IMG/VR virus record: IMGVR_UViG_3300012942_000008 | Location: 1 to 53,213 of that record | Strand: one strand, 5' to 3' | From: a virus | Lineage: Duplodnaviria; Caudoviricetes | Length of the DNA: 53,213 bases | Part shown: positions 1 through 53,213 of the stretch, one piece after another | Numbering within the stretch: the first letter of the stretch is position 1 | How the letters are laid out: every line of letters starts with the position of its first letter | The notes under the pieces: model-generated | Database searches by the model: none | What the model saw: only the letters and a program-made list of their open reading frames with translations | Told to the model about the DNA's origin: nothing | Position numbers and translations under genes: made by a program

Positions 1-123
1 ACAGGCCAGCCAGTACCAGTTTGTCTGCACCAATTTCTATGGCGAGGCCGAGTACGAAGGCGTCTATGGCGTATCGGGCGCAGCTCCTGCGTTCACCTAC
101 GACGGCCATCGGTGCATGACGGT
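1..123. repeat. Terminal overlap (copy 1) of a circular contig
   Basis: 1-123 is identical to 53091-53213, and a CDS reads through the junction in frame. Confidence 0.97.
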
Positions 124-1234
124 GCGCACACCGCTCGACCCGGCGCAGGACATGCCGCGTCACATCGCACAGCACGGTTCCTCGCTGGTGCTCGGTTACC
201 AGCCGGGCGCCTACATACTGTCGGCCGTGGGCGACCCCACGAACTTCCGAGGCGAGGACGATGCGGCCAGCATCGAGATCGGCGAGCCGCTGACGAACCT
301 GTTGCCAGCGATGTCGGACGCGTTGCTTATCACCTCACCGTCCAAGACCCTGATGCTTCAGGGGCTGACGCCTGACACCTACCAGCAGAACACCGTCTCG
401 GCCAACCGCGGCGCCATCGAATACACCGGTGCCGATGTAGGTCGCCTCCTGACGACGGACACGATGGGCGTTGCTGGCACGGATGCTACGGACGCCTTCG
501 GCGACTTGGTGCACACCTACCTGTCCGAGAACGTCCAGTCGTGGCTGGGGCCGCGCCTGCATTCCACGCTGGGCGCCGACTCCGTGCTGCAGCAGCCGAT
601 CTGCGCGCTACCCGTGCGCCGCACGAATCAGTACCGGCTGTACTTCCGCGACGGCTACGTGATGACCATGACGGCCAACGATACGCCGGCCTTCATGCTG
701 CAGCGCTATTACCAGCCCTCGGGCGATCCGGATTTGCCTGATGAGCCATTCCCGCTTTCCACGGCATGCACCGGCGTGGACTCGGTCGGCCGTGAGCGCG
801 TGTTCGGCAGCTTCGATGCCGATGCCAATCGTGGGTATGTCTTCGAGTTTGACCACGGCAACAGCTTCGATGGCCAGCCGATCCCCGCGTACTTCGTCCT
901 GAATCCCTTGTCGTTCAGCGAGACGATGACGCTGAAGCGCTTCGACCGGATGTTCCTGCTCGGACAAGCCGAAGGCTTTGCCCGGCCGAAGCTGAGCCGA
1001 GCCGTGAATTACGGCACGCCGGATGGCACGCCAGCCACATCGTTCGCCTTCGGCGATCCCTCTGCCGCTGCAGGCCGCCGACCTGTGCGAGGCATCGTGG
1101 ATGCCCCGATCGAGGGCTACGAGGTCACGGTGCGCATCGACTCGACCACCGACCAGGAAGGTCCGCACATCGTGCAGGCCATCGCCACTGATGCAGACGA
1201 TCGCGGGGATTCCCGCGGTCACGTACGAGGGTAA
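2..1234 (+). CDS. C-terminal part of a tail nozzle/tubular-type virion protein that begins at 51355 (about 989 aa across the junction)
   Basis: Same frame as the open ORF from 51355 via the overlap; lies between the adaptor gene and the ejection genes. Confidence 0.75.
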   Translation, partial: QASQYQFVCTNFYGEAEYEGVYGVSGAAPAFTYDGHRCMTVRTPLDPAQDMPRHIAQHGSSLVLGYQPGAYILSAVGDPTNFRGEDDAASIEIGEPLTNLLPAMSDALLITSPSKTLMLQGLTPDTYQQNTVSANRGAIEYTGADVGRLLTTDTMGVAGTDATDAFGDLVHTYLSENVQSWLGPRLHSTLGADSVLQQPICALPVRRTNQYRLYFRDGYVMTMTANDTPAFMLQRYYQPSGDPDLPDEPFPLSTACTGVDSVGRERVFGSFDADANRGYVFEFDHGNSFDGQPIPAYFVLNPLSFSETMTLKRFDRMFLLGQAEGFARPKLSRAVNYGTPDGTPATSFAFGDPSAAAGRRPVRGIVDAPIEGYEVTVRIDSTTDQEGPHIVQAIATDADDRGDSRGHVRG

Positions 1235-1238
1235 TTCC

Positions 1239-2339
1239 ATGCTGCCAATCACGAAAAACCTTGGGTCGGGCGGCGTGTACGCTCCCACTGGTGGCGCGTC
1301 CACGCCATCGACCTACACACCGCCAGTGAGTACGGGCACGGTGGCCAAGGCGCCCGCGAGTGGCCTGATGGCCATGGCGTCGGGCAAGCCTCTGTCTGCT
1401 ACGAAGCCCACGGCCCAAGCCTCGGCGGCGACGTACAACGCCACCGGCTACACCCCTACGGATGCCACGACGTCGACCTACTCGCCAACCACTGGCACGG
1501 CTTCTACCTATGACGCCACCAATGTGGATCGCACGGGCAGCACCTACGACCCGACGCTGCAGACGGTCGATCCGAACTCGCTCGTGAGCAACCAGCTCAC
1601 GGGCCTGACCAGCGGTGACAGCAAGTACATCGAGGACGCGCGTCAAACCGGTCTGGAGACGGCGGCCAAATCGGGACTGATGACCAGCTCCATCGCTGCC
1701 GGGAATGCCGAGCGTGCAGCGGTGCAGGCGGCGCTTCCGATCGCGCAGCAGGATGCGTCCACCTACGCGAATGTTTCGGCTGCAAACCAAACCGCGACGA
1801 ACACGGCCAACCAGTTCAACGCAGGCCAGACGCTGCAGGCGTCGACGACGGATGCCAACGCGACGAACACGGCCGGCCAGTTCAACGCGCAAAGCCAGGA
1901 TTCGATGACGCAAGCCAACATGGATGCGGAGAACACGGCCGGCCAGTTCAACGCCAACGCCGACAACCAGACCAGTCAGTTCAACGCGAACTCAAGCAAC
2001 CAGGCAGCGGCCTACAACGCGAATGCCGAAAATGAAGCCGGCCAGTACAACACCGGCCAGGTCAACGCCACCAACCAGTTCAACGCCAGCCAGACCAACA
2101 GCAATCAGCTTGCCTACTCGCAACTCGACGCCCAGCAGTCGAACCTCTGGTACGGCACCGAGCAGAACCGCGAGCAGGAAATGGCGGCGGTGATGCAGTC
2201 GATCTACAGCAACTCCAACCTGACGCCGGCCCAGCAGGAGCAGGCCGCGGCCAACGCCAAAACCGTGTTCCAAGGCCTGTGGGATGCCACGGACGCCACG
2301 TTCGCCCAAGGCGTCCCCGACGTGTTCACCAACGTATGA
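1239..2339 (+). CDS. Putative internal virion/ejection protein with N-x-A-x-Q-F-N-A repeats
   Basis: ATG 1239 after GAGG; T/A/N/Q-rich; ~11-aa QFNA repeats; module position. Confidence 0.6.
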   Translation: MLPITKNLGSGGVYAPTGGASTPSTYTPPVSTGTVAKAPASGLMAMASGKPLSATKPTAQASAATYNATGYTPTDATTSTYSPTTGTASTYDATNVDRTGSTYDPTLQTVDPNSLVSNQLTGLTSGDSKYIEDARQTGLETAAKSGLMTSSIAAGNAERAAVQAALPIAQQDASTYANVSAANQTATNTANQFNAGQTLQASTTDANATNTAGQFNAQSQDSMTQANMDAENTAGQFNANADNQTSQFNANSSNQAAAYNANAENEAGQYNTGQVNATNQFNASQTNSNQLAYSQLDAQQSNLWYGTEQNREQEMAAVMQSIYSNSNLTPAQQEQAAANAKTVFQGLWDATDATFAQGVPDVFTNV

Positions 2340-2794
2340 GCATCACTGTCCGTACTGCGGGCCTGGGCGATCTGACGCGACTGGTCATCCTCGGCCGTGT
2401 GGCGCATGCAGCCAGCAACTACAGCGATATCCCGTTCAATGCCAACGTGACTCGCGACATGTTCCGCGGCGCGGTGCTTCTGAAGGGGCAGGACGTGCTG
2501 ATTGCCGAGCGCGGGGACGGATCGCTGGCCGGCTTCCTAGTCGCCCTGACCATCGAGCTGCCGTTCTCGCGCCGCAAGTATGCCGCCGATGCCGCTTTCT
2601 GGGCCGAGCACGGTGGCGACAGGTTGTTGGATGCCTTCATCAACTGGGCGCGCGCCAAACACGTCGCGCGTATCGACCTCAGCGTGTCGCAAGCCGATCC
2701 GGAAAACCGGGTCGATCAGCTCTATTTGCGCAAAGGATTCGAGCGCACGGGCGGTATGTACCTCATGAAACTTCAGCAGGAGAACGCATCGTGA
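2336..2794 (+). CDS. GNAT-fold acetyltransferase-like protein of the tail/ejection module
   Basis: ATGA overlap; VRTAGLGDL start, GGDRLLDAFINWAR, QLYLRKGF GNAT motifs. Confidence 0.7.
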   Translation: MSITVRTAGLGDLTRLVILGRVAHAASNYSDIPFNANVTRDMFRGAVLLKGQDVLIAERGDGSLAGFLVALTIELPFSRRKYAADAAFWAEHGGDRLLDAFINWARAKHVARIDLSVSQADPENRVDQLYLRKGFERTGGMYLMKLQQENAS

Positions 2795-3861
2795 GCGGAG
2801 TCAAGAAAGTAGTGAAGGGTGTGACTCACGCCGTGAAGTCCGTGGTGAAGGGCGTCACGCACTTCGTGAAGAAATATTGGAAGCAGATCGTCATCGCTGC
2901 CGCCATCGTGTTCACGGCCGGGATCGCCACGGTAGGTGTCGCGGGATTCAGTACGGCAATGGCGAGTGCCGGAGGGGGATTTGCCGGATTCATGTCGGCA
3001 GCCGGATCGACGATGGTGGCCGGTGTCGCGTCGATCGGCGGAAGTCTTGGCATCGGCAGCGGCGTCACGGCCGGTACGGCAGGTGGTGCGTTTGCCGCGG
3101 CGCCCGTCATGTCGGGCGTTGCGGCCGGTTCCGGACTAACCCTGGGCACTGGTGCTGCGGCCCAGGCAGCCGGTATCGCCGCCTCCACCTATTATGCGCC
3201 GGCGGCGACCACCACGGCAGCAGGTGCGGCTGCCGGCGGTGCGGCGGGTGCCTCCATGGGCGCCTTGGCGGCTCCTGGTGCAGTGCCTACCGCAGCAGCT
3301 GCCGGAGGCGCCACGGGCACCGGTACGCTGGCAACCACGGCCGGGACAGTCGGGACGGGAGCAGCAGCCAACGTGGCAACCCAGGCGGGATCGACAGCCG
3401 CCAACACCGTGGCGAATAGCGCCACCCAGACCGCCGCGAAAAGGGGTTTGCTCGACACCGTGCTGAACAGCAAGGGCTCGGGTGCCCTGATCGCTGCCGG
3501 CATCCAGGGCATCAATGGGTACGAACAGGGGAAGGCCCAGCAGGATTACTTGGACGAAACCAAGCCGCTCAGTTACTGGGGCGTTGGCGCGCGTGGTGAT
3601 TCAAATGGTGGAGGCGCGATCCAAAGCCCGTGGAGCAACGGCGACACGCTCACATCCCCAAGCGCCTTCAATGCGAACACCACGCCTGTGGGCCGTAACT
3701 CGGCCGTGGTGCAGCAAACCCCCAACGGATCACAGTTGATGCAGGGCTTGCCGAACGCCAACCAGGGACTAATGGCCCAAGCATGGAACGTCAACACCGG
3801 CGCGCCCGTCGACCCGAACGATCCGAATGCGCTTCCCGACAACCTCCAGTGGTATCAGTGA
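2791..3861 (+). CDS. Putative DNA ejection protein (Gly/Ala-rich, hydrophobic N-region)
   Basis: GTG after AGGAG; basic amphipathic KKVVKGV repeat, then TM-like G/A-rich stretch. Confidence 0.6.
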   Translation: MSGVKKVVKGVTHAVKSVVKGVTHFVKKYWKQIVIAAAIVFTAGIATVGVAGFSTAMASAGGGFAGFMSAAGSTMVAGVASIGGSLGIGSGVTAGTAGGAFAAAPVMSGVAAGSGLTLGTGAAAQAAGIAASTYYAPAATTTAAGAAAGGAAGASMGALAAPGAVPTAAAAGGATGTGTLATTAGTVGTGAAANVATQAGSTAANTVANSATQTAAKRGLLDTVLNSKGSGALIAAGIQGINGYEQGKAQQDYLDETKPLSYWGVGARGDSNGGGAIQSPWSNGDTLTSPSAFNANTTPVGRNSAVVQQTPNGSQLMQGLPNANQGLMAQAWNVNTGAPVDPNDPNALPDNLQWYQ

Positions 3862-3862
3862 C

Positions 3863-4441
3863 ATGGCCAAGACCACCACACACTCGCAGCCTGGCGAGCA
3901 GAAGATTTTCGAAACCATGCTGGCTGGCTTGCTGAATTGGGTATGGGGTCAAGGCAAAGCCGACATCCAGCGGCAGATTCAGCAAGCCACGTCTGATACG
4001 TTGGCCACGACCATCGGCCACATCGTCTACGCGCTGGTGCAGCAAGGTGCGGAGCAGGCGGCACAGAAAGGCTATGAGCTGACCATGGACATGCTGATGG
4101 GCGTTGCCACGGAGCTGATCGAGTCGCTGGAGAAGATGGCGGCAGCGATGAACCAGCAATTCGATGCGCAGGCCGTAGGCTTGCAGGCACTTACCACGGC
4201 TCTTTCCGACTACGCCCACTCGCAACCAGAGGGAAGCGAGGGACAGCAGGATGCCCAGCAGGCATTGAAGGAATTGGGCAAACAGAGCGTGGACGATGCC
4301 AGTGCCACGCTATCCCAGATCGGGCAGCGTAATGGCGTCGATCCTTTCGCACAGTCGCAGCAGGCCACTCAGGGCGCGCAGGCCCCGTCGCCGTCCGCGC
4401 CTGCTCCGCAGCAGCAAGGACTGATGGGGGCCGCACAATGA
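3863..4441 (+). CDS. Hypothetical virion protein
   Basis: ATG 3863, tightly packed in the operon, helical Q/A-rich. Confidence 0.55.
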   Translation: MAKTTTHSQPGEQKIFETMLAGLLNWVWGQGKADIQRQIQQATSDTLATTIGHIVYALVQQGAEQAAQKGYELTMDMLMGVATELIESLEKMAAAMNQQFDAQAVGLQALTTALSDYAHSQPEGSEGQQDAQQALKELGKQSVDDASATLSQIGQRNGVDPFAQSQQATQGAQAPSPSAPAPQQQGLMGAAQ

Positions 4442-5175
4442 ATCGCGCACTCGCTTACGGATTGATGGGAGCAGCCCAAGGTGGCCTGCAGGGCCTCCAG
4501 GACGAATGGAAGCAAAACCAAGAAGACATTCGCACGCAGAAATTGTTGCAGGCCAAGACGCAGGAAGCGGTGGCGCTGAAACAGATGGAGGCGCAGTTCA
4601 ACTCGGCCGCGACGGTACAAAAAATCAGCGCCCAGTTGCAGGCGGATCAAACCCTGCAGACGCAGAAAGCCGCGGATGCCAGCTCGCTGCAAACCCAGCG
4701 TGATGCCGCGGCAGCGCAACGCACATCCGCCACGACCGCGGCTGAACAGGCCCGCGCAAACACCACTGCCGGTGCCACGATCCAGGCGGCCAAGATACGG
4801 GCAAGTGCCACCCAGACGCCGCGACCGAGTGGCAATCAGATCTGGCAGCTCCCGGACGGAACGAACGTGTTGGTCAAGCCTGGCGAGTCGCCTCCGACCA
4901 AAGGGCAACTCTTGTGGACGAATGGCGGCAGCGTGGGCGCGCGCATTCGTGGTGGCACTCCCGGTGTCGGCAGCGCGTTGAATGGTTTCGGCGCGGCGCC
5001 GGCCGTGAATAGTTCTGGTGCAACATCCTCTCCGGCGACGGCGTCTCCCGCACCTACGAGTTACCCAGCGATTCCGGCATCTGCCGCGCAATACCTGCAG
5101 CAACACCCCGACACACAAGCCTTGTTCGATCAGAAATATGGTTCCGGCGCCGCGGCGCGCATCTTGGGACAGTAA
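4438..5175 (+). CDS. Putative ejection protein
   Basis: ATGA overlap; coiled-coil; C-terminal YLQQHP...FDQKYGSGAA motif. Confidence 0.55.
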   Translation: MNRALAYGLMGAAQGGLQGLQDEWKQNQEDIRTQKLLQAKTQEAVALKQMEAQFNSAATVQKISAQLQADQTLQTQKAADASSLQTQRDAAAAQRTSATTAAEQARANTTAGATIQAAKIRASATQTPRPSGNQIWQLPDGTNVLVKPGESPPTKGQLLWTNGGSVGARIRGGTPGVGSALNGFGAAPAVNSSGATSSPATASPAPTSYPAIPASAAQYLQQHPDTQALFDQKYGSGAAARILGQ

Positions 5176-5178
5176 TCT

Positions 5179-8100
5179 GTGGCGAATCCATACGATCAGT
5201 TCGACACGCCTGCCGCATCGCCGGCACCGGTGCCCGCCAATCCCTACGATCAGTTCGATGCATTGCCCGCGTTACCGGCTGGCGCCTACCAGATGCCGGC
5301 GGCGGACGATGTCCCACACCTGACGGCGCAAGGCGCGCTGGCCGATGTGCCAACGAATCAGGACGTGCAGGCGCTTCAGCACGATCAGGCAGCCGTGAAT
5401 TACGCGGCGGATCAGGGTACGCCGAGCCCGTTCGTTACAGCGTCGCCGCTGGTTTCTGCGCTTCGTGCGTCGCCGTCGCAGTCGTTCGATGCGCAATTTG
5501 GCCAAGGTGCCGCGCAGCAGTACCTGACGGCAGATACGAATGCGCCCGCAACCGACGCCGCACCGTCGATGTTTTCCGGCGACTGGTGGAAACAGCAACT
5601 CGGCGCCATGGGCGAGCAGCCCTACGGGACCGGCGCCGGATACCTGATCGATAACCCGGTCACGCGTGGGCTCGGGTTGGCTGCCGCCGACACGGATATG
5701 GGGCTTTCCTATCTGGCTGGCCGTGGGGCTGCCGCGCTCGGCTTGACGGGCGCTCAACGCTATTTCGGTGGCGAAGTGGCTGCCGACAAGGCAAAGGCTG
5801 CGGCGCTGACGGCACCCAAGGATGCCGGCGTGGGTTCCCTCATCACGCAGGGTGTTTCGAACCTTGGGGGTCAACTGGCCATCGGCGGCTTGACGGGGGG
5901 CGCGGCTCCAGAAGTGAGCGCCGCGAGCGGCCTCGCGCGCACGGGTCTGATGGATGCAGCGAAGGGTGCCGTGCTCAACCCGTCGACACGCATGGCGGCG
6001 ACGCTCGGTGTGTCGCAGGCCGGCAGCGAGGCGGCTCAGCTTCAGGCCGAAGGCAAGCCCGTCTCCGCGACGGATCTGGCCTCCATGGCTGCCGCCAATA
6101 CGGCGGCCAATCTGGTGCCTCTGGCTGGACGATGGTCGCTACCCGCTCGCGTTGCCTCTGGCGCCCTGGTGGGCGAGGCCACCAACGAAGCCGGTAACGT
6201 AGCTGCAGGCCGCCCCATGGGCACCGGCGCCGTGATGGCAACCGGTATGGGGGCTGCACTCGGCGTACTTCCTGGCCATGGCGCATCCTCACTGGCCGAC
6301 GAACGCGCAGCGCTTGCCGCCCAGATCCAGTTCGGCAACCGGGTGGACTTTCTGCGCGACGCGGTGGCGCGCCAGGACTTCGATGAGCGGATGGGGCAGG
6401 CGGCACAGCAGCATGGCGGCAGCGTGCCGCCGGAAGTAGCCTCTCAACTGGCGCAGACTGTCGCGGATGCCCACGGCACCAGCGTGGAAGCCTTGGCCAG
6501 TGCGCCCGCCAGTCCGGCCGAGGCCGGAGCCGCCGCGGCTGACCAGATGCTGGCCGAGTCGGCGCAGGCGGTGGCGCCGGAGTCGGTAGCGTCGGAGAGC
6601 GCCACAGTTCCGACGCCCCGGGGGACCGCCGAGCCCTTGGCGCCTGACCTTGCGCCACGTACGCCGGAGCTGCCGCAGGTGGCCCCGGACGTCTCCCGAG
6701 ATGACTTGGTGCAGCAGTGGCGCCAGGCTCGCACCGACGGCGAGCGTGCGGACGCCGCGGCGCGCATCGCGGCATTCGACCAGCAAAAACAGGCTCAACC
6801 ACCCGAGCCCGCAGCCGTGACAGCAGAGGACACATCCCCCACAACCCCGCCTGATGGCGGGGTTTCTGCTTCTGGCGAGGCGAATCCCTACGACCAGTTC
6901 GACGACGACACCCTGGCCGCGCAAAGCGATGATGATTCGCCGCCGTGGTGGTTGGCGGCGCAGCAGGAAGCGGCGCAGCAGGAAGCTTCCCAGACCGCGG
7001 CCCCGAGCGCAGCTGACGACAGGCCGCTCGTGGAATCAATGCGCCCTGAAATTGGCTGGGACACCATGGGCGGCCGCATCATCCGTGAAGCCGACACCGG
7101 CGGCGAGAAGCCGGAAGTGGTCGGGCGCACGCCATGGGTGGGCAAGCCGGGGCCAGATGGCGAGGAATCGCAGTTCTGGCGTAACCGTCCGGCTGAGGGC
7201 GGCAAGATCAGCGAGAAGGCCGCGCATGCCGCGTTGGACAAATACGCCGCCGGCCAGCCGCTGAACGCCAAGGAATCCCGGTTTGTCGATTACGCGCGCC
7301 AATCGGCACAGGACTATGAGGCCGCACGCCAGCGGGCCGAAGCCGAGTTCCAGCAGGACCAGAACGATATGGATGCGGCTGGCCACGTACAGGCGCACCA
7401 AGCGCTGGCCGATGAAGGCGTCCACTACAATCCGGCCGATCACCAAGATGCGTTGACGTTGTCACAGTGGGTGCAGCGAGCGCATGATGCGGGCGTTCCA
7501 GCCGAGAAGATTATCGACGCCACATGGGGGGGCAGTTCCGCCGATCAAGCGCGGCAACTGGCGAACCACATCAACGAAGCGGAGGCCCAACGTGGCACTG
7601 ACACAGGAACAGCGTCGATCCGTCGTGGCGGCGACCTTGAAACGGATCGAGAAGGGCAAGCCGCCGCTGGTGCCGAAGTCGCCGAACCGCGGCCCGACAG
7701 CACCTTTGAACTTGTACCCGAAGGCGCGCGCACCGAAGAACCTCGACAGCAAGTAGCGCAGCAGAGTGGCCTATTCGCCGAGCCGACGGCCGACGAACGC
7801 AATCGTGCGGCGATCGAGGCCAAGGATGCCGAACGCAATGGGTTGGCTGGCGGCCGCGATGACACCGGCGACGGTGGCTTGTTCGACGGCGATCGGCCGG
7901 AGCAGACGCGCATTCCCGAGCCGCCGCGTGCGAGCCGCGGAACCGCCGAATCCGAAGCGCCAGCATTCACGCCAGAACAGGTGCGTGGCCACGCGCGTAA
8001 GGCGTGGGGCAATCGCTTCATCGCGAAGCTGGAGCGCGCCGGCGTCTTGCACTTCATCACGACCGACGATGCGATCGCGCAAGGTCTTGGTTCTGCCGAT

Positions 8101-11100
8101 GACCTGCGCGGCGTAAAAGGCCTGTACCACGACGGCCGCGCCTATGTGTTGACTGACCAGGTGCGAGATGCGTCGCACGTGCCCGGTATCATCCTGCACG
8201 AAGCAGGATTGCACTTCGGTTACGACAACCTGACCACGCCGGCCGAGCGCCAGGCGCTACGCAACCGGGTGAACCGCGCGCTTGCCGTCGGCGATCCCGA
8301 TATGGTGCGCGCGTGGCGGCATGCCGAGAAGGTAGGCACGCCGGCCCGTGCCATGCACGAAGAAGCCATGGCCTATCTGGCAGAGAACAGTCCAAGCCAC
8401 GGCATCGTGGCGCGTCTGCTCGATGCAGTGAAGCGCGGCCTGAATCGTGCCGGCGTGCCCATGGGCCTGTTGGAGTCGGACAGCGACGCCATCCGGCGTA
8501 CCGCGCGCGACATGTTGCGACGTGCCGCGAAGCCCGAGAAGGGACGTAGCGCCAGCGTGGACGAACATGGCACGCATGACTGGCGTGCTTCGACCGTTGG
8601 CGGTTCACCGGTGTTCTCGCGTGCCTACCATGGCACGCCACACCGCGGGATTGAAAAGGAAGGTTTTCGCCTCGACAAGATCGGATCCGGCGAAGGCAAT
8701 CAGTCCTACGGCCACGGCATCTACTTTGCAGGCAATCGCAAGGTGGCAGAGCACTACCGCACAGGTCTTTCCGAGCGCGGCTTCACCAACGCGGCGCGCG
8801 AGGCCTACGACCAGTACGACTCGCCGGCCGAAGCGGAGCGGGCACTCCTTGCCATCCGAGGCCTCAGCGACTCGCAGAAAGACTTGATTCGCGCACTCAA
8901 GAAGGATGACTGGCTTGGGTTTGATTATCCGCACCAGGCTATTCGTGCCGCGCTACGGGAGCCGCACAATTTCGAGATGTCACCGGAAACGCAGGATGCG
9001 CTCCGAAAGCAGGGTCAGCTCTACCACGCCGAAATCCCTGACGATCATGAATTGCTGGACTGGGACAAATCGCTGAGCGAGCAGCCGGAGAAAGTGCGCG
9101 CAGCACTGGCATCTATCCCGGGGCTTAGGCAGGCGCTAGGCCGGATATTCGTGCACATGCCTTGGGATGAACATAGCGGCGCCAGTGCGTACCGGCAGAT
9201 AAGCAAGCTCACTGGTGGTGATCGATCCGCATCGGAGAAGCTGAACGCCGCTGGCATTCCGGGGCTGCGCTACTTGGATGGTGCCAGTCGCCACGCTGGC
9301 GAGGGCACGCACAACTACGTCATCTGGGATCCATCGCGCCTGAACAACGACGTGACGCCGTACTACAGCCGTTATGCCGACAATCAGACAGCGTCGCCCG
9401 AATTCAAGCGTTGGTTCGGTGATTGGCAGGCGGCCGCCATGGAACAGCGCTTTGATAGCCTTCAGCCGACCGCCATTCATGTGCCAGAGGATTGGCGAGG
9501 CCTGTCGCTGATCAATCTCCGTGAGCGTGTACGGTCCGCGCTGGAAGAGCTGGCGGCATCAGGCGAACCGCTTCACCATCCCGAAATCGGCGACGTCGAA
9601 GTCAACCGCAACACGGGCGTGAAGAAGCCGCTGTCCAGCAGTCGCGATCCGACCAAGCTGTACGTTCTTGGCGACCTTCGCCGCGCCTTCGAGAAAAGCA
9701 TCTATGCCAGCGAGTCGAAACCGGCGGGAAATGAACCCAATGTAGCGGCCTACGAAAAGCTTCTGGCGAAGGTAGACATCGAAGGGAAGCCGTTGGCTGT
9801 CGTGTTCACCGTGCGACGCATGCGTGATGGACGCCAGTTCTACAACGCCGTGACGCTGGAACACGAAAAAACCCCGGCAGTTTCTCCGAGGGATACCCCC
9901 GCGAACGGGGAACACGCCACATCGGCCAATACCGGGGTTTCCACCTTTGTACGCCGGCAGTTGGAGCGCGTCAACCAGGACGATGTGTCCAAGGTCGTGG
10001 ATGACCATGGGCGCCCGAAGGTGGTCTATCACGGCACCGGCGACGGCTTCTGGTCGTTCAACGATGCGCGACTCGGCGAGTCCACTGCGCACATGACGGC
10101 GCCGCTGGGCCATTTCTTTGCCGAGAGCAAAGGCAGCGCCGAGCGGTACGCCGAGAACGCCAGCCGTGGCGTGCCAGCCGACCAGCGCGTGATCGACGCG
10201 CACCTGGCTATTCGCAAGCCCTTCAACATGACCACGGATGACCTGTTGCGGATCGAATCGCCCGATGAGTCGCGCGCGATCAAGCGACAGCTTCAGGCTC
10301 AGGGCTACGATGGCATTCATATCACCGACGCGCACCAATGGGTTGCATTCGATAGCCGACAGATCAAGTCGGCCAGCGCGAACCGGGGCACGTTCGACGC
10401 GAGCAATCCGGACATCCGCTATTCCCGTGACCTGCTCGGTGACGACGACAGCCCAGCAGGAAAGGTGCGCCGTGACGCGGCCATTGCGCGCCAGTCCGCA
10501 TTGAGCCAGCTCGCGGCCGAAGGCTATGGCCAAGGCGCTATCGGCTGGGACGGCAATCCCAATGAATACAAAGGATGGCGTGCCGGCGTGCAGAGCGCTA
10601 CGGCATCACTTGCTGACCGGTACGACCCCGTCAAACAGGTCCAGCGAGCGATTGCCGGCGGCGACGCGGATGCCGTGGCCGACGACGAGAACGTCTATCG
10701 CCTGGAAAACCTGATGCACGGGCGTGTGGGCGACCGTCTCGACATGCTCGATCGCGGCGCGGTGAAGCCGCTCATCAAGTCGATGAAGCAAATGCACGTG
10801 TCGTCGGCACTCTTGAACGACTACCTGCTGGCCCGACATGCGCCCGAACGCAACGCACGTATCGCGTCGATCAACCCGGCAATGAAGGATGGCGGGAGCG
10901 GCATCACCACACAGCAGGCTCGCGACATCATGGCTGGCCGTGCTGATGGCGTGTATTCCGGTCAGCGCATTACGGACGAGAACCGGCCGAAGCTGGAGAT
11001 GCTGGCCAAGCGCGTGGACCGCATCCGCGATCAAACCTTGGACGTCTTGGAAGGAAGTGGCCAGGTCACTCCAGGATTGGCTGCGCAGCTCCGCAAGACC

Positions 11101-13497
11101 TATCAACATTACGTGCCTCTGCGCGGAAAGCGCAGTGATGCCGATGAGGTCAACGAAACACGGGGCGGTTTCGGTGCCGGCATGAACATCAAGGGCAGCC
11201 CGGTGCGTCGCGCACTGGGTCGAGGCAAGAGCAACGTCGCGCCGCCGCACATCCTTGGCGAAGTCATCGGGGATGCCCAGCGCGCCATCATCCAGGCGGA
11301 GAAGGCGAGGGTAGGGCGTGCAGTGTTGAAACTGGCGACCGAACATCCGAATCCAGACGTGTGGCAAGTTGAGCCCGTCGATCTGGAATGGAAGTTCAGC
11401 GAAGCCACCGGCGAGGCGTATCTTGGCACCCGCAAGCCAAGCAATGACCAGGACGTATTGACGGTGGTGCACAAGGGAACTCCGTACCACGTCCGGCTGG
11501 TGGATCCGCGTCTGCAGCAGGCCATCCTCAACACCGACCCCGTGCATGCCGAAGTGCTCGTGCGTTGGGTGGGTAAGCTGAATCGCTGGCTATCTGCGAC
11601 CTTCACGCGTTACAACCCGGCCTTCGTCCCCGTCAACATGGTCCGTGACACGCTACTCGGCACGGTGGGCATGTCGGTTGAGCACGGACCGAAGCAAGCC
11701 GCGGAAATGTTGGCGCACTACCCGGCGGCCATGCGCGCCGTTTGGCGCGATTTCGGACATGCGTCCGGGGATGCCGGCGTGCCGGATCAGCAAAAGTCCA
11801 TGAACGACTGGATGCGGGAGTTCGCCGAGCACGGCGGTACAACCTCCATCGTGCACTTCGACACGCCCGAAGAGCTGTCGCGCAACATCGCCGACAGCGT
11901 GAAATCGGGTCTCGAAATCCTTGGCGAAACCACCTTGATGCAGCCCAGCACATGGAGCCGACCACTGACGGCAGCCGGCCGCGCGCTTCACGTGCTGCAA
12001 CCCGTGGTGGATGTGGTCGAACGCACGAATGTGGCCACCGAAAACGCCATGCGCTTGGCGGCCTATGTGACACGCCGCAAAGCGGGTGCAAGCGCGGATG
12101 CCGCCGCGGCCTACGCCAAGAATCTGACCGTCAACTTCAATCGAAAGGGGCGCTGGGGCGGCGTGTTGAACAGCCTGTTCCTGTTCTACAACGCCAGCCT
12201 GCAGGGCACGCGCCGCATCTACCAGCTGGCGAAGGATCACCCCAAAGCCATCGGTGCCTTCCTGGGCAGTTTGGCGGCGCTCCAGGCGCAGCAGGCCTCG
12301 GTGCTTATGTCGCGCAAGAACAAGGACGGTATCTCCGACTGGGACGCGATTCCGGAGTGGAAGAAGTCCACGGCGTTGATTATCGCGTTGCCCGGCGGCG
12401 GTAACTACTTCGCGCTGCCGATGCCCTACGAGTTCGGCTTCATGACGTATGCCGGCGGCCGGCTGACCCAGGCCGCCATGGAAAATGAGCCCTCGCAACA
12501 CGGCAACATCGTGAACGACATGGGCGTCGCTTTCCTGCATTCGTTTTCGCCGGTCCCGCTGGAAAATGGCCTGTCCAGCCTAATTCCGACGCCCATCGAG
12601 ACGTTCATGGAGGTGCGTGCCAACAAGGACGACATGGGCCGCACCATCACGCCCGGCGAGGATGAGGGCGCCTACCAGAAGCCTGCATCGTCACTGGGCA
12701 CGCCGGGCGTGGCCGCCCCCTACGTGTGGCTCTCCAAGTTGCTCAACCGGGCCGGCGGCGGCGACCCGCAGTGGCGCCCGCCAACCCTGGCCAGCAGCAT
12801 TACCGACGTGAGCCCGCAGGCGCTGCAACACATCTCCGACACGTTCCTGGGCGGCCTGGGCAGTTTCACCAGCCGGAGCTGGGTGAGCCTTCAAAAGGCG
12901 CTCGCCGGCAATTACAAGACCGCCCAGAACGGAACCGTGGCGACGAATTGGACTGCGATGGCGCGTGACCTGCCGATACTGAACCGCTTCGGCTGGCAGA
13001 CCAACACGAACAGCGCACGCGCCGATCGGTATTACGACATCAAGGACGACATGGAACGGGCGAAGTCGGAGATTCAGGCTCACCTGGACCGTGGAGACAT
13101 CGCTGGAGCTCAGCAGGCGGCCCGCGAAGCGGGCATTTTCGGCGATGGCTGGACCATCAAGACCAACCAGGATGGTTCACCAGCCCTGCGAACCAAGTAC
13201 ATCGATGGGCGTCCCGTGCGTACCTACCAGATGGCTGCGGTGCCCGGAACCATGGCAGCCGCGTACAAGGAAGCGAGCAAAGGCCTAAGCTACTACGACC
13301 CCAATGCGGGCCAGACGGTCAAGGCGCAGCTGGGCGTACAGGACTTCAATCGCCTGATTCATGCCGATTACGGGCTGAGCGGCAGCGAGCGTGAACGCGA
13401 TATCAAGGCGCTGCAGGATTCGCGCGGCGGCCTGATGGGGGCCTTCCTGCAATTCTACGAACAGCGAAAGAAACAGGTCCCCACACCGGCCAAGTAA
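5179..13497 (+). CDS. Giant polyvalent ejection protein (2772 aa): zincin metallopeptidase-like, two ADP-ribosyltransferase-like domains, LPD3/BECR-like insert, C-terminal LPD38-like region
   Basis: HEAGLH...EEAMAY (~8197); YHGT...GHGIYF...NYVIWD (8626-9330); FKRWFG...VYHGT...GHFF...GYDGI...QIKSA..NRGTFD (9400-10425); IPEWKK...FALPMPYEFG (~12350). Confidence 0.75.
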   Translation: MANPYDQFDTPAASPAPVPANPYDQFDALPALPAGAYQMPAADDVPHLTAQGALADVPTNQDVQALQHDQAAVNYAADQGTPSPFVTASPLVSALRASPSQSFDAQFGQGAAQQYLTADTNAPATDAAPSMFSGDWWKQQLGAMGEQPYGTGAGYLIDNPVTRGLGLAAADTDMGLSYLAGRGAAALGLTGAQRYFGGEVAADKAKAAALTAPKDAGVGSLITQGVSNLGGQLAIGGLTGGAAPEVSAASGLARTGLMDAAKGAVLNPSTRMAATLGVSQAGSEAAQLQAEGKPVSATDLASMAAANTAANLVPLAGRWSLPARVASGALVGEATNEAGNVAAGRPMGTGAVMATGMGAALGVLPGHGASSLADERAALAAQIQFGNRVDFLRDAVARQDFDERMGQAAQQHGGSVPPEVASQLAQTVADAHGTSVEALASAPASPAEAGAAAADQMLAESAQAVAPESVASESATVPTPRGTAEPLAPDLAPRTPELPQVAPDVSRDDLVQQWRQARTDGERADAAARIAAFDQQKQAQPPEPAAVTAEDTSPTTPPDGGVSASGEANPYDQFDDDTLAAQSDDDSPPWWLAAQQEAAQQEASQTAAPSAADDRPLVESMRPEIGWDTMGGRIIREADTGGEKPEVVGRTPWVGKPGPDGEESQFWRNRPAEGGKISEKAAHAALDKYAAGQPLNAKESRFVDYARQSAQDYEAARQRAEAEFQQDQNDMDAAGHVQAHQALADEGVHYNPADHQDALTLSQWVQRAHDAGVPAEKIIDATWGGSSADQARQLANHINEAEAQRGTDTGTASIRRGGDLETDREGQAAAGAEVAEPRPDSTFELVPEGARTEEPRQQVAQQSGLFAEPTADERNRAAIEAKDAERNGLAGGRDDTGDGGLFDGDRPEQTRIPEPPRASRGTAESEAPAFTPEQVRGHARKAWGNRFIAKLERAGVLHFITTDDAIAQGLGSADDLRGVKGLYHDGRAYVLTDQVRDASHVPGIILHEAGLHFGYDNLTTPAERQALRNRVNRALAVGDPDMVRAWRHAEKVGTPARAMHEEAMAYLAENSPSHGIVARLLDAVKRGLNRAGVPMGLLESDSDAIRRTARDMLRRAAKPEKGRSASVDEHGTHDWRASTVGGSPVFSRAYHGTPHRGIEKEGFRLDKIGSGEGNQSYGHGIYFAGNRKVAEHYRTGLSERGFTNAAREAYDQYDSPAEAERALLAIRGLSDSQKDLIRALKKDDWLGFDYPHQAIRAALREPHNFEMSPETQDALRKQGQLYHAEIPDDHELLDWDKSLSEQPEKVRAALASIPGLRQALGRIFVHMPWDEHSGASAYRQISKLTGGDRSASEKLNAAGIPGLRYLDGASRHAGEGTHNYVIWDPSRLNNDVTPYYSRYADNQTASPEFKRWFGDWQAAAMEQRFDSLQPTAIHVPEDWRGLSLINLRERVRSALEELAASGEPLHHPEIGDVEVNRNTGVKKPLSSSRDPTKLYVLGDLRRAFEKSIYASESKPAGNEPNVAAYEKLLAKVDIEGKPLAVVFTVRRMRDGRQFYNAVTLEHEKTPAVSPRDTPANGEHATSANTGVSTFVRRQLERVNQDDVSKVVDDHGRPKVVYHGTGDGFWSFNDARLGESTAHMTAPLGHFFAESKGSAERYAENASRGVPADQRVIDAHLAIRKPFNMTTDDLLRIESPDESRAIKRQLQAQGYDGIHITDAHQWVAFDSRQIKSASANRGTFDASNPDIRYSRDLLGDDDSPAGKVRRDAAIARQSALSQLAAEGYGQGAIGWDGNPNEYKGWRAGVQSATASLADRYDPVKQVQRAIAGGDADAVADDENVYRLENLMHGRVGDRLDMLDRGAVKPLIKSMKQMHVSSALLNDYLLARHAPERNARIASINPAMKDGGSGITTQQARDIMAGRADGVYSGQRITDENRPKLEMLAKRVDRIRDQTLDVLEGSGQVTPGLAAQLRKTYQHYVPLRGKRSDADEVNETRGGFGAGMNIKGSPVRRALGRGKSNVAPPHILGEVIGDAQRAIIQAEKARVGRAVLKLATEHPNPDVWQVEPVDLEWKFSEATGEAYLGTRKPSNDQDVLTVVHKGTPYHVRLVDPRLQQAILNTDPVHAEVLVRWVGKLNRWLSATFTRYNPAFVPVNMVRDTLLGTVGMSVEHGPKQAAEMLAHYPAAMRAVWRDFGHASGDAGVPDQQKSMNDWMREFAEHGGTTSIVHFDTPEELSRNIADSVKSGLEILGETTLMQPSTWSRPLTAAGRALHVLQPVVDVVERTNVATENAMRLAAYVTRRKAGASADAAAAYAKNLTVNFNRKGRWGGVLNSLFLFYNASLQGTRRIYQLAKDHPKAIGAFLGSLAALQAQQASVLMSRKNKDGISDWDAIPEWKKSTALIIALPGGGNYFALPMPYEFGFMTYAGGRLTQAAMENEPSQHGNIVNDMGVAFLHSFSPVPLENGLSSLIPTPIETFMEVRANKDDMGRTITPGEDEGAYQKPASSLGTPGVAAPYVWLSKLLNRAGGGDPQWRPPTLASSITDVSPQALQHISDTFLGGLGSFTSRSWVSLQKALAGNYKTAQNGTVATNWTAMARDLPILNRFGWQTNTNSARADRYYDIKDDMERAKSEIQAHLDRGDIAGAQQAAREAGIFGDGWTIKTNQDGSPALRTKYIDGRPVRTYQMAAVPGTMAAAYKEASKGLSYYDPNAGQTVKAQLGVQDFNRLIHADYGLSGSERERDIKALQDSRGGLMGAFLQFYEQRKKQVPTPAK

Positions 13498-13612
13498 CGG
13501 CGCCGAAGATGACGATCCAGATGCAGACGCCGGACAGCGCCGCGAACGCGACGCCCGAGACGAGTGCCATCGGGATAGCGGCAACGAACCACAGGGCGTC
13601 GCGAAATCGCAT
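13403..13612 (-). CDS. Possible small membrane protein
   Basis: 69-aa ORF with two hydrophobic stretches; overlaps the 3' end of the giant gene. Confidence 0.3.
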   Translation of the reverse strand: MRFRDALWFVAAIPMALVSGVAFAALSGVCIWIVIFGAVTWPVWGPVSFAVRRIAGRPPSGRRANPAAP

Positions 13613-13632
13613 GCGCTGAAGCTACCACGGAA

Positions 13633-13878
13633 ATGACTATGCCGATTCCCCCTCAAGCACCCTTGACCTACGGCGCCGCAGCGACGCCCAGCCTCACCAA
13701 GCTGGCGCCTCTTCCGCAGCCGGCGACGCCTCAGGCGGCCGGCCTGATGGGCGCGGCATCACGGTCGGCCGCGCAGATGCCCCACGTCGGCGTGGCGCGA
13801 CCGGTAGCCCCGGTCAACCCCCAGCTGGCCGGCGCCGCACCGGCACAACTTCCCGCCATGCGCCTACCGAAAATGTAG
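13633..13878 (+). CDS. Small Pro/Ala-rich hypothetical protein
   Basis: Last ORF before the terminator; carries the GLMGAA motif seen in ejection proteins. Confidence 0.5.
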   Translation: MTMPIPPQAPLTYGAAATPSLTKLAPLPQPATPQAAGLMGAASRSAAQMPHVGVARPVAPVNPQLAGAAPAQLPAMRLPKM

Positions 13879-13997
13879 GTATTTCCTGACTTCCCGGCGC
13901 CGCGCAATGCGGCATTCTGATCACGCCCGGGAAGTCTGGCCCCTGAAATCCAATGAACTGGGCGCGGCCGTATTTAGTCCCCCTGAATTTGGCCGTC

Positions 13998-14020
13998 GGC
14001 CCCCGAAAGGGGGCCTTTTT
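13998..14020 (+). terminator. Rho-independent terminator
   Basis: GGCCCCC-GAAA-GGGGGCC-TTTTT. Confidence 0.85.
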
Positions 14021-14136
14021 CGTGCCTCTGGACCCCGTAGAAATAAGCGCCCGAAGCACGAACGATCAACCACTTGCGGCATTCCACGCCGTACAAATAA
14101 CAGCCCGCAAACCGCGCCGTTATCGATTTCTGCATC

Positions 14137-14184
14137 AGACTTTTAATCTATTGGTCCCGAGTTCGAATCTCGGACGGCCCACCA
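14137..14184 (+). mobile_element. attP: attP core: 3' half of tRNA-Lys(UUU)
   Basis: AGA-CTTTTAA-TCT anticodon arm, GTTCGAATC T-loop, ends CCCACCA; no 5' half; adjacent to the integrase 3' end. Confidence 0.88.
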
Positions 14185-14195
14185 ATATATTCAGG

Positions 14196-14225
14196 CGCTT
14201 GGGGAAACCCAAGCGTCATTTTTTT
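14196..14225 (+). terminator. Terminator that would follow the reconstituted host tRNA
   Basis: CGCTTGGG-GAAA-CCCAAGCG followed by TCA and a T7 run. Confidence 0.65.
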
Positions 14226-14240
14226 GGGCACCCGTACAAT

Positions 14241-15383
14241 TCACCGTACAATCCCGTCGCCAGCCTGCTCAACCACAGGCACTTCATGGTCATAGCGTTT
14301 GACCATGCCCGGGTCGACATGGCCCCCTGATTTCTTGTCCTTGGAATCGGTGATGCCCCGGTGCTTGAGGCCATGCAGGCTGAAGCGCTCCTCCGGCCTG
14401 ATCACCTTTTCTTGAATGGCCAGCTTCACGAAGCGCTGCCAGGCGCTGTCCAGGGTGGAGCGTTCAATCGGCCGACCTTCCTCGTTGACCAGCAAACGCC
14501 GCTGATCGGCTCGCATGGGCACGACGCGGCCCGCGCGCGACCAGATGGCTTTTCGGTAGGCCACAGCCTGCTCCCACACTTCATCGAGTTCCGGTGACCA
14601 GCGAGTGATGTTGTCGAGTGAACCTTTGCGCCGGTTCGTATGCACGCCATCGGGATGGTGGTGGGCGTCCGTGAGGGTCAGCACCTCGATGCCGCGCAGA
14701 CGACAGCGGTAGGCCAGCACCATGACCATCCAGAGGTATGGAGGGCACGATCCGAGCGAATGTCCCGTGAGTGCGCCGCGGGCGCGCGCGAAGGCAATCG
14801 TGGCGTTCATCGTGGCCACGGTCGGCATCTTGAACTGGCGTCGCTCTACGGCCGCGTCAAGCTCGTGCGCGGGATTGGCCCGCTCGCGCATCTTTCCCCG
14901 CTGCATACCCCAGGCGAAGAGCCGGCCGAGGTAGCGCTTCACGTGGTTCGCGGCTGTGGGGCGCGTGGCGCCGATCGTGTCGACCAATTGCTGCATGTCT
15001 TGCCGGCGCAAGCGGTCGACCATCAGCTGGTCGAAGGACACGCCTCGCCGCGTGGGGGTGCGGCTGAGCACCTTCATGCTGGCCTTGTAGCTGCGCTGCG
15101 TACCCTCAGAAAGTGCGGCCCACTGCGGCGATGCCATGAACTGCTGGTGCAGCCAGTCGATCGATCCACGGTCGACGTGCGCGAGCTCCTCGATGGATCG
15201 GTGGAGATCGGCCAGGGTTGCGGCCGCGCCGGCCAGTCGCTTCCGCCGCTTCCGGCCACCCTCATCGATGTGGGTGTACCAGACGCGGTCGCGCTGGTCC
15301 CAGTAGGCCTTGGGTGGCAGTTTGAGTTGGTCGACGTGGTCAGGGATGCTTGGATCGTACTGACGCGGGCGTCCGCGCTTCAC
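14241..15383 (-). CDS. int: Tyrosine integrase
   Basis: GTG 15383 overlaps the upstream stop; CRLRGIE, RRKGS, LHGLKHRG, GH, KRYD catalytic motifs; next to attP. Confidence 0.9.
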   Translation of the reverse strand: MKRGRPRQYDPSIPDHVDQLKLPPKAYWDQRDRVWYTHIDEGGRKRRKRLAGAAATLADLHRSIEELAHVDRGSIDWLHQQFMASPQWAALSEGTQRSYKASMKVLSRTPTRRGVSFDQLMVDRLRRQDMQQLVDTIGATRPTAANHVKRYLGRLFAWGMQRGKMRERANPAHELDAAVERRQFKMPTVATMNATIAFARARGALTGHSLGSCPPYLWMVMVLAYRCRLRGIEVLTLTDAHHHPDGVHTNRRKGSLDNITRWSPELDEVWEQAVAYRKAIWSRAGRVVPMRADQRRLLVNEEGRPIERSTLDSAWQRFVKLAIQEKVIRPEERFSLHGLKHRGITDSKDKKSGGHVDPGMVKRYDHEVPVVEQAGDGIVR

Positions 15384-15589
15384 AGGGTAGGCCCCTCGTA
15401 CATCCCGTCGTTCGCGCTCCGTTGCAGGCCGCCGGCGGCGTTGATCAGGTCGAGTGTCGTCCACGGCCCATCCTTCCCCCAGAAAAGCCGCACGCCCTGT
15501 TGGCTGAGACAGCGCTCAATGTCGCTGGCGCGCTGGTAGCCCGTGGCAGACTGCAGGTCTGCGGTGGTCAAAATGCCATCGTGATGCAC
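15380..15589 (-). CDS. Excisionase-like DUF4224 protein
   Basis: LTTADLQSATGYQR...L...GV; coupled upstream of int. Confidence 0.7.
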   Translation of the reverse strand: MHHDGILTTADLQSATGYQRASDIERCLSQQGVRLFWGKDGPWTTLDLINAAGGLQRSANDGMYEGPTL

Positions 15590-15617
15590 AATCAGTACCC
15601 TCAACAACCCTCGTGCA

Positions 15618-16049
15618 TCAGCCCTCCTTTCGGGTCACATAGACGTCGATATCGATCCCACTGGGCATCGGCTCCGGCTCGGGCTCACACTGCAGCGCTG
15701 CCTCAATGTCACCGGCAGCAAGGTGCAACCGGTAGTGGCGCACCAGTCGGCTGGCGTAATTGCGGCCGTACTTGCTCTGCGCATCACTGCGTCGGCGTGC
15801 GTGCGTACCGACACCGTGAGTCATGGGCCGTCCGTCGTGCGGCCGGAAATACCCTGCGTAACGCTTGCCGTCCGCCCATTGACCACGTCGGCAGGGCTCT
15901 CCGACGACAGCGCCGCATACGGGGCACGGCACAGCGATAACGCACATGTCGGTCAGGAGGTAGCGCCCGCGCTCGCTGGGCACCTTCACGAATGCGAGGT
16001 TGCCGACGGCATGGTAGGCGGTGAGCCCGATGTTGAGCGTAGCAGGCAT
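15618..16049 (-). CDS. Zn-finger hypothetical protein
   Basis: CPVCGAVVGEPC...H motif. Confidence 0.6.
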   Translation of the reverse strand: MPATLNIGLTAYHAVGNLAFVKVPSERGRYLLTDMCVIAVPCPVCGAVVGEPCRRGQWADGKRYAGYFRPHDGRPMTHGVGTHARRRSDAQSKYGRNYASRLVRHYRLHLAAGDIEAALQCEPEPEPMPSGIDIDVYVTRKEG

Positions 16050-16050
16050 G

Positions 16051-16965
16051 TCAATCGAGTCTCGTCTTGGGATGCGGGGCTGCGTTGAACTCAGCGAGCG
16101 TTACGCTGCCTTCCTCTGGGCATTCGTCGCACGACAGGTGTAGGCCGTATACCGTGACCCCATCGTCCTGAGTACACTCTCCGAACCACGCGGTGCAGTC
16201 GTAAAACGTTTCGCCCTCATTTGAGCCCGGGCCACCGAAGACCATTTGCGCGATATCGAAAGCCTCTGACGAAATGCTGATTTTCTCGGGCACGAGGGCC
16301 CAGCCATCCGGCACTGCGCAACGTTGCGCGGCTAAAGCATTCAGTGCCTTTTGCGCGATATGCCACGGCGTCCAATAGCCATCGTCGCACCGTCGCGAGG
16401 GCTGGCTAATCCCGTCAGGGAACCCCCAGCGCTCAAGCTTCACAGTAGCGCTTGCCGGGTCTTCGCCGAACGCGGCTTCCGGTACGGTGTAGTGTGGCGC
16501 TTGCTGGCCAAGCCACCTTTCGGCCTCGGTACGGAACGCCGGCGAGTCCACGTCTTGCGACACGGGCTCTGGCCACCGGCAGGCGAGAATGAAGCCATCG
16601 CGGTAGGCGTTTGCCAAGTGTGCGATCCAGCTCTGGCCGATTGACGATGCGCCAGGTTTACTCGACATTTCTCGCAGTGTCGGCGCGGCGGCTTCGAGAG
16701 CGGCGCGCTGCCCGGCAGCAATGCGTCTTGTAACCCTGCTGAATGAATCATCATTCTCGATCCAGCCAAGTGCAGATGTTATCCATGGAAGATCGATCGG
16801 TTCGCCGCATTCCGTCACCCCCTCCCGCGCTGCCTGCCGCTCGGTGAGCCATGCGCGGAGCATCGGTTCGATCATCACCATGTATTCCTTGACATCCGGC
16901 GGCCACGCGCAATCGCGCACGTCGGTCGCCATGTCAGATATCTGCTCGTCCGTGTAGGCGTTCAT
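16051..16965 (-). CDS. Mosaic early-region hypothetical protein (Ea/Ead-like)
   Basis: ATG after AAGGA; DGYWTPWH and VPDGWALVP segments typical of lambdoid early mosaic genes. Confidence 0.55.
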   Translation of the reverse strand: MNAYTDEQISDMATDVRDCAWPPDVKEYMVMIEPMLRAWLTERQAAREGVTECGEPIDLPWITSALGWIENDDSFSRVTRRIAAGQRAALEAAAPTLREMSSKPGASSIGQSWIAHLANAYRDGFILACRWPEPVSQDVDSPAFRTEAERWLGQQAPHYTVPEAAFGEDPASATVKLERWGFPDGISQPSRRCDDGYWTPWHIAQKALNALAAQRCAVPDGWALVPEKISISSEAFDIAQMVFGGPGSNEGETFYDCTAWFGECTQDDGVTVYGLHLSCDECPEEGSVTLAEFNAAPHPKTRLD

Positions 16966-17102
16966 GCTGATTTCCTTTTGGGCTTCGGTGGCAACGGATC
17001 TCGCCAGGGCATCGTGCTGCGCCCCCACGGGCTGTTCTTGCGGCCTTTGCGCCCAGCCGATGCCATGTCGTGCACGGGATGGTTCCCTTTTCGGAAAGTC
17101 AT
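16962..17102 (-). CDS. 46-aa basic hypothetical protein (MTFRKGNH...PKRKSA)
   Basis: Fills the gap between RT and the next gene, with ATGA coupling. Confidence 0.35.
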   Translation of the reverse strand: MTFRKGNHPVHDMASAGRKGRKNSPWGRSTMPWRDPLPPKPKRKSA

Positions 17103-17104
17103 GA

Positions 17105-18451
17105 TCAGATCCTGATGCGAAGGGCGCGCCCTTCGAGTCGATAGCTGAAGGTTCGCCGGACGTCAGTGAGCGGTCGCAGCCACGGGTTTCGACGGTGGAT
17201 GGTTTGTTGCAGGCGCCAGGTGTTCGCGTGGCGCATGTGGCCTTTGGAACTGGCCCAGATGGATTGCAGGTGCCGGAAGTCGTCGGGTGTACCTATGGCT
17301 TCGCGCCCGCGAAGATGCTCCGCACGCCACTCATTGAGCGCAGCGGTTGTGTGCTGCAGGACCCGTCGACGTACTCGGGTATGCGTCGGATAGGTCACAT
17401 AGCCAAGAAAGTCGATGCCGCAGGTCAATGGCCGTAGGCGAATGTCGTCTTTCAGTTCGAGTCCGAGTTCGTTGCGCAGGAAAGCGCGTATCTGCTCCAA
17501 CCACGTTTCCAGTTGTGCGCGATCACGGTGGATCAGCACCATGTCGTCCACGTAGCGCACGTACCGTTTCACGCGCAGTACACGCTTCACGTATTGATCG
17601 AGCGGATCGAGGTAGACGTTCGCCAAAAACTGGCTGCTGAGGTTTCCTGCCGGCATGCCGCAATTCGGTGCAGCATTTTCCAGCCGTTTGTACGCGGGCA
17701 CATGCGCCAGTTCTTCCGGCGTGCAACGGTAGATGACGCCGGTCTTCTCGACCGATTGGCGTAACAGGGCATGTGTGGCGTGCATGATCCACGGCGCCAC
17801 CTCGGCGCGCTCCAGGGGAGGCCTCATGCGGCGCCACAGCTTTTCGCGATTGATCGACGGAAAGAAGTTCTTGATGTCGATCTGGAGATACCAGCCACGA
17901 CCCTGACCACTGGCTACCTGTCGCGCGAACTGCTGCACACGCTGCACGGCCTTGTGACTTCCCTTCCCCTTGCGATTGGCGTAGCTGTCGAAAATGAAGG
18001 CTGGCTCGTACACGGCTTCCAGCGGCGGAACGATCGCGTGATGAACCACGCGATCCGCGAAATCCGGCGCATGAATTTGCCGAGCCTTCGGCCGCTTCAC
18101 GATGAAGCAAGTGGAGGGCTTTGGCTTCCAGGTGAAATTGTTGAGTTGTTGTTGGAGTTCCAGCAGGCGATCCATCCAACAGTGATCGAATCGGACCTGA
18201 TTGGCGCTTGCTACCTTGCCGCGGCGTGCTTTCACCAACGACTGATACAGCTCTTTGTACGTGACACCCTGACTCTCACTGGCGGGCAGCGGGCGGCACA
18301 CGGCCAAGGCCCGGTTGTGGTTGTTGCGGTTGTTCCTGTTGACGGTGCCCGTGTCGAAATTGACGTTCCACGCGTTGTCGGCAGGCGACGACGCTAACCC
18401 GGAAACTTGCGATCCCGCCGAGCGATCAAACAGATGGCGCGGCATCGTCAT
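17105..18451 (-). CDS. DGR reverse transcriptase
   Basis: KARRGK, DRVVHHA, DIKNFFPSI, GMPAGNLSSQ (DGR-type SQ), YVRYVDD, GIDFLGY; adjacent to TR and Avd. Confidence 0.95.
   Translation of the reverse strand: MTMPRHLFDRSAGSQVSGLASSPADNAWNVNFDTGTVNRNNRNNHNRALAVCRPLPASESQGVTYKELYQSLVKARRGKVASANQVRFDHCWMDRLLELQQQLNNFTWKPKPSTCFIVKRPKARQIHAPDFADRVVHHAIVPPLEAVYEPAFIFDSYANRKGKGSHKAVQRVQQFARQVASGQGRGWYLQIDIKNFFPSINREKLWRRMRPPLERAEVAPWIMHATHALLRQSVEKTGVIYRCTPEELAHVPAYKRLENAAPNCGMPAGNLSSQFLANVYLDPLDQYVKRVLRVKRYVRYVDDMVLIHRDRAQLETWLEQIRAFLRNELGLELKDDIRLRPLTCGIDFLGYVTYPTHTRVRRRVLQHTTAALNEWRAEHLRGREAIGTPDDFRHLQSIWASSKGHMRHANTWRLQQTIHRRNPWLRPLTDVRRTFSYRLEGRALRIRI
18278..18394 (-). repeat. DGR template repeat (TR), 117 bp
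   Basis: AAC-rich copy (ASSPADNAWNVNFDTGTVNRNNRNNHNRALAVCRPLPAS); differs from three VRs only at adenines. Confidence 0.95.
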
Positions 18452-18882
18452 GCGTTGGCCTCACACGTCGAGGCGTTCCGGGCACTCAGAGTCTTGGCAC
18501 GCTGGCGGGAGATGACAGTCCCGCCATTCTGGCCGTTAGGGTGTTGCAAACTGCGTTTCCAGCCACCGACCATGCGGCCGAGCTCGACCTTCCTTCGGGA
18601 CAGGGCGCCGAGATGGTTGGAGCGGATCTGGCCCAAATCCCTGGCCGTCTGAAGGCCTTCGCCAAGATCATCCAATGTCCACGACAAATCGCTCACCCAC
18701 TTTGCCGCATTGGCCTTATCGCGCCAGGCACGATTGATGAGCGAAACCATTCTGTCGGCATGCCCGCAGATCGTACGGCCAAGCTCATGGCGATAATCGT
18801 GCGTGAAGCGACCCACTGTGCGGTGCACCTCTGCACGGAAAGAGCGAGCCTTCTTCATGATCGGTGGAATGGCTGGATTCAT
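18448..18882 (-). CDS. avd: DGR accessory variability determinant (four-helix bundle)
   Basis: Basic ~144-aa protein, F..DYRHELG and ELGRMVGGWKRS motifs; lies between VR1 and TR. Confidence 0.88.
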   Translation of the reverse strand: MNPAIPPIMKKARSFRAEVHRTVGRFTHDYRHELGRTICGHADRMVSLINRAWRDKANAAKWVSDLSWTLDDLGEGLQTARDLGQIRSNHLGALSRRKVELGRMVGGWKRSLQHPNGQNGGTVISRQRAKTLSARNASTCEANA

Positions 18883-18912
18883 GGCTGGATCAAAAGCGCC
18901 AAAAAGGCCCAA

Positions 18913-19395
18913 TCACCGCTGACTGGCGGGCAGCGGGCGGCACACGGCCAAGGCCCGGTTGCGGCTGCCGCGGTAGCCCCCGCCGACGGCGCCCGCGTCG
19001 AAACTGACGCACCACGCGTCGTCGGCAGGCGACGACGCGTCAGTATCCTTGAGCCAGCACCATTCCGATTTGATGCCCGGGTGTTTCGCAACATCGACCG
19101 CGGGATTGTGTTTGCTGTAATCGACCAGCAGGACGGCCTCGCGCGGCACAGCAAGATCCCACGGCGCGTGGCCAGGGACTTGTTCCAGCTTCGATACCGC
19201 GGACTGTGCTTCGTGATGCGAGACCTTGTCGGTTAGCGTGTAGAGCAGGTCGGTGCCGTGGATGCGGTGCACGCCATCGGGTAGGCGCTTGCCGGCAATC
19301 ACGTCCAGTTTGTCGGAGAGCGCCTTGGCGATGGCTTCCACTGCCGTGCCTGGGTTGTCAATGGTGACGCTCAGATTGATCGTTTGTTGCGTCAT
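18913..19395 (-). CDS. DGR target 1, small Lcl/DUF1566-like CLec-fold protein
   Basis: WDLAVPREAVLLVDYSKHNPAVD...W...AWCVSF..G.V; C-terminal VR. Confidence 0.85.
   Translation of the reverse strand: MTQQTINLSVTIDNPGTAVEAIAKALSDKLDVIAGKRLPDGVHRIHGTDLLYTLTDKVSHHEAQSAVSKLEQVPGHAPWDLAVPREAVLLVDYSKHNPAVDVAKHPGIKSEWCWLKDTDASSPADDAWCVSFDAGAVGGGYRGSRNRALAVCRPLPASQR
18922..19038 (-). repeat. Variable repeat VR1
   Basis: 16 mismatches to TR, all at TR adenines. Confidence 0.95.
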
Positions 19396-19428
19396 GGAAA
19401 TCTCCAGTGAGGTAGGGCGATCTTTCCG

Positions 19429-19839
19429 TCAGCGCGGACGCGGCGTGCCGGCGAGATCAGCTGCCGCGTCGGCGTCGGTAAGTAACTTTCGCGCCAGCTC
19501 GTCGCGCAGGCGGAAGCCGAGTAGCGGCCAGACCTTCTGGACTGCGTTCTGGCGAGCGATCTTCTGGCCGACCTCTGCGTTGAAGTTCGCCGGGGCGGCA
19601 CACGCCGATTCGCCGGTGACGGTGAAGCCATTGCGAAGCACTAGGACGCAGAACGTCAGGAGGTTGGCTTCGACGGGTACGTTCGGAGCCGCATCGGACG
19701 TGAGCTGCGCCTTCATGATTCCCTGTGCAGCCGTGAAGTAGTACTCGCCGACGATTTCCGCCTCGATATCAGTCGGTGTCACGCGCGGCGCGGTCAGCCC
19801 TTTGGCTTGGATTTCATTTTCAATCTGTTCGTCGGTCAT
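19429..19839 (-). CDS. Phage Gp49/Gp66-family protein
   Basis: APRVTP...LTFCVLVLRNGFTVTGESAC...NFNAEVGQKIA...VWPLLGF. Confidence 0.8.
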   Translation of the reverse strand: MTDEQIENEIQAKGLTAPRVTPTDIEAEIVGEYYFTAAQGIMKAQLTSDAAPNVPVEANLLTFCVLVLRNGFTVTGESACAAPANFNAEVGQKIARQNAVQKVWPLLGFRLRDELARKLLTDADAAADLAGTPRPR

Positions 19840-19942
19840 GGAAGGTCTCGAATTGGGAGGGCTGCCGGTTACGGATCCGGCGCTGATGTCTCTGTGCTAC
19901 AAGTCGCACCAACAGAGCAGCCGTCGCCACTGGGTCATGCAA

Positions 19943-20752
19943 TCAGGGGGTGAAATTGCCGATGTGGAGCGTGGCCGCGTCGCCGATCTGGTTCGTGAGC
20001 ACCTTGCGGAACTCGTCGGCGATAGCTTCGATGGCCGACTCCAGGCCGATGGGGCGGAGTACCAGCTGCGGCTTGTCGCCTCCAGTAAGCACTGACAGGC
20101 GCAAGGTGAACGTACGCTGCGACAACCCCGTGTAGGGCGTCACGATGTAGCTCAGCGCGTAGGGAATGCCTTCGTCGGCAGACGCCTCGATATCCTCGAT
20201 CGCGGAACGGCGTGCGCCGAAGTCCTTGTCCTGGTGCGTGGCCTCGGACGTTGCCTTGATCGTGAGCTTGCGAATGGCCGCAATGGCCTTCGCCATCGTG
20301 ATGACGGATCCGTCCTTCTGGATCGCGCTGACGTTGCTGGACCAGTCCTCGATCCATTCGACCAAGGCGCGCTGGTCCAGGCGCTTGCCGTTCACGCCGA
20401 GCATGGCGGCATATTCCGGTGTCGGCTTGAGTTGCAGGGCGGCCGTCCAGTCGCCATGGCCCGGCGTGCCGGCATCCCCAAGATTGAAGAACACCTCGGC
20501 CGACATCCTCTCGGCATTGACGAAGCCAGCAGCGGGAACATTATCGTCGGCGTTGCCTTTCACGTATTCGGCGAAAGACTCCAACGAGTCGCTGGTGTAA
20601 CTGCCGCGGAAGCGGGAGCGGCCCTGATTGAGGGCTTCGAGCGAGATGATGTGGCCATTGTGGAAAATGGCTGGCGTAGGGGTGGCCAGCTTGTTCAGGC
20701 CGGCTGCGTCGACGGCAAGTTTGCCGATCGCGTCAACTGCGGAAGAATCCAT
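19943..20752 (-). CDS. DUF2303 (YfdQ-like) protein
   Basis: RSRFRGSY, PGHGD, Q..LVEWIEDW, PYTGL..R.F.LRL motifs. Confidence 0.8.
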   Translation of the reverse strand: MDSSAVDAIGKLAVDAAGLNKLATPTPAIFHNGHIISLEALNQGRSRFRGSYTSDSLESFAEYVKGNADDNVPAAGFVNAERMSAEVFFNLGDAGTPGHGDWTAALQLKPTPEYAAMLGVNGKRLDQRALVEWIEDWSSNVSAIQKDGSVITMAKAIAAIRKLTIKATSEATHQDKDFGARRSAIEDIEASADEGIPYALSYIVTPYTGLSQRTFTLRLSVLTGGDKPQLVLRPIGLESAIEAIADEFRKVLTNQIGDAATLHIGNFTP

Positions 20753-20927
20753 GATGTGTTCCTTGTTGCGTGGATGAAGTGGTGGCAGTGGCTGGCGCTA
20801 ATCTCCAGCTTATTGAGGCGTGTTGTTCGGCGATTACGATGTTTCTACCGGCCTCGAACCGTCTATGTTTCTCGCCGCACGTTGCGCAGTGAGCCCATCA
20901 GCCTGCGCATTCACTGCCATAGGGGAA

Positions 20928-21308
20928 TCAGTGGGTGGCGTCGGCGCGAGTGCCCGTGTCAGCACCCCGCTTCGGGAACATCTCGGTCTGCTCCTCGGGA
21001 TACAGCGACAACTTGCCGCCGCGGCCGACGTGCAGCGGGGTATCGGTCGCCGATTCCTCGATGATCCGGCCGCGCGCCATCGGCACCACGGACTTGAGCG
21101 AATGCGTCATGGCGACTTGGCTGGAATCGCCGATCTGCTTGAGCGTGAACTTCACAGTCAGCTCGCCCTTCTTGCCGTGCGTGCAGACGTTGGCGGCGAT
21201 ATCGCTGATCGCCGAGCTGATCTGCTGTTCGAACACGCCGGCATTCAGGTCGCCGAGCAATGCGGGAAAGTCGGTACGTCCGGTGGGATTCGGGGTGTTG
21301 GTGTCCAT
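20928..21308 (-). CDS. YfdP-like protein (usual DUF2303 partner)
   Basis: GGAGGA RBS; LNAGVFEQ...KKGELTVKF...TPLHVGRGGKLS. Confidence 0.7.
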   Translation of the reverse strand: MDTNTPNPTGRTDFPALLGDLNAGVFEQQISSAISDIAANVCTHGKKGELTVKFTLKQIGDSSQVAMTHSLKSVVPMARGRIIEESATDTPLHVGRGGKLSLYPEEQTEMFPKRGADTGTRADATH

Positions 21309-21323
21309 GTGGTCCTCCATTGG

Positions 21324-21659
21324 TCAGGTTGGCCACCAGGTCAGCGCCTGGCGTCCGGTGATGGAACAGGTGCGTGCATCGCCCTTGTGCACTGCGCCGC
21401 CGGTGATGCATTCCGGCAGGCGTCGAGCGAGCATGTAGCGGTCCAGGTCGGTTTTCAGGGCCAGCTCGAAGCTGGTCTGGCCCGGGAAGGCGCGTACAGC
21501 AGCAATGGCTTGGGCCTGTTGCTGTCCGCGCGTGCCGTCGGTGGTGATCTGCTCGGCGGCAAGGTGTGAGGTGTGTGGATCGGTCCGGCGTGCGGCTGGC
21601 GTCTCCACGCGACGGCACGGCGTGGAGAAGTTGAAGTCCAGTTGAGCGGCGCCGGCCAT
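21324..21659 (-). CDS. Winged-HTH hypothetical protein
   Basis: ARRTDPHTSHLAA, PGQTSFELA, RRLPE. Confidence 0.6.
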   Translation of the reverse strand: MAGAAQLDFNFSTPCRRVETPAARRTDPHTSHLAAEQITTDGTRGQQQAQAIAAVRAFPGQTSFELALKTDLDRYMLARRLPECITGGAVHKGDARTCSITGRQALTWWPT

Positions 21660-21661
21660 GA

Positions 21662-23371
21662 TTAGCTCGCCTTCTGCGCCTGGAACTGCAAGTTTTCGGC
21701 CGCAGCAGCGATGACATCAGCCATTGCGCGATAGATCGCTGGCAAGTCGTAGCAGCCGTACAATTTCGCAGCACGCTCTTGCCCTACAGGGGCGAATCCA
21801 AGCTCGGCGAGACCGCCAGCGGTGATTGAAAGCGGGCCGATGCTGGCATTGATGTCGCCGAGCTTGATGCGTTCGGTGGAGCTCCCGGCCGGAGTCGAGC
21901 CGGCGACTGTCTGCTTGGAGAGCAGTTGCTCTACCGGCTGAGCTACGGACGCAGGTGCCGGTTGATCGATCGCAGTCGTAGTGACCTCATGCGCAGCCTG
22001 CTCGCGCTGCAGCTTGGCCGCTTCCTCGGCACGAATGCGCTCGCGCTCGTCTTCCTGACGCTGCGCTTCGCGCTGTTCGTATTCGACGATACGGGCAGAT
22101 GCCAAGTTGCGAAGGTCGTCCGGTGCTTTGCTGGCGCAGAGCTGCACGCGATCGGCGAACAGGTGGGCATGCTGTTGGTGCTCGGCCAGGACCGCTACGT
22201 TGGCCCGAACGCGGTCAGCCTGCTGGCTGGCGTCGATCTTGGCTGATGCGACGGCAGTGCCGACGGCGTCGCGAATGCTGGCGAGAGTTTTCTTGCCCTT
22301 GATCGCCTCGCCGATCTGAGCGTTCAGGGCGGCCGGTAGCGTCAGAGCATGCTCGCCAAGCGACGTATTGATGGCCGCGTAGTGATCGCGCACTTCATCG
22401 GCGCCTGCGGCAACGACGTCCGCTCGACGTCGCTCTTTCTCGACCTTGACCACCCGATCCAGGGCCAAGCGCGCGGCCCTGATGGTGTCGTGCACGCTGT
22501 CCGCAGTGCGCATGACCGTCTCCACATCGGCCATCTGCGCCAGGGCTGCATCCTTGGCCGCCTTGATCCGGCCCTCTGCCTCGGTGCAAGCCTTGACCGC
22601 GGCCTCGGCGTCAGCGAAGTCCTGGTCGGTCTGAAGTTCGGCCGGCTTCGGAAGCCGTGCGATGAATGCCTCGGCGCCGGCCTTGAATGCGTCCAGGTTG
22701 GATGCCAATACACGGCCCTCTACGCGCAGGGAGAGCGTGCCAAAACCTTCGATAGGGGAGGCCACTAGGGGCGCAGCGATCGTCTCGGGGATATAAGCAA
22801 CGACGTCTGCCGAAAGCTGTGCCCAGCCCACGATGATGCGCTCGCGTAGTGCGAGGTCGGGCGTATACCAGCAATGGCGTTCCTCGGCTAGCTGGTCACC
22901 TTCCCACCTTGATGCCATGAACAGCACGCGCTCAGCGCCGGAAACCATGCACTGATGCTCCATCTGCGCGCGATAGTGGTCTGGCAGGTGCGAGCCGTCA
23001 TCCAGCCACACAAGGCTTCGTAGATCGGCATTGAGCGTCTTGTGCTCGAACGCGATCTCCCAGAGCATCGTAAGACCGTCGAAGCTGGCCGAGAACTTGC
23101 CGTCCTCGCCGACGCACGGGAACAGTTCCTCGCCGACCAGACCCTCGGCCATCGGTCGCGCCAGCGCTTCATAACGGTGGCCGTCATCGAATCTGCGCTG
23201 CGTGGCTGCGTCCACCTCGGTATGGACGCCGGTTGCCAGCTCGCGGATCAGCTGATCGCGGCTCTTGTAGGGCGAGACGCCGAGCATGGCCGGTGCGTCA
23301 CTGGCGTTGAAGTGCGTGGCACGGTGCTGGTGCCACGCGGGAGTGCCTTGAATGAGATTCAGGATCTTCAT
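21662..23371 (-). CDS. YqaJ/lambda-exonuclease-family nuclease with coiled-coil C-terminus
   Basis: QGTPAWHQHR, ASDAPAMLG.SPYK, ASFDG, FEHK, Y.AQ. Confidence 0.88.
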   Translation of the reverse strand: MKILNLIQGTPAWHQHRATHFNASDAPAMLGVSPYKSRDQLIRELATGVHTEVDAATQRRFDDGHRYEALARPMAEGLVGEELFPCVGEDGKFSASFDGLTMLWEIAFEHKTLNADLRSLVWLDDGSHLPDHYRAQMEHQCMVSGAERVLFMASRWEGDQLAEERHCWYTPDLALRERIIVGWAQLSADVVAYIPETIAAPLVASPIEGFGTLSLRVEGRVLASNLDAFKAGAEAFIARLPKPAELQTDQDFADAEAAVKACTEAEGRIKAAKDAALAQMADVETVMRTADSVHDTIRAARLALDRVVKVEKERRRADVVAAGADEVRDHYAAINTSLGEHALTLPAALNAQIGEAIKGKKTLASIRDAVGTAVASAKIDASQQADRVRANVAVLAEHQQHAHLFADRVQLCASKAPDDLRNLASARIVEYEQREAQRQEDERERIRAEEAAKLQREQAAHEVTTTAIDQPAPASVAQPVEQLLSKQTVAGSTPAGSSTERIKLGDINASIGPLSITAGGLAELGFAPVGQERAAKLYGCYDLPAIYRAMADVIAAAAENLQFQAQKAS

Positions 23372-24138
23372 TCCGACACCTCGCCGTCCGAAATTTCGCA
23401 CGACCGGATAGCGTTCTTTTGCTCGACGGTGAGCGCGCCCTTGGTTTCTGCCATGGCGATGATATCGGCAGCGCTACGACGGCCGGATTCGATCACTTTG
23501 CGCCAGGTCGGCAGGTTACGGTTGAAGTCTTCGACCGGGTATTCAGTGGGCTGCGCATGCTCTACGACACTGGCGGTCGCACGTGCCGGCTCCGGGTCTT
23601 CCATCTCGTCCGGCGTGTAGACGCCCAGCATCGCGGCAGGGGCCCAACGCCTCGCCCACTGGCGCGTGCCTCGGTAGGCGAGCATGTCGTCCGGACTCTT
23701 CTTCCAGTTGTCGTTGCTGGTGGCCCACTGCTCGACGGTGCCATCAATTGACCGGGTCTTGCCGCTGCGAAGCGTTCCGGTGACGACGATCTTGCGGTGC
23801 TGGCCGGCGCCGGAGTATTCGAAGTCCAGCTCGTCCTGAATAGCGCCCATTGAGCGAAGCGCCGCGGAAACCAGCTTGCCCTCGTAGCAGAGCTTGCCGC
23901 GCACCACAGACGTGCACTGGGCTACGGATACCGGGTCCATGTTCCAGCGCTGGGCCTGCATGACGACAAGCAAGCAATCGCCCGGCTTGCCGCGCAAATG
24001 GTCGGGCAGCAGGTTGGCCTTGGACATGATGTCGGCGAGTTCCATGGCCTCGGACATCGAAGTCGGAACCAGTGCATTCATCCTTGCGCTGTTGGACATG
24101 CCAACAGCTTGCGGAGCCACTACGGCTACAGCGTTCAT
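23368..24138 (-). CDS. RecT-like single-strand annealing protein
   Basis: PDHLRGKPGDC, WKKSPDDML, LGVYTPDEM; coupled to the exonuclease. Confidence 0.8.
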   Translation of the reverse strand: MNAVAVVAPQAVGMSNSARMNALVPTSMSEAMELADIMSKANLLPDHLRGKPGDCLLVVMQAQRWNMDPVSVAQCTSVVRGKLCYEGKLVSAALRSMGAIQDELDFEYSGAGQHRKIVVTGTLRSGKTRSIDGTVEQWATSNDNWKKSPDDMLAYRGTRQWARRWAPAAMLGVYTPDEMEDPEPARATASVVEHAQPTEYPVEDFNRNLPTWRKVIESGRRSAADIIAMAETKGALTVEQKNAIRSCEISDGEVSE

Positions 24139-24202
24139 CGAATCTCCTGCCGGCTACCGGCCGGCGCGGTGCGGAATGGGGGAAAGCGCCAAAAAGGCCC
24201 AA

Positions 24203-24649
24203 TCACCGCTGACTGGCGGGCAGCGGGCGGCACACGGCCAAGGCCCGGTAGCGGTAGCCGCGGCCGTTCCTGAGGACGGCGCCCGAGCCGAAACCGACGC
24301 ACCACGCGTAGCCGGCAGGCGACGACGCATCAGGCGTGCGAGTCCAATGCCATTCCGGCTTGATGTGCGGGTACTGTTCGGGATCGGCCGCCGGACTGAA
24401 AAAGCGACGGTCGATGATCAACTCGGCGTCTTTGTCGCTCATCAGCTCCCACGGCGTGTAGCCAGGGATCTGCTCAAGCTTGGTGCAGGCCTTTTCGGCT
24501 CCCTCCTGCGTCAGATCCTTGTCACTGGCATAGGTAGTGACGACCTGGTCGCGCAGGTTGAGGATGCCGGCATAGTCGTTTGCGTCGCTGGAAAGGTGCG
24601 AGCCGTCGGCAGCAAGCTTGATGATGAGGATCTGCGGAGCATCGGACAT
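24203..24649 (-). CDS. DGR target 2, small Lcl/DUF1566-like protein
   Basis: AEKACTKL...WEL...LIIDRRFFSPAAD..YP.....WHWTRT; C-terminal VR. Confidence 0.85.
   Translation of the reverse strand: MSDAPQILIIKLAADGSHLSSDANDYAGILNLRDQVVTTYASDKDLTQEGAEKACTKLEQIPGYTPWELMSDKDAELIIDRRFFSPAADPEQYPHIKPEWHWTRTPDASSPAGYAWCVGFGSGAVLRNGRGYRYRALAVCRPLPASQR
24212..24328 (-). repeat. Variable repeat VR2
   Basis: 18 mismatches to TR, all at TR adenines. Confidence 0.95.
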
Positions 24650-24661
24650 GTGTCGGTTCCT

Positions 24662-25000
24662 TCAGCTGTGGAATTCGGGCACGCAGCCATCGCGTGTGGC
24701 GGCGGACTGTGCGATGTAGTCATTGCGGTTGCGCTCGCTGAGCACGTCGTAGGTGGCCAGCTGTGGTTCGGGCGCGGTGATCGTGCTTGCCGGAACGCGC
24801 CATTTCGCGTGCTCGACAATGCTCGGGTCGAGGTGAGGTTCGCCGGCCACGGCGCGATCCAGGGGTAGATCGGCACCGCACGGAGGGGCGGCGGCCGTGG
24901 CCGGCGAAGGGGGCGCGATGCCGAGGGCTCGTGCGAATTCAGCCAGCACGTCGCGCGCTTCGTCGTCGCTGTAAAAGACGAGATCGGAATAGCCGCACAT
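24662..25000 (-). CDS. Hypothetical protein
   Basis: ATG overlaps the upstream stop; operon packing. Confidence 0.45.
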   Translation of the reverse strand: MCGYSDLVFYSDDEARDVLAEFARALGIAPPSPATAAAPPCGADLPLDRAVAGEPHLDPSIVEHAKWRVPASTITAPEPQLATYDVLSERNRNDYIAQSAATRDGCVPEFHS

Positions 25001-25281
25001 TACGGGTACACCCCGAAGATCCAGGCGCGCAGGATCGTGGCGGCGAGATAGATGCCGCCCATGTAGAGCAGGATCGCGGCGCAGGCGTAGACGGGCCACG
25101 CCTTGTCGTCCATGCGCTCCATCCATGCGGTGGCGCGATCCAGCCACGCCAGAAACCGGAGGATCCAATTACGCGGCGGTTTGCGCGTGGCCTGGATGGG
25201 CGCGAGGCGCAGCGGTGAGCGTGCGCGCTGCCAGCGCAGGTACGCACGCTGTTCGGTGCGGAGCTTGCGGGGCGCATTCAT
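25000..25281 (-). CDS. Small membrane protein
   Basis: ATGA coupling; C-terminal TM segment. Confidence 0.5.
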   Translation of the reverse strand: MNAPRKLRTEQRAYLRWQRARSPLRLAPIQATRKPPRNWILRFLAWLDRATAWMERMDDKAWPVYACAAILLYMGGIYLAATILRAWIFGVYP

Positions 25282-25685
25282 GCCGCACCTTCCTGCCGCG
25301 CTGCCCACCGTGCTTCGGCGCGATCCTGATTAGCGCGCTCAACAGCTTCAGCCGCCTCTTCTTCGACGCGGTCATGGGCCAAATTGTCGATGTAGGTGCG
25401 AGCGGCTTTGCGCAGGATGCGTGCGAGTTCGGCATCGTCGGTGCCGTCGCGGAACAATGCGAGCACCCGGGCAGCTTGCGGATGATTGGTGCGAAGCGTC
25501 CGGTAGTAACCCACCGTGCTGACGGCATCGTCCAGTGCGTCGGTCAGGTGTTCCAGGTCTTGCCACATTTCGTCGGCGAGCTGGCTGGCACGTTCGTTGA
25601 TCTGGTCTTCGCGACCCGATGCGAGTCCTTGAATTTCAGCGTATTGCCGGGCGGCACGGCCGGCGTAGCAGGGGAGGGCGTTCAC
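25278..25685 (-). CDS. Hypothetical protein
   Basis: GTGA coupling, GGAGG RBS. Confidence 0.55.
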   Translation of the reverse strand: MNALPCYAGRAARQYAEIQGLASGREDQINERASQLADEMWQDLEHLTDALDDAVSTVGYYRTLRTNHPQAARVLALFRDGTDDAELARILRKAARTYIDNLAHDRVEEEAAEAVERANQDRAEARWAARQEGAA

Positions 25686-25879
25686 GGCTTCACCTCCACG
25701 CTCTCGTATGAGCGCGCCTGTACGACATCCATAGCATCGGCGGCGAACAGCACCAGTTCTTCGCGCCCCATCGTGACGGTCGCGTCGCCAATGTAGACAA
25801 GGAACTCTTTGCCCGGCGCATCCGATGGACTCGCGACAATGCGCGGCTTGCCAACGGTGACGGTGACGATGCTGGCCAT
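25682..25879 (-). CDS. Hypothetical protein
   Basis: ATG 25879 overlaps the upstream stop; GAGG RBS. Confidence 0.5.
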   Translation of the reverse strand: MASIVTVTVGKPRIVASPSDAPGKEFLVYIGDATVTMGREELVLFAADAMDVVQARSYESVEVKP

Positions 25880-26082
25880 CACGCCACCTCGCACAGCAGG
25901 CCAGTGGCGCGAGCCAGCCGGACCTGACGTTCGGACCAAAGCGTGCGTGCAGCCATGCGTGCGTTTGCTTCGGTGGTGTAGGTGGATGAAGTGCGAATCA
26001 GCGTTGCGTACGTCGTGCCGTCCAGCACCTCACCGCGATACGCGGCTCCGATGCGCTCGGCGTGATAGATGACTTGGTTCAT
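25879..26082 (-). CDS. Hypothetical protein
   Basis: ATG 26082 with GGAGG RBS. Confidence 0.55.
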   Translation of the reverse strand: MNQVIYHAERIGAAYRGEVLDGTTYATLIRTSSTYTTEANARMAARTLWSERQVRLARATGLLCEVA

Positions 26083-26118
26083 GCCTGGACCTCCCTGAAG
26101 AGCGCCAAAAAGGCCCAA

Positions 26119-26517
26119 TCACTGCTGACTGGCGGGCAGCGGGCGGCACACGGCCAAGGCCCGGCAGTGGCAGTCGCGGTAGCCCCCGCCGACGGTGCCC
26201 GAGCCGAAATTGACGCCCCACGCGCAGTCGGCAGGCGACGACGCATCTACCGGCTTGAGCCAGTACCAATACGAACCGATGCCGGGATGCTTCTTTGTGT
26301 TGACAGCGGGGCTGTAGCGGCTGTCGTCGATCAGCAGGACGGCCTCGCGCTTCTCCGCGAGGTCCCACTTGGCGTAGCCGGGCACCTTCGGCAGGCGCTT
26401 GGCCCACTTCCTGGCGTCTTCGTGGGGGAACTGCTCATCACCTGACGTGGTGTAGAGCAGGTCGGTGCCGGCGATACGGCAGACGTTCGCGGGCAGCTTC
26501 GGGGTCTTGGCGGACAT
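26119..26517 (-). CDS. DGR target 3, small Lcl/DUF1566-like protein; first gene after pL
   Basis: GGAGG RBS; WDLAEKREAVLLIDDSRYSPAVN...WYW; C-terminal VR. Confidence 0.85.
   Translation of the reverse strand: MSAKTPKLPANVCRIAGTDLLYTTSGDEQFPHEDARKWAKRLPKVPGYAKWDLAEKREAVLLIDDSRYSPAVNTKKHPGIGSYWYWLKPVDASSPADCAWGVNFGSGTVGGGYRDCHCRALAVCRPLPASQQ
26128..26244 (-). repeat. Variable repeat VR3
   Basis: 17 mismatches to TR, all at TR adenines. Confidence 0.95.
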
Positions 26518-26545
26518 GGGCACCTCCGTGGTGAGTTCGGAGGTG

Positions 26546-26586
26546 AAGGTAAATCTATGCTTGCCTTATGTCAAGCGATGATTGTC
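26546..26586 (-). promoter_or_regulatory. pL-like sigma70 promoter with two 17-bp operators
   Basis: TTGACA-17-TACCTT; operators GACAATC-ATC-GCTTGAC and GGCAAGC-ATA-GATTTAC match those at pR. Confidence 0.8.
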
Positions 26587-26605
26587 TAGGAATTATTCCT
26601 AGTGA

Positions 26606-26630
26606 CGAAGAACCCCGCCGAAGCGGGGTT
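26606..26630 (-). terminator. Terminator ending the cI-moron transcript
   Basis: AACCCCGC-TTCG-GCGGGGTT followed by CTTC. Confidence 0.6.
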
Positions 26631-26651
26631 TGAGGGCGCCTGGGCATCCTT

Positions 26652-27020
26652 CTAGTGACAGTACGTCTGGTTGCCGATGGTTTGGCAGGTAGTGCCGTCG
26701 CTGCCATAGGTGGTGTTGCCGATGCGTGTCGCTGATTGTCCTTGGTTGTCGTACGTCGTGTTGCCGATGCGTTGCGTGTTGTAGCCGTCCGAGCCATAGG
26801 TTGCGTTACCAATGCGTTGATCAGTCACGCCATTGCTGTGATAGGTCGTATTGCCGATCCGTGTCGATGTAGAGCCATCCGAACCGTACGTGGTTTGCCC
26901 AACCCGGCTGTAGGTAGTGGGCTGTTTAGATGCCTGAGAAAAGCCAGTGGGTGGGGTAAATTGGGCCGACGCAGCCGTGCAAAAAACCGATAAAGATGCG
27001 AAAGCTACTATCACTTTCAT
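26652..27020 (-). CDS. Secreted repeat protein (moron)
   Basis: Signal peptide ending ASA-Q; six 15-aa RIGNTTYGSDG-type repeats. Confidence 0.75.
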   Translation of the reverse strand: MKVIVAFASLSVFCTAASAQFTPPTGFSQASKQPTTYSRVGQTTYGSDGSTSTRIGNTTYHSNGVTDQRIGNATYGSDGYNTQRIGNTTYDNQGQSATRIGNTTYGSDGTTCQTIGNQTYCH

Positions 27021-27032
27021 GATGATTTCCTA

Positions 27033-27311
27033 TTAGTTGAAAATGTTTTCCCACCATGGTGGGTCAAAGCGGTCAAAAGGATTTGGTTGTTGTAACTTGC
27101 ACGCTTGCTCAACTTCTTGAGCAGAAAAATTGGTCATGCCTGCTTTTAGATGGTTAAGGACGCAACTGGCCAGTCTCTGCTTGGGGTGCGAGTAGTCGTA
27201 GTGCCGCATACATGTAGCGCCAGTTGCCGCCCCTACAGCGAATAAAAGGATGTATGCCAAAATCGAAGGCATCAGGGGACGAAATGTCGCCTTGTAAGTT
27301 TGCCAGCGCAT
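27033..27311 (-). CDS. Small membrane-anchored protein (low-GC moron)
   Basis: N-terminal TM segment, Cys pair, C-terminal NPFDRFDPPWW. Confidence 0.6.
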   Translation of the reverse strand: MRWQTYKATFRPLMPSILAYILLFAVGAATGATCMRHYDYSHPKQRLASCVLNHLKAGMTNFSAQEVEQACKLQQPNPFDRFDPPWWENIFN

Positions 27312-27313
27312 GC

Positions 27314-27949
27314 TTATTCCCTATTAAGCCACTTGCCCACAAGTTGCTTGCGAACTTTCTGTAATTCACCAAGTGCACAATCTCGCAAATGTGACTTGCC
27401 AATGTGCTGACGCAGAAAGGCAGCTACCTCTTCATCAGATCGCCCCAGCTTCCGCTGGTTGGTTTTGATGTAGCGAATGTGTCGCTTGCGTTCCTGCTCT
27501 TCGGTCTCGTCGCGGGAAGTGCTGTGTGCAAGCCATCGAACGAGATAGCTTTCGGCCGCCTCAAAGTGGCCGAACCGGATCAGCCGGTATTTTGGCGCCC
27601 CCACATGTCGCAGCAGCGAAGTCCAGATAAGCTGGAAAGGCTTGCCGGTGTGCAAGTGCACGTCGTGCACAAGTTGCTGAAGTCGTGCGGCTTGGTCATC
27701 AGAAATGTGTTCCGCGCCAGGTCTGACTTCGGCTACGACTTTTCGTGGTCGGCTCACGTGAATCGACACGTGGTTGTTGGAGCCGATAATTGCCGCATTC
27801 CCATCGCCGCTGATCGTTACGGCGTGTCCTTGCGGTTTTGCAGTGCGTGTTTGCTTGGCGGGGAAGGGGATGATATTCCCCTCTCGCGCGTGCCTGCGAA
27901 TGGCTTCTTCCAAACGGTTTTCAACATCCTTTTCGACCGACATTGGCAT
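27314..27949 (-). CDS. ORF6C-like domain protein co-transcribed with the repressor
   Basis: ISDDQAARLQQLV...IWTSLLRHVGAPKYRLI....FEAAESYL. Confidence 0.6.
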   Translation of the reverse strand: MPMSVEKDVENRLEEAIRRHAREGNIIPFPAKQTRTAKPQGHAVTISGDGNAAIIGSNNHVSIHVSRPRKVVAEVRPGAEHISDDQAARLQQLVHDVHLHTGKPFQLIWTSLLRHVGAPKYRLIRFGHFEAAESYLVRWLAHSTSRDETEEQERKRHIRYIKTNQRKLGRSDEEVAAFLRQHIGKSHLRDCALGELQKVRKQLVGKWLNRE

Positions 27950-27957
27950 TCCCCCTG

Positions 27958-28398
27958 TTAGTCGGTAGTCGTTACTCCTCGCATAGCGGTGAGCATGCGC
28001 GACACCATCCGTTCGGCTGCCTGCATACCGTGGCCTTCCTGGATCATGTCGTAGATGGATAGCACGATATCTGCGCGCGCTTCAGGCTTGACGGAAACTC
28101 TTGCTTTGTCGAGCACCCGTTCAGTGATCTGAAGTGCGCTACGCAAGTTATCGGCGCTTGGTCTCAAATCTTCAGACTTGGATTCGCTGTCATCGCCGTG
28201 AAAGTAGGCGAGCGGCTTGCCCGTCAGCCGGGACAGCGTTGCAAAGTGTCGCTTGTCGACGCGGCCGGTACGCAGCCAGCCTCCCACAGCCTGCTTCGAA
28301 ACGTGGCATTCATCAGCAATGGCTTGCTGCGTAAGCCTTCCGGGCGCTTGAGAAATGGCGCGCTTCAGGCGGTCTCGGAGGTCGGCGGCATCAAGCAT
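27958..28398 (-). CDS. CI-like HTH repressor with no S24 peptidase domain
   Basis: TQQAIADECHVSKQAVGGWLRTG HTH; divergent from the cro-like gene. Confidence 0.8.
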   Translation of the reverse strand: MLDAADLRDRLKRAISQAPGRLTQQAIADECHVSKQAVGGWLRTGRVDKRHFATLSRLTGKPLAYFHGDDSESKSEDLRPSADNLRSALQITERVLDKARVSVKPEARADIVLSIYDMIQEGHGMQAAERMVSRMLTAMRGVTTTD

Positions 28399-28433
28399 TG
28401 ATAGATGGTTGTGCGTGCACCGCTTGTGCGGCA

Positions 28434-28475
28434 AGCAATCTCTGCTTGTCTTTATGGCAAGCATAGGTTTACCAT
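28434..28475 (+). promoter_or_regulatory. pR-like promoter with two 17-bp operators
   Basis: TTGTCT-18-TACCAT; AGCAATC-TCT-GCTTGTC and GGCAAGC-ATA-GGTTTAC. Confidence 0.75.
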
Positions 28476-28481
28476 CGTGGC

Positions 28482-28859
28482 ATGAACGCACTCATCAGAG
28501 CTATCGGTCAGGCCGGCGGCGCACAGGCGGCGCTCGCCGGACGTATTGGTGTCAGCCCCCAACAGGTGAATCAGTGGGTGAAGGGCAAGCGTCCGTTGCC
28601 ACTGGATCGGTGTCCTTTGATCGAGCGAGCGACGTCCGGCGCCGTCCGCTGCGAGGAACTGCGTCCGGACGTGGAGTGGCAACGCGATGCTGGCGACCGC
28701 GTTGTCGGTTACCAAGTGCGGCTGTCGGTGCTTGGCGGGGAGGGGAAGCAAGTCACTGGAAACGTGTCGTCGGTTCATGGCGCCACAGCCTCGCGCAAGG
28801 CCGCATCCCGCAAAACCCCTCGCGTGAAGGGTCGGCAAGGGGAGGCGGTCCGTGGATAA
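28482..28859 (+). CDS. Cro/YdaS-like regulator
   Basis: QAALAGRIGVSPQQVNQW...CPLIERAT.G.V..EELRPD. Confidence 0.85.
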   Translation: MNALIRAIGQAGGAQAALAGRIGVSPQQVNQWVKGKRPLPLDRCPLIERATSGAVRCEELRPDVEWQRDAGDRVVGYQVRLSVLGGEGKQVTGNVSSVHGATASRKAASRKTPRVKGRQGEAVRG

Positions 28860-29337
28860 GGCGCAGATTCCGGGATGGCTCGCGCGTGGGCATGCCGCGA
28901 TGCAGGCCACGTTTCCGCCACGTACGCGCAAGCAGATGGCCGCGTTGATGCTGGACTCCGGCTTGTGGAGTTCGAACCGACTCAGCCTGGAATCAGCCGT
29001 CGCGAGGGTAGGGGATTGCCTGCACCCGGAACGCGGTGGTGGCCAGGGCTTCCGCGTGTCCGAAGTGTGGTTGTGGATGCGCGAAAGCGGCCAGCACGCG
29101 CTGTTCGAGGCAATGGGTGCCGACCTGGGGCGGCGCACGGATCCAATCCCGACCGCGGAGCGGCAGAGCGAACTGCTGACCCGCATCGACGGCCGTCTGG
29201 AAGCCATTGCTGCCGAGCTGGCCGACCTACAGGCGCTGCGCGAAGAACTGACGGGCGGCACGCCATCCATCAAGCCGCTGGCACGCGAGTCTGCGCCGAC
29301 GCGCTTCAGCCAATACGACGCCGACAGGGGGTTCTGA
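28852..29337 (+). CDS. Putative CII-position regulator
   Basis: Position after cro; GGAGG RBS. Confidence 0.45.
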   Translation: MDKAQIPGWLARGHAAMQATFPPRTRKQMAALMLDSGLWSSNRLSLESAVARVGDCLHPERGGGQGFRVSEVWLWMRESGQHALFEAMGADLGRRTDPIPTAERQSELLTRIDGRLEAIAAELADLQALREELTGGTPSIKPLARESAPTRFSQYDADRGF

Positions 29338-30242
29338 TGCAAGCCATTGACCTGTTTGCGGGCTCAGGGCTTTTCAGCCGTGGCGCTGAAGATGCAGGCA
29401 TACAAGTCGTGTGGGCAGCGAACCATTGGCCGGTTGCGGTGAATTGCTATGCCGCTAACCACGCGATCGAACCGAAGTGCCAAGATCTGCATCAAGCCGA
29501 CTGGACGCAGGTGCCCGCGCATGACCTGCTGATCGCTTCACCTGCGTGCACTGGTCACACGCCGGCCCGGGGCAAGGATCGCCCGCATCACGATGCTGAT
29601 CGTGCGACAGCGTGGGCCGTGGTATCCGCGCTGGAATGCCATCGCCCACCATTCGGCGTGGTCGAAAACGTGGTGGCTTTCACGCGCTGGACGTTGTTCC
29701 CAGCTTGGTGCCAAGCCGTTACTGCTCTGGGCTATGCAATCTCGCCGCATTTGGTGGACTTCGCCAACCTTGACGTGCCGCAGAATCGCGAGCGCGTCAT
29801 CATCGTCCTCTCGCGGACCAAGCATCCACTAGAACTGAGGTTGCCAAAGTTGCCGCATATTCCGGCGGCGCAGATCGTGGATTTCAGCGCCGGCAACTGG
29901 TCGGCGATCCGCAAGCCGGGCCGTTCGCCCAAGACCATCGCTCGCATCGAGCGTGGACGCCGGGAACATGGCGAGCGATTCATCGCGCCGTACTACAGCG
30001 CCAGCAAGGGTGGGCGTTGTCTGAGCCGCCCCATCGGCACCATCACGACACATGATCGCTGGGCCGTCATCGACGGCGATCGGATGCGCATGTTGACGAT
30101 CGATGAAGCGCGGCGAGCGATGACGGTGCCCGAGGATTACCGGCTGCCAGCGAAGCACGCGGACGCCATGAAACTGCTTGGTAACGCCGTGCCGCGGCTC
30201 GGTGCCAAGCACATCTTTCATGCATTGGAGCGTGCGGCATGA
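29337..30242 (+). CDS. C5 cytosine DNA methyltransferase
   Basis: DLFAGSG, SPAC, ENV, PQNRER, LLGNAV motifs. Confidence 0.9.
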   Translation: MQAIDLFAGSGLFSRGAEDAGIQVVWAANHWPVAVNCYAANHAIEPKCQDLHQADWTQVPAHDLLIASPACTGHTPARGKDRPHHDADRATAWAVVSALECHRPPFGVVENVVAFTRWTLFPAWCQAVTALGYAISPHLVDFANLDVPQNRERVIIVLSRTKHPLELRLPKLPHIPAAQIVDFSAGNWSAIRKPGRSPKTIARIERGRREHGERFIAPYYSASKGGRCLSRPIGTITTHDRWAVIDGDRMRMLTIDEARRAMTVPEDYRLPAKHADAMKLLGNAVPRLGAKHIFHALERAA

Positions 30243-32797
30243 GCGATGCCTACCGCCAGTTCCTTGAACGCAAAGTCGCGATCGCTCCGAAGCTTGGATT
30301 CGACGTGGATCCATTGTCAATGAATCCTGGCCTGCGTCCGCATTGTCGAGCGCTCGTGCCATGGATGCTGCAGGGCGGCCGCCGCGCGTTATTCACCGCG
30401 TTCGGCTTGCACAAATCCGCGATGCAGTTGGAGGCGGTGCGGATCGCATCGGAACACGTCGGTGGTCGTGGTCTGATCGTCTGCCCACTAGGGGTGCGCC
30501 AAGAGTTCGTGCGGGACGCGGTGACGCATCTGCACTGGCCGGAGCCGCCGAAGTTCATCCGACGGATCGAGGATGCCGGCAATACCGGGGTGTACCTGAC
30601 CAACTACGAGACCGTGCGCGACGGCAAGCTCGACCCTCGCCTATTCCAGGCGGCAAGCTTGGACGAAGCAAGCGTGCTGCGCGGTTTCGGCGGCACGAAG
30701 ACCTTCCGGGAGTTCATGGCGCTGTTCGCTGGCGATGATCGCCGCGACAAGTCACAGCGGAAGGTGAGCGACGGCATCCGATTCCGGTTCGTGGCCACCG
30801 CCACGCCGTCGCCGAACGACTACATCGAGTTGCTGGCCTACGCTGCATTCCTCGGCATCATGGATGTGCCCGCGGCCAAGACTCGGTTCTTCAAGCGCAA
30901 TAGCGAGAAGGCCGACGCGCTGACGCTGCATCCGCACAAGGAAGCCGAATTCTGGTCGTGGGTGTCGACTTGGGCGGTGTTCCTGCAGAAACCGTCCGAC
31001 CTTGGCCAGGAGTACAGCGACGATGGGTACACGCTGCCGCCGCTCGACGTGCGCTGGCACGAAATCCCGAGCCAATCCGATCCAGGCCTGGAGAAGGACG
31101 GGCAGGGAAGGATGTTCGCGAATGCCGCTGTGAGCCTGCAAGACGCCGCGCGCGAGAAGCGCGACAGCCTACCGGCACGGCTGGCCAAGTTGCAGGAGCT
31201 GCGCGCCGAAGCGCCCGGCGAACACAGGATCCTCTGGCACGACCTGGAAGCCGAACGGCATGCGCTGGAGAGCGCGATTCCTGGGGTCATAACTGTGTAC
31301 GGGAGCCAAGACATCGACGATCGCGAGGACGCGGTGCGACGTTTCTCGGATGGCGAGATTGCCGAGCTGGCCGCTAAGCCCGTGATGCTCGGCAGTGGCA
31401 CGAACCTGCAACACCATTGCGCACGCGAAATCTTCCTCGGCATCGGCCACAAGTTCAACGACATCTATCAAGCCCTGCACCGTGTGCAGCGGTTCGGGCA
31501 GACACGCCCGGTGCGGATCGACTTCATCTACACGGAAGCCGAGCGTGAGATTCGCCGCAACATCGAACGCAAGTGGCGTCAGCACGAAACCATGGTGGGG
31601 AAAATGACCGACATCATCCATACGTTCGGCCTGTCGCACCAAGCCTCGATTCAGCAACTGTCGCGCTCGCTGGGCGTGGAGCGCGTCGAGGCCTCGGGCG
31701 AGAGCTATCGCTGCATCAACAATGATTGCGTGTTGGAGACGCGCATGATGGAGGCCGACAGCGTTGACCTGATCGTGACCAGTATCCCGTTCGGCACGCA
31801 GTACGAGTACTCGCCCAGCTACAACGACATGGGTCACACGGATGATGCGACGCACTTCTGGTCGCAGATGGATTTCCTGATCCCGAACCTGTTGCGCGTC
31901 CTGAAGCCCGGACGGGTAGCCGCGATCCACGTGAAGGATCGTATCCAGCCTGGCGGCATCAATGGCTTCGGATTCCAGACCGTCGAGCCGTTCTCCGACC
32001 AGACGACGACTGCGTTCACGAAGCACGGTTTCGCGTTCCTTGCGCGCAAGACGATCGTCACGGACGTGGTGCGCGAGAACAATCAAACCTACCGTCTTGG
32101 CTGGTCGGAGCAATGCAAGGACGGTTCGCGGATGGGTGCCGGCATGCCGGAATACCTGCTCATCTTCCGCAAGCCGCCGACTGACAACGGCAACGGCTAT
32201 GCCGATGTGCCGGTCAAGAAAGACAAGGCCACGTACACGCGACCACGGTGGCAGTTCGATGCGCACGGATTCATGCGGTCCAGCGGCAATCGCCCCCTGA
32301 TGCCGGAGGAGCTGGAGGGGCTGGACCAGGCTGCGATCTTCCAACTGTTCAAGAAGCACAGCCTCGAACAGGTCTACGACTTCACACACGACGTGACGAT
32401 CGCGGAGATAGTGGACCGATCTGGTTGGCTGCCGACTACCTTCATGTTGCTGCAGCCGCAGTCATGGCATCCGGATGTGTGGGCCGATGTCGTACGCATG
32501 CGCTCGCTCAACACCATGCAGGGCAGCAAAGGCAAGGAACAGCATCTGTGCCCGCTGCCGTTCGATATCGTGGATCGATGCATCGCGCAATACAGCATGG
32601 AAGGCGAGACGGTACTTGATCCGTTCGGTGGCCTCATGACGACACCGTACTGCGCGATCAAAGCCAAACGCCGTGCCATCGGGATCGAGCTGGCACCGGG
32701 CTACTTCATGGATGGTGCCGCCTATTGCGCTGCCGCAGAACGTGAACAATCCATGCCCGGCTTGTTCGACATGCTGGATGCGCAGGCAGCCGCATGA
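30239..32797 (+). CDS. SNF2-like helicase fused to an amino (N4/N6) DNA methyltransferase
   Basis: GLHKS, LDEAS, TATPSPND, RVQRFGQ; then TSIPF, HLCPLP, LDPFGG. Confidence 0.85.
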   Translation: MSDAYRQFLERKVAIAPKLGFDVDPLSMNPGLRPHCRALVPWMLQGGRRALFTAFGLHKSAMQLEAVRIASEHVGGRGLIVCPLGVRQEFVRDAVTHLHWPEPPKFIRRIEDAGNTGVYLTNYETVRDGKLDPRLFQAASLDEASVLRGFGGTKTFREFMALFAGDDRRDKSQRKVSDGIRFRFVATATPSPNDYIELLAYAAFLGIMDVPAAKTRFFKRNSEKADALTLHPHKEAEFWSWVSTWAVFLQKPSDLGQEYSDDGYTLPPLDVRWHEIPSQSDPGLEKDGQGRMFANAAVSLQDAAREKRDSLPARLAKLQELRAEAPGEHRILWHDLEAERHALESAIPGVITVYGSQDIDDREDAVRRFSDGEIAELAAKPVMLGSGTNLQHHCAREIFLGIGHKFNDIYQALHRVQRFGQTRPVRIDFIYTEAEREIRRNIERKWRQHETMVGKMTDIIHTFGLSHQASIQQLSRSLGVERVEASGESYRCINNDCVLETRMMEADSVDLIVTSIPFGTQYEYSPSYNDMGHTDDATHFWSQMDFLIPNLLRVLKPGRVAAIHVKDRIQPGGINGFGFQTVEPFSDQTTTAFTKHGFAFLARKTIVTDVVRENNQTYRLGWSEQCKDGSRMGAGMPEYLLIFRKPPTDNGNGYADVPVKKDKATYTRPRWQFDAHGFMRSSGNRPLMPEELEGLDQAAIFQLFKKHSLEQVYDFTHDVTIAEIVDRSGWLPTTFMLLQPQSWHPDVWADVVRMRSLNTMQGSKGKEQHLCPLPFDIVDRCIAQYSMEGETVLDPFGGLMTTPYCAIKAKRRAIGIELAPGYFMDGAAYCAAAEREQSMPGLFDMLDAQAAA

Positions 32798-33684
32798 GCC
32801 GCGCACGCAACATCAAGCCTGGATTCTTCAAGAACGATGTTCTTGTCGAACTTCCTTTCGAATATCGGCTCCTGTTCATCGGCCTATGGACGATGGCGGA
32901 TCGTGAAGGGCGCTTGGAAGACCGGCCGAAACGCATCCGCATGGAGGTGTTCCCGGCCGATGACGTGGACGTTGACGTAGGCCTGCGAGCACTGCACGAG
33001 GCTGGGTTCATCCATCGGTACGAGGCTGCAGGGCAACGCTACATCGCCATCCTGGCCTGGTCGAAGCACCAGAATCCGCACGTCAAAGAAGCGGCCAGCC
33101 TGATACCAGCACCGTGCGAGCACCGTGCGAGCACCGTGCTCGCATCAGGTAAGCACCAAAACGGCACCAGAGCAGCCCGGCTGATTCCTGATTCCGGATT
33201 CCTGATTCCGGATTCTGGTTCGCCTTCGGCTCACAGCGCGAGCGAGCATCCGCGAGGCGGCACGCCCGAAGATTCGCAGCTGCCCGACGGGGTCGATCCC
33301 GAACGCTGGCAGTCCTACCGCGATCAGCTCGCCGACGATGGCAAGTTGTCGATCAGCCGGATCAAGACCGCGTTGCTGCAGCTGCGCCGGGTAATCCGGG
33401 ACGGGCACGACCCGAACGCCGTGCTCACCGCCGCGGTGATGCGCGGACTGCGCGATCTCGATGACACGGCTCAACGGCTGGCCCGGGAAGCCGCGCAGCA
33501 CAGCGCCCGTGATGGGCCGCCACGTGTCCAAAGCCGCCAAGCCCAAGCCATTGCCGCCCTTAACGAGGTCACCGACCGTGTCACCGCCGAACAACCCACC
33601 ACCGCCCGATTGGCTGATCCGCGAACTGCGGGACGGTCTGCGCAAGCTGGTCTCCCTGAGCCTGGAATCGCCCCCGTCCGCTGA
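32794..33684 (+). CDS. Phage replication initiator
   Basis: RARNIKPGFF...RLLFIGLW..ADREGR N-terminus; internal iterons. Confidence 0.8.
   Translation: MSRARNIKPGFFKNDVLVELPFEYRLLFIGLWTMADREGRLEDRPKRIRMEVFPADDVDVDVGLRALHEAGFIHRYEAAGQRYIAILAWSKHQNPHVKEAASLIPAPCEHRASTVLASGKHQNGTRAARLIPDSGFLIPDSGSPSAHSASEHPRGGTPEDSQLPDGVDPERWQSYRDQLADDGKLSISRIKTALLQLRRVIRDGHDPNAVLTAAVMRGLRDLDDTAQRLAREAAQHSARDGPPRVQSRQAQAIAALNEVTDRVTAEQPTTARLADPRTAGRSAQAGLPEPGIAPVR
33108..33217 (+). repeat. Putative replication origin iterons
   Basis: AGCACCGTGC(G/T) x3 plus three degenerate 11-mers in phase; then C(T/G)GATTC x5. Confidence 0.7.
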
Positions 33685-33958
33685 GCTGATCGGCGCCACG
33701 TTGCTGACGTGGACCGAGGTCGTCACGCACGGTCGCCAGTTCGATGCCGACAGGGACGCGCCGCGGTTCAGGGCGGCGTTCCGCACACTGGCTGAGCGTT
33801 GCCGGCGATGGCCGGCACCGGCGGATTTCCTTGCTGCGCTACCTCGCATCGAGTCATCCCGCCGGCATCTGCGTCTGATCGACGACGGGGCGCGCGAACG
33901 CGGGATGGCGCATCTGGAAACGATCGCGAAGCGGCTGCACATCGATGGTGGCTCATGA
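33578..33958 (+). CDS. Hypothetical protein (helicase-loader position)
   Basis: GTG with GAGG; C-terminal WPAPADF motif. Confidence 0.55.
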   Translation: MSPPNNPPPPDWLIRELRDGLRKLVSLSLESPPSAELIGATLLTWTEVVTHGRQFDADRDAPRFRAAFRTLAERCRRWPAPADFLAALPRIESSRRHLRLIDDGARERGMAHLETIAKRLHIDGGS

Positions 33959-34173
33959 CCCTTCGTCAATGCCCGCTGCAAGCCGACCTTGCTGCGGCGC
34001 TGCGTTCACGGCCGATGACTATCCGCGAATGCGCTGCCGCGGTCAGTTCGACCTACGACTCGACTCGGCAGGCCTTGGGCGCCTTGGAGCGGGCGCGCGT
34101 GGTTCGTCGCCATGGATGGCGTCCGGGTCGGCGTGGTTGGGCTCAGGTCTTCGAGTTGGAGGTGTGCTCATGA
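33955..34173 (+). CDS. Small winged-HTH protein
   Basis: ATGA coupling; PMTIRECAAAV...TRQAL..L. Confidence 0.55.
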   Translation: MTLRQCPLQADLAAALRSRPMTIRECAAAVSSTYDSTRQALGALERARVVRRHGWRPGRRGWAQVFELEVCS

Positions 34174-34439
34174 TTCCGCTCGGTCACATCCGCACCGGCG
34201 TGCTGCGTATTGCGTTACGTGCCGCGAACTTGGTTCGCGAACACGGCGAAATCGCGGTCTTCATCGGCACCAATGGCCAGACCGCGGCCGTCGCCTGGTA
34301 CGAGCCGGACTACGAGGCCGCTGTACGACGTCGTCATGGTCGTTTGGCTGGCATTTATCGACACAGCGAAGAACAGGGCGGACCGCAGATCGCGAAGTAC
34401 GTCCGCGACGATTTGACGGCCATGATCGGGAGGCGTTGA
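34170..34439 (+). CDS. Hypothetical protein
   Basis: ATGA coupling, GGAGG RBS. Confidence 0.5.
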   Translation: MIPLGHIRTGVLRIALRAANLVREHGEIAVFIGTNGQTAAVAWYEPDYEAAVRRRHGRLAGIYRHSEEQGGPQIAKYVRDDLTAMIGRR

Positions 34440-34440
34440 C

Positions 34441-34839
34441 GTGGACACGAAAGAACCCTGGCTGGACATGTTGTCGACAGAGCAGCGCAAGCTATTGAAC
34501 GCCGCATGTGGCGACTTGGCCGAGCAGATCAACTGGCACGGCAACCAACTGAGCAAAGATGACTGGCGACACATGATCGCCGGCACGGTATTGGGCTGGC
34601 GGATGATGCCGGCGATCGACCGCGGCGAGGGCGCGCCGGGATTCATCATGCTCGGTGGCAGCAGTCTTGACCTGCGCAAATCGGATTGCACGGAGGCGAT
34701 CACGCTGGCTTTCCATCTTGGTGACTGCCCGGAAGAGCAGGGGCTGACGTGCAAGCCTGTTCGGTGGTGTCCAGTGATCAGGCTGGCGCGCGGCATCAGT
34801 GACGCGGACGAACGGGATGCGGCGAGGTGGGCCGCATGA
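34441..34839 (+). CDS. NinB/Orf-family recombination protein
   Basis: DLAEQINWHG..LSKDDWRH...GFIMLGGSS. Confidence 0.7.
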   Translation: MDTKEPWLDMLSTEQRKLLNAACGDLAEQINWHGNQLSKDDWRHMIAGTVLGWRMMPAIDRGEGAPGFIMLGGSSLDLRKSDCTEAITLAFHLGDCPEEQGLTCKPVRWCPVIRLARGISDADERDAARWAA

Positions 34840-35240
34840 AGCGCACGCCGATCCAGCGGAAGACGCCCCTCAAGGCCACGACCATCTGCGCGAGCGGGAA
34901 GCGCGTCCGATCAAGCCGCCCGAAGATGACGCCGGCCAGGTCGAACGCGAAGGGTCGGCCATGCACGCTACGGTTTCCGGGTTGCTTTCCCGGGGCGGAG
35001 AACGAGCAGGTACAGCTCTGCCATCTGAGGATGCTTGGCGGTGGCGGAACTGGCATGAAGCCTCATGACAGCGAAGCGGTATTCGGCTGCACCCATTGTC
35101 ATGACCTGCTTGATGGGCGAAGCCGGCTCGTCCCCGAGTTGGCCCACGAATTCACCTGGGAGCGGGTGCTGCGGGCGCTTATCGAGACGCTGCGGTTGCA
35201 GCGCGAAGCCGGGGTGCTGATCTACAAGGGGGAGGCGTGA
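34836..35240 (+). CDS. DUF1364-like Zn-binding nuclease
   Basis: CTLRFPGC...CH...GTGMKPHD....GCTHCHD..DGR. Confidence 0.75.
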   Translation: MKRTPIQRKTPLKATTICASGKRVRSSRPKMTPARSNAKGRPCTLRFPGCFPGAENEQVQLCHLRMLGGGGTGMKPHDSEAVFGCTHCHDLLDGRSRLVPELAHEFTWERVLRALIETLRLQREAGVLIYKGEA

Positions 35241-35653
35241 ACGTGGCCGCGGCCGATGCACTCATGGGCATCTTCGGCCTACGCCGTGTGGCGGTCGCTG
35301 TGGAATTGCCGATCAAAACCGGTGCCGGGCTCAATGACCGTTGTCACTGGCGCACGCGTGCCGCCAAGGTCAAACGCGAACGTGGCGCTGCGTGCCTCGC
35401 GGTGCCCGGCATGCGGGTGCAAACCGCGCTTCCCGTGACCGTGCGGTTGGTGCGCTTGTCCGCCGGCACGCTGGACGATGACAACCTGCAAGGGGCGCTG
35501 AAAGCCATACGCGACGGCGTGGCCGACGCCTACGGCATCCCCGACAACGAACCGCGCATCCGCTGGGAGTATGCACAAGAGCGATGCAAGCGCGGCGCGT
35601 TTGGGGTTCGTATCGAATTCCATGCGCTTGGTCAGGCAGGGGAGGCCTCATGA
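35237..35653 (+). CDS. RusA-like Holliday junction resolvase
   Basis: LDDDNL...KAIRDG.AD..GIPD. Confidence 0.7.
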   Translation: MNVAAADALMGIFGLRRVAVAVELPIKTGAGLNDRCHWRTRAAKVKRERGAACLAVPGMRVQTALPVTVRLVRLSAGTLDDDNLQGALKAIRDGVADAYGIPDNEPRIRWEYAQERCKRGAFGVRIEFHALGQAGEAS

Positions 35654-35865
35654 CCTGGGACTACGGCTGCGAGCACACCGGCAAGCGGCGTTACCCCACC
35701 GCAGCCGACGTGCGCGATGCGATCAAGGCCGTTGGCAAGCGGGGCTCGCCCCAGCGCCCGTATCGGTGCAAACACTGCCACGGCTGGCATCTCACTCACT
35801 TCCTCCACGAAACGCGCCCCAAGCGGCGTGCCCGCACGCTCTACCCATCCAGGAAAGCTCCATGA
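35650..35865 (+). CDS. Small Zn-finger protein
   Basis: C..TGKRRY...YRCKHCHGWHLT. Confidence 0.6.
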   Translation: MTWDYGCEHTGKRRYPTAADVRDAIKAVGKRGSPQRPYRCKHCHGWHLTHFLHETRPKRRARTLYPSRKAP

Positions 35866-36374
35866 ATACGAAACTCGAGAAAGTGGCCCGGATGGGCGGC
35901 AAGACCACCTACAAGGATTTCCGAGAGGGGTTTGCGGCGTGCTCGTTGATGGGTGATTCGGACGCCGACATCAAGGCTGCGCTGGGTATTGCTCAACGTC
36001 ACGTGGGCGCGATGGCGGTGCAGGCGCTCGAGACTCGCTATGCGTCGATGCTGCATCACGAGCGTGGTTTACGACGGGCGTGGGATCGACAGCTACGCGA
36101 TGCGAAGAGTGGGAAGCGGAGCTCGCACGATGCCGCCGTACAGCGGATGTCGGCCGCCTTGGCGATTCGACGCTTCGCGGGCGCGCGGATGATCCAGCAC
36201 GAGGTGGCCGAATATGCCTGGATGAGCTGCGCGCGCAGGGAGGTCATCGAGCAGTACATGCGGGACTGCGGTGCGTGGCTGGACAGCTTGTGCGGAGAGG
36301 CGGAGCGGGCATTTTTGGAGGCGCTGGGCGGTATTCGACCTCGGCGACTTGACGGGACTAGGAAAATGGCCTAA
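35862..36374 (+). CDS. Putative Q-like late antiterminator/regulator
   Basis: Last delayed-early gene before a non-coding gap and the lysis genes. Confidence 0.5.
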   Translation: MNTKLEKVARMGGKTTYKDFREGFAACSLMGDSDADIKAALGIAQRHVGAMAVQALETRYASMLHHERGLRRAWDRQLRDAKSGKRSSHDAAVQRMSAALAIRRFAGARMIQHEVAEYAWMSCARREVIEQYMRDCGAWLDSLCGEAERAFLEALGGIRPRRLDGTRKMA

Positions 36375-36385
36375 AAATCTACTAT
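36349..36385 (+). promoter_or_regulatory. Possible late promoter
   Basis: TTGACG-17-TAAAAA(T), with TACTAT nearby; AT-rich island at the end of the Q-like gene. Confidence 0.4.
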
Positions 36386-36494
36386 CCAGAGTTGCAACCA
36401 ACGGCCGCCACGCGCGGCCGTTGTCGTGTCTGGCCGCCGTGCGCGGCACCTTTCCCCGTCCTGAATCGCTGGCGCAAGCCGGCAAGGATGAGTC

Positions 36495-36701
36495 ATGTCC
36501 CGACTCACGGCAGCTGATCGCCGAAGCCTGAAACCGAGCCAATTTGCTGGCCCTCACGAAACGTACCCGATCCCTGACCGAGGCCATGCCATCGATGCGG
36601 AGGCGCGTGCGTCCGAAATGCACCACAAGGGCTTGATGGGGGCGGCAGCGGAAGCGCGCATCGATGCGGCAGCCAATCGCAAACTGAGGGGCGCAAAGTG
36701 A
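36495..36701 (+). CDS. Small conserved phage protein
   Basis: AAGGA RBS; L.PSQFA.P...YPIPD..HA..A.AR. Confidence 0.6.
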   Translation: MSRLTAADRRSLKPSQFAGPHETYPIPDRGHAIDAEARASEMHHKGLMGAAAEARIDAAANRKLRGAK

Positions 36702-37219
36702 TGCTGTTGCTACCCATCTCGCCATCCGATGCGCTGGCGTCGGTCATCGATCCGGCGCTGTCACAGCTTCCGGCGTCAATGACGAGTGATCCAGCGCGCG
36801 TGCTGATGTTGGCCATCGCGCTGCAGGAATCCAGCCTGGCAGCACGCGTGCAGGATGGCGGGCCGGCGCGCGGCCTGTGGCAGTTCGAACAGGGGGGCGG
36901 TGTCCACGGTGTGATGACTCATCCGGCGACATGCGCTTACGCGCGGAAGCTGTGCGCGGGTCATGCCTGCCCGGCTACCGAGCGTGCAGCTTACCTGGCG
37001 CTGGCCGGCGACGATGTGCTGGCGGCCGGGTTTGCCAGGTTGCTCCTTTTCGCGGATCCGTCGCCGCTTCCGGCAGTCGGTGACGAAGATGGCGCGTGGC
37101 GCTACTACGTCACGAACTGGCGTCCTGGCCACCCGCGACCTTTGCACTGGATCGGTAACTACCGGCTGGCCAAGCTGGCCGTCTACCCCGTGGCCGTCGC
37201 ATCGGATGTCCAGGCGTGA
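36698..37219 (+). CDS. Putative endolysin (lysozyme-like fold)
   Basis: LAIALQES...GPARGLWQFE; precedes the holin and spanin genes. Confidence 0.7.
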   Translation: MMLLLPISPSDALASVIDPALSQLPASMTSDPARVLMLAIALQESSLAARVQDGGPARGLWQFEQGGGVHGVMTHPATCAYARKLCAGHACPATERAAYLALAGDDVLAAGFARLLLFADPSPLPAVGDEDGAWRYYVTNWRPGHPRPLHWIGNYRLAKLAVYPVAVASDVQA

Positions 37220-37431
37220 CAACGGAGGATGGCGCCATGGTCGAACGCTCGATTGGCAGGCTGGAAGGTCGGATGGACAACGTGGAGGAAAGGCTGCGCA
37301 GCTTGGAGAAGAAGGTCGACGCGCTGCTGCAGGCGGTCAATTCAGCGCGTGGCGGCTGGAAGCTGTTGCTGTCCATCGGCTCGGTATCGGCCGGTATTGG
37401 CGCGCTGCTTTCGCACCTGATCGGACGATGA
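37216..37431 (+). CDS. Holin/antiholin-like (coiled coil plus C-terminal TM)
   Basis: Lysis cassette position and topology. Confidence 0.5.
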   Translation: MTTEDGAMVERSIGRLEGRMDNVEERLRSLEKKVDALLQAVNSARGGWKLLLSIGSVSAGIGALLSHLIGR

Positions 37432-37694
37432 CCATGAAACTGACTGCAGACACGAACCCGTGGCACCGGCTTTGGTCGGCGCGCCTGATGATTCTCACCA
37501 CCGCATACAGCACGGCGGCCGGCGCCTGGGCGGTGTTGCCGCCCGACTGGAAACCTGATCTGAGCGAAACCGCCAAGGCCGCCCTGGCCGGCATCGGCGT
37601 GTTGCTCCCGACGATCGCTGCAGTTTCGCACCGCTCCGAGCAGATGAAGCTGCGCGCCAGCATGCCGGACGACACCGACCAGGCGGGCGCGTGA
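37428..37694 (+). CDS. Putative holin
   Basis: WHRLWSARL...two TM segments separated by LPPDWK. Confidence 0.6.
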   Translation: MTMKLTADTNPWHRLWSARLMILTTAYSTAAGAWAVLPPDWKPDLSETAKAALAGIGVLLPTIAAVSHRSEQMKLRASMPDDTDQAGA

Positions 37695-38014
37695 TGACCT
37701 GGCTGATTGACCTCTGGTCGAAGATCAAGATGTGGGCGCTGGCGCTTGTTGCCGTCGTGGCGGCCGTGGCGTCGGCATGGTTCCTGGGGCGCAGCAAAGG
37801 GAAATCCACGCAGAAAGCGACCGACAGCGCAGCCCAGGCGCAGGCAGCGGTGATCGCCGCCCAGCAGATAGCCCACACCGTGGAGGTGTCCAGTGCGACC
37901 CGTGAACAAGTGCAACAGCTCCCCGCGGCACCCGCTCAACCGGTGGCTACTGCTGATCCTTCTACTGCCGCTGGCCAGCTGCAAAACAACTGGCACGACC
38001 CCGACGCCCCCTGA
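37691..38014 (+). CDS. i-spanin (Rz-like)
   Basis: N-terminal TM, then Ala/Gln-rich helix. Confidence 0.7.
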   Translation: MMTWLIDLWSKIKMWALALVAVVAAVASAWFLGRSKGKSTQKATDSAAQAQAAVIAAQQIAHTVEVSSATREQVQQLPAAPAQPVATADPSTAAGQLQNNWHDPDAP

Positions 38015-38165
38015 TCCATGCACCGGATGGAAACCGATCTACGTACACAACGGGGATGTGCTGACGGATGCCACGGCGAAGGAAATGCTGGCGCACAACC
38101 TGACGGGCGTGGCGCTCGGGTGCTGGCAAGCGCCCACGCCACGCAAGAGCACGACGGCCAAGTGA
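37893..38165 (+). CDS. o-spanin (Rz1-like lipoprotein)
   Basis: Overlaps the i-spanin in +1 frame; lipobox LLLPLASC. Confidence 0.7.
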   Translation: MRPVNKCNSSPRHPLNRWLLLILLLPLASCKTTGTTPTPPDPCTGWKPIYVHNGDVLTDATAKEMLAHNLTGVALGCWQAPTPRKSTTAK

Positions 38166-38404
38166 TTCCCGGGGTTCGCCGGCTCGGCCCCGCGCTGGAC
38201 ATCCTGCGTCGTCGGCAGCCAAAGGATTGGCCGGAAGCCATTGCGGCTATCCAGGATTCCGACGAACGCCTCTGGGCCGATCATTGGCTGCGCCAACAAG
38301 CGCAGATCCTCCGCTTCCGGCGCGCCATGACGGCGAAGCCGGCAGCAGGCCGCGAAGAACGAGACCGACACAGCAAGGCACAGCGCGAACAGCGCCGCCG
38401 CTGA
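38162..38404 (+). CDS. Hypothetical protein
   Basis: GTGA coupling. Confidence 0.4.
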   Translation: MIPGVRRLGPALDILRRRQPKDWPEAIAAIQDSDERLWADHWLRQQAQILRFRRAMTAKPAAGREERDRHSKAQREQRRR

Positions 38405-38466
38405 AACCGAACCGTACTTCACCGAATCGCTTCGCGAGTCGGCTGGGCGGATCGTGGGAGAGCGAC

Positions 38467-38823
38467 ATGGCAACCAACCGCAAAGAACGGGCCGGTGTGG
38501 TCCAAGGCAATCGCGGCAAGGGCCGCAAAAAGGGCACGCCGAACAAGCTGACGCGCGACGTGAAGGAAATGATCCTCGGCGCGCTCGACAAGGCGGGCGG
38601 CGTCGACTACTTGGTGAGGCAGGCCAGCGCGTCGCCCGCGGCATTCCTGACGCTGGTGGGCAAAGTGCTCCCGCTGCAGGTGACCGGGAAGGATGGCGGC
38701 CCGATCCAGACCCAGCAACTTGCCCCAGCTCAGATGACACCAGAACAGCGGCGCGAGGAAATCCAGCGCTTGCTGCAGCAGAACCCCGACTTACTCAACG
38801 CAACCGGCGCGGACGCGTCGTAG
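38467..38823 (+). CDS. terS: Terminase small subunit
   Basis: GRKKGTPNKLT..VKEMI..AL...GG..YL...P.AF..L.GKVLP, TGKDGGPI. Confidence 0.75.
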   Translation: MATNRKERAGVVQGNRGKGRKKGTPNKLTRDVKEMILGALDKAGGVDYLVRQASASPAAFLTLVGKVLPLQVTGKDGGPIQTQQLAPAQMTPEQRREEIQRLLQQNPDLLNATGADAS

Positions 38824-38832
38824 GAGAACCGC

Positions 38833-39165
38833 ATGGCTATCACCCGCGAGAGCATCGCGCAGCACCTGACCGGCCTGGAATCGCGGCTGCAGCGTGGCTT
38901 GCATCACCTGTTCGCCGAACTGCTGGCCAAGGTCGATCGCCTGGAAGCGGAGATCGAGGGCCTGAAGCAGTCGGCCGCGCCGACGGCAGAACCGCTTCCG
39001 CCCCCGTTGCCCACGTCACCGGTGACAGCGAACGATGCAGTTGTGCCGGCGCCTCCGGCCAGCAATCCAGTCCCCGTGGCGTCGCCGGTGGTGGAAGCGC
39101 CCAGTGATTCGCCGGCCGGGGAGCCCGAGACCGCCGCGCCGGTGGATGAAACCTCGACCGGCTGA
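38833..39165 (+). CDS. Hypothetical coiled-coil/Pro-rich protein
   Basis: AGGAG RBS. Confidence 0.55.
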   Translation: MAITRESIAQHLTGLESRLQRGLHHLFAELLAKVDRLEAEIEGLKQSAAPTAEPLPPPLPTSPVTANDAVVPAPPASNPVPVASPVVEAPSDSPAGEPETAAPVDETSTG

Positions 39166-39173
39166 CCGCGACC

Positions 39174-40784
39174 ATGCCGTCTTCGCTCAACAACTTCGTC
39201 CGCTCGGTGCTGCAGGCCGACTGCGGCCCGACCGACGACACGCTGATGATCCAGAAGGCGGCTGCGCCGCTGCAGGATCCGCCAGGGGCAACGGAGGATG
39301 CCCCCGGTGTGCTGGCGCTGATCGACCAGCCGTCGACGCCGACGAAGGTCGAGATCGTCGCGTACACGGGCCAGTCGGTGGCCGGCGACATCGTGACGCT
39401 GACTGGGGTCAGCCGTGGCCAGGAAGGCACGACGGCGCAGTCGTGGACGGCCGGCACGCCCACGTATCAGCCGATCACGGCCGGCGTGATCCAGGCGCTG
39501 CAGACGGACGTCGCCGGCAAGCTGGCGTCCGACGGCACCGCGGTGGCGGCCGATAAGTGGGCTGCGGCCATCACGCTGACCCTGGCCGGCAAAGCCACCG
39601 GCTCGGTGCAGATCGACGGCAGCGGCAACGTCACTCTGAATGTGACAGACATCAACGCCGACTTCCTGTCGACATGGGATGCGCAAGGAAGCCGCCTACT
39701 CAACCTCGGCAGTGCACAGCTCGACTCCGATGGCGCGCAGTGGGGCCAAGTGCAACTGGCCATCGAGCAAGCGCTGTCAGGGAGTGGCAATCCGACGACG
39801 GTCGCTGTCGCGCCCAAGCTGTACTCGTGGGATGCCAACGGCACCGACACCGATTTCCCGCTGGATGACTCGGACGTCACGGACGCGCTGTTCTACGACG
39901 TGGCCGTGGGCGATGCCGGCGAACTGCGCGAGCCCTACACGGATTACACCGTCGTTGGCGATCCCGGCGACTTGGCGCTGCGCTTTGCTGCCGCGCCGGC
40001 CGCCGGCCGCGTGTGGGCTGTGCTGCGCGGTTACGCGCGGCCCTATGCTGGCGCACAGCCGCTGACCACGGTCGCCTTCCGCGTCGTCAGCCTCACGGGC
40101 GCGGCAACGATCGATGGCAGCTACCAGAACACGCTGATTCTGGTCACGGCCAGCGAAGACGTGACGCTGACGATCCCGGCCAACGCCGGCACCGTCGATG
40201 ACTGGAAGGCGGGCGAGTTCTTCTCGGTCATGCAGGTCGGCTCCGGCAAGGTCACGATCGCCGTGGCCGATGGTGGCAGCCTGGTGCCGCTACCTGGATT
40301 CAGCGTCCAGACCCGCGACCAGGACAGCATCATCAGTGCCAGCTGCCTCTACGCCGACGCGAACCAGTGGGCGATTACCGGCGACCTGCTGCGCACCGTA
40401 GCATCGCCGAGCGTGGAGGCCTTCACGCTGCCCTGCAGCGATGAGACTGCCACGGATATCGCGGTGGCGGCGAACGTCTACCAGTTCCGCATGCCCTACG
40501 CGCTGCTTCTGACCGAAGCGCGGGCGACGCTGAACGTGGCGCAGACCACCGGCGACTTGGTATCGGTGGACGTGAAGGTGAACGGCACCTCCATCTTCAG
40601 CACGCAGCCCAGCATCGACAATGGCGAGCTGACCAGCACTACGGCCGATACACCGCCGGTGCTGGCGAATCCGGACAGCACTGTGCTGGCCGACGGCGAC
40701 CTTTTGTCGGTGGACGTGACGCAGGTCGGCACGGCCGGCGCCCGCGGCCTGAAGGTGCAGCTGATCGGCCAGCGTGCGTCGTGA
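39174..40784 (+). CDS. Tail fibre/virion structural protein
   Basis: VSRGQEGTTAQSW, LAGKATGSVQIDGS fibre motifs; beta-rich. Confidence 0.65.
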   Translation: MPSSLNNFVRSVLQADCGPTDDTLMIQKAAAPLQDPPGATEDAPGVLALIDQPSTPTKVEIVAYTGQSVAGDIVTLTGVSRGQEGTTAQSWTAGTPTYQPITAGVIQALQTDVAGKLASDGTAVAADKWAAAITLTLAGKATGSVQIDGSGNVTLNVTDINADFLSTWDAQGSRLLNLGSAQLDSDGAQWGQVQLAIEQALSGSGNPTTVAVAPKLYSWDANGTDTDFPLDDSDVTDALFYDVAVGDAGELREPYTDYTVVGDPGDLALRFAAAPAAGRVWAVLRGYARPYAGAQPLTTVAFRVVSLTGAATIDGSYQNTLILVTASEDVTLTIPANAGTVDDWKAGEFFSVMQVGSGKVTIAVADGGSLVPLPGFSVQTRDQDSIISASCLYADANQWAITGDLLRTVASPSVEAFTLPCSDETATDIAVAANVYQFRMPYALLLTEARATLNVAQTTGDLVSVDVKVNGTSIFSTQPSIDNGELTSTTADTPPVLANPDSTVLADGDLLSVDVTQVGTAGARGLKVQLIGQRAS

Positions 40785-42037
40785 GTGCCAGCCACCGCCT
40801 GTACGATCGCCCATGGCTCGACCAAGGGGGCATGCCAGCGCTGTACGTGACAGGCGCGTTGTCGGCGGCGGCGGTGGAAGCTGCATTCAGCGGCCGGCTG
40901 CAGATCCACAATGCGCAGGGTGCGTGCTGGGCTGAGTTGATCGACGGCGAGTTGCCGAAGGGCTACTCGATCACGGTCGACAACGACACGTCCGAGGTGG
41001 TGGTGGCGTGGCCGGCGTACTCGTCGGGCGAAGTGACGCTGACGAACGGCGACTTCGAATCGGGTGCGAAGGGCTGGAATCTCGGTCCCGGCTGGTCTCT
41101 GACGGATCAGGCCAGCGCCTACAGCGGTCAATGGTGTGCGCAGTGGTCAGGATCAGGTAACAGCCAGATCCTGAGCGATTGGGTGCCGATTGTCGGTGGC
41201 ACCACGACGTCACTGTCGGTAGAGGTGCAACAGGGTGCGTCCAGCTCCGGGAACGTCGGCGCGCAATGCGTGATCGAGTTTCGCGATGCCGACAAACAGC
41301 CCATTGAGGGCGGCGTTGTCACCGGCAACATGGTGGCCTCTGGCTCGGGTGGTGATTGGCATCCGTCCACGTTGACGAACGTTCCGGTGCCTTCCGCTGC
41401 GGCCTGTGCGCGTGCAGGCGGCAGTGCGTACCGGAAACGCGAGACCAAGCCGGCATGGCTCGATGCCGTGCAGTGGACGTGGAACGTCGGCGAGCAGGGT
41501 GCAAATGCGCCCACGGCCTCGACCATCACGATCCGCGTACACGACGCTGCGGGCCGGTATGCCGACTGGACCGGACTTGTTCAGATTGGCTACCTGATTC
41601 TGACTTCCTGGCTCTACCCCATCAATGTGGTCGACGACGCGGACTCTCCGCTGGCAACGGGTGGCAGCGTCAATAATCTATACGGGCTGCTCGGCCACGA
41701 CGACGCGGACTCTCCGCTGGCAACGGGTGGTTCGGTAATCGCGCTGAGCCTCACTGCCACCGTGATCTACGGTAATCACGACCAACCGCAAGATGACGCT
41801 GACTCCGTGTTCGCAACAGGTGGCAGTGTGCAGGCATTGGCGCTGACGGAAACCGTCAGCTACGGCACGTACAGCCATGCGCCGGAAGACGCCGATTCGC
41901 CTATTGCCACCGGCGGTTCGGTGATCGCACTGAGCCTCGTGGTCACCACGAGTTACCAAACCTACGCCCATGCCCAGGATGATGCCGACTCTCCCTTGGG
42001 CGCAGGCGGCAGCGTCATCAACCTATCCCTGACATAA
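40781..42037 (+). CDS. Tail-associated protein with carbohydrate-binding-like domain and C-terminal repeats
   Basis: LTNGDFESG..GW CBM-like start; five DDADSPLATGGSV repeats. Confidence 0.6.
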   Translation: MSASHRLYDRPWLDQGGMPALYVTGALSAAAVEAAFSGRLQIHNAQGACWAELIDGELPKGYSITVDNDTSEVVVAWPAYSSGEVTLTNGDFESGAKGWNLGPGWSLTDQASAYSGQWCAQWSGSGNSQILSDWVPIVGGTTTSLSVEVQQGASSSGNVGAQCVIEFRDADKQPIEGGVVTGNMVASGSGGDWHPSTLTNVPVPSAAACARAGGSAYRKRETKPAWLDAVQWTWNVGEQGANAPTASTITIRVHDAAGRYADWTGLVQIGYLILTSWLYPINVVDDADSPLATGGSVNNLYGLLGHDDADSPLATGGSVIALSLTATVIYGNHDQPQDDADSVFATGGSVQALALTETVSYGTYSHAPEDADSPIATGGSVIALSLVVTTSYQTYAHAQDDADSPLGAGGSVINLSLT

Positions 42038-42047
42038 CGGAGCCCCT

Positions 42048-43001
42048 ATGGCCTCCCCCAAAATCACCGCCTCAGTCAATTGCCAAGTGCAGGGCTATTT
42101 CCGGATGACCGCCGTGCAAGGTGATGGCGACGGCAACCCGATTCCCGGCACCGAGCGCGAGCTGTGCGACTGGACGCCAAATCTCCTGACCGACAACGGC
42201 CTGGAGATGTTGAAGAGCACTGGCTTCCTCGCAACCATCGCCGTGGGCTCCGGATCGACAGCACCCGACAAGACGGATACTGCGCTGAACACACTGGTGG
42301 CGAGTGCGTCGACGAGTATTGCGGATGGACCGAATGATCTCACGGTTGCCGACTATCCGTGGACCAGCGTCACGGCTACAGCCACCTTCGCCAAGGGCGC
42401 CGCTGCGGGTAATTTGTCCGAAATGGGAGTGGGAAAAACCGCCACGAATCTGCTGGCGCGAGCCCTTATTAAGGACAGTGGCGGCAACCCAACGACGATC
42501 ACAGTGTTGCCTATAGAGATCCTGACGGTCACCTACCAGTGGCGCGTCTACTTCGATTTCACGAGTTCGCACAACGATAGTTTCACCATCAACGGCGTCA
42601 CGTATACCACTACGACGATGATGGGGTACATCGGAACCTCGTCGGCGCAATACTGGAATTCGTCTGGTCTCACCAACTATGCGGGATTTGGCGTTTACAC
42701 AGGCGATCTCGGCGCGCCCGGTAGCAGTCCAGCGAACAAAGCGAACAAATACGGGACTACCACCAAAAATTTTTCATTTGGTGATGTCGGTGACAGTTTT
42801 GTCGATTGCGCGATTACCGCGGATGCAAGCGGTAATTCCGTGGATATCTCTGCCGTCGAAGTCAACTTTACCGCTGACTTTTCATACAACAACACGTGGC
42901 AGATCTCGGTCAAATCCGGGATCTCTCCGCCGTTGCCCAAGGACGATACCAACGAGTTTTCCATCACGATACGGTTTGACTGGGCGCGCAAGGTATCCTG
43001 A
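42048..43001 (+). CDS. Tail-associated structural protein
   Basis: NLLTDNGL, VGSGSTAP..TDTAL, GAAAGNLSE.G, RALIKD..GNPTTITV; lower-GC 3' half. Confidence 0.6.
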   Translation: MASPKITASVNCQVQGYFRMTAVQGDGDGNPIPGTERELCDWTPNLLTDNGLEMLKSTGFLATIAVGSGSTAPDKTDTALNTLVASASTSIADGPNDLTVADYPWTSVTATATFAKGAAAGNLSEMGVGKTATNLLARALIKDSGGNPTTITVLPIEILTVTYQWRVYFDFTSSHNDSFTINGVTYTTTTMMGYIGTSSAQYWNSSGLTNYAGFGVYTGDLGAPGSSPANKANKYGTTTKNFSFGDVGDSFVDCAITADASGNSVDISAVEVNFTADFSYNNTWQISVKSGISPPLPKDDTNEFSITIRFDWARKVS

Positions 43002-43582
43002 TGCTTCCCGGCGACGGCGCCCTCAGCACCCCCAGCTTGCCGACCGCGTTTCGGTGGCCGATGCGCAGCGCCACCGACCTGCTCACGGATTACGAGCAAG
43101 GGGGCGAAGAACTGAATGATGCGAATGGCGATCTCAGTGTGCAGACGTGGACGCTGACCTATGCTGCGCCGGACGTGATCGTCACTGATGCGGCCGGTCA
43201 TGCGACCACGCTGTTCAGTCGCGATGGCATCACCGAGCTGGCCTTGGCCTTCAACCAGAACATGGCCCCATTTGTAGCTTTCGTGCAGGATGGACAGGCG
43301 CGGTTTTGGTGGTTCGACATCACTGCCGGTGCGAACGTCTTCACTGACCTTCCCCTCGACGCCACCCATCCACGTGCGTGCCTCGACGATCACCGTGCGC
43401 TGGAGACCGCCACGAGCGACATTATTCTTGCCTACCAGCGCGAGGGCGCCCTCTACTACCGCCAACAGAGAGACCGCTTCGCCACCGAATATCTGCTCAC
43501 GGCCGACGCTGGCGGTGAGCTGGTGAGCGTGGGCATGAGCACCGGCCTTCGGTTGCAGTTCGCCATCTATCCGGCGAGCTGA
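43001..43582 (+). CDS. Tail-associated structural protein
   Basis: TGATG coupling; DYEQGG..LND, LYYRQQRDRF. Confidence 0.55.
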   Translation: MLPGDGALSTPSLPTAFRWPMRSATDLLTDYEQGGEELNDANGDLSVQTWTLTYAAPDVIVTDAAGHATTLFSRDGITELALAFNQNMAPFVAFVQDGQARFWWFDITAGANVFTDLPLDATHPRACLDDHRALETATSDIILAYQREGALYYRQQRDRFATEYLLTADAGGELVSVGMSTGLRLQFAIYPAS

Positions 43583-43594
43583 CGCCGACCAGCG

Positions 43595-45013
43595 ATGGAG
43601 GATGCAGACCGCCTGCTTGCGCTGCTGCAGGCAGAGCACAAGTACAACCAGCTTGCGTACATGTTCCCGGACACGGGACCGCACCGACGCGAGTTGTATG
43701 CGAAGCACATGGCGTTCATCACCGCGGGCGCGACGAATCGCGAACGCTGCTTCATGGGTGGCAACGGTGTCGGCAAGTCGGTGCTGGGCGCCTATGAAAC
43801 CTCGCTGCATGCCACGGGTCGGTATCCGGACTGGTGGACAGGCCTGCGATATCCCGGCGCCATTCCGATGTGGGTGGGCGGCGACACCGGCGAGACGGTC
43901 CGCGACATCACCCAGGTCAAGTTGTTCGGCAACGTCAGCAAGGACGCGGAGCTGCTTGGCACCGGCCTGATCCCGCGAGACGCGATCGACGCCGAGAGTA
44001 TCCGCTACAGGCCGAACACGAACCGCTGCATCGACTTCGCGCGGGTGAAGAACAAGGACGGTAGCTGGTCGATCGTCTCGATGAAGTCCTACGAGCAGGG
44101 CCGCAAGGCTTGGCAGGGCACCGAGATCCCATGGATCTGGCTGGACGAAGAGCCGCCGAACGACATCTACGGCGAATGCATCATGCGCGGCCGCACCGTG
44201 GATGGGCATATCGCGCTGACGTTCACGCCGTTGTCGGGCTGGACCGACGTGGTCGACGGCTACATGAAGTGGGAGCAGGCGCGGCAAGAGGGCGCCAGCA
44301 AGATCATGGTCACGTGCGGCTGGGATGACGTCCCGCACCTGACCGAGAAAGAGAAGTGCGAACTGCTGGCTTCGACGCCAGGCTACCTGCGCAACGCCCG
44401 CAAACACGGCACGCCCGTCGCGGGCGCCGGCAAGGTCTACACCGTGGAAGAGGCCGACTTCGTCATTCCGCCGATCCAGTTGCCAAGCCATTACCGGCGT
44501 GTCTTCGGGTTCGATGGCGGTTGGTACAACACCGCTTCCGTGTGGCTGGCCCACGACAAGGATGCAGACGTCGCGTACCTCTACAGCGAGTACAAGCGCG
44601 GCGAGGTGGAGATTCCGATCCATGCCGCGGCGATCAAGGCACGCGGGCTGTGGATTCCGGGTGTTGGCGATGCGGCAGCCGTCAACCAGGGCGATGGCCA
44701 GAAGATCCTGAACCTGTACCGCAAGCAGGGCGTCCGGCTGCGCCTGGCGGACAAGTCAGTCGATGCCGGTATTCAGGAGGTGTTGGCGCGCTTGGCCACG
44801 GGGCGCCTCAAGGTGTTCTCCACCTGCCAGAAATGGCTGGAGGAATACCGCCGCTACAGCTACGACGACGCGGGGCGCATCCGAAAACAGAACGACCACC
44901 TGATGGACGCTACCCGCTATGCACTGGTGAGCGGCCTGAAGATCGCGACGACGCAACGCACGGCTCCCCAGGAGTCGCACGAGGAAATGACCTTTGGCAT
45001 CTACCACCGGTAA
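43595..45013 (+). CDS. terL: Terminase large subunit
   Basis: GGNGVGKS Walker A, KSYEQG, WLDEEP Walker B, TFTP, NDHLMDATRY. Confidence 0.93.
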   Translation: MEDADRLLALLQAEHKYNQLAYMFPDTGPHRRELYAKHMAFITAGATNRERCFMGGNGVGKSVLGAYETSLHATGRYPDWWTGLRYPGAIPMWVGGDTGETVRDITQVKLFGNVSKDAELLGTGLIPRDAIDAESIRYRPNTNRCIDFARVKNKDGSWSIVSMKSYEQGRKAWQGTEIPWIWLDEEPPNDIYGECIMRGRTVDGHIALTFTPLSGWTDVVDGYMKWEQARQEGASKIMVTCGWDDVPHLTEKEKCELLASTPGYLRNARKHGTPVAGAGKVYTVEEADFVIPPIQLPSHYRRVFGFDGGWYNTASVWLAHDKDADVAYLYSEYKRGEVEIPIHAAAIKARGLWIPGVGDAAAVNQGDGQKILNLYRKQGVRLRLADKSVDAGIQEVLARLATGRLKVFSTCQKWLEEYRRYSYDDAGRIRKQNDHLMDATRYALVSGLKIATTQRTAPQESHEEMTFGIYHR

Positions 45014-47444
45014 CCCCACCATCGATGGGCTCGACCCCGTCGAACGTGCAGCCGTGGCCAACACGGTGCGCAACAATCCGGCGCTGGCAGACCTGCCGTC
45101 GGAGATGCAGCACGATGCACTGGACGCCATCGTGACGCAGGTGCGTGCTCAGCGTCAGGCCGCGCGTGCCGTCATCGGCGAGTTGGAAAAGTCCCGCGAC
45201 AAGATCATCAAGGACCGCGCGGAAATCGAGCAGCGCTGGGTGGAAGACATCAACCAGTACGAGGGCGAGTCCACGCTGCCGAAGAGCAAGGAATACGCGA
45301 CCGACGGAAACGACAGCAATCGCGACACGCAGCCCAAGGTGAACCTCACTCGGGCACGCACCAACATGGCGTCGGCGCGCATTGCCGACATGCTGTTCCC
45401 GGCCAATGACCGCAACTGGGATGTGCAGCCGCTCAATGATCGCCTGAAGGCAGCGCTGGACGAGCGTGCCGCGCAATCGCAGGCCGCGGATCAGGGGCCT
45501 GCCGACGTGGCGTTGGCTCCTGGTGCCCAGCCGGGCGACGGCCAACAAAACGCCATGGTGCCCACGGGCACCCAGACCGCGCCGGCTCAAGGTGGCCAGC
45601 AGGATTCACAGGATGGCGTGACCGACAAGGATCGCTGCGACGCCATGCGCGAGGTGATCCAACATCAGCTGGACGACTCGTGGTATTCGGAGCACGGCCG
45701 CCGGATGGTCGAGGACGGCTGCAAGTTGGGCACCGGCGTGCTCAAAGGGCCGACCACGCGCCTGATTCGCCGCAAGCGCTTCGGCTTTCAGCGTGACCAG
45801 AGCGGCAAGATGGTCGCCATCTTGGACGTAATGGAAGAGCGCGTGCCACAGTGCACGCGCGTCGATCCGCGGTTCTACTACCCCGAACCCGTGCGGCGCA
45901 TGGAAGACTGCGAGCGCGGGTTCGAGCTGCACCTGATGAGCCGGTCCGAGATCAAGGAGCTGGCTGCACAGGATGGCATCGACACCGCGGCGGCCGAACT
46001 ACTGCTGACGCAGGAACCGCAACTCGGTCAGATTGGCAAAAACCTGGAACAGTGGAATCGCCGTTGCGTCCTGAAGGATGCATACCAAGGCAAATACGCC
46101 GTGTGGGAGATGCACGGCATCCTCACGTCGGAAGAGCTGACGGCGCTCGGCCTGGAGGATTTGGACGACGTATCCACGATTCCTGTGGCGGAAGTGTGGT
46201 TCTGCCAAGGCGAGGTATTGCGCGTCAGCCTGTCGGTCCTGGAAGCCGACCGACGGCCGCCGTACTGGATCTGGAACTACGAGCGCGCCGACGACACGCT
46301 GTACGGCTACGGTATCCCGTGGCTGTACCGCAACACGCAGCGCTGCATCGACAGCGTGTGGCTGATGTTGATGCACAACCTGTCGGTGTCGTCCGGCCCG
46401 CAGGTGTTCTACAAGGATGGCATCGTCAGGCCGGTCGACGGCAAATACACCATTCGCGGCCCGAAGCTCTGGCGCGTGACCGACGAAGATACGGACGACG
46501 TATCCAAGGTGTTTCGCTCCGAGACCATCGCGAACAATGCCCCGCAGCTCATGGACGTGCTGAAGCTGGCCATGGACCTGGGCGATGAAGAGATCGCGTT
46601 GTCGTCACTGGCACAAGGCAATCCAAACGAAGCCGTGCCGACGGCGGCCGGTCTGATCCAGCTGTTGAATGCCTCGAACATCGTCCAGCGTCGCTGCGCG
46701 AAGTCGATGGACGATGACGTCATCAGCCCGATGGTGGAGCGGTTCTACGTCTGGAACATGCTTCACGGTCCCCTCGACGAGATCAAGGGCGACTTTGCGG
46801 TGTCGGCGCGCGGCACCAGCGTCCTGTTGCACAAGGACATCAAGGCCCAGCACCTGCAGATCATTGCCCAGATCACGGCCGATCCGCGGTTCGCGGTGTA
46901 CCTGAAGGAAGGCGACTTCTTGCGTGAGCTGTTCGAGTCGGCCGATGTGTCCGCGCAGTTGCTGTTGCGCACCGACCAAGAGGCCGATGCGATCCGCCAA
47001 CAGCAAGCTCAGGCCCAACAACAAGGACCGAGCGCAGCCGACCAAGCCAAGGCCCAGGCGCTGTTGGCCGAAGTGCAGCTCAAGCAACAGCAGATGCAGT
47101 TGCAACAAGCCCAGTGGCAGGCCGAGCAGCAATGGCAGCAACAGGAGCGCGTGCTGTTGCACCAGGAGCGCATGGGCGAACTGCAGGACAAGGCTGACCA
47201 GCGCCAGGCGCAGCTCTACATGAAGCAGATGGAACTGCAGATCATGGCCGCCCAGCTGGCCACCAGCAAGAACATCTCGCTGGCCGAGATCGAGAAAGAC
47301 CTTCAGATTGCCCAAGGTGCCAACAACGTACAGCAGTTCGTCGCGACGATGAACGCACGGCTGAAAGCCGCCGGCATTGCCAAGGATCAGCAGGAAATGG
47401 ACCTGAAGCTGGATCCGGCCAATCGGTCTGGCACCGGAATCTGA
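44994..47444 (+). CDS. Portal protein with long Q-rich C-terminal barrel (start uncertain)
   Basis: Follows terL; LGTGVLKGP, YGYGIP, P22-like size and coiled-coil tail. Confidence 0.85.
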   Translation: MASTTGNPTIDGLDPVERAAVANTVRNNPALADLPSEMQHDALDAIVTQVRAQRQAARAVIGELEKSRDKIIKDRAEIEQRWVEDINQYEGESTLPKSKEYATDGNDSNRDTQPKVNLTRARTNMASARIADMLFPANDRNWDVQPLNDRLKAALDERAAQSQAADQGPADVALAPGAQPGDGQQNAMVPTGTQTAPAQGGQQDSQDGVTDKDRCDAMREVIQHQLDDSWYSEHGRRMVEDGCKLGTGVLKGPTTRLIRRKRFGFQRDQSGKMVAILDVMEERVPQCTRVDPRFYYPEPVRRMEDCERGFELHLMSRSEIKELAAQDGIDTAAAELLLTQEPQLGQIGKNLEQWNRRCVLKDAYQGKYAVWEMHGILTSEELTALGLEDLDDVSTIPVAEVWFCQGEVLRVSLSVLEADRRPPYWIWNYERADDTLYGYGIPWLYRNTQRCIDSVWLMLMHNLSVSSGPQVFYKDGIVRPVDGKYTIRGPKLWRVTDEDTDDVSKVFRSETIANNAPQLMDVLKLAMDLGDEEIALSSLAQGNPNEAVPTAAGLIQLLNASNIVQRRCAKSMDDDVISPMVERFYVWNMLHGPLDEIKGDFAVSARGTSVLLHKDIKAQHLQIIAQITADPRFAVYLKEGDFLRELFESADVSAQLLLRTDQEADAIRQQQAQAQQQGPSAADQAKAQALLAEVQLKQQQMQLQQAQWQAEQQWQQQERVLLHQERMGELQDKADQRQAQLYMKQMELQIMAAQLATSKNISLAEIEKDLQIAQGANNVQQFVATMNARLKAAGIAKDQQEMDLKLDPANRSGTGI

Positions 47445-47447
47445 CGC

Positions 47448-47678
47448 ATGGCACGCATCGACACCCTTTCCGACACCTGGGCGGAGGTTTCCGGCTGGGC
47501 GTCATCCGAACTGAAGAAATCCCGCGACCTGTTGGAGAGCGAGGCGACGGAACCGGCGGACACGCCGGCGCTGCGCGCCCGGATCAAGTTGCTGAAACGG
47601 TTGCTTGAACTGCCCAGCAAGACCGCACCCGCTGACGAACCCGAAGTCGCTTTCGGGATCGAGCCGCCCACGAGCTGA
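47448..47678 (+). CDS. Small head-module protein
   Basis: Lies between portal and scaffold; LRARIKLLKRLL. Confidence 0.6.
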   Translation: MARIDTLSDTWAEVSGWASSELKKSRDLLESEATEPADTPALRARIKLLKRLLELPSKTAPADEPEVAFGIEPPTS

Positions 47679-47680
47679 CC

Positions 47681-48754
47681 ATGACGATCGAGCAAACCGA
47701 CGACACCAAGACCCTGACCGAAGACGAACAGTTCGCGCAGCTGACCGCGGGCAACCCTCTGTTTGATGAAGCCGCGCCAGGTGAGCGTTCTGCGCAGGCT
47801 GATCAGCAGCAGGGTGGCGCGGATGAAGCGGCGAAAGACAAGGGCGCCGAGACCACGGCGCGTGTCGACGCTGGCGATGGCGAACAGAAGCAGGATGCAG
47901 ACACCGCTGACCAGACTGCCGCGGCGCCAGGTGATGCAGCGGATGGCGGCGGCAAAGCTGCCGATGAACCGTTCCCCGGTTACGCCACCCTGACGCCAGA
48001 AGCCCGCGAGGCCTTCGACAAGCTCGCCAACGAACGCCGCAAGTACGAGAACGATTACCGGGCGCTGCATGGAATGACAGCGCCGCTGCAACGAGGCAAC
48101 GAGGAATTGCGCCGCCAGCTCCAGGCTCAGGTGGCGCGAATCCAACAGCTGGAGCAGCTCGGACGGAAACAACAGGATGTTTCCGCCGCCAAGGATGAGG
48201 CCTTCCAGGAGTTCGACCAATGGGCACAACAGTATCCCGAGGAATCCAAGGCGCTTCTGGCCCTCGTGAATCCGCTCCGGGAAAAGGTGACAGCCCTCGA
48301 AGGGTCGCTTGGTGCGGCCCAAGCCGAGCTGGGCCACCTGCACGCCGAACGGCAGCAGGCTGCACTGGCACGGGAAGTAGGCGAGTTGGAAAAGTCCCAT
48401 CCGGACTGGCGGTCGATCCACGAATCCCAGGATTACTGGGATTGGTTGAACGCCCAGCCGCCCGGCATCCAGGGGCTCAACAGCTCGATGTATGCAGGCG
48501 ACACGATCCAGTTGCTCAACCTGTTCAAGGGCACGCGTGCACCTGCGCCAACCCCGGCACCTGCTTCTCAACAGGCCGTACCCACGGCCGCCGACAACGT
48601 CCAGCAACGCCGAAACCAGTCGCTCAAACAGGGCACCCAGCCCGCCGTGCGCAGCTCCGAATCCTCAGCCCGTCAGGGCGGGAATCAGGGCGACATGTCG
48701 GACGAAGACGCCCAGTTCGCGGCGCTGGTCGCTGACAACCCCAATTTCCGCTGA
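47681..48754 (+). CDS. Scaffolding protein
   Basis: Acidic, coiled coil, HPDW motif; directly upstream of the capsid gene. Confidence 0.75.
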   Translation: MTIEQTDDTKTLTEDEQFAQLTAGNPLFDEAAPGERSAQADQQQGGADEAAKDKGAETTARVDAGDGEQKQDADTADQTAAAPGDAADGGGKAADEPFPGYATLTPEAREAFDKLANERRKYENDYRALHGMTAPLQRGNEELRRQLQAQVARIQQLEQLGRKQQDVSAAKDEAFQEFDQWAQQYPEESKALLALVNPLREKVTALEGSLGAAQAELGHLHAERQQAALAREVGELEKSHPDWRSIHESQDYWDWLNAQPPGIQGLNSSMYAGDTIQLLNLFKGTRAPAPTPAPASQQAVPTAADNVQQRRNQSLKQGTQPAVRSSESSARQGGNQGDMSDEDAQFAALVADNPNFR

Positions 48755-48776
48755 CGAATCATAGAGGTAACCCGTC

Positions 48777-49805
48777 ATGGCTATCCGAACCTACTCGTCG
48801 ATCGATGGCGTTTCCGCCCCGATCTACTGCGAGGCCAAAGTGCTCGAGCGCGCTGGCCCGCACATCTGCCTGGATCTCGCCGCCGACCTGAAGCCGGTGC
48901 CGAAGAACTCCGGCAACGCCGTCAACTTCCGCCGGTGGCGCAATCCGGACGTGAGCACCACGCCGGTGACCGAAGGCGTTACTCCCACCGCGCGTGCGCT
49001 GGCCCACGATGACTACAACGCGACCATCAACCGGTTCGCCGAGGTCTTCGAGGAATCGCGTTACAACTACGACCTGGACGTGTGGGACAGCGTCAAGGGT
49101 GCGGCCGACGTGCTCGGCGATCTGATTCAGCGCACCCGCGAACAGGTCCGCTACAACGTCGCCAAGGCTGGCTCCAGCGTGCTGTACAACAGCTCGGCGG
49201 TCACCACCCGTGCCGGTGTGAACGGCGCCATCAGCGTCGGTCGCATCGACGTGGCGACCCGTGCGTTGGAAGCGAACAAGGCGATGACCTTCACCCAGAT
49301 GGTGCGGGCCAGTACGGCCGTCAGCACCGCGGGCGTCGAGCCGGCGTACTTCGCGTTTGGCCACACCGACCTGATGCCCGACCTGCGTCGTCTGGCCGGC
49401 TTCCGTACGGTGCCGGAGATGAGCAACATCCCGAGCGAGGCGCGCAACCCGCTGTTGCGCGGTGCGCTGGGCTCGGTGCTGTTCTTCCTGTCGCCCGAGC
49501 TGGAGCCGTTCGCGGATGCCGGTGCAGCCATCGGCACCACCGGCCTCAAGTCGACCAGTGGCGACAACGTGGACGTGTATCCGCTCATCATCATCGGCCA
49601 GCATGCACTGGGCTCGATCGCCCTGCGCGGTTCCGGTCCCGCTGGACGTGGCGCGGTGAAGGTGAACATCCTCGACCAGCCGGACAAGTCTGACCCGACC
49701 AACGAGCGCGTGTACATCAGCGCCGCGTGGTATGACCAGGCGCTGCGCCTGTCCGAGGAATGGATTCAGCGCATCGAGGTGGGTGTTACCGCCGATCCGA
49801 CCTGA
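48777..49805 (+). CDS. Major capsid protein (N4-gp56-like)
   Basis: P.N.G..V.FRR, TEGVTP, HTDL..DLR...GF, DVYP.IIIG, DKSDP.N.R. Confidence 0.88.
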   Translation: MAIRTYSSIDGVSAPIYCEAKVLERAGPHICLDLAADLKPVPKNSGNAVNFRRWRNPDVSTTPVTEGVTPTARALAHDDYNATINRFAEVFEESRYNYDLDVWDSVKGAADVLGDLIQRTREQVRYNVAKAGSSVLYNSSAVTTRAGVNGAISVGRIDVATRALEANKAMTFTQMVRASTAVSTAGVEPAYFAFGHTDLMPDLRRLAGFRTVPEMSNIPSEARNPLLRGALGSVLFFLSPELEPFADAGAAIGTTGLKSTSGDNVDVYPLIIIGQHALGSIALRGSGPAGRGAVKVNILDQPDKSDPTNERVYISAAWYDQALRLSEEWIQRIEVGVTADPT

Positions 49806-49848
49806 CCTTTGGCAGCAGTGGCCACGTGCCGGCTTCGGCCGGCGTTCG

Positions 49849-49878
49849 AGGCGCCCGGTTTCGGCCGGGCGCCTTTTT
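49849..49878 (+). terminator. Terminator after the capsid gene
   Basis: AGGCGCCCGG...CCGGGCGCCT-TTTT; preceded by a GCCGGC-TTCG-GCCGGC hairpin. Confidence 0.85.
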
Positions 49879-49892
49879 CTTGAGAGACCAAC

Positions 49893-50651
49893 ATGAACCA
49901 GAAGACTCCGCAGGAATTGCTTCTCGACTGGAGCCGCGCCGGCTTCAAGGACCTCGACCGCGAGCAGTTGAAGCAGGCCGCCGAGATGCTTGGCGTCGAG
50001 TTCGCGCCCCAGACCAACAACGAGACGTTGCGCACCAAGCTGCGCGAGGCCATTGGTACGGTTGACGGGCCGTTGCCGTCGGCTGACGTGCAGGAAATCC
50101 GCCAGGCGGTCCCGGTGCACGGTGCGTTGAGCGTGGCGGCCACGCCGCCCAACCTCACGCCGTCAGGCCGTTGGGGTGGCCGCTACCGTCGGGTGCGACT
50201 GGTGCGCACCGACTACTACAAGAACTTCATCGGCTTCCCGATCAGCTGGGAGGGCGCGCAGAAGTATTTCCACTTCGACACCGAAGTGGACATGCCGTGG
50301 CCCTACTACGAAGCGCTGCGCAACATGCGCGAGACCACGATCATCAAGACGCTGTCGGCGGACGGCCGGCGTGCCGAGACGCGCGAGGTCACCAATCAGG
50401 TGCTGCCATTCAGCGATCTGGGCGACACGCCCGGCACCGAATCGCTGCCCATCAGCATGGCCGACTACGTGCAGCGACTGGCCCGGGGTAACGACAACTT
50501 CGCGTCGACCGAGCGTCGTGACCTGGTCCGCGTGCTGCGCTGGCTGCATGGCACTCGCGCGAACGCGATGGCTCGCGACCTCACGAGCGATGAGGTGCGC
50601 GACAGGATCCTGACCTTCATCGGCGTCGACATCTACGAGGACGCTGCCTGA
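49893..50651 (+). CDS. Hypothetical head-module protein
   Basis: Position; N-terminal HeH-like L...AEMLGV...LRTKL. Confidence 0.55.
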   Translation: MNQKTPQELLLDWSRAGFKDLDREQLKQAAEMLGVEFAPQTNNETLRTKLREAIGTVDGPLPSADVQEIRQAVPVHGALSVAATPPNLTPSGRWGGRYRRVRLVRTDYYKNFIGFPISWEGAQKYFHFDTEVDMPWPYYEALRNMRETTIIKTLSADGRRAETREVTNQVLPFSDLGDTPGTESLPISMADYVQRLARGNDNFASTERRDLVRVLRWLHGTRANAMARDLTSDEVRDRILTFIGVDIYEDAA

Positions 50652-50653
50652 CC

Positions 50654-51355
50654 ATGGCCACCTTCCTGCAACTCTGCCAGCGCGTGCATCGCTATGCGCG
50701 CGTGGGCGAAGATCCTCCGGGCTCGGCGCCGGTGACGGTGACCGATCAGGATGGCGTGCTGGCCGAGATTGTGGGATGGGTTCAGGACGCGTACGAAGAC
50801 GTCCAGGCCGATCAGGATGATTGGCGCTTCCGCGAGGCCGCTGGCGACGTGCCGGTGGCGGCCGGCGAGCGTACAGTGGACGTGGCCGTCACGCTGAACG
50901 ACTACGATGTGTTGCGGCCCTACACGGCCGACTTCTGCCGCCGCCACATCCTGTGCGCCTACAGCGGGCAGGGCGCGGCGGACCGGCATCCGGTGTGGTT
51001 CGTGGAATGGGAGGACTGGCGTGGTGGCCGGTATGAGCGCGGCGAAGCCGTCGATGACATCGGTCGCCCGCAATACTTCACGATCAGGCCGGATGGCCAG
51101 CTCCGCTTGTACCCGGCCCCGGATGCGTTGGTCACGCTGACGCTGGCGTATCACCGCGTTCTGCAGGCGATGGAAGACGACAGCGACGTGCCGATCCTGC
51201 CGGAGCGGCATCACAACGTCATCGTGTGGCGCGCCTTGATGTACTACGCCGACACGCGCGACAAGACGCAGGAGCCGTACCAGAAGTGGGAGCGCCGCCG
51301 GAAGCAGGCGATGCAGCGGTTGTACCGTGACCAGCTGCCGGAACCGAGTTTCTGA
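50654..51355 (+). CDS. Head-tail adaptor
   Basis: TFLQLCQRV, GRPQYF, LYPAPD, PILPERHH..IVWRAL. Confidence 0.75.
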   Translation: MATFLQLCQRVHRYARVGEDPPGSAPVTVTDQDGVLAEIVGWVQDAYEDVQADQDDWRFREAAGDVPVAAGERTVDVAVTLNDYDVLRPYTADFCRRHILCAYSGQGAADRHPVWFVEWEDWRGGRYERGEAVDDIGRPQYFTIRPDGQLRLYPAPDALVTLTLAYHRVLQAMEDDSDVPILPERHHNVIVWRALMYYADTRDKTQEPYQKWERRRKQAMQRLYRDQLPEPSF

Positions 51356-53213
51356 TGCAGTCCTATGCACTCAAGGGTGGACTGGACCTGTCCACCAACA
51401 AGGTCGCTGTCGATCCCGGCACGCTGCAGGATTGCCTCAACTATGAGGTAGCCGACGTCGATGGCTACTCGCGCATTTCGGGTTTCGAGCGGTTCGATGG
51501 TCAGTTTCGCATGGCGGATATGCGCTACTTGCGTCTTCGCGGCGCGCTGACCAGTGGCACGTTCAAGCCGGGTGATCAGGTCATGGTGGGCGCGTCGCCT
51601 GCGTACGTCACCGCCGGCAACACCGGTGACACGTGGGCGCTGTACGCGATCATGCACAGCCGTGAGTCCTGGCCGCTGTCACTTCCGGCCGTGGTGACCA
51701 ACCTCGCGAGGCCCGGTGCCGCACAGGCAACGGCATGCGATCTACTGCCGGGCGCAGTGGGCAAACAATCTGTCGTGAACGTGGCGCGCAAGGCGCTTGT
51801 CGATGCGGCTCGGCCGCTGGTGGGCCTTGTGCCGGGCAATCCATCGACGCCCGTCGCCGGTGTCTTCTGGTTCAAGGACCGTCTTTATGCCATCCGCGAT
51901 TACCCGCTGATTTGGTTTGAGTCCGCCACGTCGTTCCCGTTCCAGATAGGCGGCACGGTCACGCTGCCCGGCGGCGTCTACACCATCATCGACATCCACT
52001 ACACCTCGGAAACCTACCAATCGGGCTACATGCTGCTGTGGCCGATCGATCAGGACGGCATTCCGATGACGGTGCCTCCGGTGGAAGGCAGCTTCATCAC
52101 ACGCCCGGGCAGCTTTACAGGGTTCGATATGGGTGGCGCTGCGATGGGCGAGTTGCCCATCGCGATGCTGGGCGGTCTCAGCTACGGCGATGCGGAAGCC
52201 CAGATCACGAGTGCCGGCGACGACGGCGCCCATCTGACGGCGGCGCTTTGGGAGGCTACGGCCACGGGCTGGCAGCCTGTGGACCTGCAGCGCGAAGTGC
52301 AGTTCACCGGAGGCACCCCGGCATTCGAGACCTTCATCACCAACAACGTGGGGCTCGGTGCCGCACCCATCACCACATCGCCGCTGGCAGGCTCGTCGGC
52401 ACGCCTCAACGGCGCGGATGTCACCGCGGCAGTGGCGGCCGCCGATGGCACCGATGCAGCGCTGAGCGGCGCAGCATCCGATGATCTGCGCGTGACGGGC
52501 TTCGATCTGTCGGCGATCCCCGATACGGCCACGATCCTCGGCATACAGGTCAGCGTAACGCGGCATGCCGATGATGGCGCGAAATGCGCGGATGCCACCG
52601 TGGAGCTGATCGGCCTGGATGGCATCTCGAACAACAAGGCACGGGCGGCCGAATGGGAAACGGCGGCCACGGCCGTCAGCTACGGCGGCGCGGCCGATAC
52701 GTGGGGGAATGCCCATCTCTCGCCGGCCGTCATCAAGGGCGTCGGTTTCGGCGTGCGCTTGGCCACGCGAGCGGTAGATGTCACGCCTTCCGGCGGCATT
52801 GATGCGGTGAGCGTGGCCATAACCTACCGTCGCCGGGATGGCGTCGTCTACGCCCATACAAGCTCCGCAGATGTCGAGCTGAGCTTGGTGGATGTGCAGC
52901 TGATCACTGGCAACTGGGCCGACAGTGACGGGGCCGGCTGGCTGGTACTCGGATTGCCGGGCGGTGGCGCCGCAACCCTGGGCGCCGACATGGAGATTCG
53001 TTCCGCGGCGGCCGGCGGCGGCGACCTTCTGGCCACCACGGCAAGTACCGATCAGCCCATCCGTCTGGCGGGCTGGAATGACCTGCAGGAACAGGCCAGC
53101 CAGTACCAGTTTGTCTGCACCAATTTCTATGGCGAGGCCGAGTACGAAGGCGTCTATGGCGTATCGGGCGCAGCTCCTGCGTTCACCTACGACGGCCATC
53201 GGTGCATGACGGT
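51355..53213 (+). CDS. N-terminal part of the tail nozzle/tubular-type protein (continues at 2-1234)
   Basis: TGATG coupling; MQSYALKGGLDL...DCLNYE...GY.RI.GFERFDG; open to the window end, so absent from the ORF track. Confidence 0.75.
   Translation, partial: MQSYALKGGLDLSTNKVAVDPGTLQDCLNYEVADVDGYSRISGFERFDGQFRMADMRYLRLRGALTSGTFKPGDQVMVGASPAYVTAGNTGDTWALYAIMHSRESWPLSLPAVVTNLARPGAAQATACDLLPGAVGKQSVVNVARKALVDAARPLVGLVPGNPSTPVAGVFWFKDRLYAIRDYPLIWFESATSFPFQIGGTVTLPGGVYTIIDIHYTSETYQSGYMLLWPIDQDGIPMTVPPVEGSFITRPGSFTGFDMGGAAMGELPIAMLGGLSYGDAEAQITSAGDDGAHLTAALWEATATGWQPVDLQREVQFTGGTPAFETFITNNVGLGAAPITTSPLAGSSARLNGADVTAAVAAADGTDAALSGAASDDLRVTGFDLSAIPDTATILGIQVSVTRHADDGAKCADATVELIGLDGISNNKARAAEWETAATAVSYGGAADTWGNAHLSPAVIKGVGFGVRLATRAVDVTPSGGIDAVSVAITYRRRDGVVYAHTSSADVELSLVDVQLITGNWADSDGAGWLVLGLPGGGAATLGADMEIRSAAAGGGDLLATTASTDQPIRLAGWNDLQEQASQYQFVCTNFYGEAEYEGVYGVSGAAPAFTYDGHRCMT
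53091..53213. repeat. Terminal overlap (copy 2)
   Basis: Identical to 1-123. Confidence 0.97.

Follow-up and report, generated by a model that had tools for sequence, protein, structure and literature searches.

Organization of the locus

The window, the whole 53,213-nucleotide stretch of DNA analyzed here, is the complete genome of a temperate soil phage (IMGVR_UViG_3300012942_000008). Profile matches and repeat comparison located an RT, Avd, a 117-bp TR and three VRs exactly where the original prediction had placed them (Table 1). The RT ORF carries the YVDD catalytic motif of a DGR-type RT together with GNLSSQ. The TR is translated within this ORF, in frame, as residues 20-58, so that the TR is not intergenic. 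A relative, P0174, has the same RT N-terminus, and its RT ORF likewise contains the TR in frame. Avd also matches Pfam bAvd (4e-5), at a score of 24.6 bits that is under the cut-off of 40.

Table 1. Positions of the DGR, its targets and the surrounding early-arm and tail features in the window
Feature	Position	Strand	Details and basis
Integrase-like gene and excisionase	14241..15607	-	end of leftward arm; excisionase PHROG 1266
DGR reverse transcriptase ORF	17105..18451	-	448 aa; RVT_1 5e-20; start overlaps Avd stop
TR	18278..18394	-	117 bp; 24 variable adenines in 15 codons
Avd	18448..18882	-	ATG start at 18882 likely; PHROG Avd 4.5e-12
Hairpin, VR1 3′ end	18909..18926	-	7 pairs, 4-nt loop; sequence
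Target 1	18913..19395	-	160 aa; Lcl_C/CLec with short N-terminal extension; Lcl_C match
VR1	18922..19038	-	16 mismatches to TR, A-only
YqaJ/RecE-like exonuclease	21662..23371	-	early-arm marker; Pfam, PHROGs
RecT-like annealing protein	23368..24138	-	early-arm marker; Pfam, PHROGs
Hairpin, VR2 3′ end	24199-24216	-	same hairpin; sequence
Target 2	24203..24649	-	148 aa; Lcl_C/CLec; Lcl_C match
VR2	24212..24328	-	18 mismatches to TR, A-only
Hairpin, VR3 3′ end	26115-26132	-	same hairpin; sequence
Target 3	26119..26517	-	132 aa; Lcl_C/CLec; first gene past pL-like site; Lcl_C match
VR3	26128..26244	-	17 mismatches to TR, A-only
pL-like promoter (putative)	26546..26574	-	17-nt spacer; contains 20-mer
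GC-rich hairpin	26611..26630		divides three low-GC post-cI genes from leftward operon; putative terminator
CI-like repressor	27958..28398	-	PHROG 4/8
20-mer copy 2	28456..28475	+	upstream of cro; likely operator/pR
Cro-like regulator	28482..28859	+	Pfam, PHROGs
Four tail-fiber-like genes	39174..43582	+	no VR, no Lcl domain

All 51 mismatches between the TR and the VRs fall at TR adenines, a pattern that random placement would give with a probability of ~7e-43. Each of the 24 adenines in the variable zone is altered in at least one VR, 9 of the 15 codons are AAY, and no stop codon can be reached. These counts, including the 16, 18 and 17 mismatches, were recomputed and came out as originally given. 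The predicted 4^24 sequences per gene hold as an upper limit (1.2e14 proteins), but the substitutions are skewed, with 37 A>G, 13 A>T and 1 A>C across the VRs. The GC-rich 3′ segment, the IMH, is invariant, and a hairpin lies 3′ of all three VRs; it is absent after the TR, which diverges there. The whole genome contains exactly 4 matches to the TR and the tail genes contain none. The element is an intact multi-target DGR and is mechanistically ordinary: in the BPP-1 mechanism, TR RNA is copied by RT-Avd, which errs at adenines, and the cDNA replaces the VR.

The target proteins

The genome encodes exactly three Lcl_C (DUF1566) domains, which are targets 1-3. None lies in a tail gene, so that the claim of VR-free tail genes holds for both TR and Lcl_C matches. 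The targets had been described as stand-alone domains without signals, and all three indeed lack a hydrophobic N-terminus, a TM stretch and a lipobox, while two adjoining control genes were positive in the same analysis. Structure prediction, one of the checks put forward with the original prediction, gave target 3 a fold of the C-type lectin (CLec) kind at pLDDT 94, with the VR forming the last three strands. This model aligns with 8oks (Z 12.3, rmsd 2.3, 101 aligned) and with Lcl 8q4e (Z 11.1, rmsd 4.2, 113 aligned), and the solved folds closest to it belong to extracellular adhesins. The combination of Lcl_C, C-terminal VR and C-type lectin fold is that of the CLec2/DUF1566 class. A single-sequence fold of target 2 reached pLDDT 44 and was discarded.

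The closest clusters in the ESM Atlas are small Lcl_C proteins, mostly viral, with no function attached to them. Longer fused forms in relatives join the Lcl domain to phrog_13468, a phage domain whose function is unassigned. Among only 8000 scored candidates, the search for fused forms also returned RTs in which the TR peptide is present, along with surface proteins of several domains, and no fusions to DNA-binding or fiber domains. In a library-wide profile search, large multi-Lcl proteins predominated.

Placement in the early arm

The target genes sit in the leftward arm, which extends from the repressor to an integrase-like gene that is labeled from its position, its PHROG being of unknown function. 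The BPP-1 type of target, a large tail-fiber protein in the structural module, is not what is found; the targets are proteins of 132-160 aa in the early arm. Target 3 had been named the first pL gene, and this claim stands in part. A pL-like site, read by eye, has a perfect -35 and a weak -10 (3/6), and its 20-mer recurs elsewhere only in the cI-cro gap (18/20), whereas 100 shuffles gave 0 matches. However, cI and target 3 are separated by three same-strand genes, which the GC-rich hairpin sets apart, and a consensus promoter scan, the totals of which were at chance level, did not call the site. The gaps at 19840-19942 and 20753-20927 might also contain promoters, which would uncouple the cassette from pL. 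No known defense or anti-defense genes were found adjoining the targets, and Pfam and PHROGs searches of the arm, in which several small genes have no family, returned no STAND, vWA-MoxR or effector partners.

Variation in relatives

A relative in run X2, from a different study, has 68 differences over 1208 RT bases and contains all three VR sites, each bearing an allele different from the window's. Three 30-nt loose ends from X2, compared by eye with the window TR, have 26 differences, all at 14 adenine sites, and 0 at the 16 non-adenine sites. The X2 comparison rests on contigs; X1, which may be the source of the window, was left uncounted, and coverage of X3 and X6 was patchy for VR alleles. 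When eight VRs of close relatives are compared with the L208 TR, all 117 differences are at A, and three further VRs, from L171, differ from it at 46 A and 8 other positions; this count of 11 VRs excludes those of L211 and L212, which have indels, and the duplicate L205. The A-specific variation anticipated for relatives is thus seen, and the differing A-only alleles, read from their sequences, show that the DGR was active in the past of this lineage.

Across 11 target-3 orthologues, TR-A codons have an entropy of 2.11 bits, against 0.20 for the remaining VR codons and 0.45 for the scaffold. Two to four intact paralogues are retained in 17 deduplicated loci of the window's RT clade. In L171 the three targets are intact, the TR does not match and the RT is truncated, which indicates that diversification is dispensable at least temporarily. 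In L001, a target is joined to the RT.

How common the layout is

The layout is not unique. Of the small- and mid-size-target DGRs scanned, 28 of 29 have early or replication neighbors. Structural or lysis neighbors accompany 8 of the 10 large-target phage DGRs scanned, and early-arm markers lie upstream of none of these. The small-target early layout occurs in three separate RT clades, across podo-, myo-, sipho-, Mu-like and P2-like phages, and in the cultured phages Magia, Cruim01, Haboob and QDWS; the survey of related phages proposed originally therefore did recover it. Three loci (L006, L008 and L040) are placed where the early and late regions meet, the placement of L116 is ambiguous, and a single PHROG family includes stand-alone copies as well as the tips of large targets encoded in the late region. 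These precedents came via the RT, as tblastn of target 2 against cultured phages gave no match at 1e-3. A second AU test, limited to Lcl-type early rows (p 8e-9), was devised once the tree had been seen, and no conclusion is drawn from it.

Comparison with known systems

To our knowledge, phage DGRs are understood almost solely as host-range switches. The Bordetella phage BPP-1 (mtd-avd-TR-brt) has, like the window, RT, Avd, TR, a C-terminal VR, A-only changes, a 3′ hairpin and a CLec fold. However, its single target is a large virion protein, whereas the window's three targets are small, stand-alone and encoded outside the tail module; the window RT is 29% identical to BPP-1 brt, and the in-frame TR inside the RT ORF is unlike BPP-1.

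The closest parallel in layout is Magia (MT701587; PMC7883833), a temperate Burkholderia phage whose DGR occupies the repressor-side arm, ahead of the integrase, and has three A-only VRs in lectin-fold genes of 120-154 aa, with one target first after the repressor region. Its RT is only 36% identical and belongs to another clade, and its targets are scattered differently. The Magia paper names a DGR with two short targets and guesses at adaptation or host range, and it does not discuss the early placement (PMC7883833). The second DGR target of Quimbyvirus shares a non-structural location on the opposite strand, and a role in phage-host conflict has been proposed for it (Benler 2021, PMC8008677). 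That DGR additionally targets a tail-region gene and is from another host phylum, whereas the window has no structural target. Legionella-type CLec2/DUF1566 DGRs (category d) have the Lcl_C/DUF1566 domain in common with the window, and about half of the targets of the DUF1566 class are stand-alone (Wu 2018, PMC5758913). LdtA, however, is a surface lipoprotein, whereas the window's targets are phage early genes without export signals. The nearest RT neighbors, L091-L093, are apparently cellular elements with exported Lcl targets.

These precedents mean that the novelty of the locus was originally overstated, since the three-target layout of Magia, the conflict role of Benler 2021 and the stand-alone targets of Wu 2018 all came before. 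In the largely open-access literature searched, no paper was found that treats early-arm stand-alone phage DGR targets as a class or tests one, and the supplements of Wu 2018 and Roux 2021 may list some.

A model for diversified early proteins

We give an even chance to a model in which this temperate-phage DGR rewrites the C-terminal binding surface of three early CLec proteins that act inside the cell as putative binders of host proteins, most likely components of anti-phage defense. The leftward arm would be silenced by CI in the lysogen and switch on upon infection or induction, beginning with target 3, and the target proteins would remain cytoplasmic; mutagenesis, as originally suggested, might be linked to induction. 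Each phage genome would carry one allele per gene, the library being spread across the phage population, and selection would retain alleles that bind a useful host target. Of the intracellular library as first proposed, the DGR and the signal-less early-arm targets are observed; that the targets stay out of the virion can reasonably be inferred, a reading strengthened by the recurrence of this layout in phages with different tail types. The model is favored by the A-only mismatches, VR turnover in relatives, orthologue entropy, the CLec model, the lack of export signals, the pL/pR 20-mer and the early neighbors of small-target DGRs. It is disfavored by the adhesin folds nearest to the targets, the PHROG family shared with late-region targets, the lack of a known defense gene beside the targets, a gut-virome survey in which no DGR was aimed at known anti-defense proteins, the boundary and ambiguous loci, the state of L171 and the gaps that might contain promoters.

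The same location and signal evidence would fit intracellular variable binders that serve host takeover or regulation, acting on a host enzyme, protease or regulator or on lysis versus lysogeny, and not counter-defense. The targets neighbor recombination and metabolism genes, and phrog_13468 fusions occur in relatives, yet conserved housekeeping targets would have little need for continual hypermutation, and we regard this role as unlikely. Tropism switching of the BPP-1 kind would instead have the targets made early as small adhesins that dock on tail fibers as detachable receptor-binding tips. This would agree with the guess of the Magia authors, with the experimentally studied phage DGR targets in the cited literature, which are all tail proteins, and with the adhesin-like fold, the family common to late-region targets and the four fiber-like genes of the window. 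However, the fiber genes are on the opposite strand, >12 kb from the targets, unrelated tail types accompany the same small targets, and no fiber or docking domain was found in the targets or the fused forms scored, and we judge such tips improbable.

A similarly low probability attaches to prophage-encoded sensors of competing phages or factors that exclude them, or to soluble receptor-blockers released at lysis. DGR-diversified cytoplasmic CLec domains have been proposed as infection sensors in bacteria (Dore 2024), but the targets have no adjoining effector, STAND or vWA partner, and the likely repressed promoter upstream argues against expression in the lysogen. Lastly, a selfish or decaying DGR could ride the early arm with targets of no benefit, as the loss of a matching TR and a whole RT in L171 and the joined target in L001 might suggest. 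We find this very hard to credit, because intact paralogues are kept in number, the scaffold is conserved while the VR turns over, and the layout is common to three RT clades.

Returning to the counter-defense model, we tentatively extend it, with rather less than even confidence, to temperate phages of Proteobacteria in at least three RT clades. Their DGRs may have been redirected at cytoplasmic lectin-fold proteins of small size that are produced during the first minutes of infection, forming a population-wide, antibody-like repertoire that would evolve defense inhibitors on demand. If the targets bind host proteins intracellularly, then phages would have at their disposal a hypermutable, adaptive answer to bacterial immunity, and partner pull-downs from many alleles could reveal host defense components.

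Architecture of the DGR and its targets

The virus record is complete, bearing terminal repeats. Genes for a repressor, Cro, an excisionase, a terminase and a capsid, along with four that are tail-fibre-like, mark it as a temperate phage. Its DGR is intact. The reverse transcriptase (RT) ORF (448 aa, minus strand) takes in the template repeat (TR), whose in-frame reading gives predicted residues 20-58, an arrangement conserved in P0174. The TR differs from the variable repeats VR1, VR2 and VR3 at 16, 18 and 17 positions, and our recount agrees with the original observation that all of these mismatches (51/51) are at TR adenines, for which the chance figure is ~7e-43. The 24 variable adenines, in 15 codons (9 AAY) from which no stop codon is reachable, were likewise recovered in our TR/VR comparison. 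The proposed 4^24 sequences per gene is no more than a ceiling for DNA variants (1.2e14 for protein variants), because the adenines changed unevenly, 37 to G, 13 to T and 1 to C. A 7-pair hairpin ends each VR and is absent from the TR. Searching the whole genome returned TR matches at four places and Lcl_C matches at three, with neither in the tail genes, where the absence of a VR had been claimed.

All three targets are Lcl_C/DUF1566 domains of 132-160 aa. They had been described as free of signal peptides and TM segments, and a simple hydropathy test agrees: none of the three has a hydrophobic N-terminus, a TM stretch or a lipobox, and the test does flag two neighbouring control genes as positive. 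Structure prediction of target 3, one of the checks proposed earlier, gave a fold of the C-type lectin (CLec) kind with pLDDT 94 (70-row alignment), in which the VR spans the last three strands. The model matches the C-terminal domain of Bdellovibrio Bd2740 (Z 12.3), Legionella Lcl (Z 11.1), which is also the sole PDB match by sequence, and Mtd, the tail protein diversified by Bordetella phage BPP-1 (Z 8.4). Two relatives carry the name Dyella sp., and the host is therefore probably a Rhodanobacteraceae soil bacterium. In P0085, P0171 (named Dyella sp.) and P0172, relatives of the targets are joined to phrog_13468, a phage domain that has a Cys motif and no assigned function.

Features of the window and of compared loci
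Feature	Coordinates	Strand	Description
Target 1	window 18913-19395	minus	Lcl_C/DUF1566 gene, same strand as Avd and RT
Start of RT ORF	window 18278-18451		TR within first 58 residues of predicted ORF; ORF start overlaps Avd stop
Palindrome	window 26586-26602		perfect, 17 bp, immediately upstream of pL-like site
Three genes after cI	window 26652-27949		GC 53% vs 63% genome-wide
First part of this segment	window 26652-27020		predicted secreted protein with 15-residue repeats
Polyvalent protein	window 5179-13497		2772 aa; LPD3, ART-PolyVal (ADP-ribosyltransferase) and LPD38 domains
DGR of L171	L171:16619-17800		TR mismatched to its three VRs; RT breaks off after ~110 residues; three targets intact
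Target-RT join of L001	L001:1-1400		Lcl target in frame with RT; VR in TR's place; no Avd between
Magia gene 46	L085:12163-12627		third DGR target, 11/11 mismatches at A; annotated merely hypothetical

Activity in the lineage

A sequencing run of another study, X2, contains a close relative of the window phage (RT differs at 68 of 1208 bases, and a stretch of ~2010 bases near DUF2303 at 34) whose contigs have loose ends at all three VRs. Read by eye, these ends (30 bases each) show 7, 11 and 8 differences from the window TR, all within 14 adenine sites, and their alleles are unlike the window's own. Eleven VRs of close relatives are all distinct, and 163 of their 171 mismatches to the L208 TR are at A, the remaining 8 all coming from locus L171. 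Across 11 target-3 orthologues, column entropy reaches 2.11 bits at TR-A codons, compared with 0.20 for the remaining codons of the VR and 0.45 for the scaffold. The A-specific variation in relatives whose absence was earlier named as a refutation is present in the X2 alleles and the relatives' VRs and, by comparison of contigs between relatives, the DGR has been active on all three targets at the level of the lineage.

In the close relative L171, with targets 71-76% identical to those of the window and Avd 82%, the engine is lost and the products are kept. The join in L001 is a natural VR-TR recombination or else an artefact of assembly, collapsed where the contig ends.

Position in the early arm

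The targets lie between repressor and integrase, amid RecT, YqaJ, DUF2303 and Gp49/66 genes. Read by eye, the sequence 5' of target 3 has a -35 that is perfect and a -10 that is weak, set 17 nt apart; a consensus promoter scan did not call this pL-like site. The only second copy of a 20-mer of this site, matching at 18/20, lies in the gap between cI and cro (0 matches in 100 shuffles). This sharing, which we take to be the lambdoid pL/pR pattern, makes CI control of the predicted site likely. The shared 20-mer favours the earlier placement of the targets under a repressor-controlled pL.

The adjacent palindrome is possibly a second regulator site, and the three genes after cI are probably accessory genes expressed in the lysogen. 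The polyvalent protein is likely injected from the virion.

Distribution and precedents

We surveyed 165 loci (80 viral, 80 genomic and 5 from cultured phages), which form 120 RT clusters: 41 with targets <=260 aa (among them L080, really 548 aa), 10 with targets <=350 aa, 35 with larger ones, 17 with no VR found and 17 cut by contig ends. Selected neighbours were scanned in 29 of the 50 small- and mid-target clusters, leaving out shorter loci, L068, and the cellular-looking L091-L093 and L102, three of which have likely signal peptides. This survey, also proposed earlier, placed early or replication genes (repressor, Erf/RecE/SSB, ParB, primase, Mu transposase, integrase) beside the targets in 28 of the 29; the assignment of L116 is ambiguous, and three loci (L006, L008, L040) sit where the early and late regions meet. 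Among 10 phage-like large-target DGRs taken as controls, 8 neighbour genes for capsid, tail, terminase or lysis functions, and the other 2 are unassigned.

Within the window clade, 19 of 33 viral loci have a TR with 2-4 VRs, and a hydrophobic N-terminus occurs in 0 of 42 complete targets (136-207 aa; 2 duplicates dropped). RT trees place early-arm elements in three clades, and the tree does not separate gain from loss. On 32 of 117 rows, uniting the 15 early rows in one clade against 7 late ones is rejected (p-AU 0.001). Cellular elements with exported Lcl targets adjoin the window clade. A separate RT clade (L048, L055, L070, L153, L159) has stand-alone FGE-sulfatase-type targets of 228-341 aa, likewise in early arms.

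The window element belongs to the DGR family and to the CLec2/DUF1566 class and, judged by gene structure, not to the BPP-1 tropism type. Phage Magia is similar: its three VRs, all A-only, sit in the same arm within genes of 120-154 aa. Its announcement describes a DGR that targets genes 47 and 57, which it calls relatively short, and proposes a part in adaptation or host range (PMC7883833). Cruim01, Haboob, vB_E192a and QDWS share the layout, which the accessible part of the Cruim01 preprint does not mention. Multiple targets, non-adjacent targets inside prophages and stand-alone DUF1566 targets are reported in the accessible text of Wu 2018 (PMC5758913). Our literature search, supplements aside, did not find early-arm stand-alone targets treated as a class.

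Role of the targets

Viral DGR targets are mostly tail proteins, according to the accessible text of Roux 2021 (PMC8144416). That the targets here are detachable tail tips we hold to be improbable. We give the same low weight to a role in sensing or excluding other phages; cytoplasmic CLec sensors have been proposed in bacteria (Dore 2024, PMC10907252, accessible text). That the DGR is a mere passenger seems very improbable.

We consider it quite probable that the targets act outside the virion. We rate it as an even chance that they bind host proteins, the foremost case being a conflict with defence. A conflict role was proposed for a non-structural target of Quimbyvirus (Benler 2021, PMC8008677, accessible text), and in the accessible part of a 2026 gut-virome preprint known anti-defence genes are not among DGR targets. 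A part in some other aspect of host takeover is unlikely, if less so than the tail-tip or phage-sensing roles. The targets are probably expressed early under CI control and probably cytoplasmic, and selection would act on their binding to host proteins.
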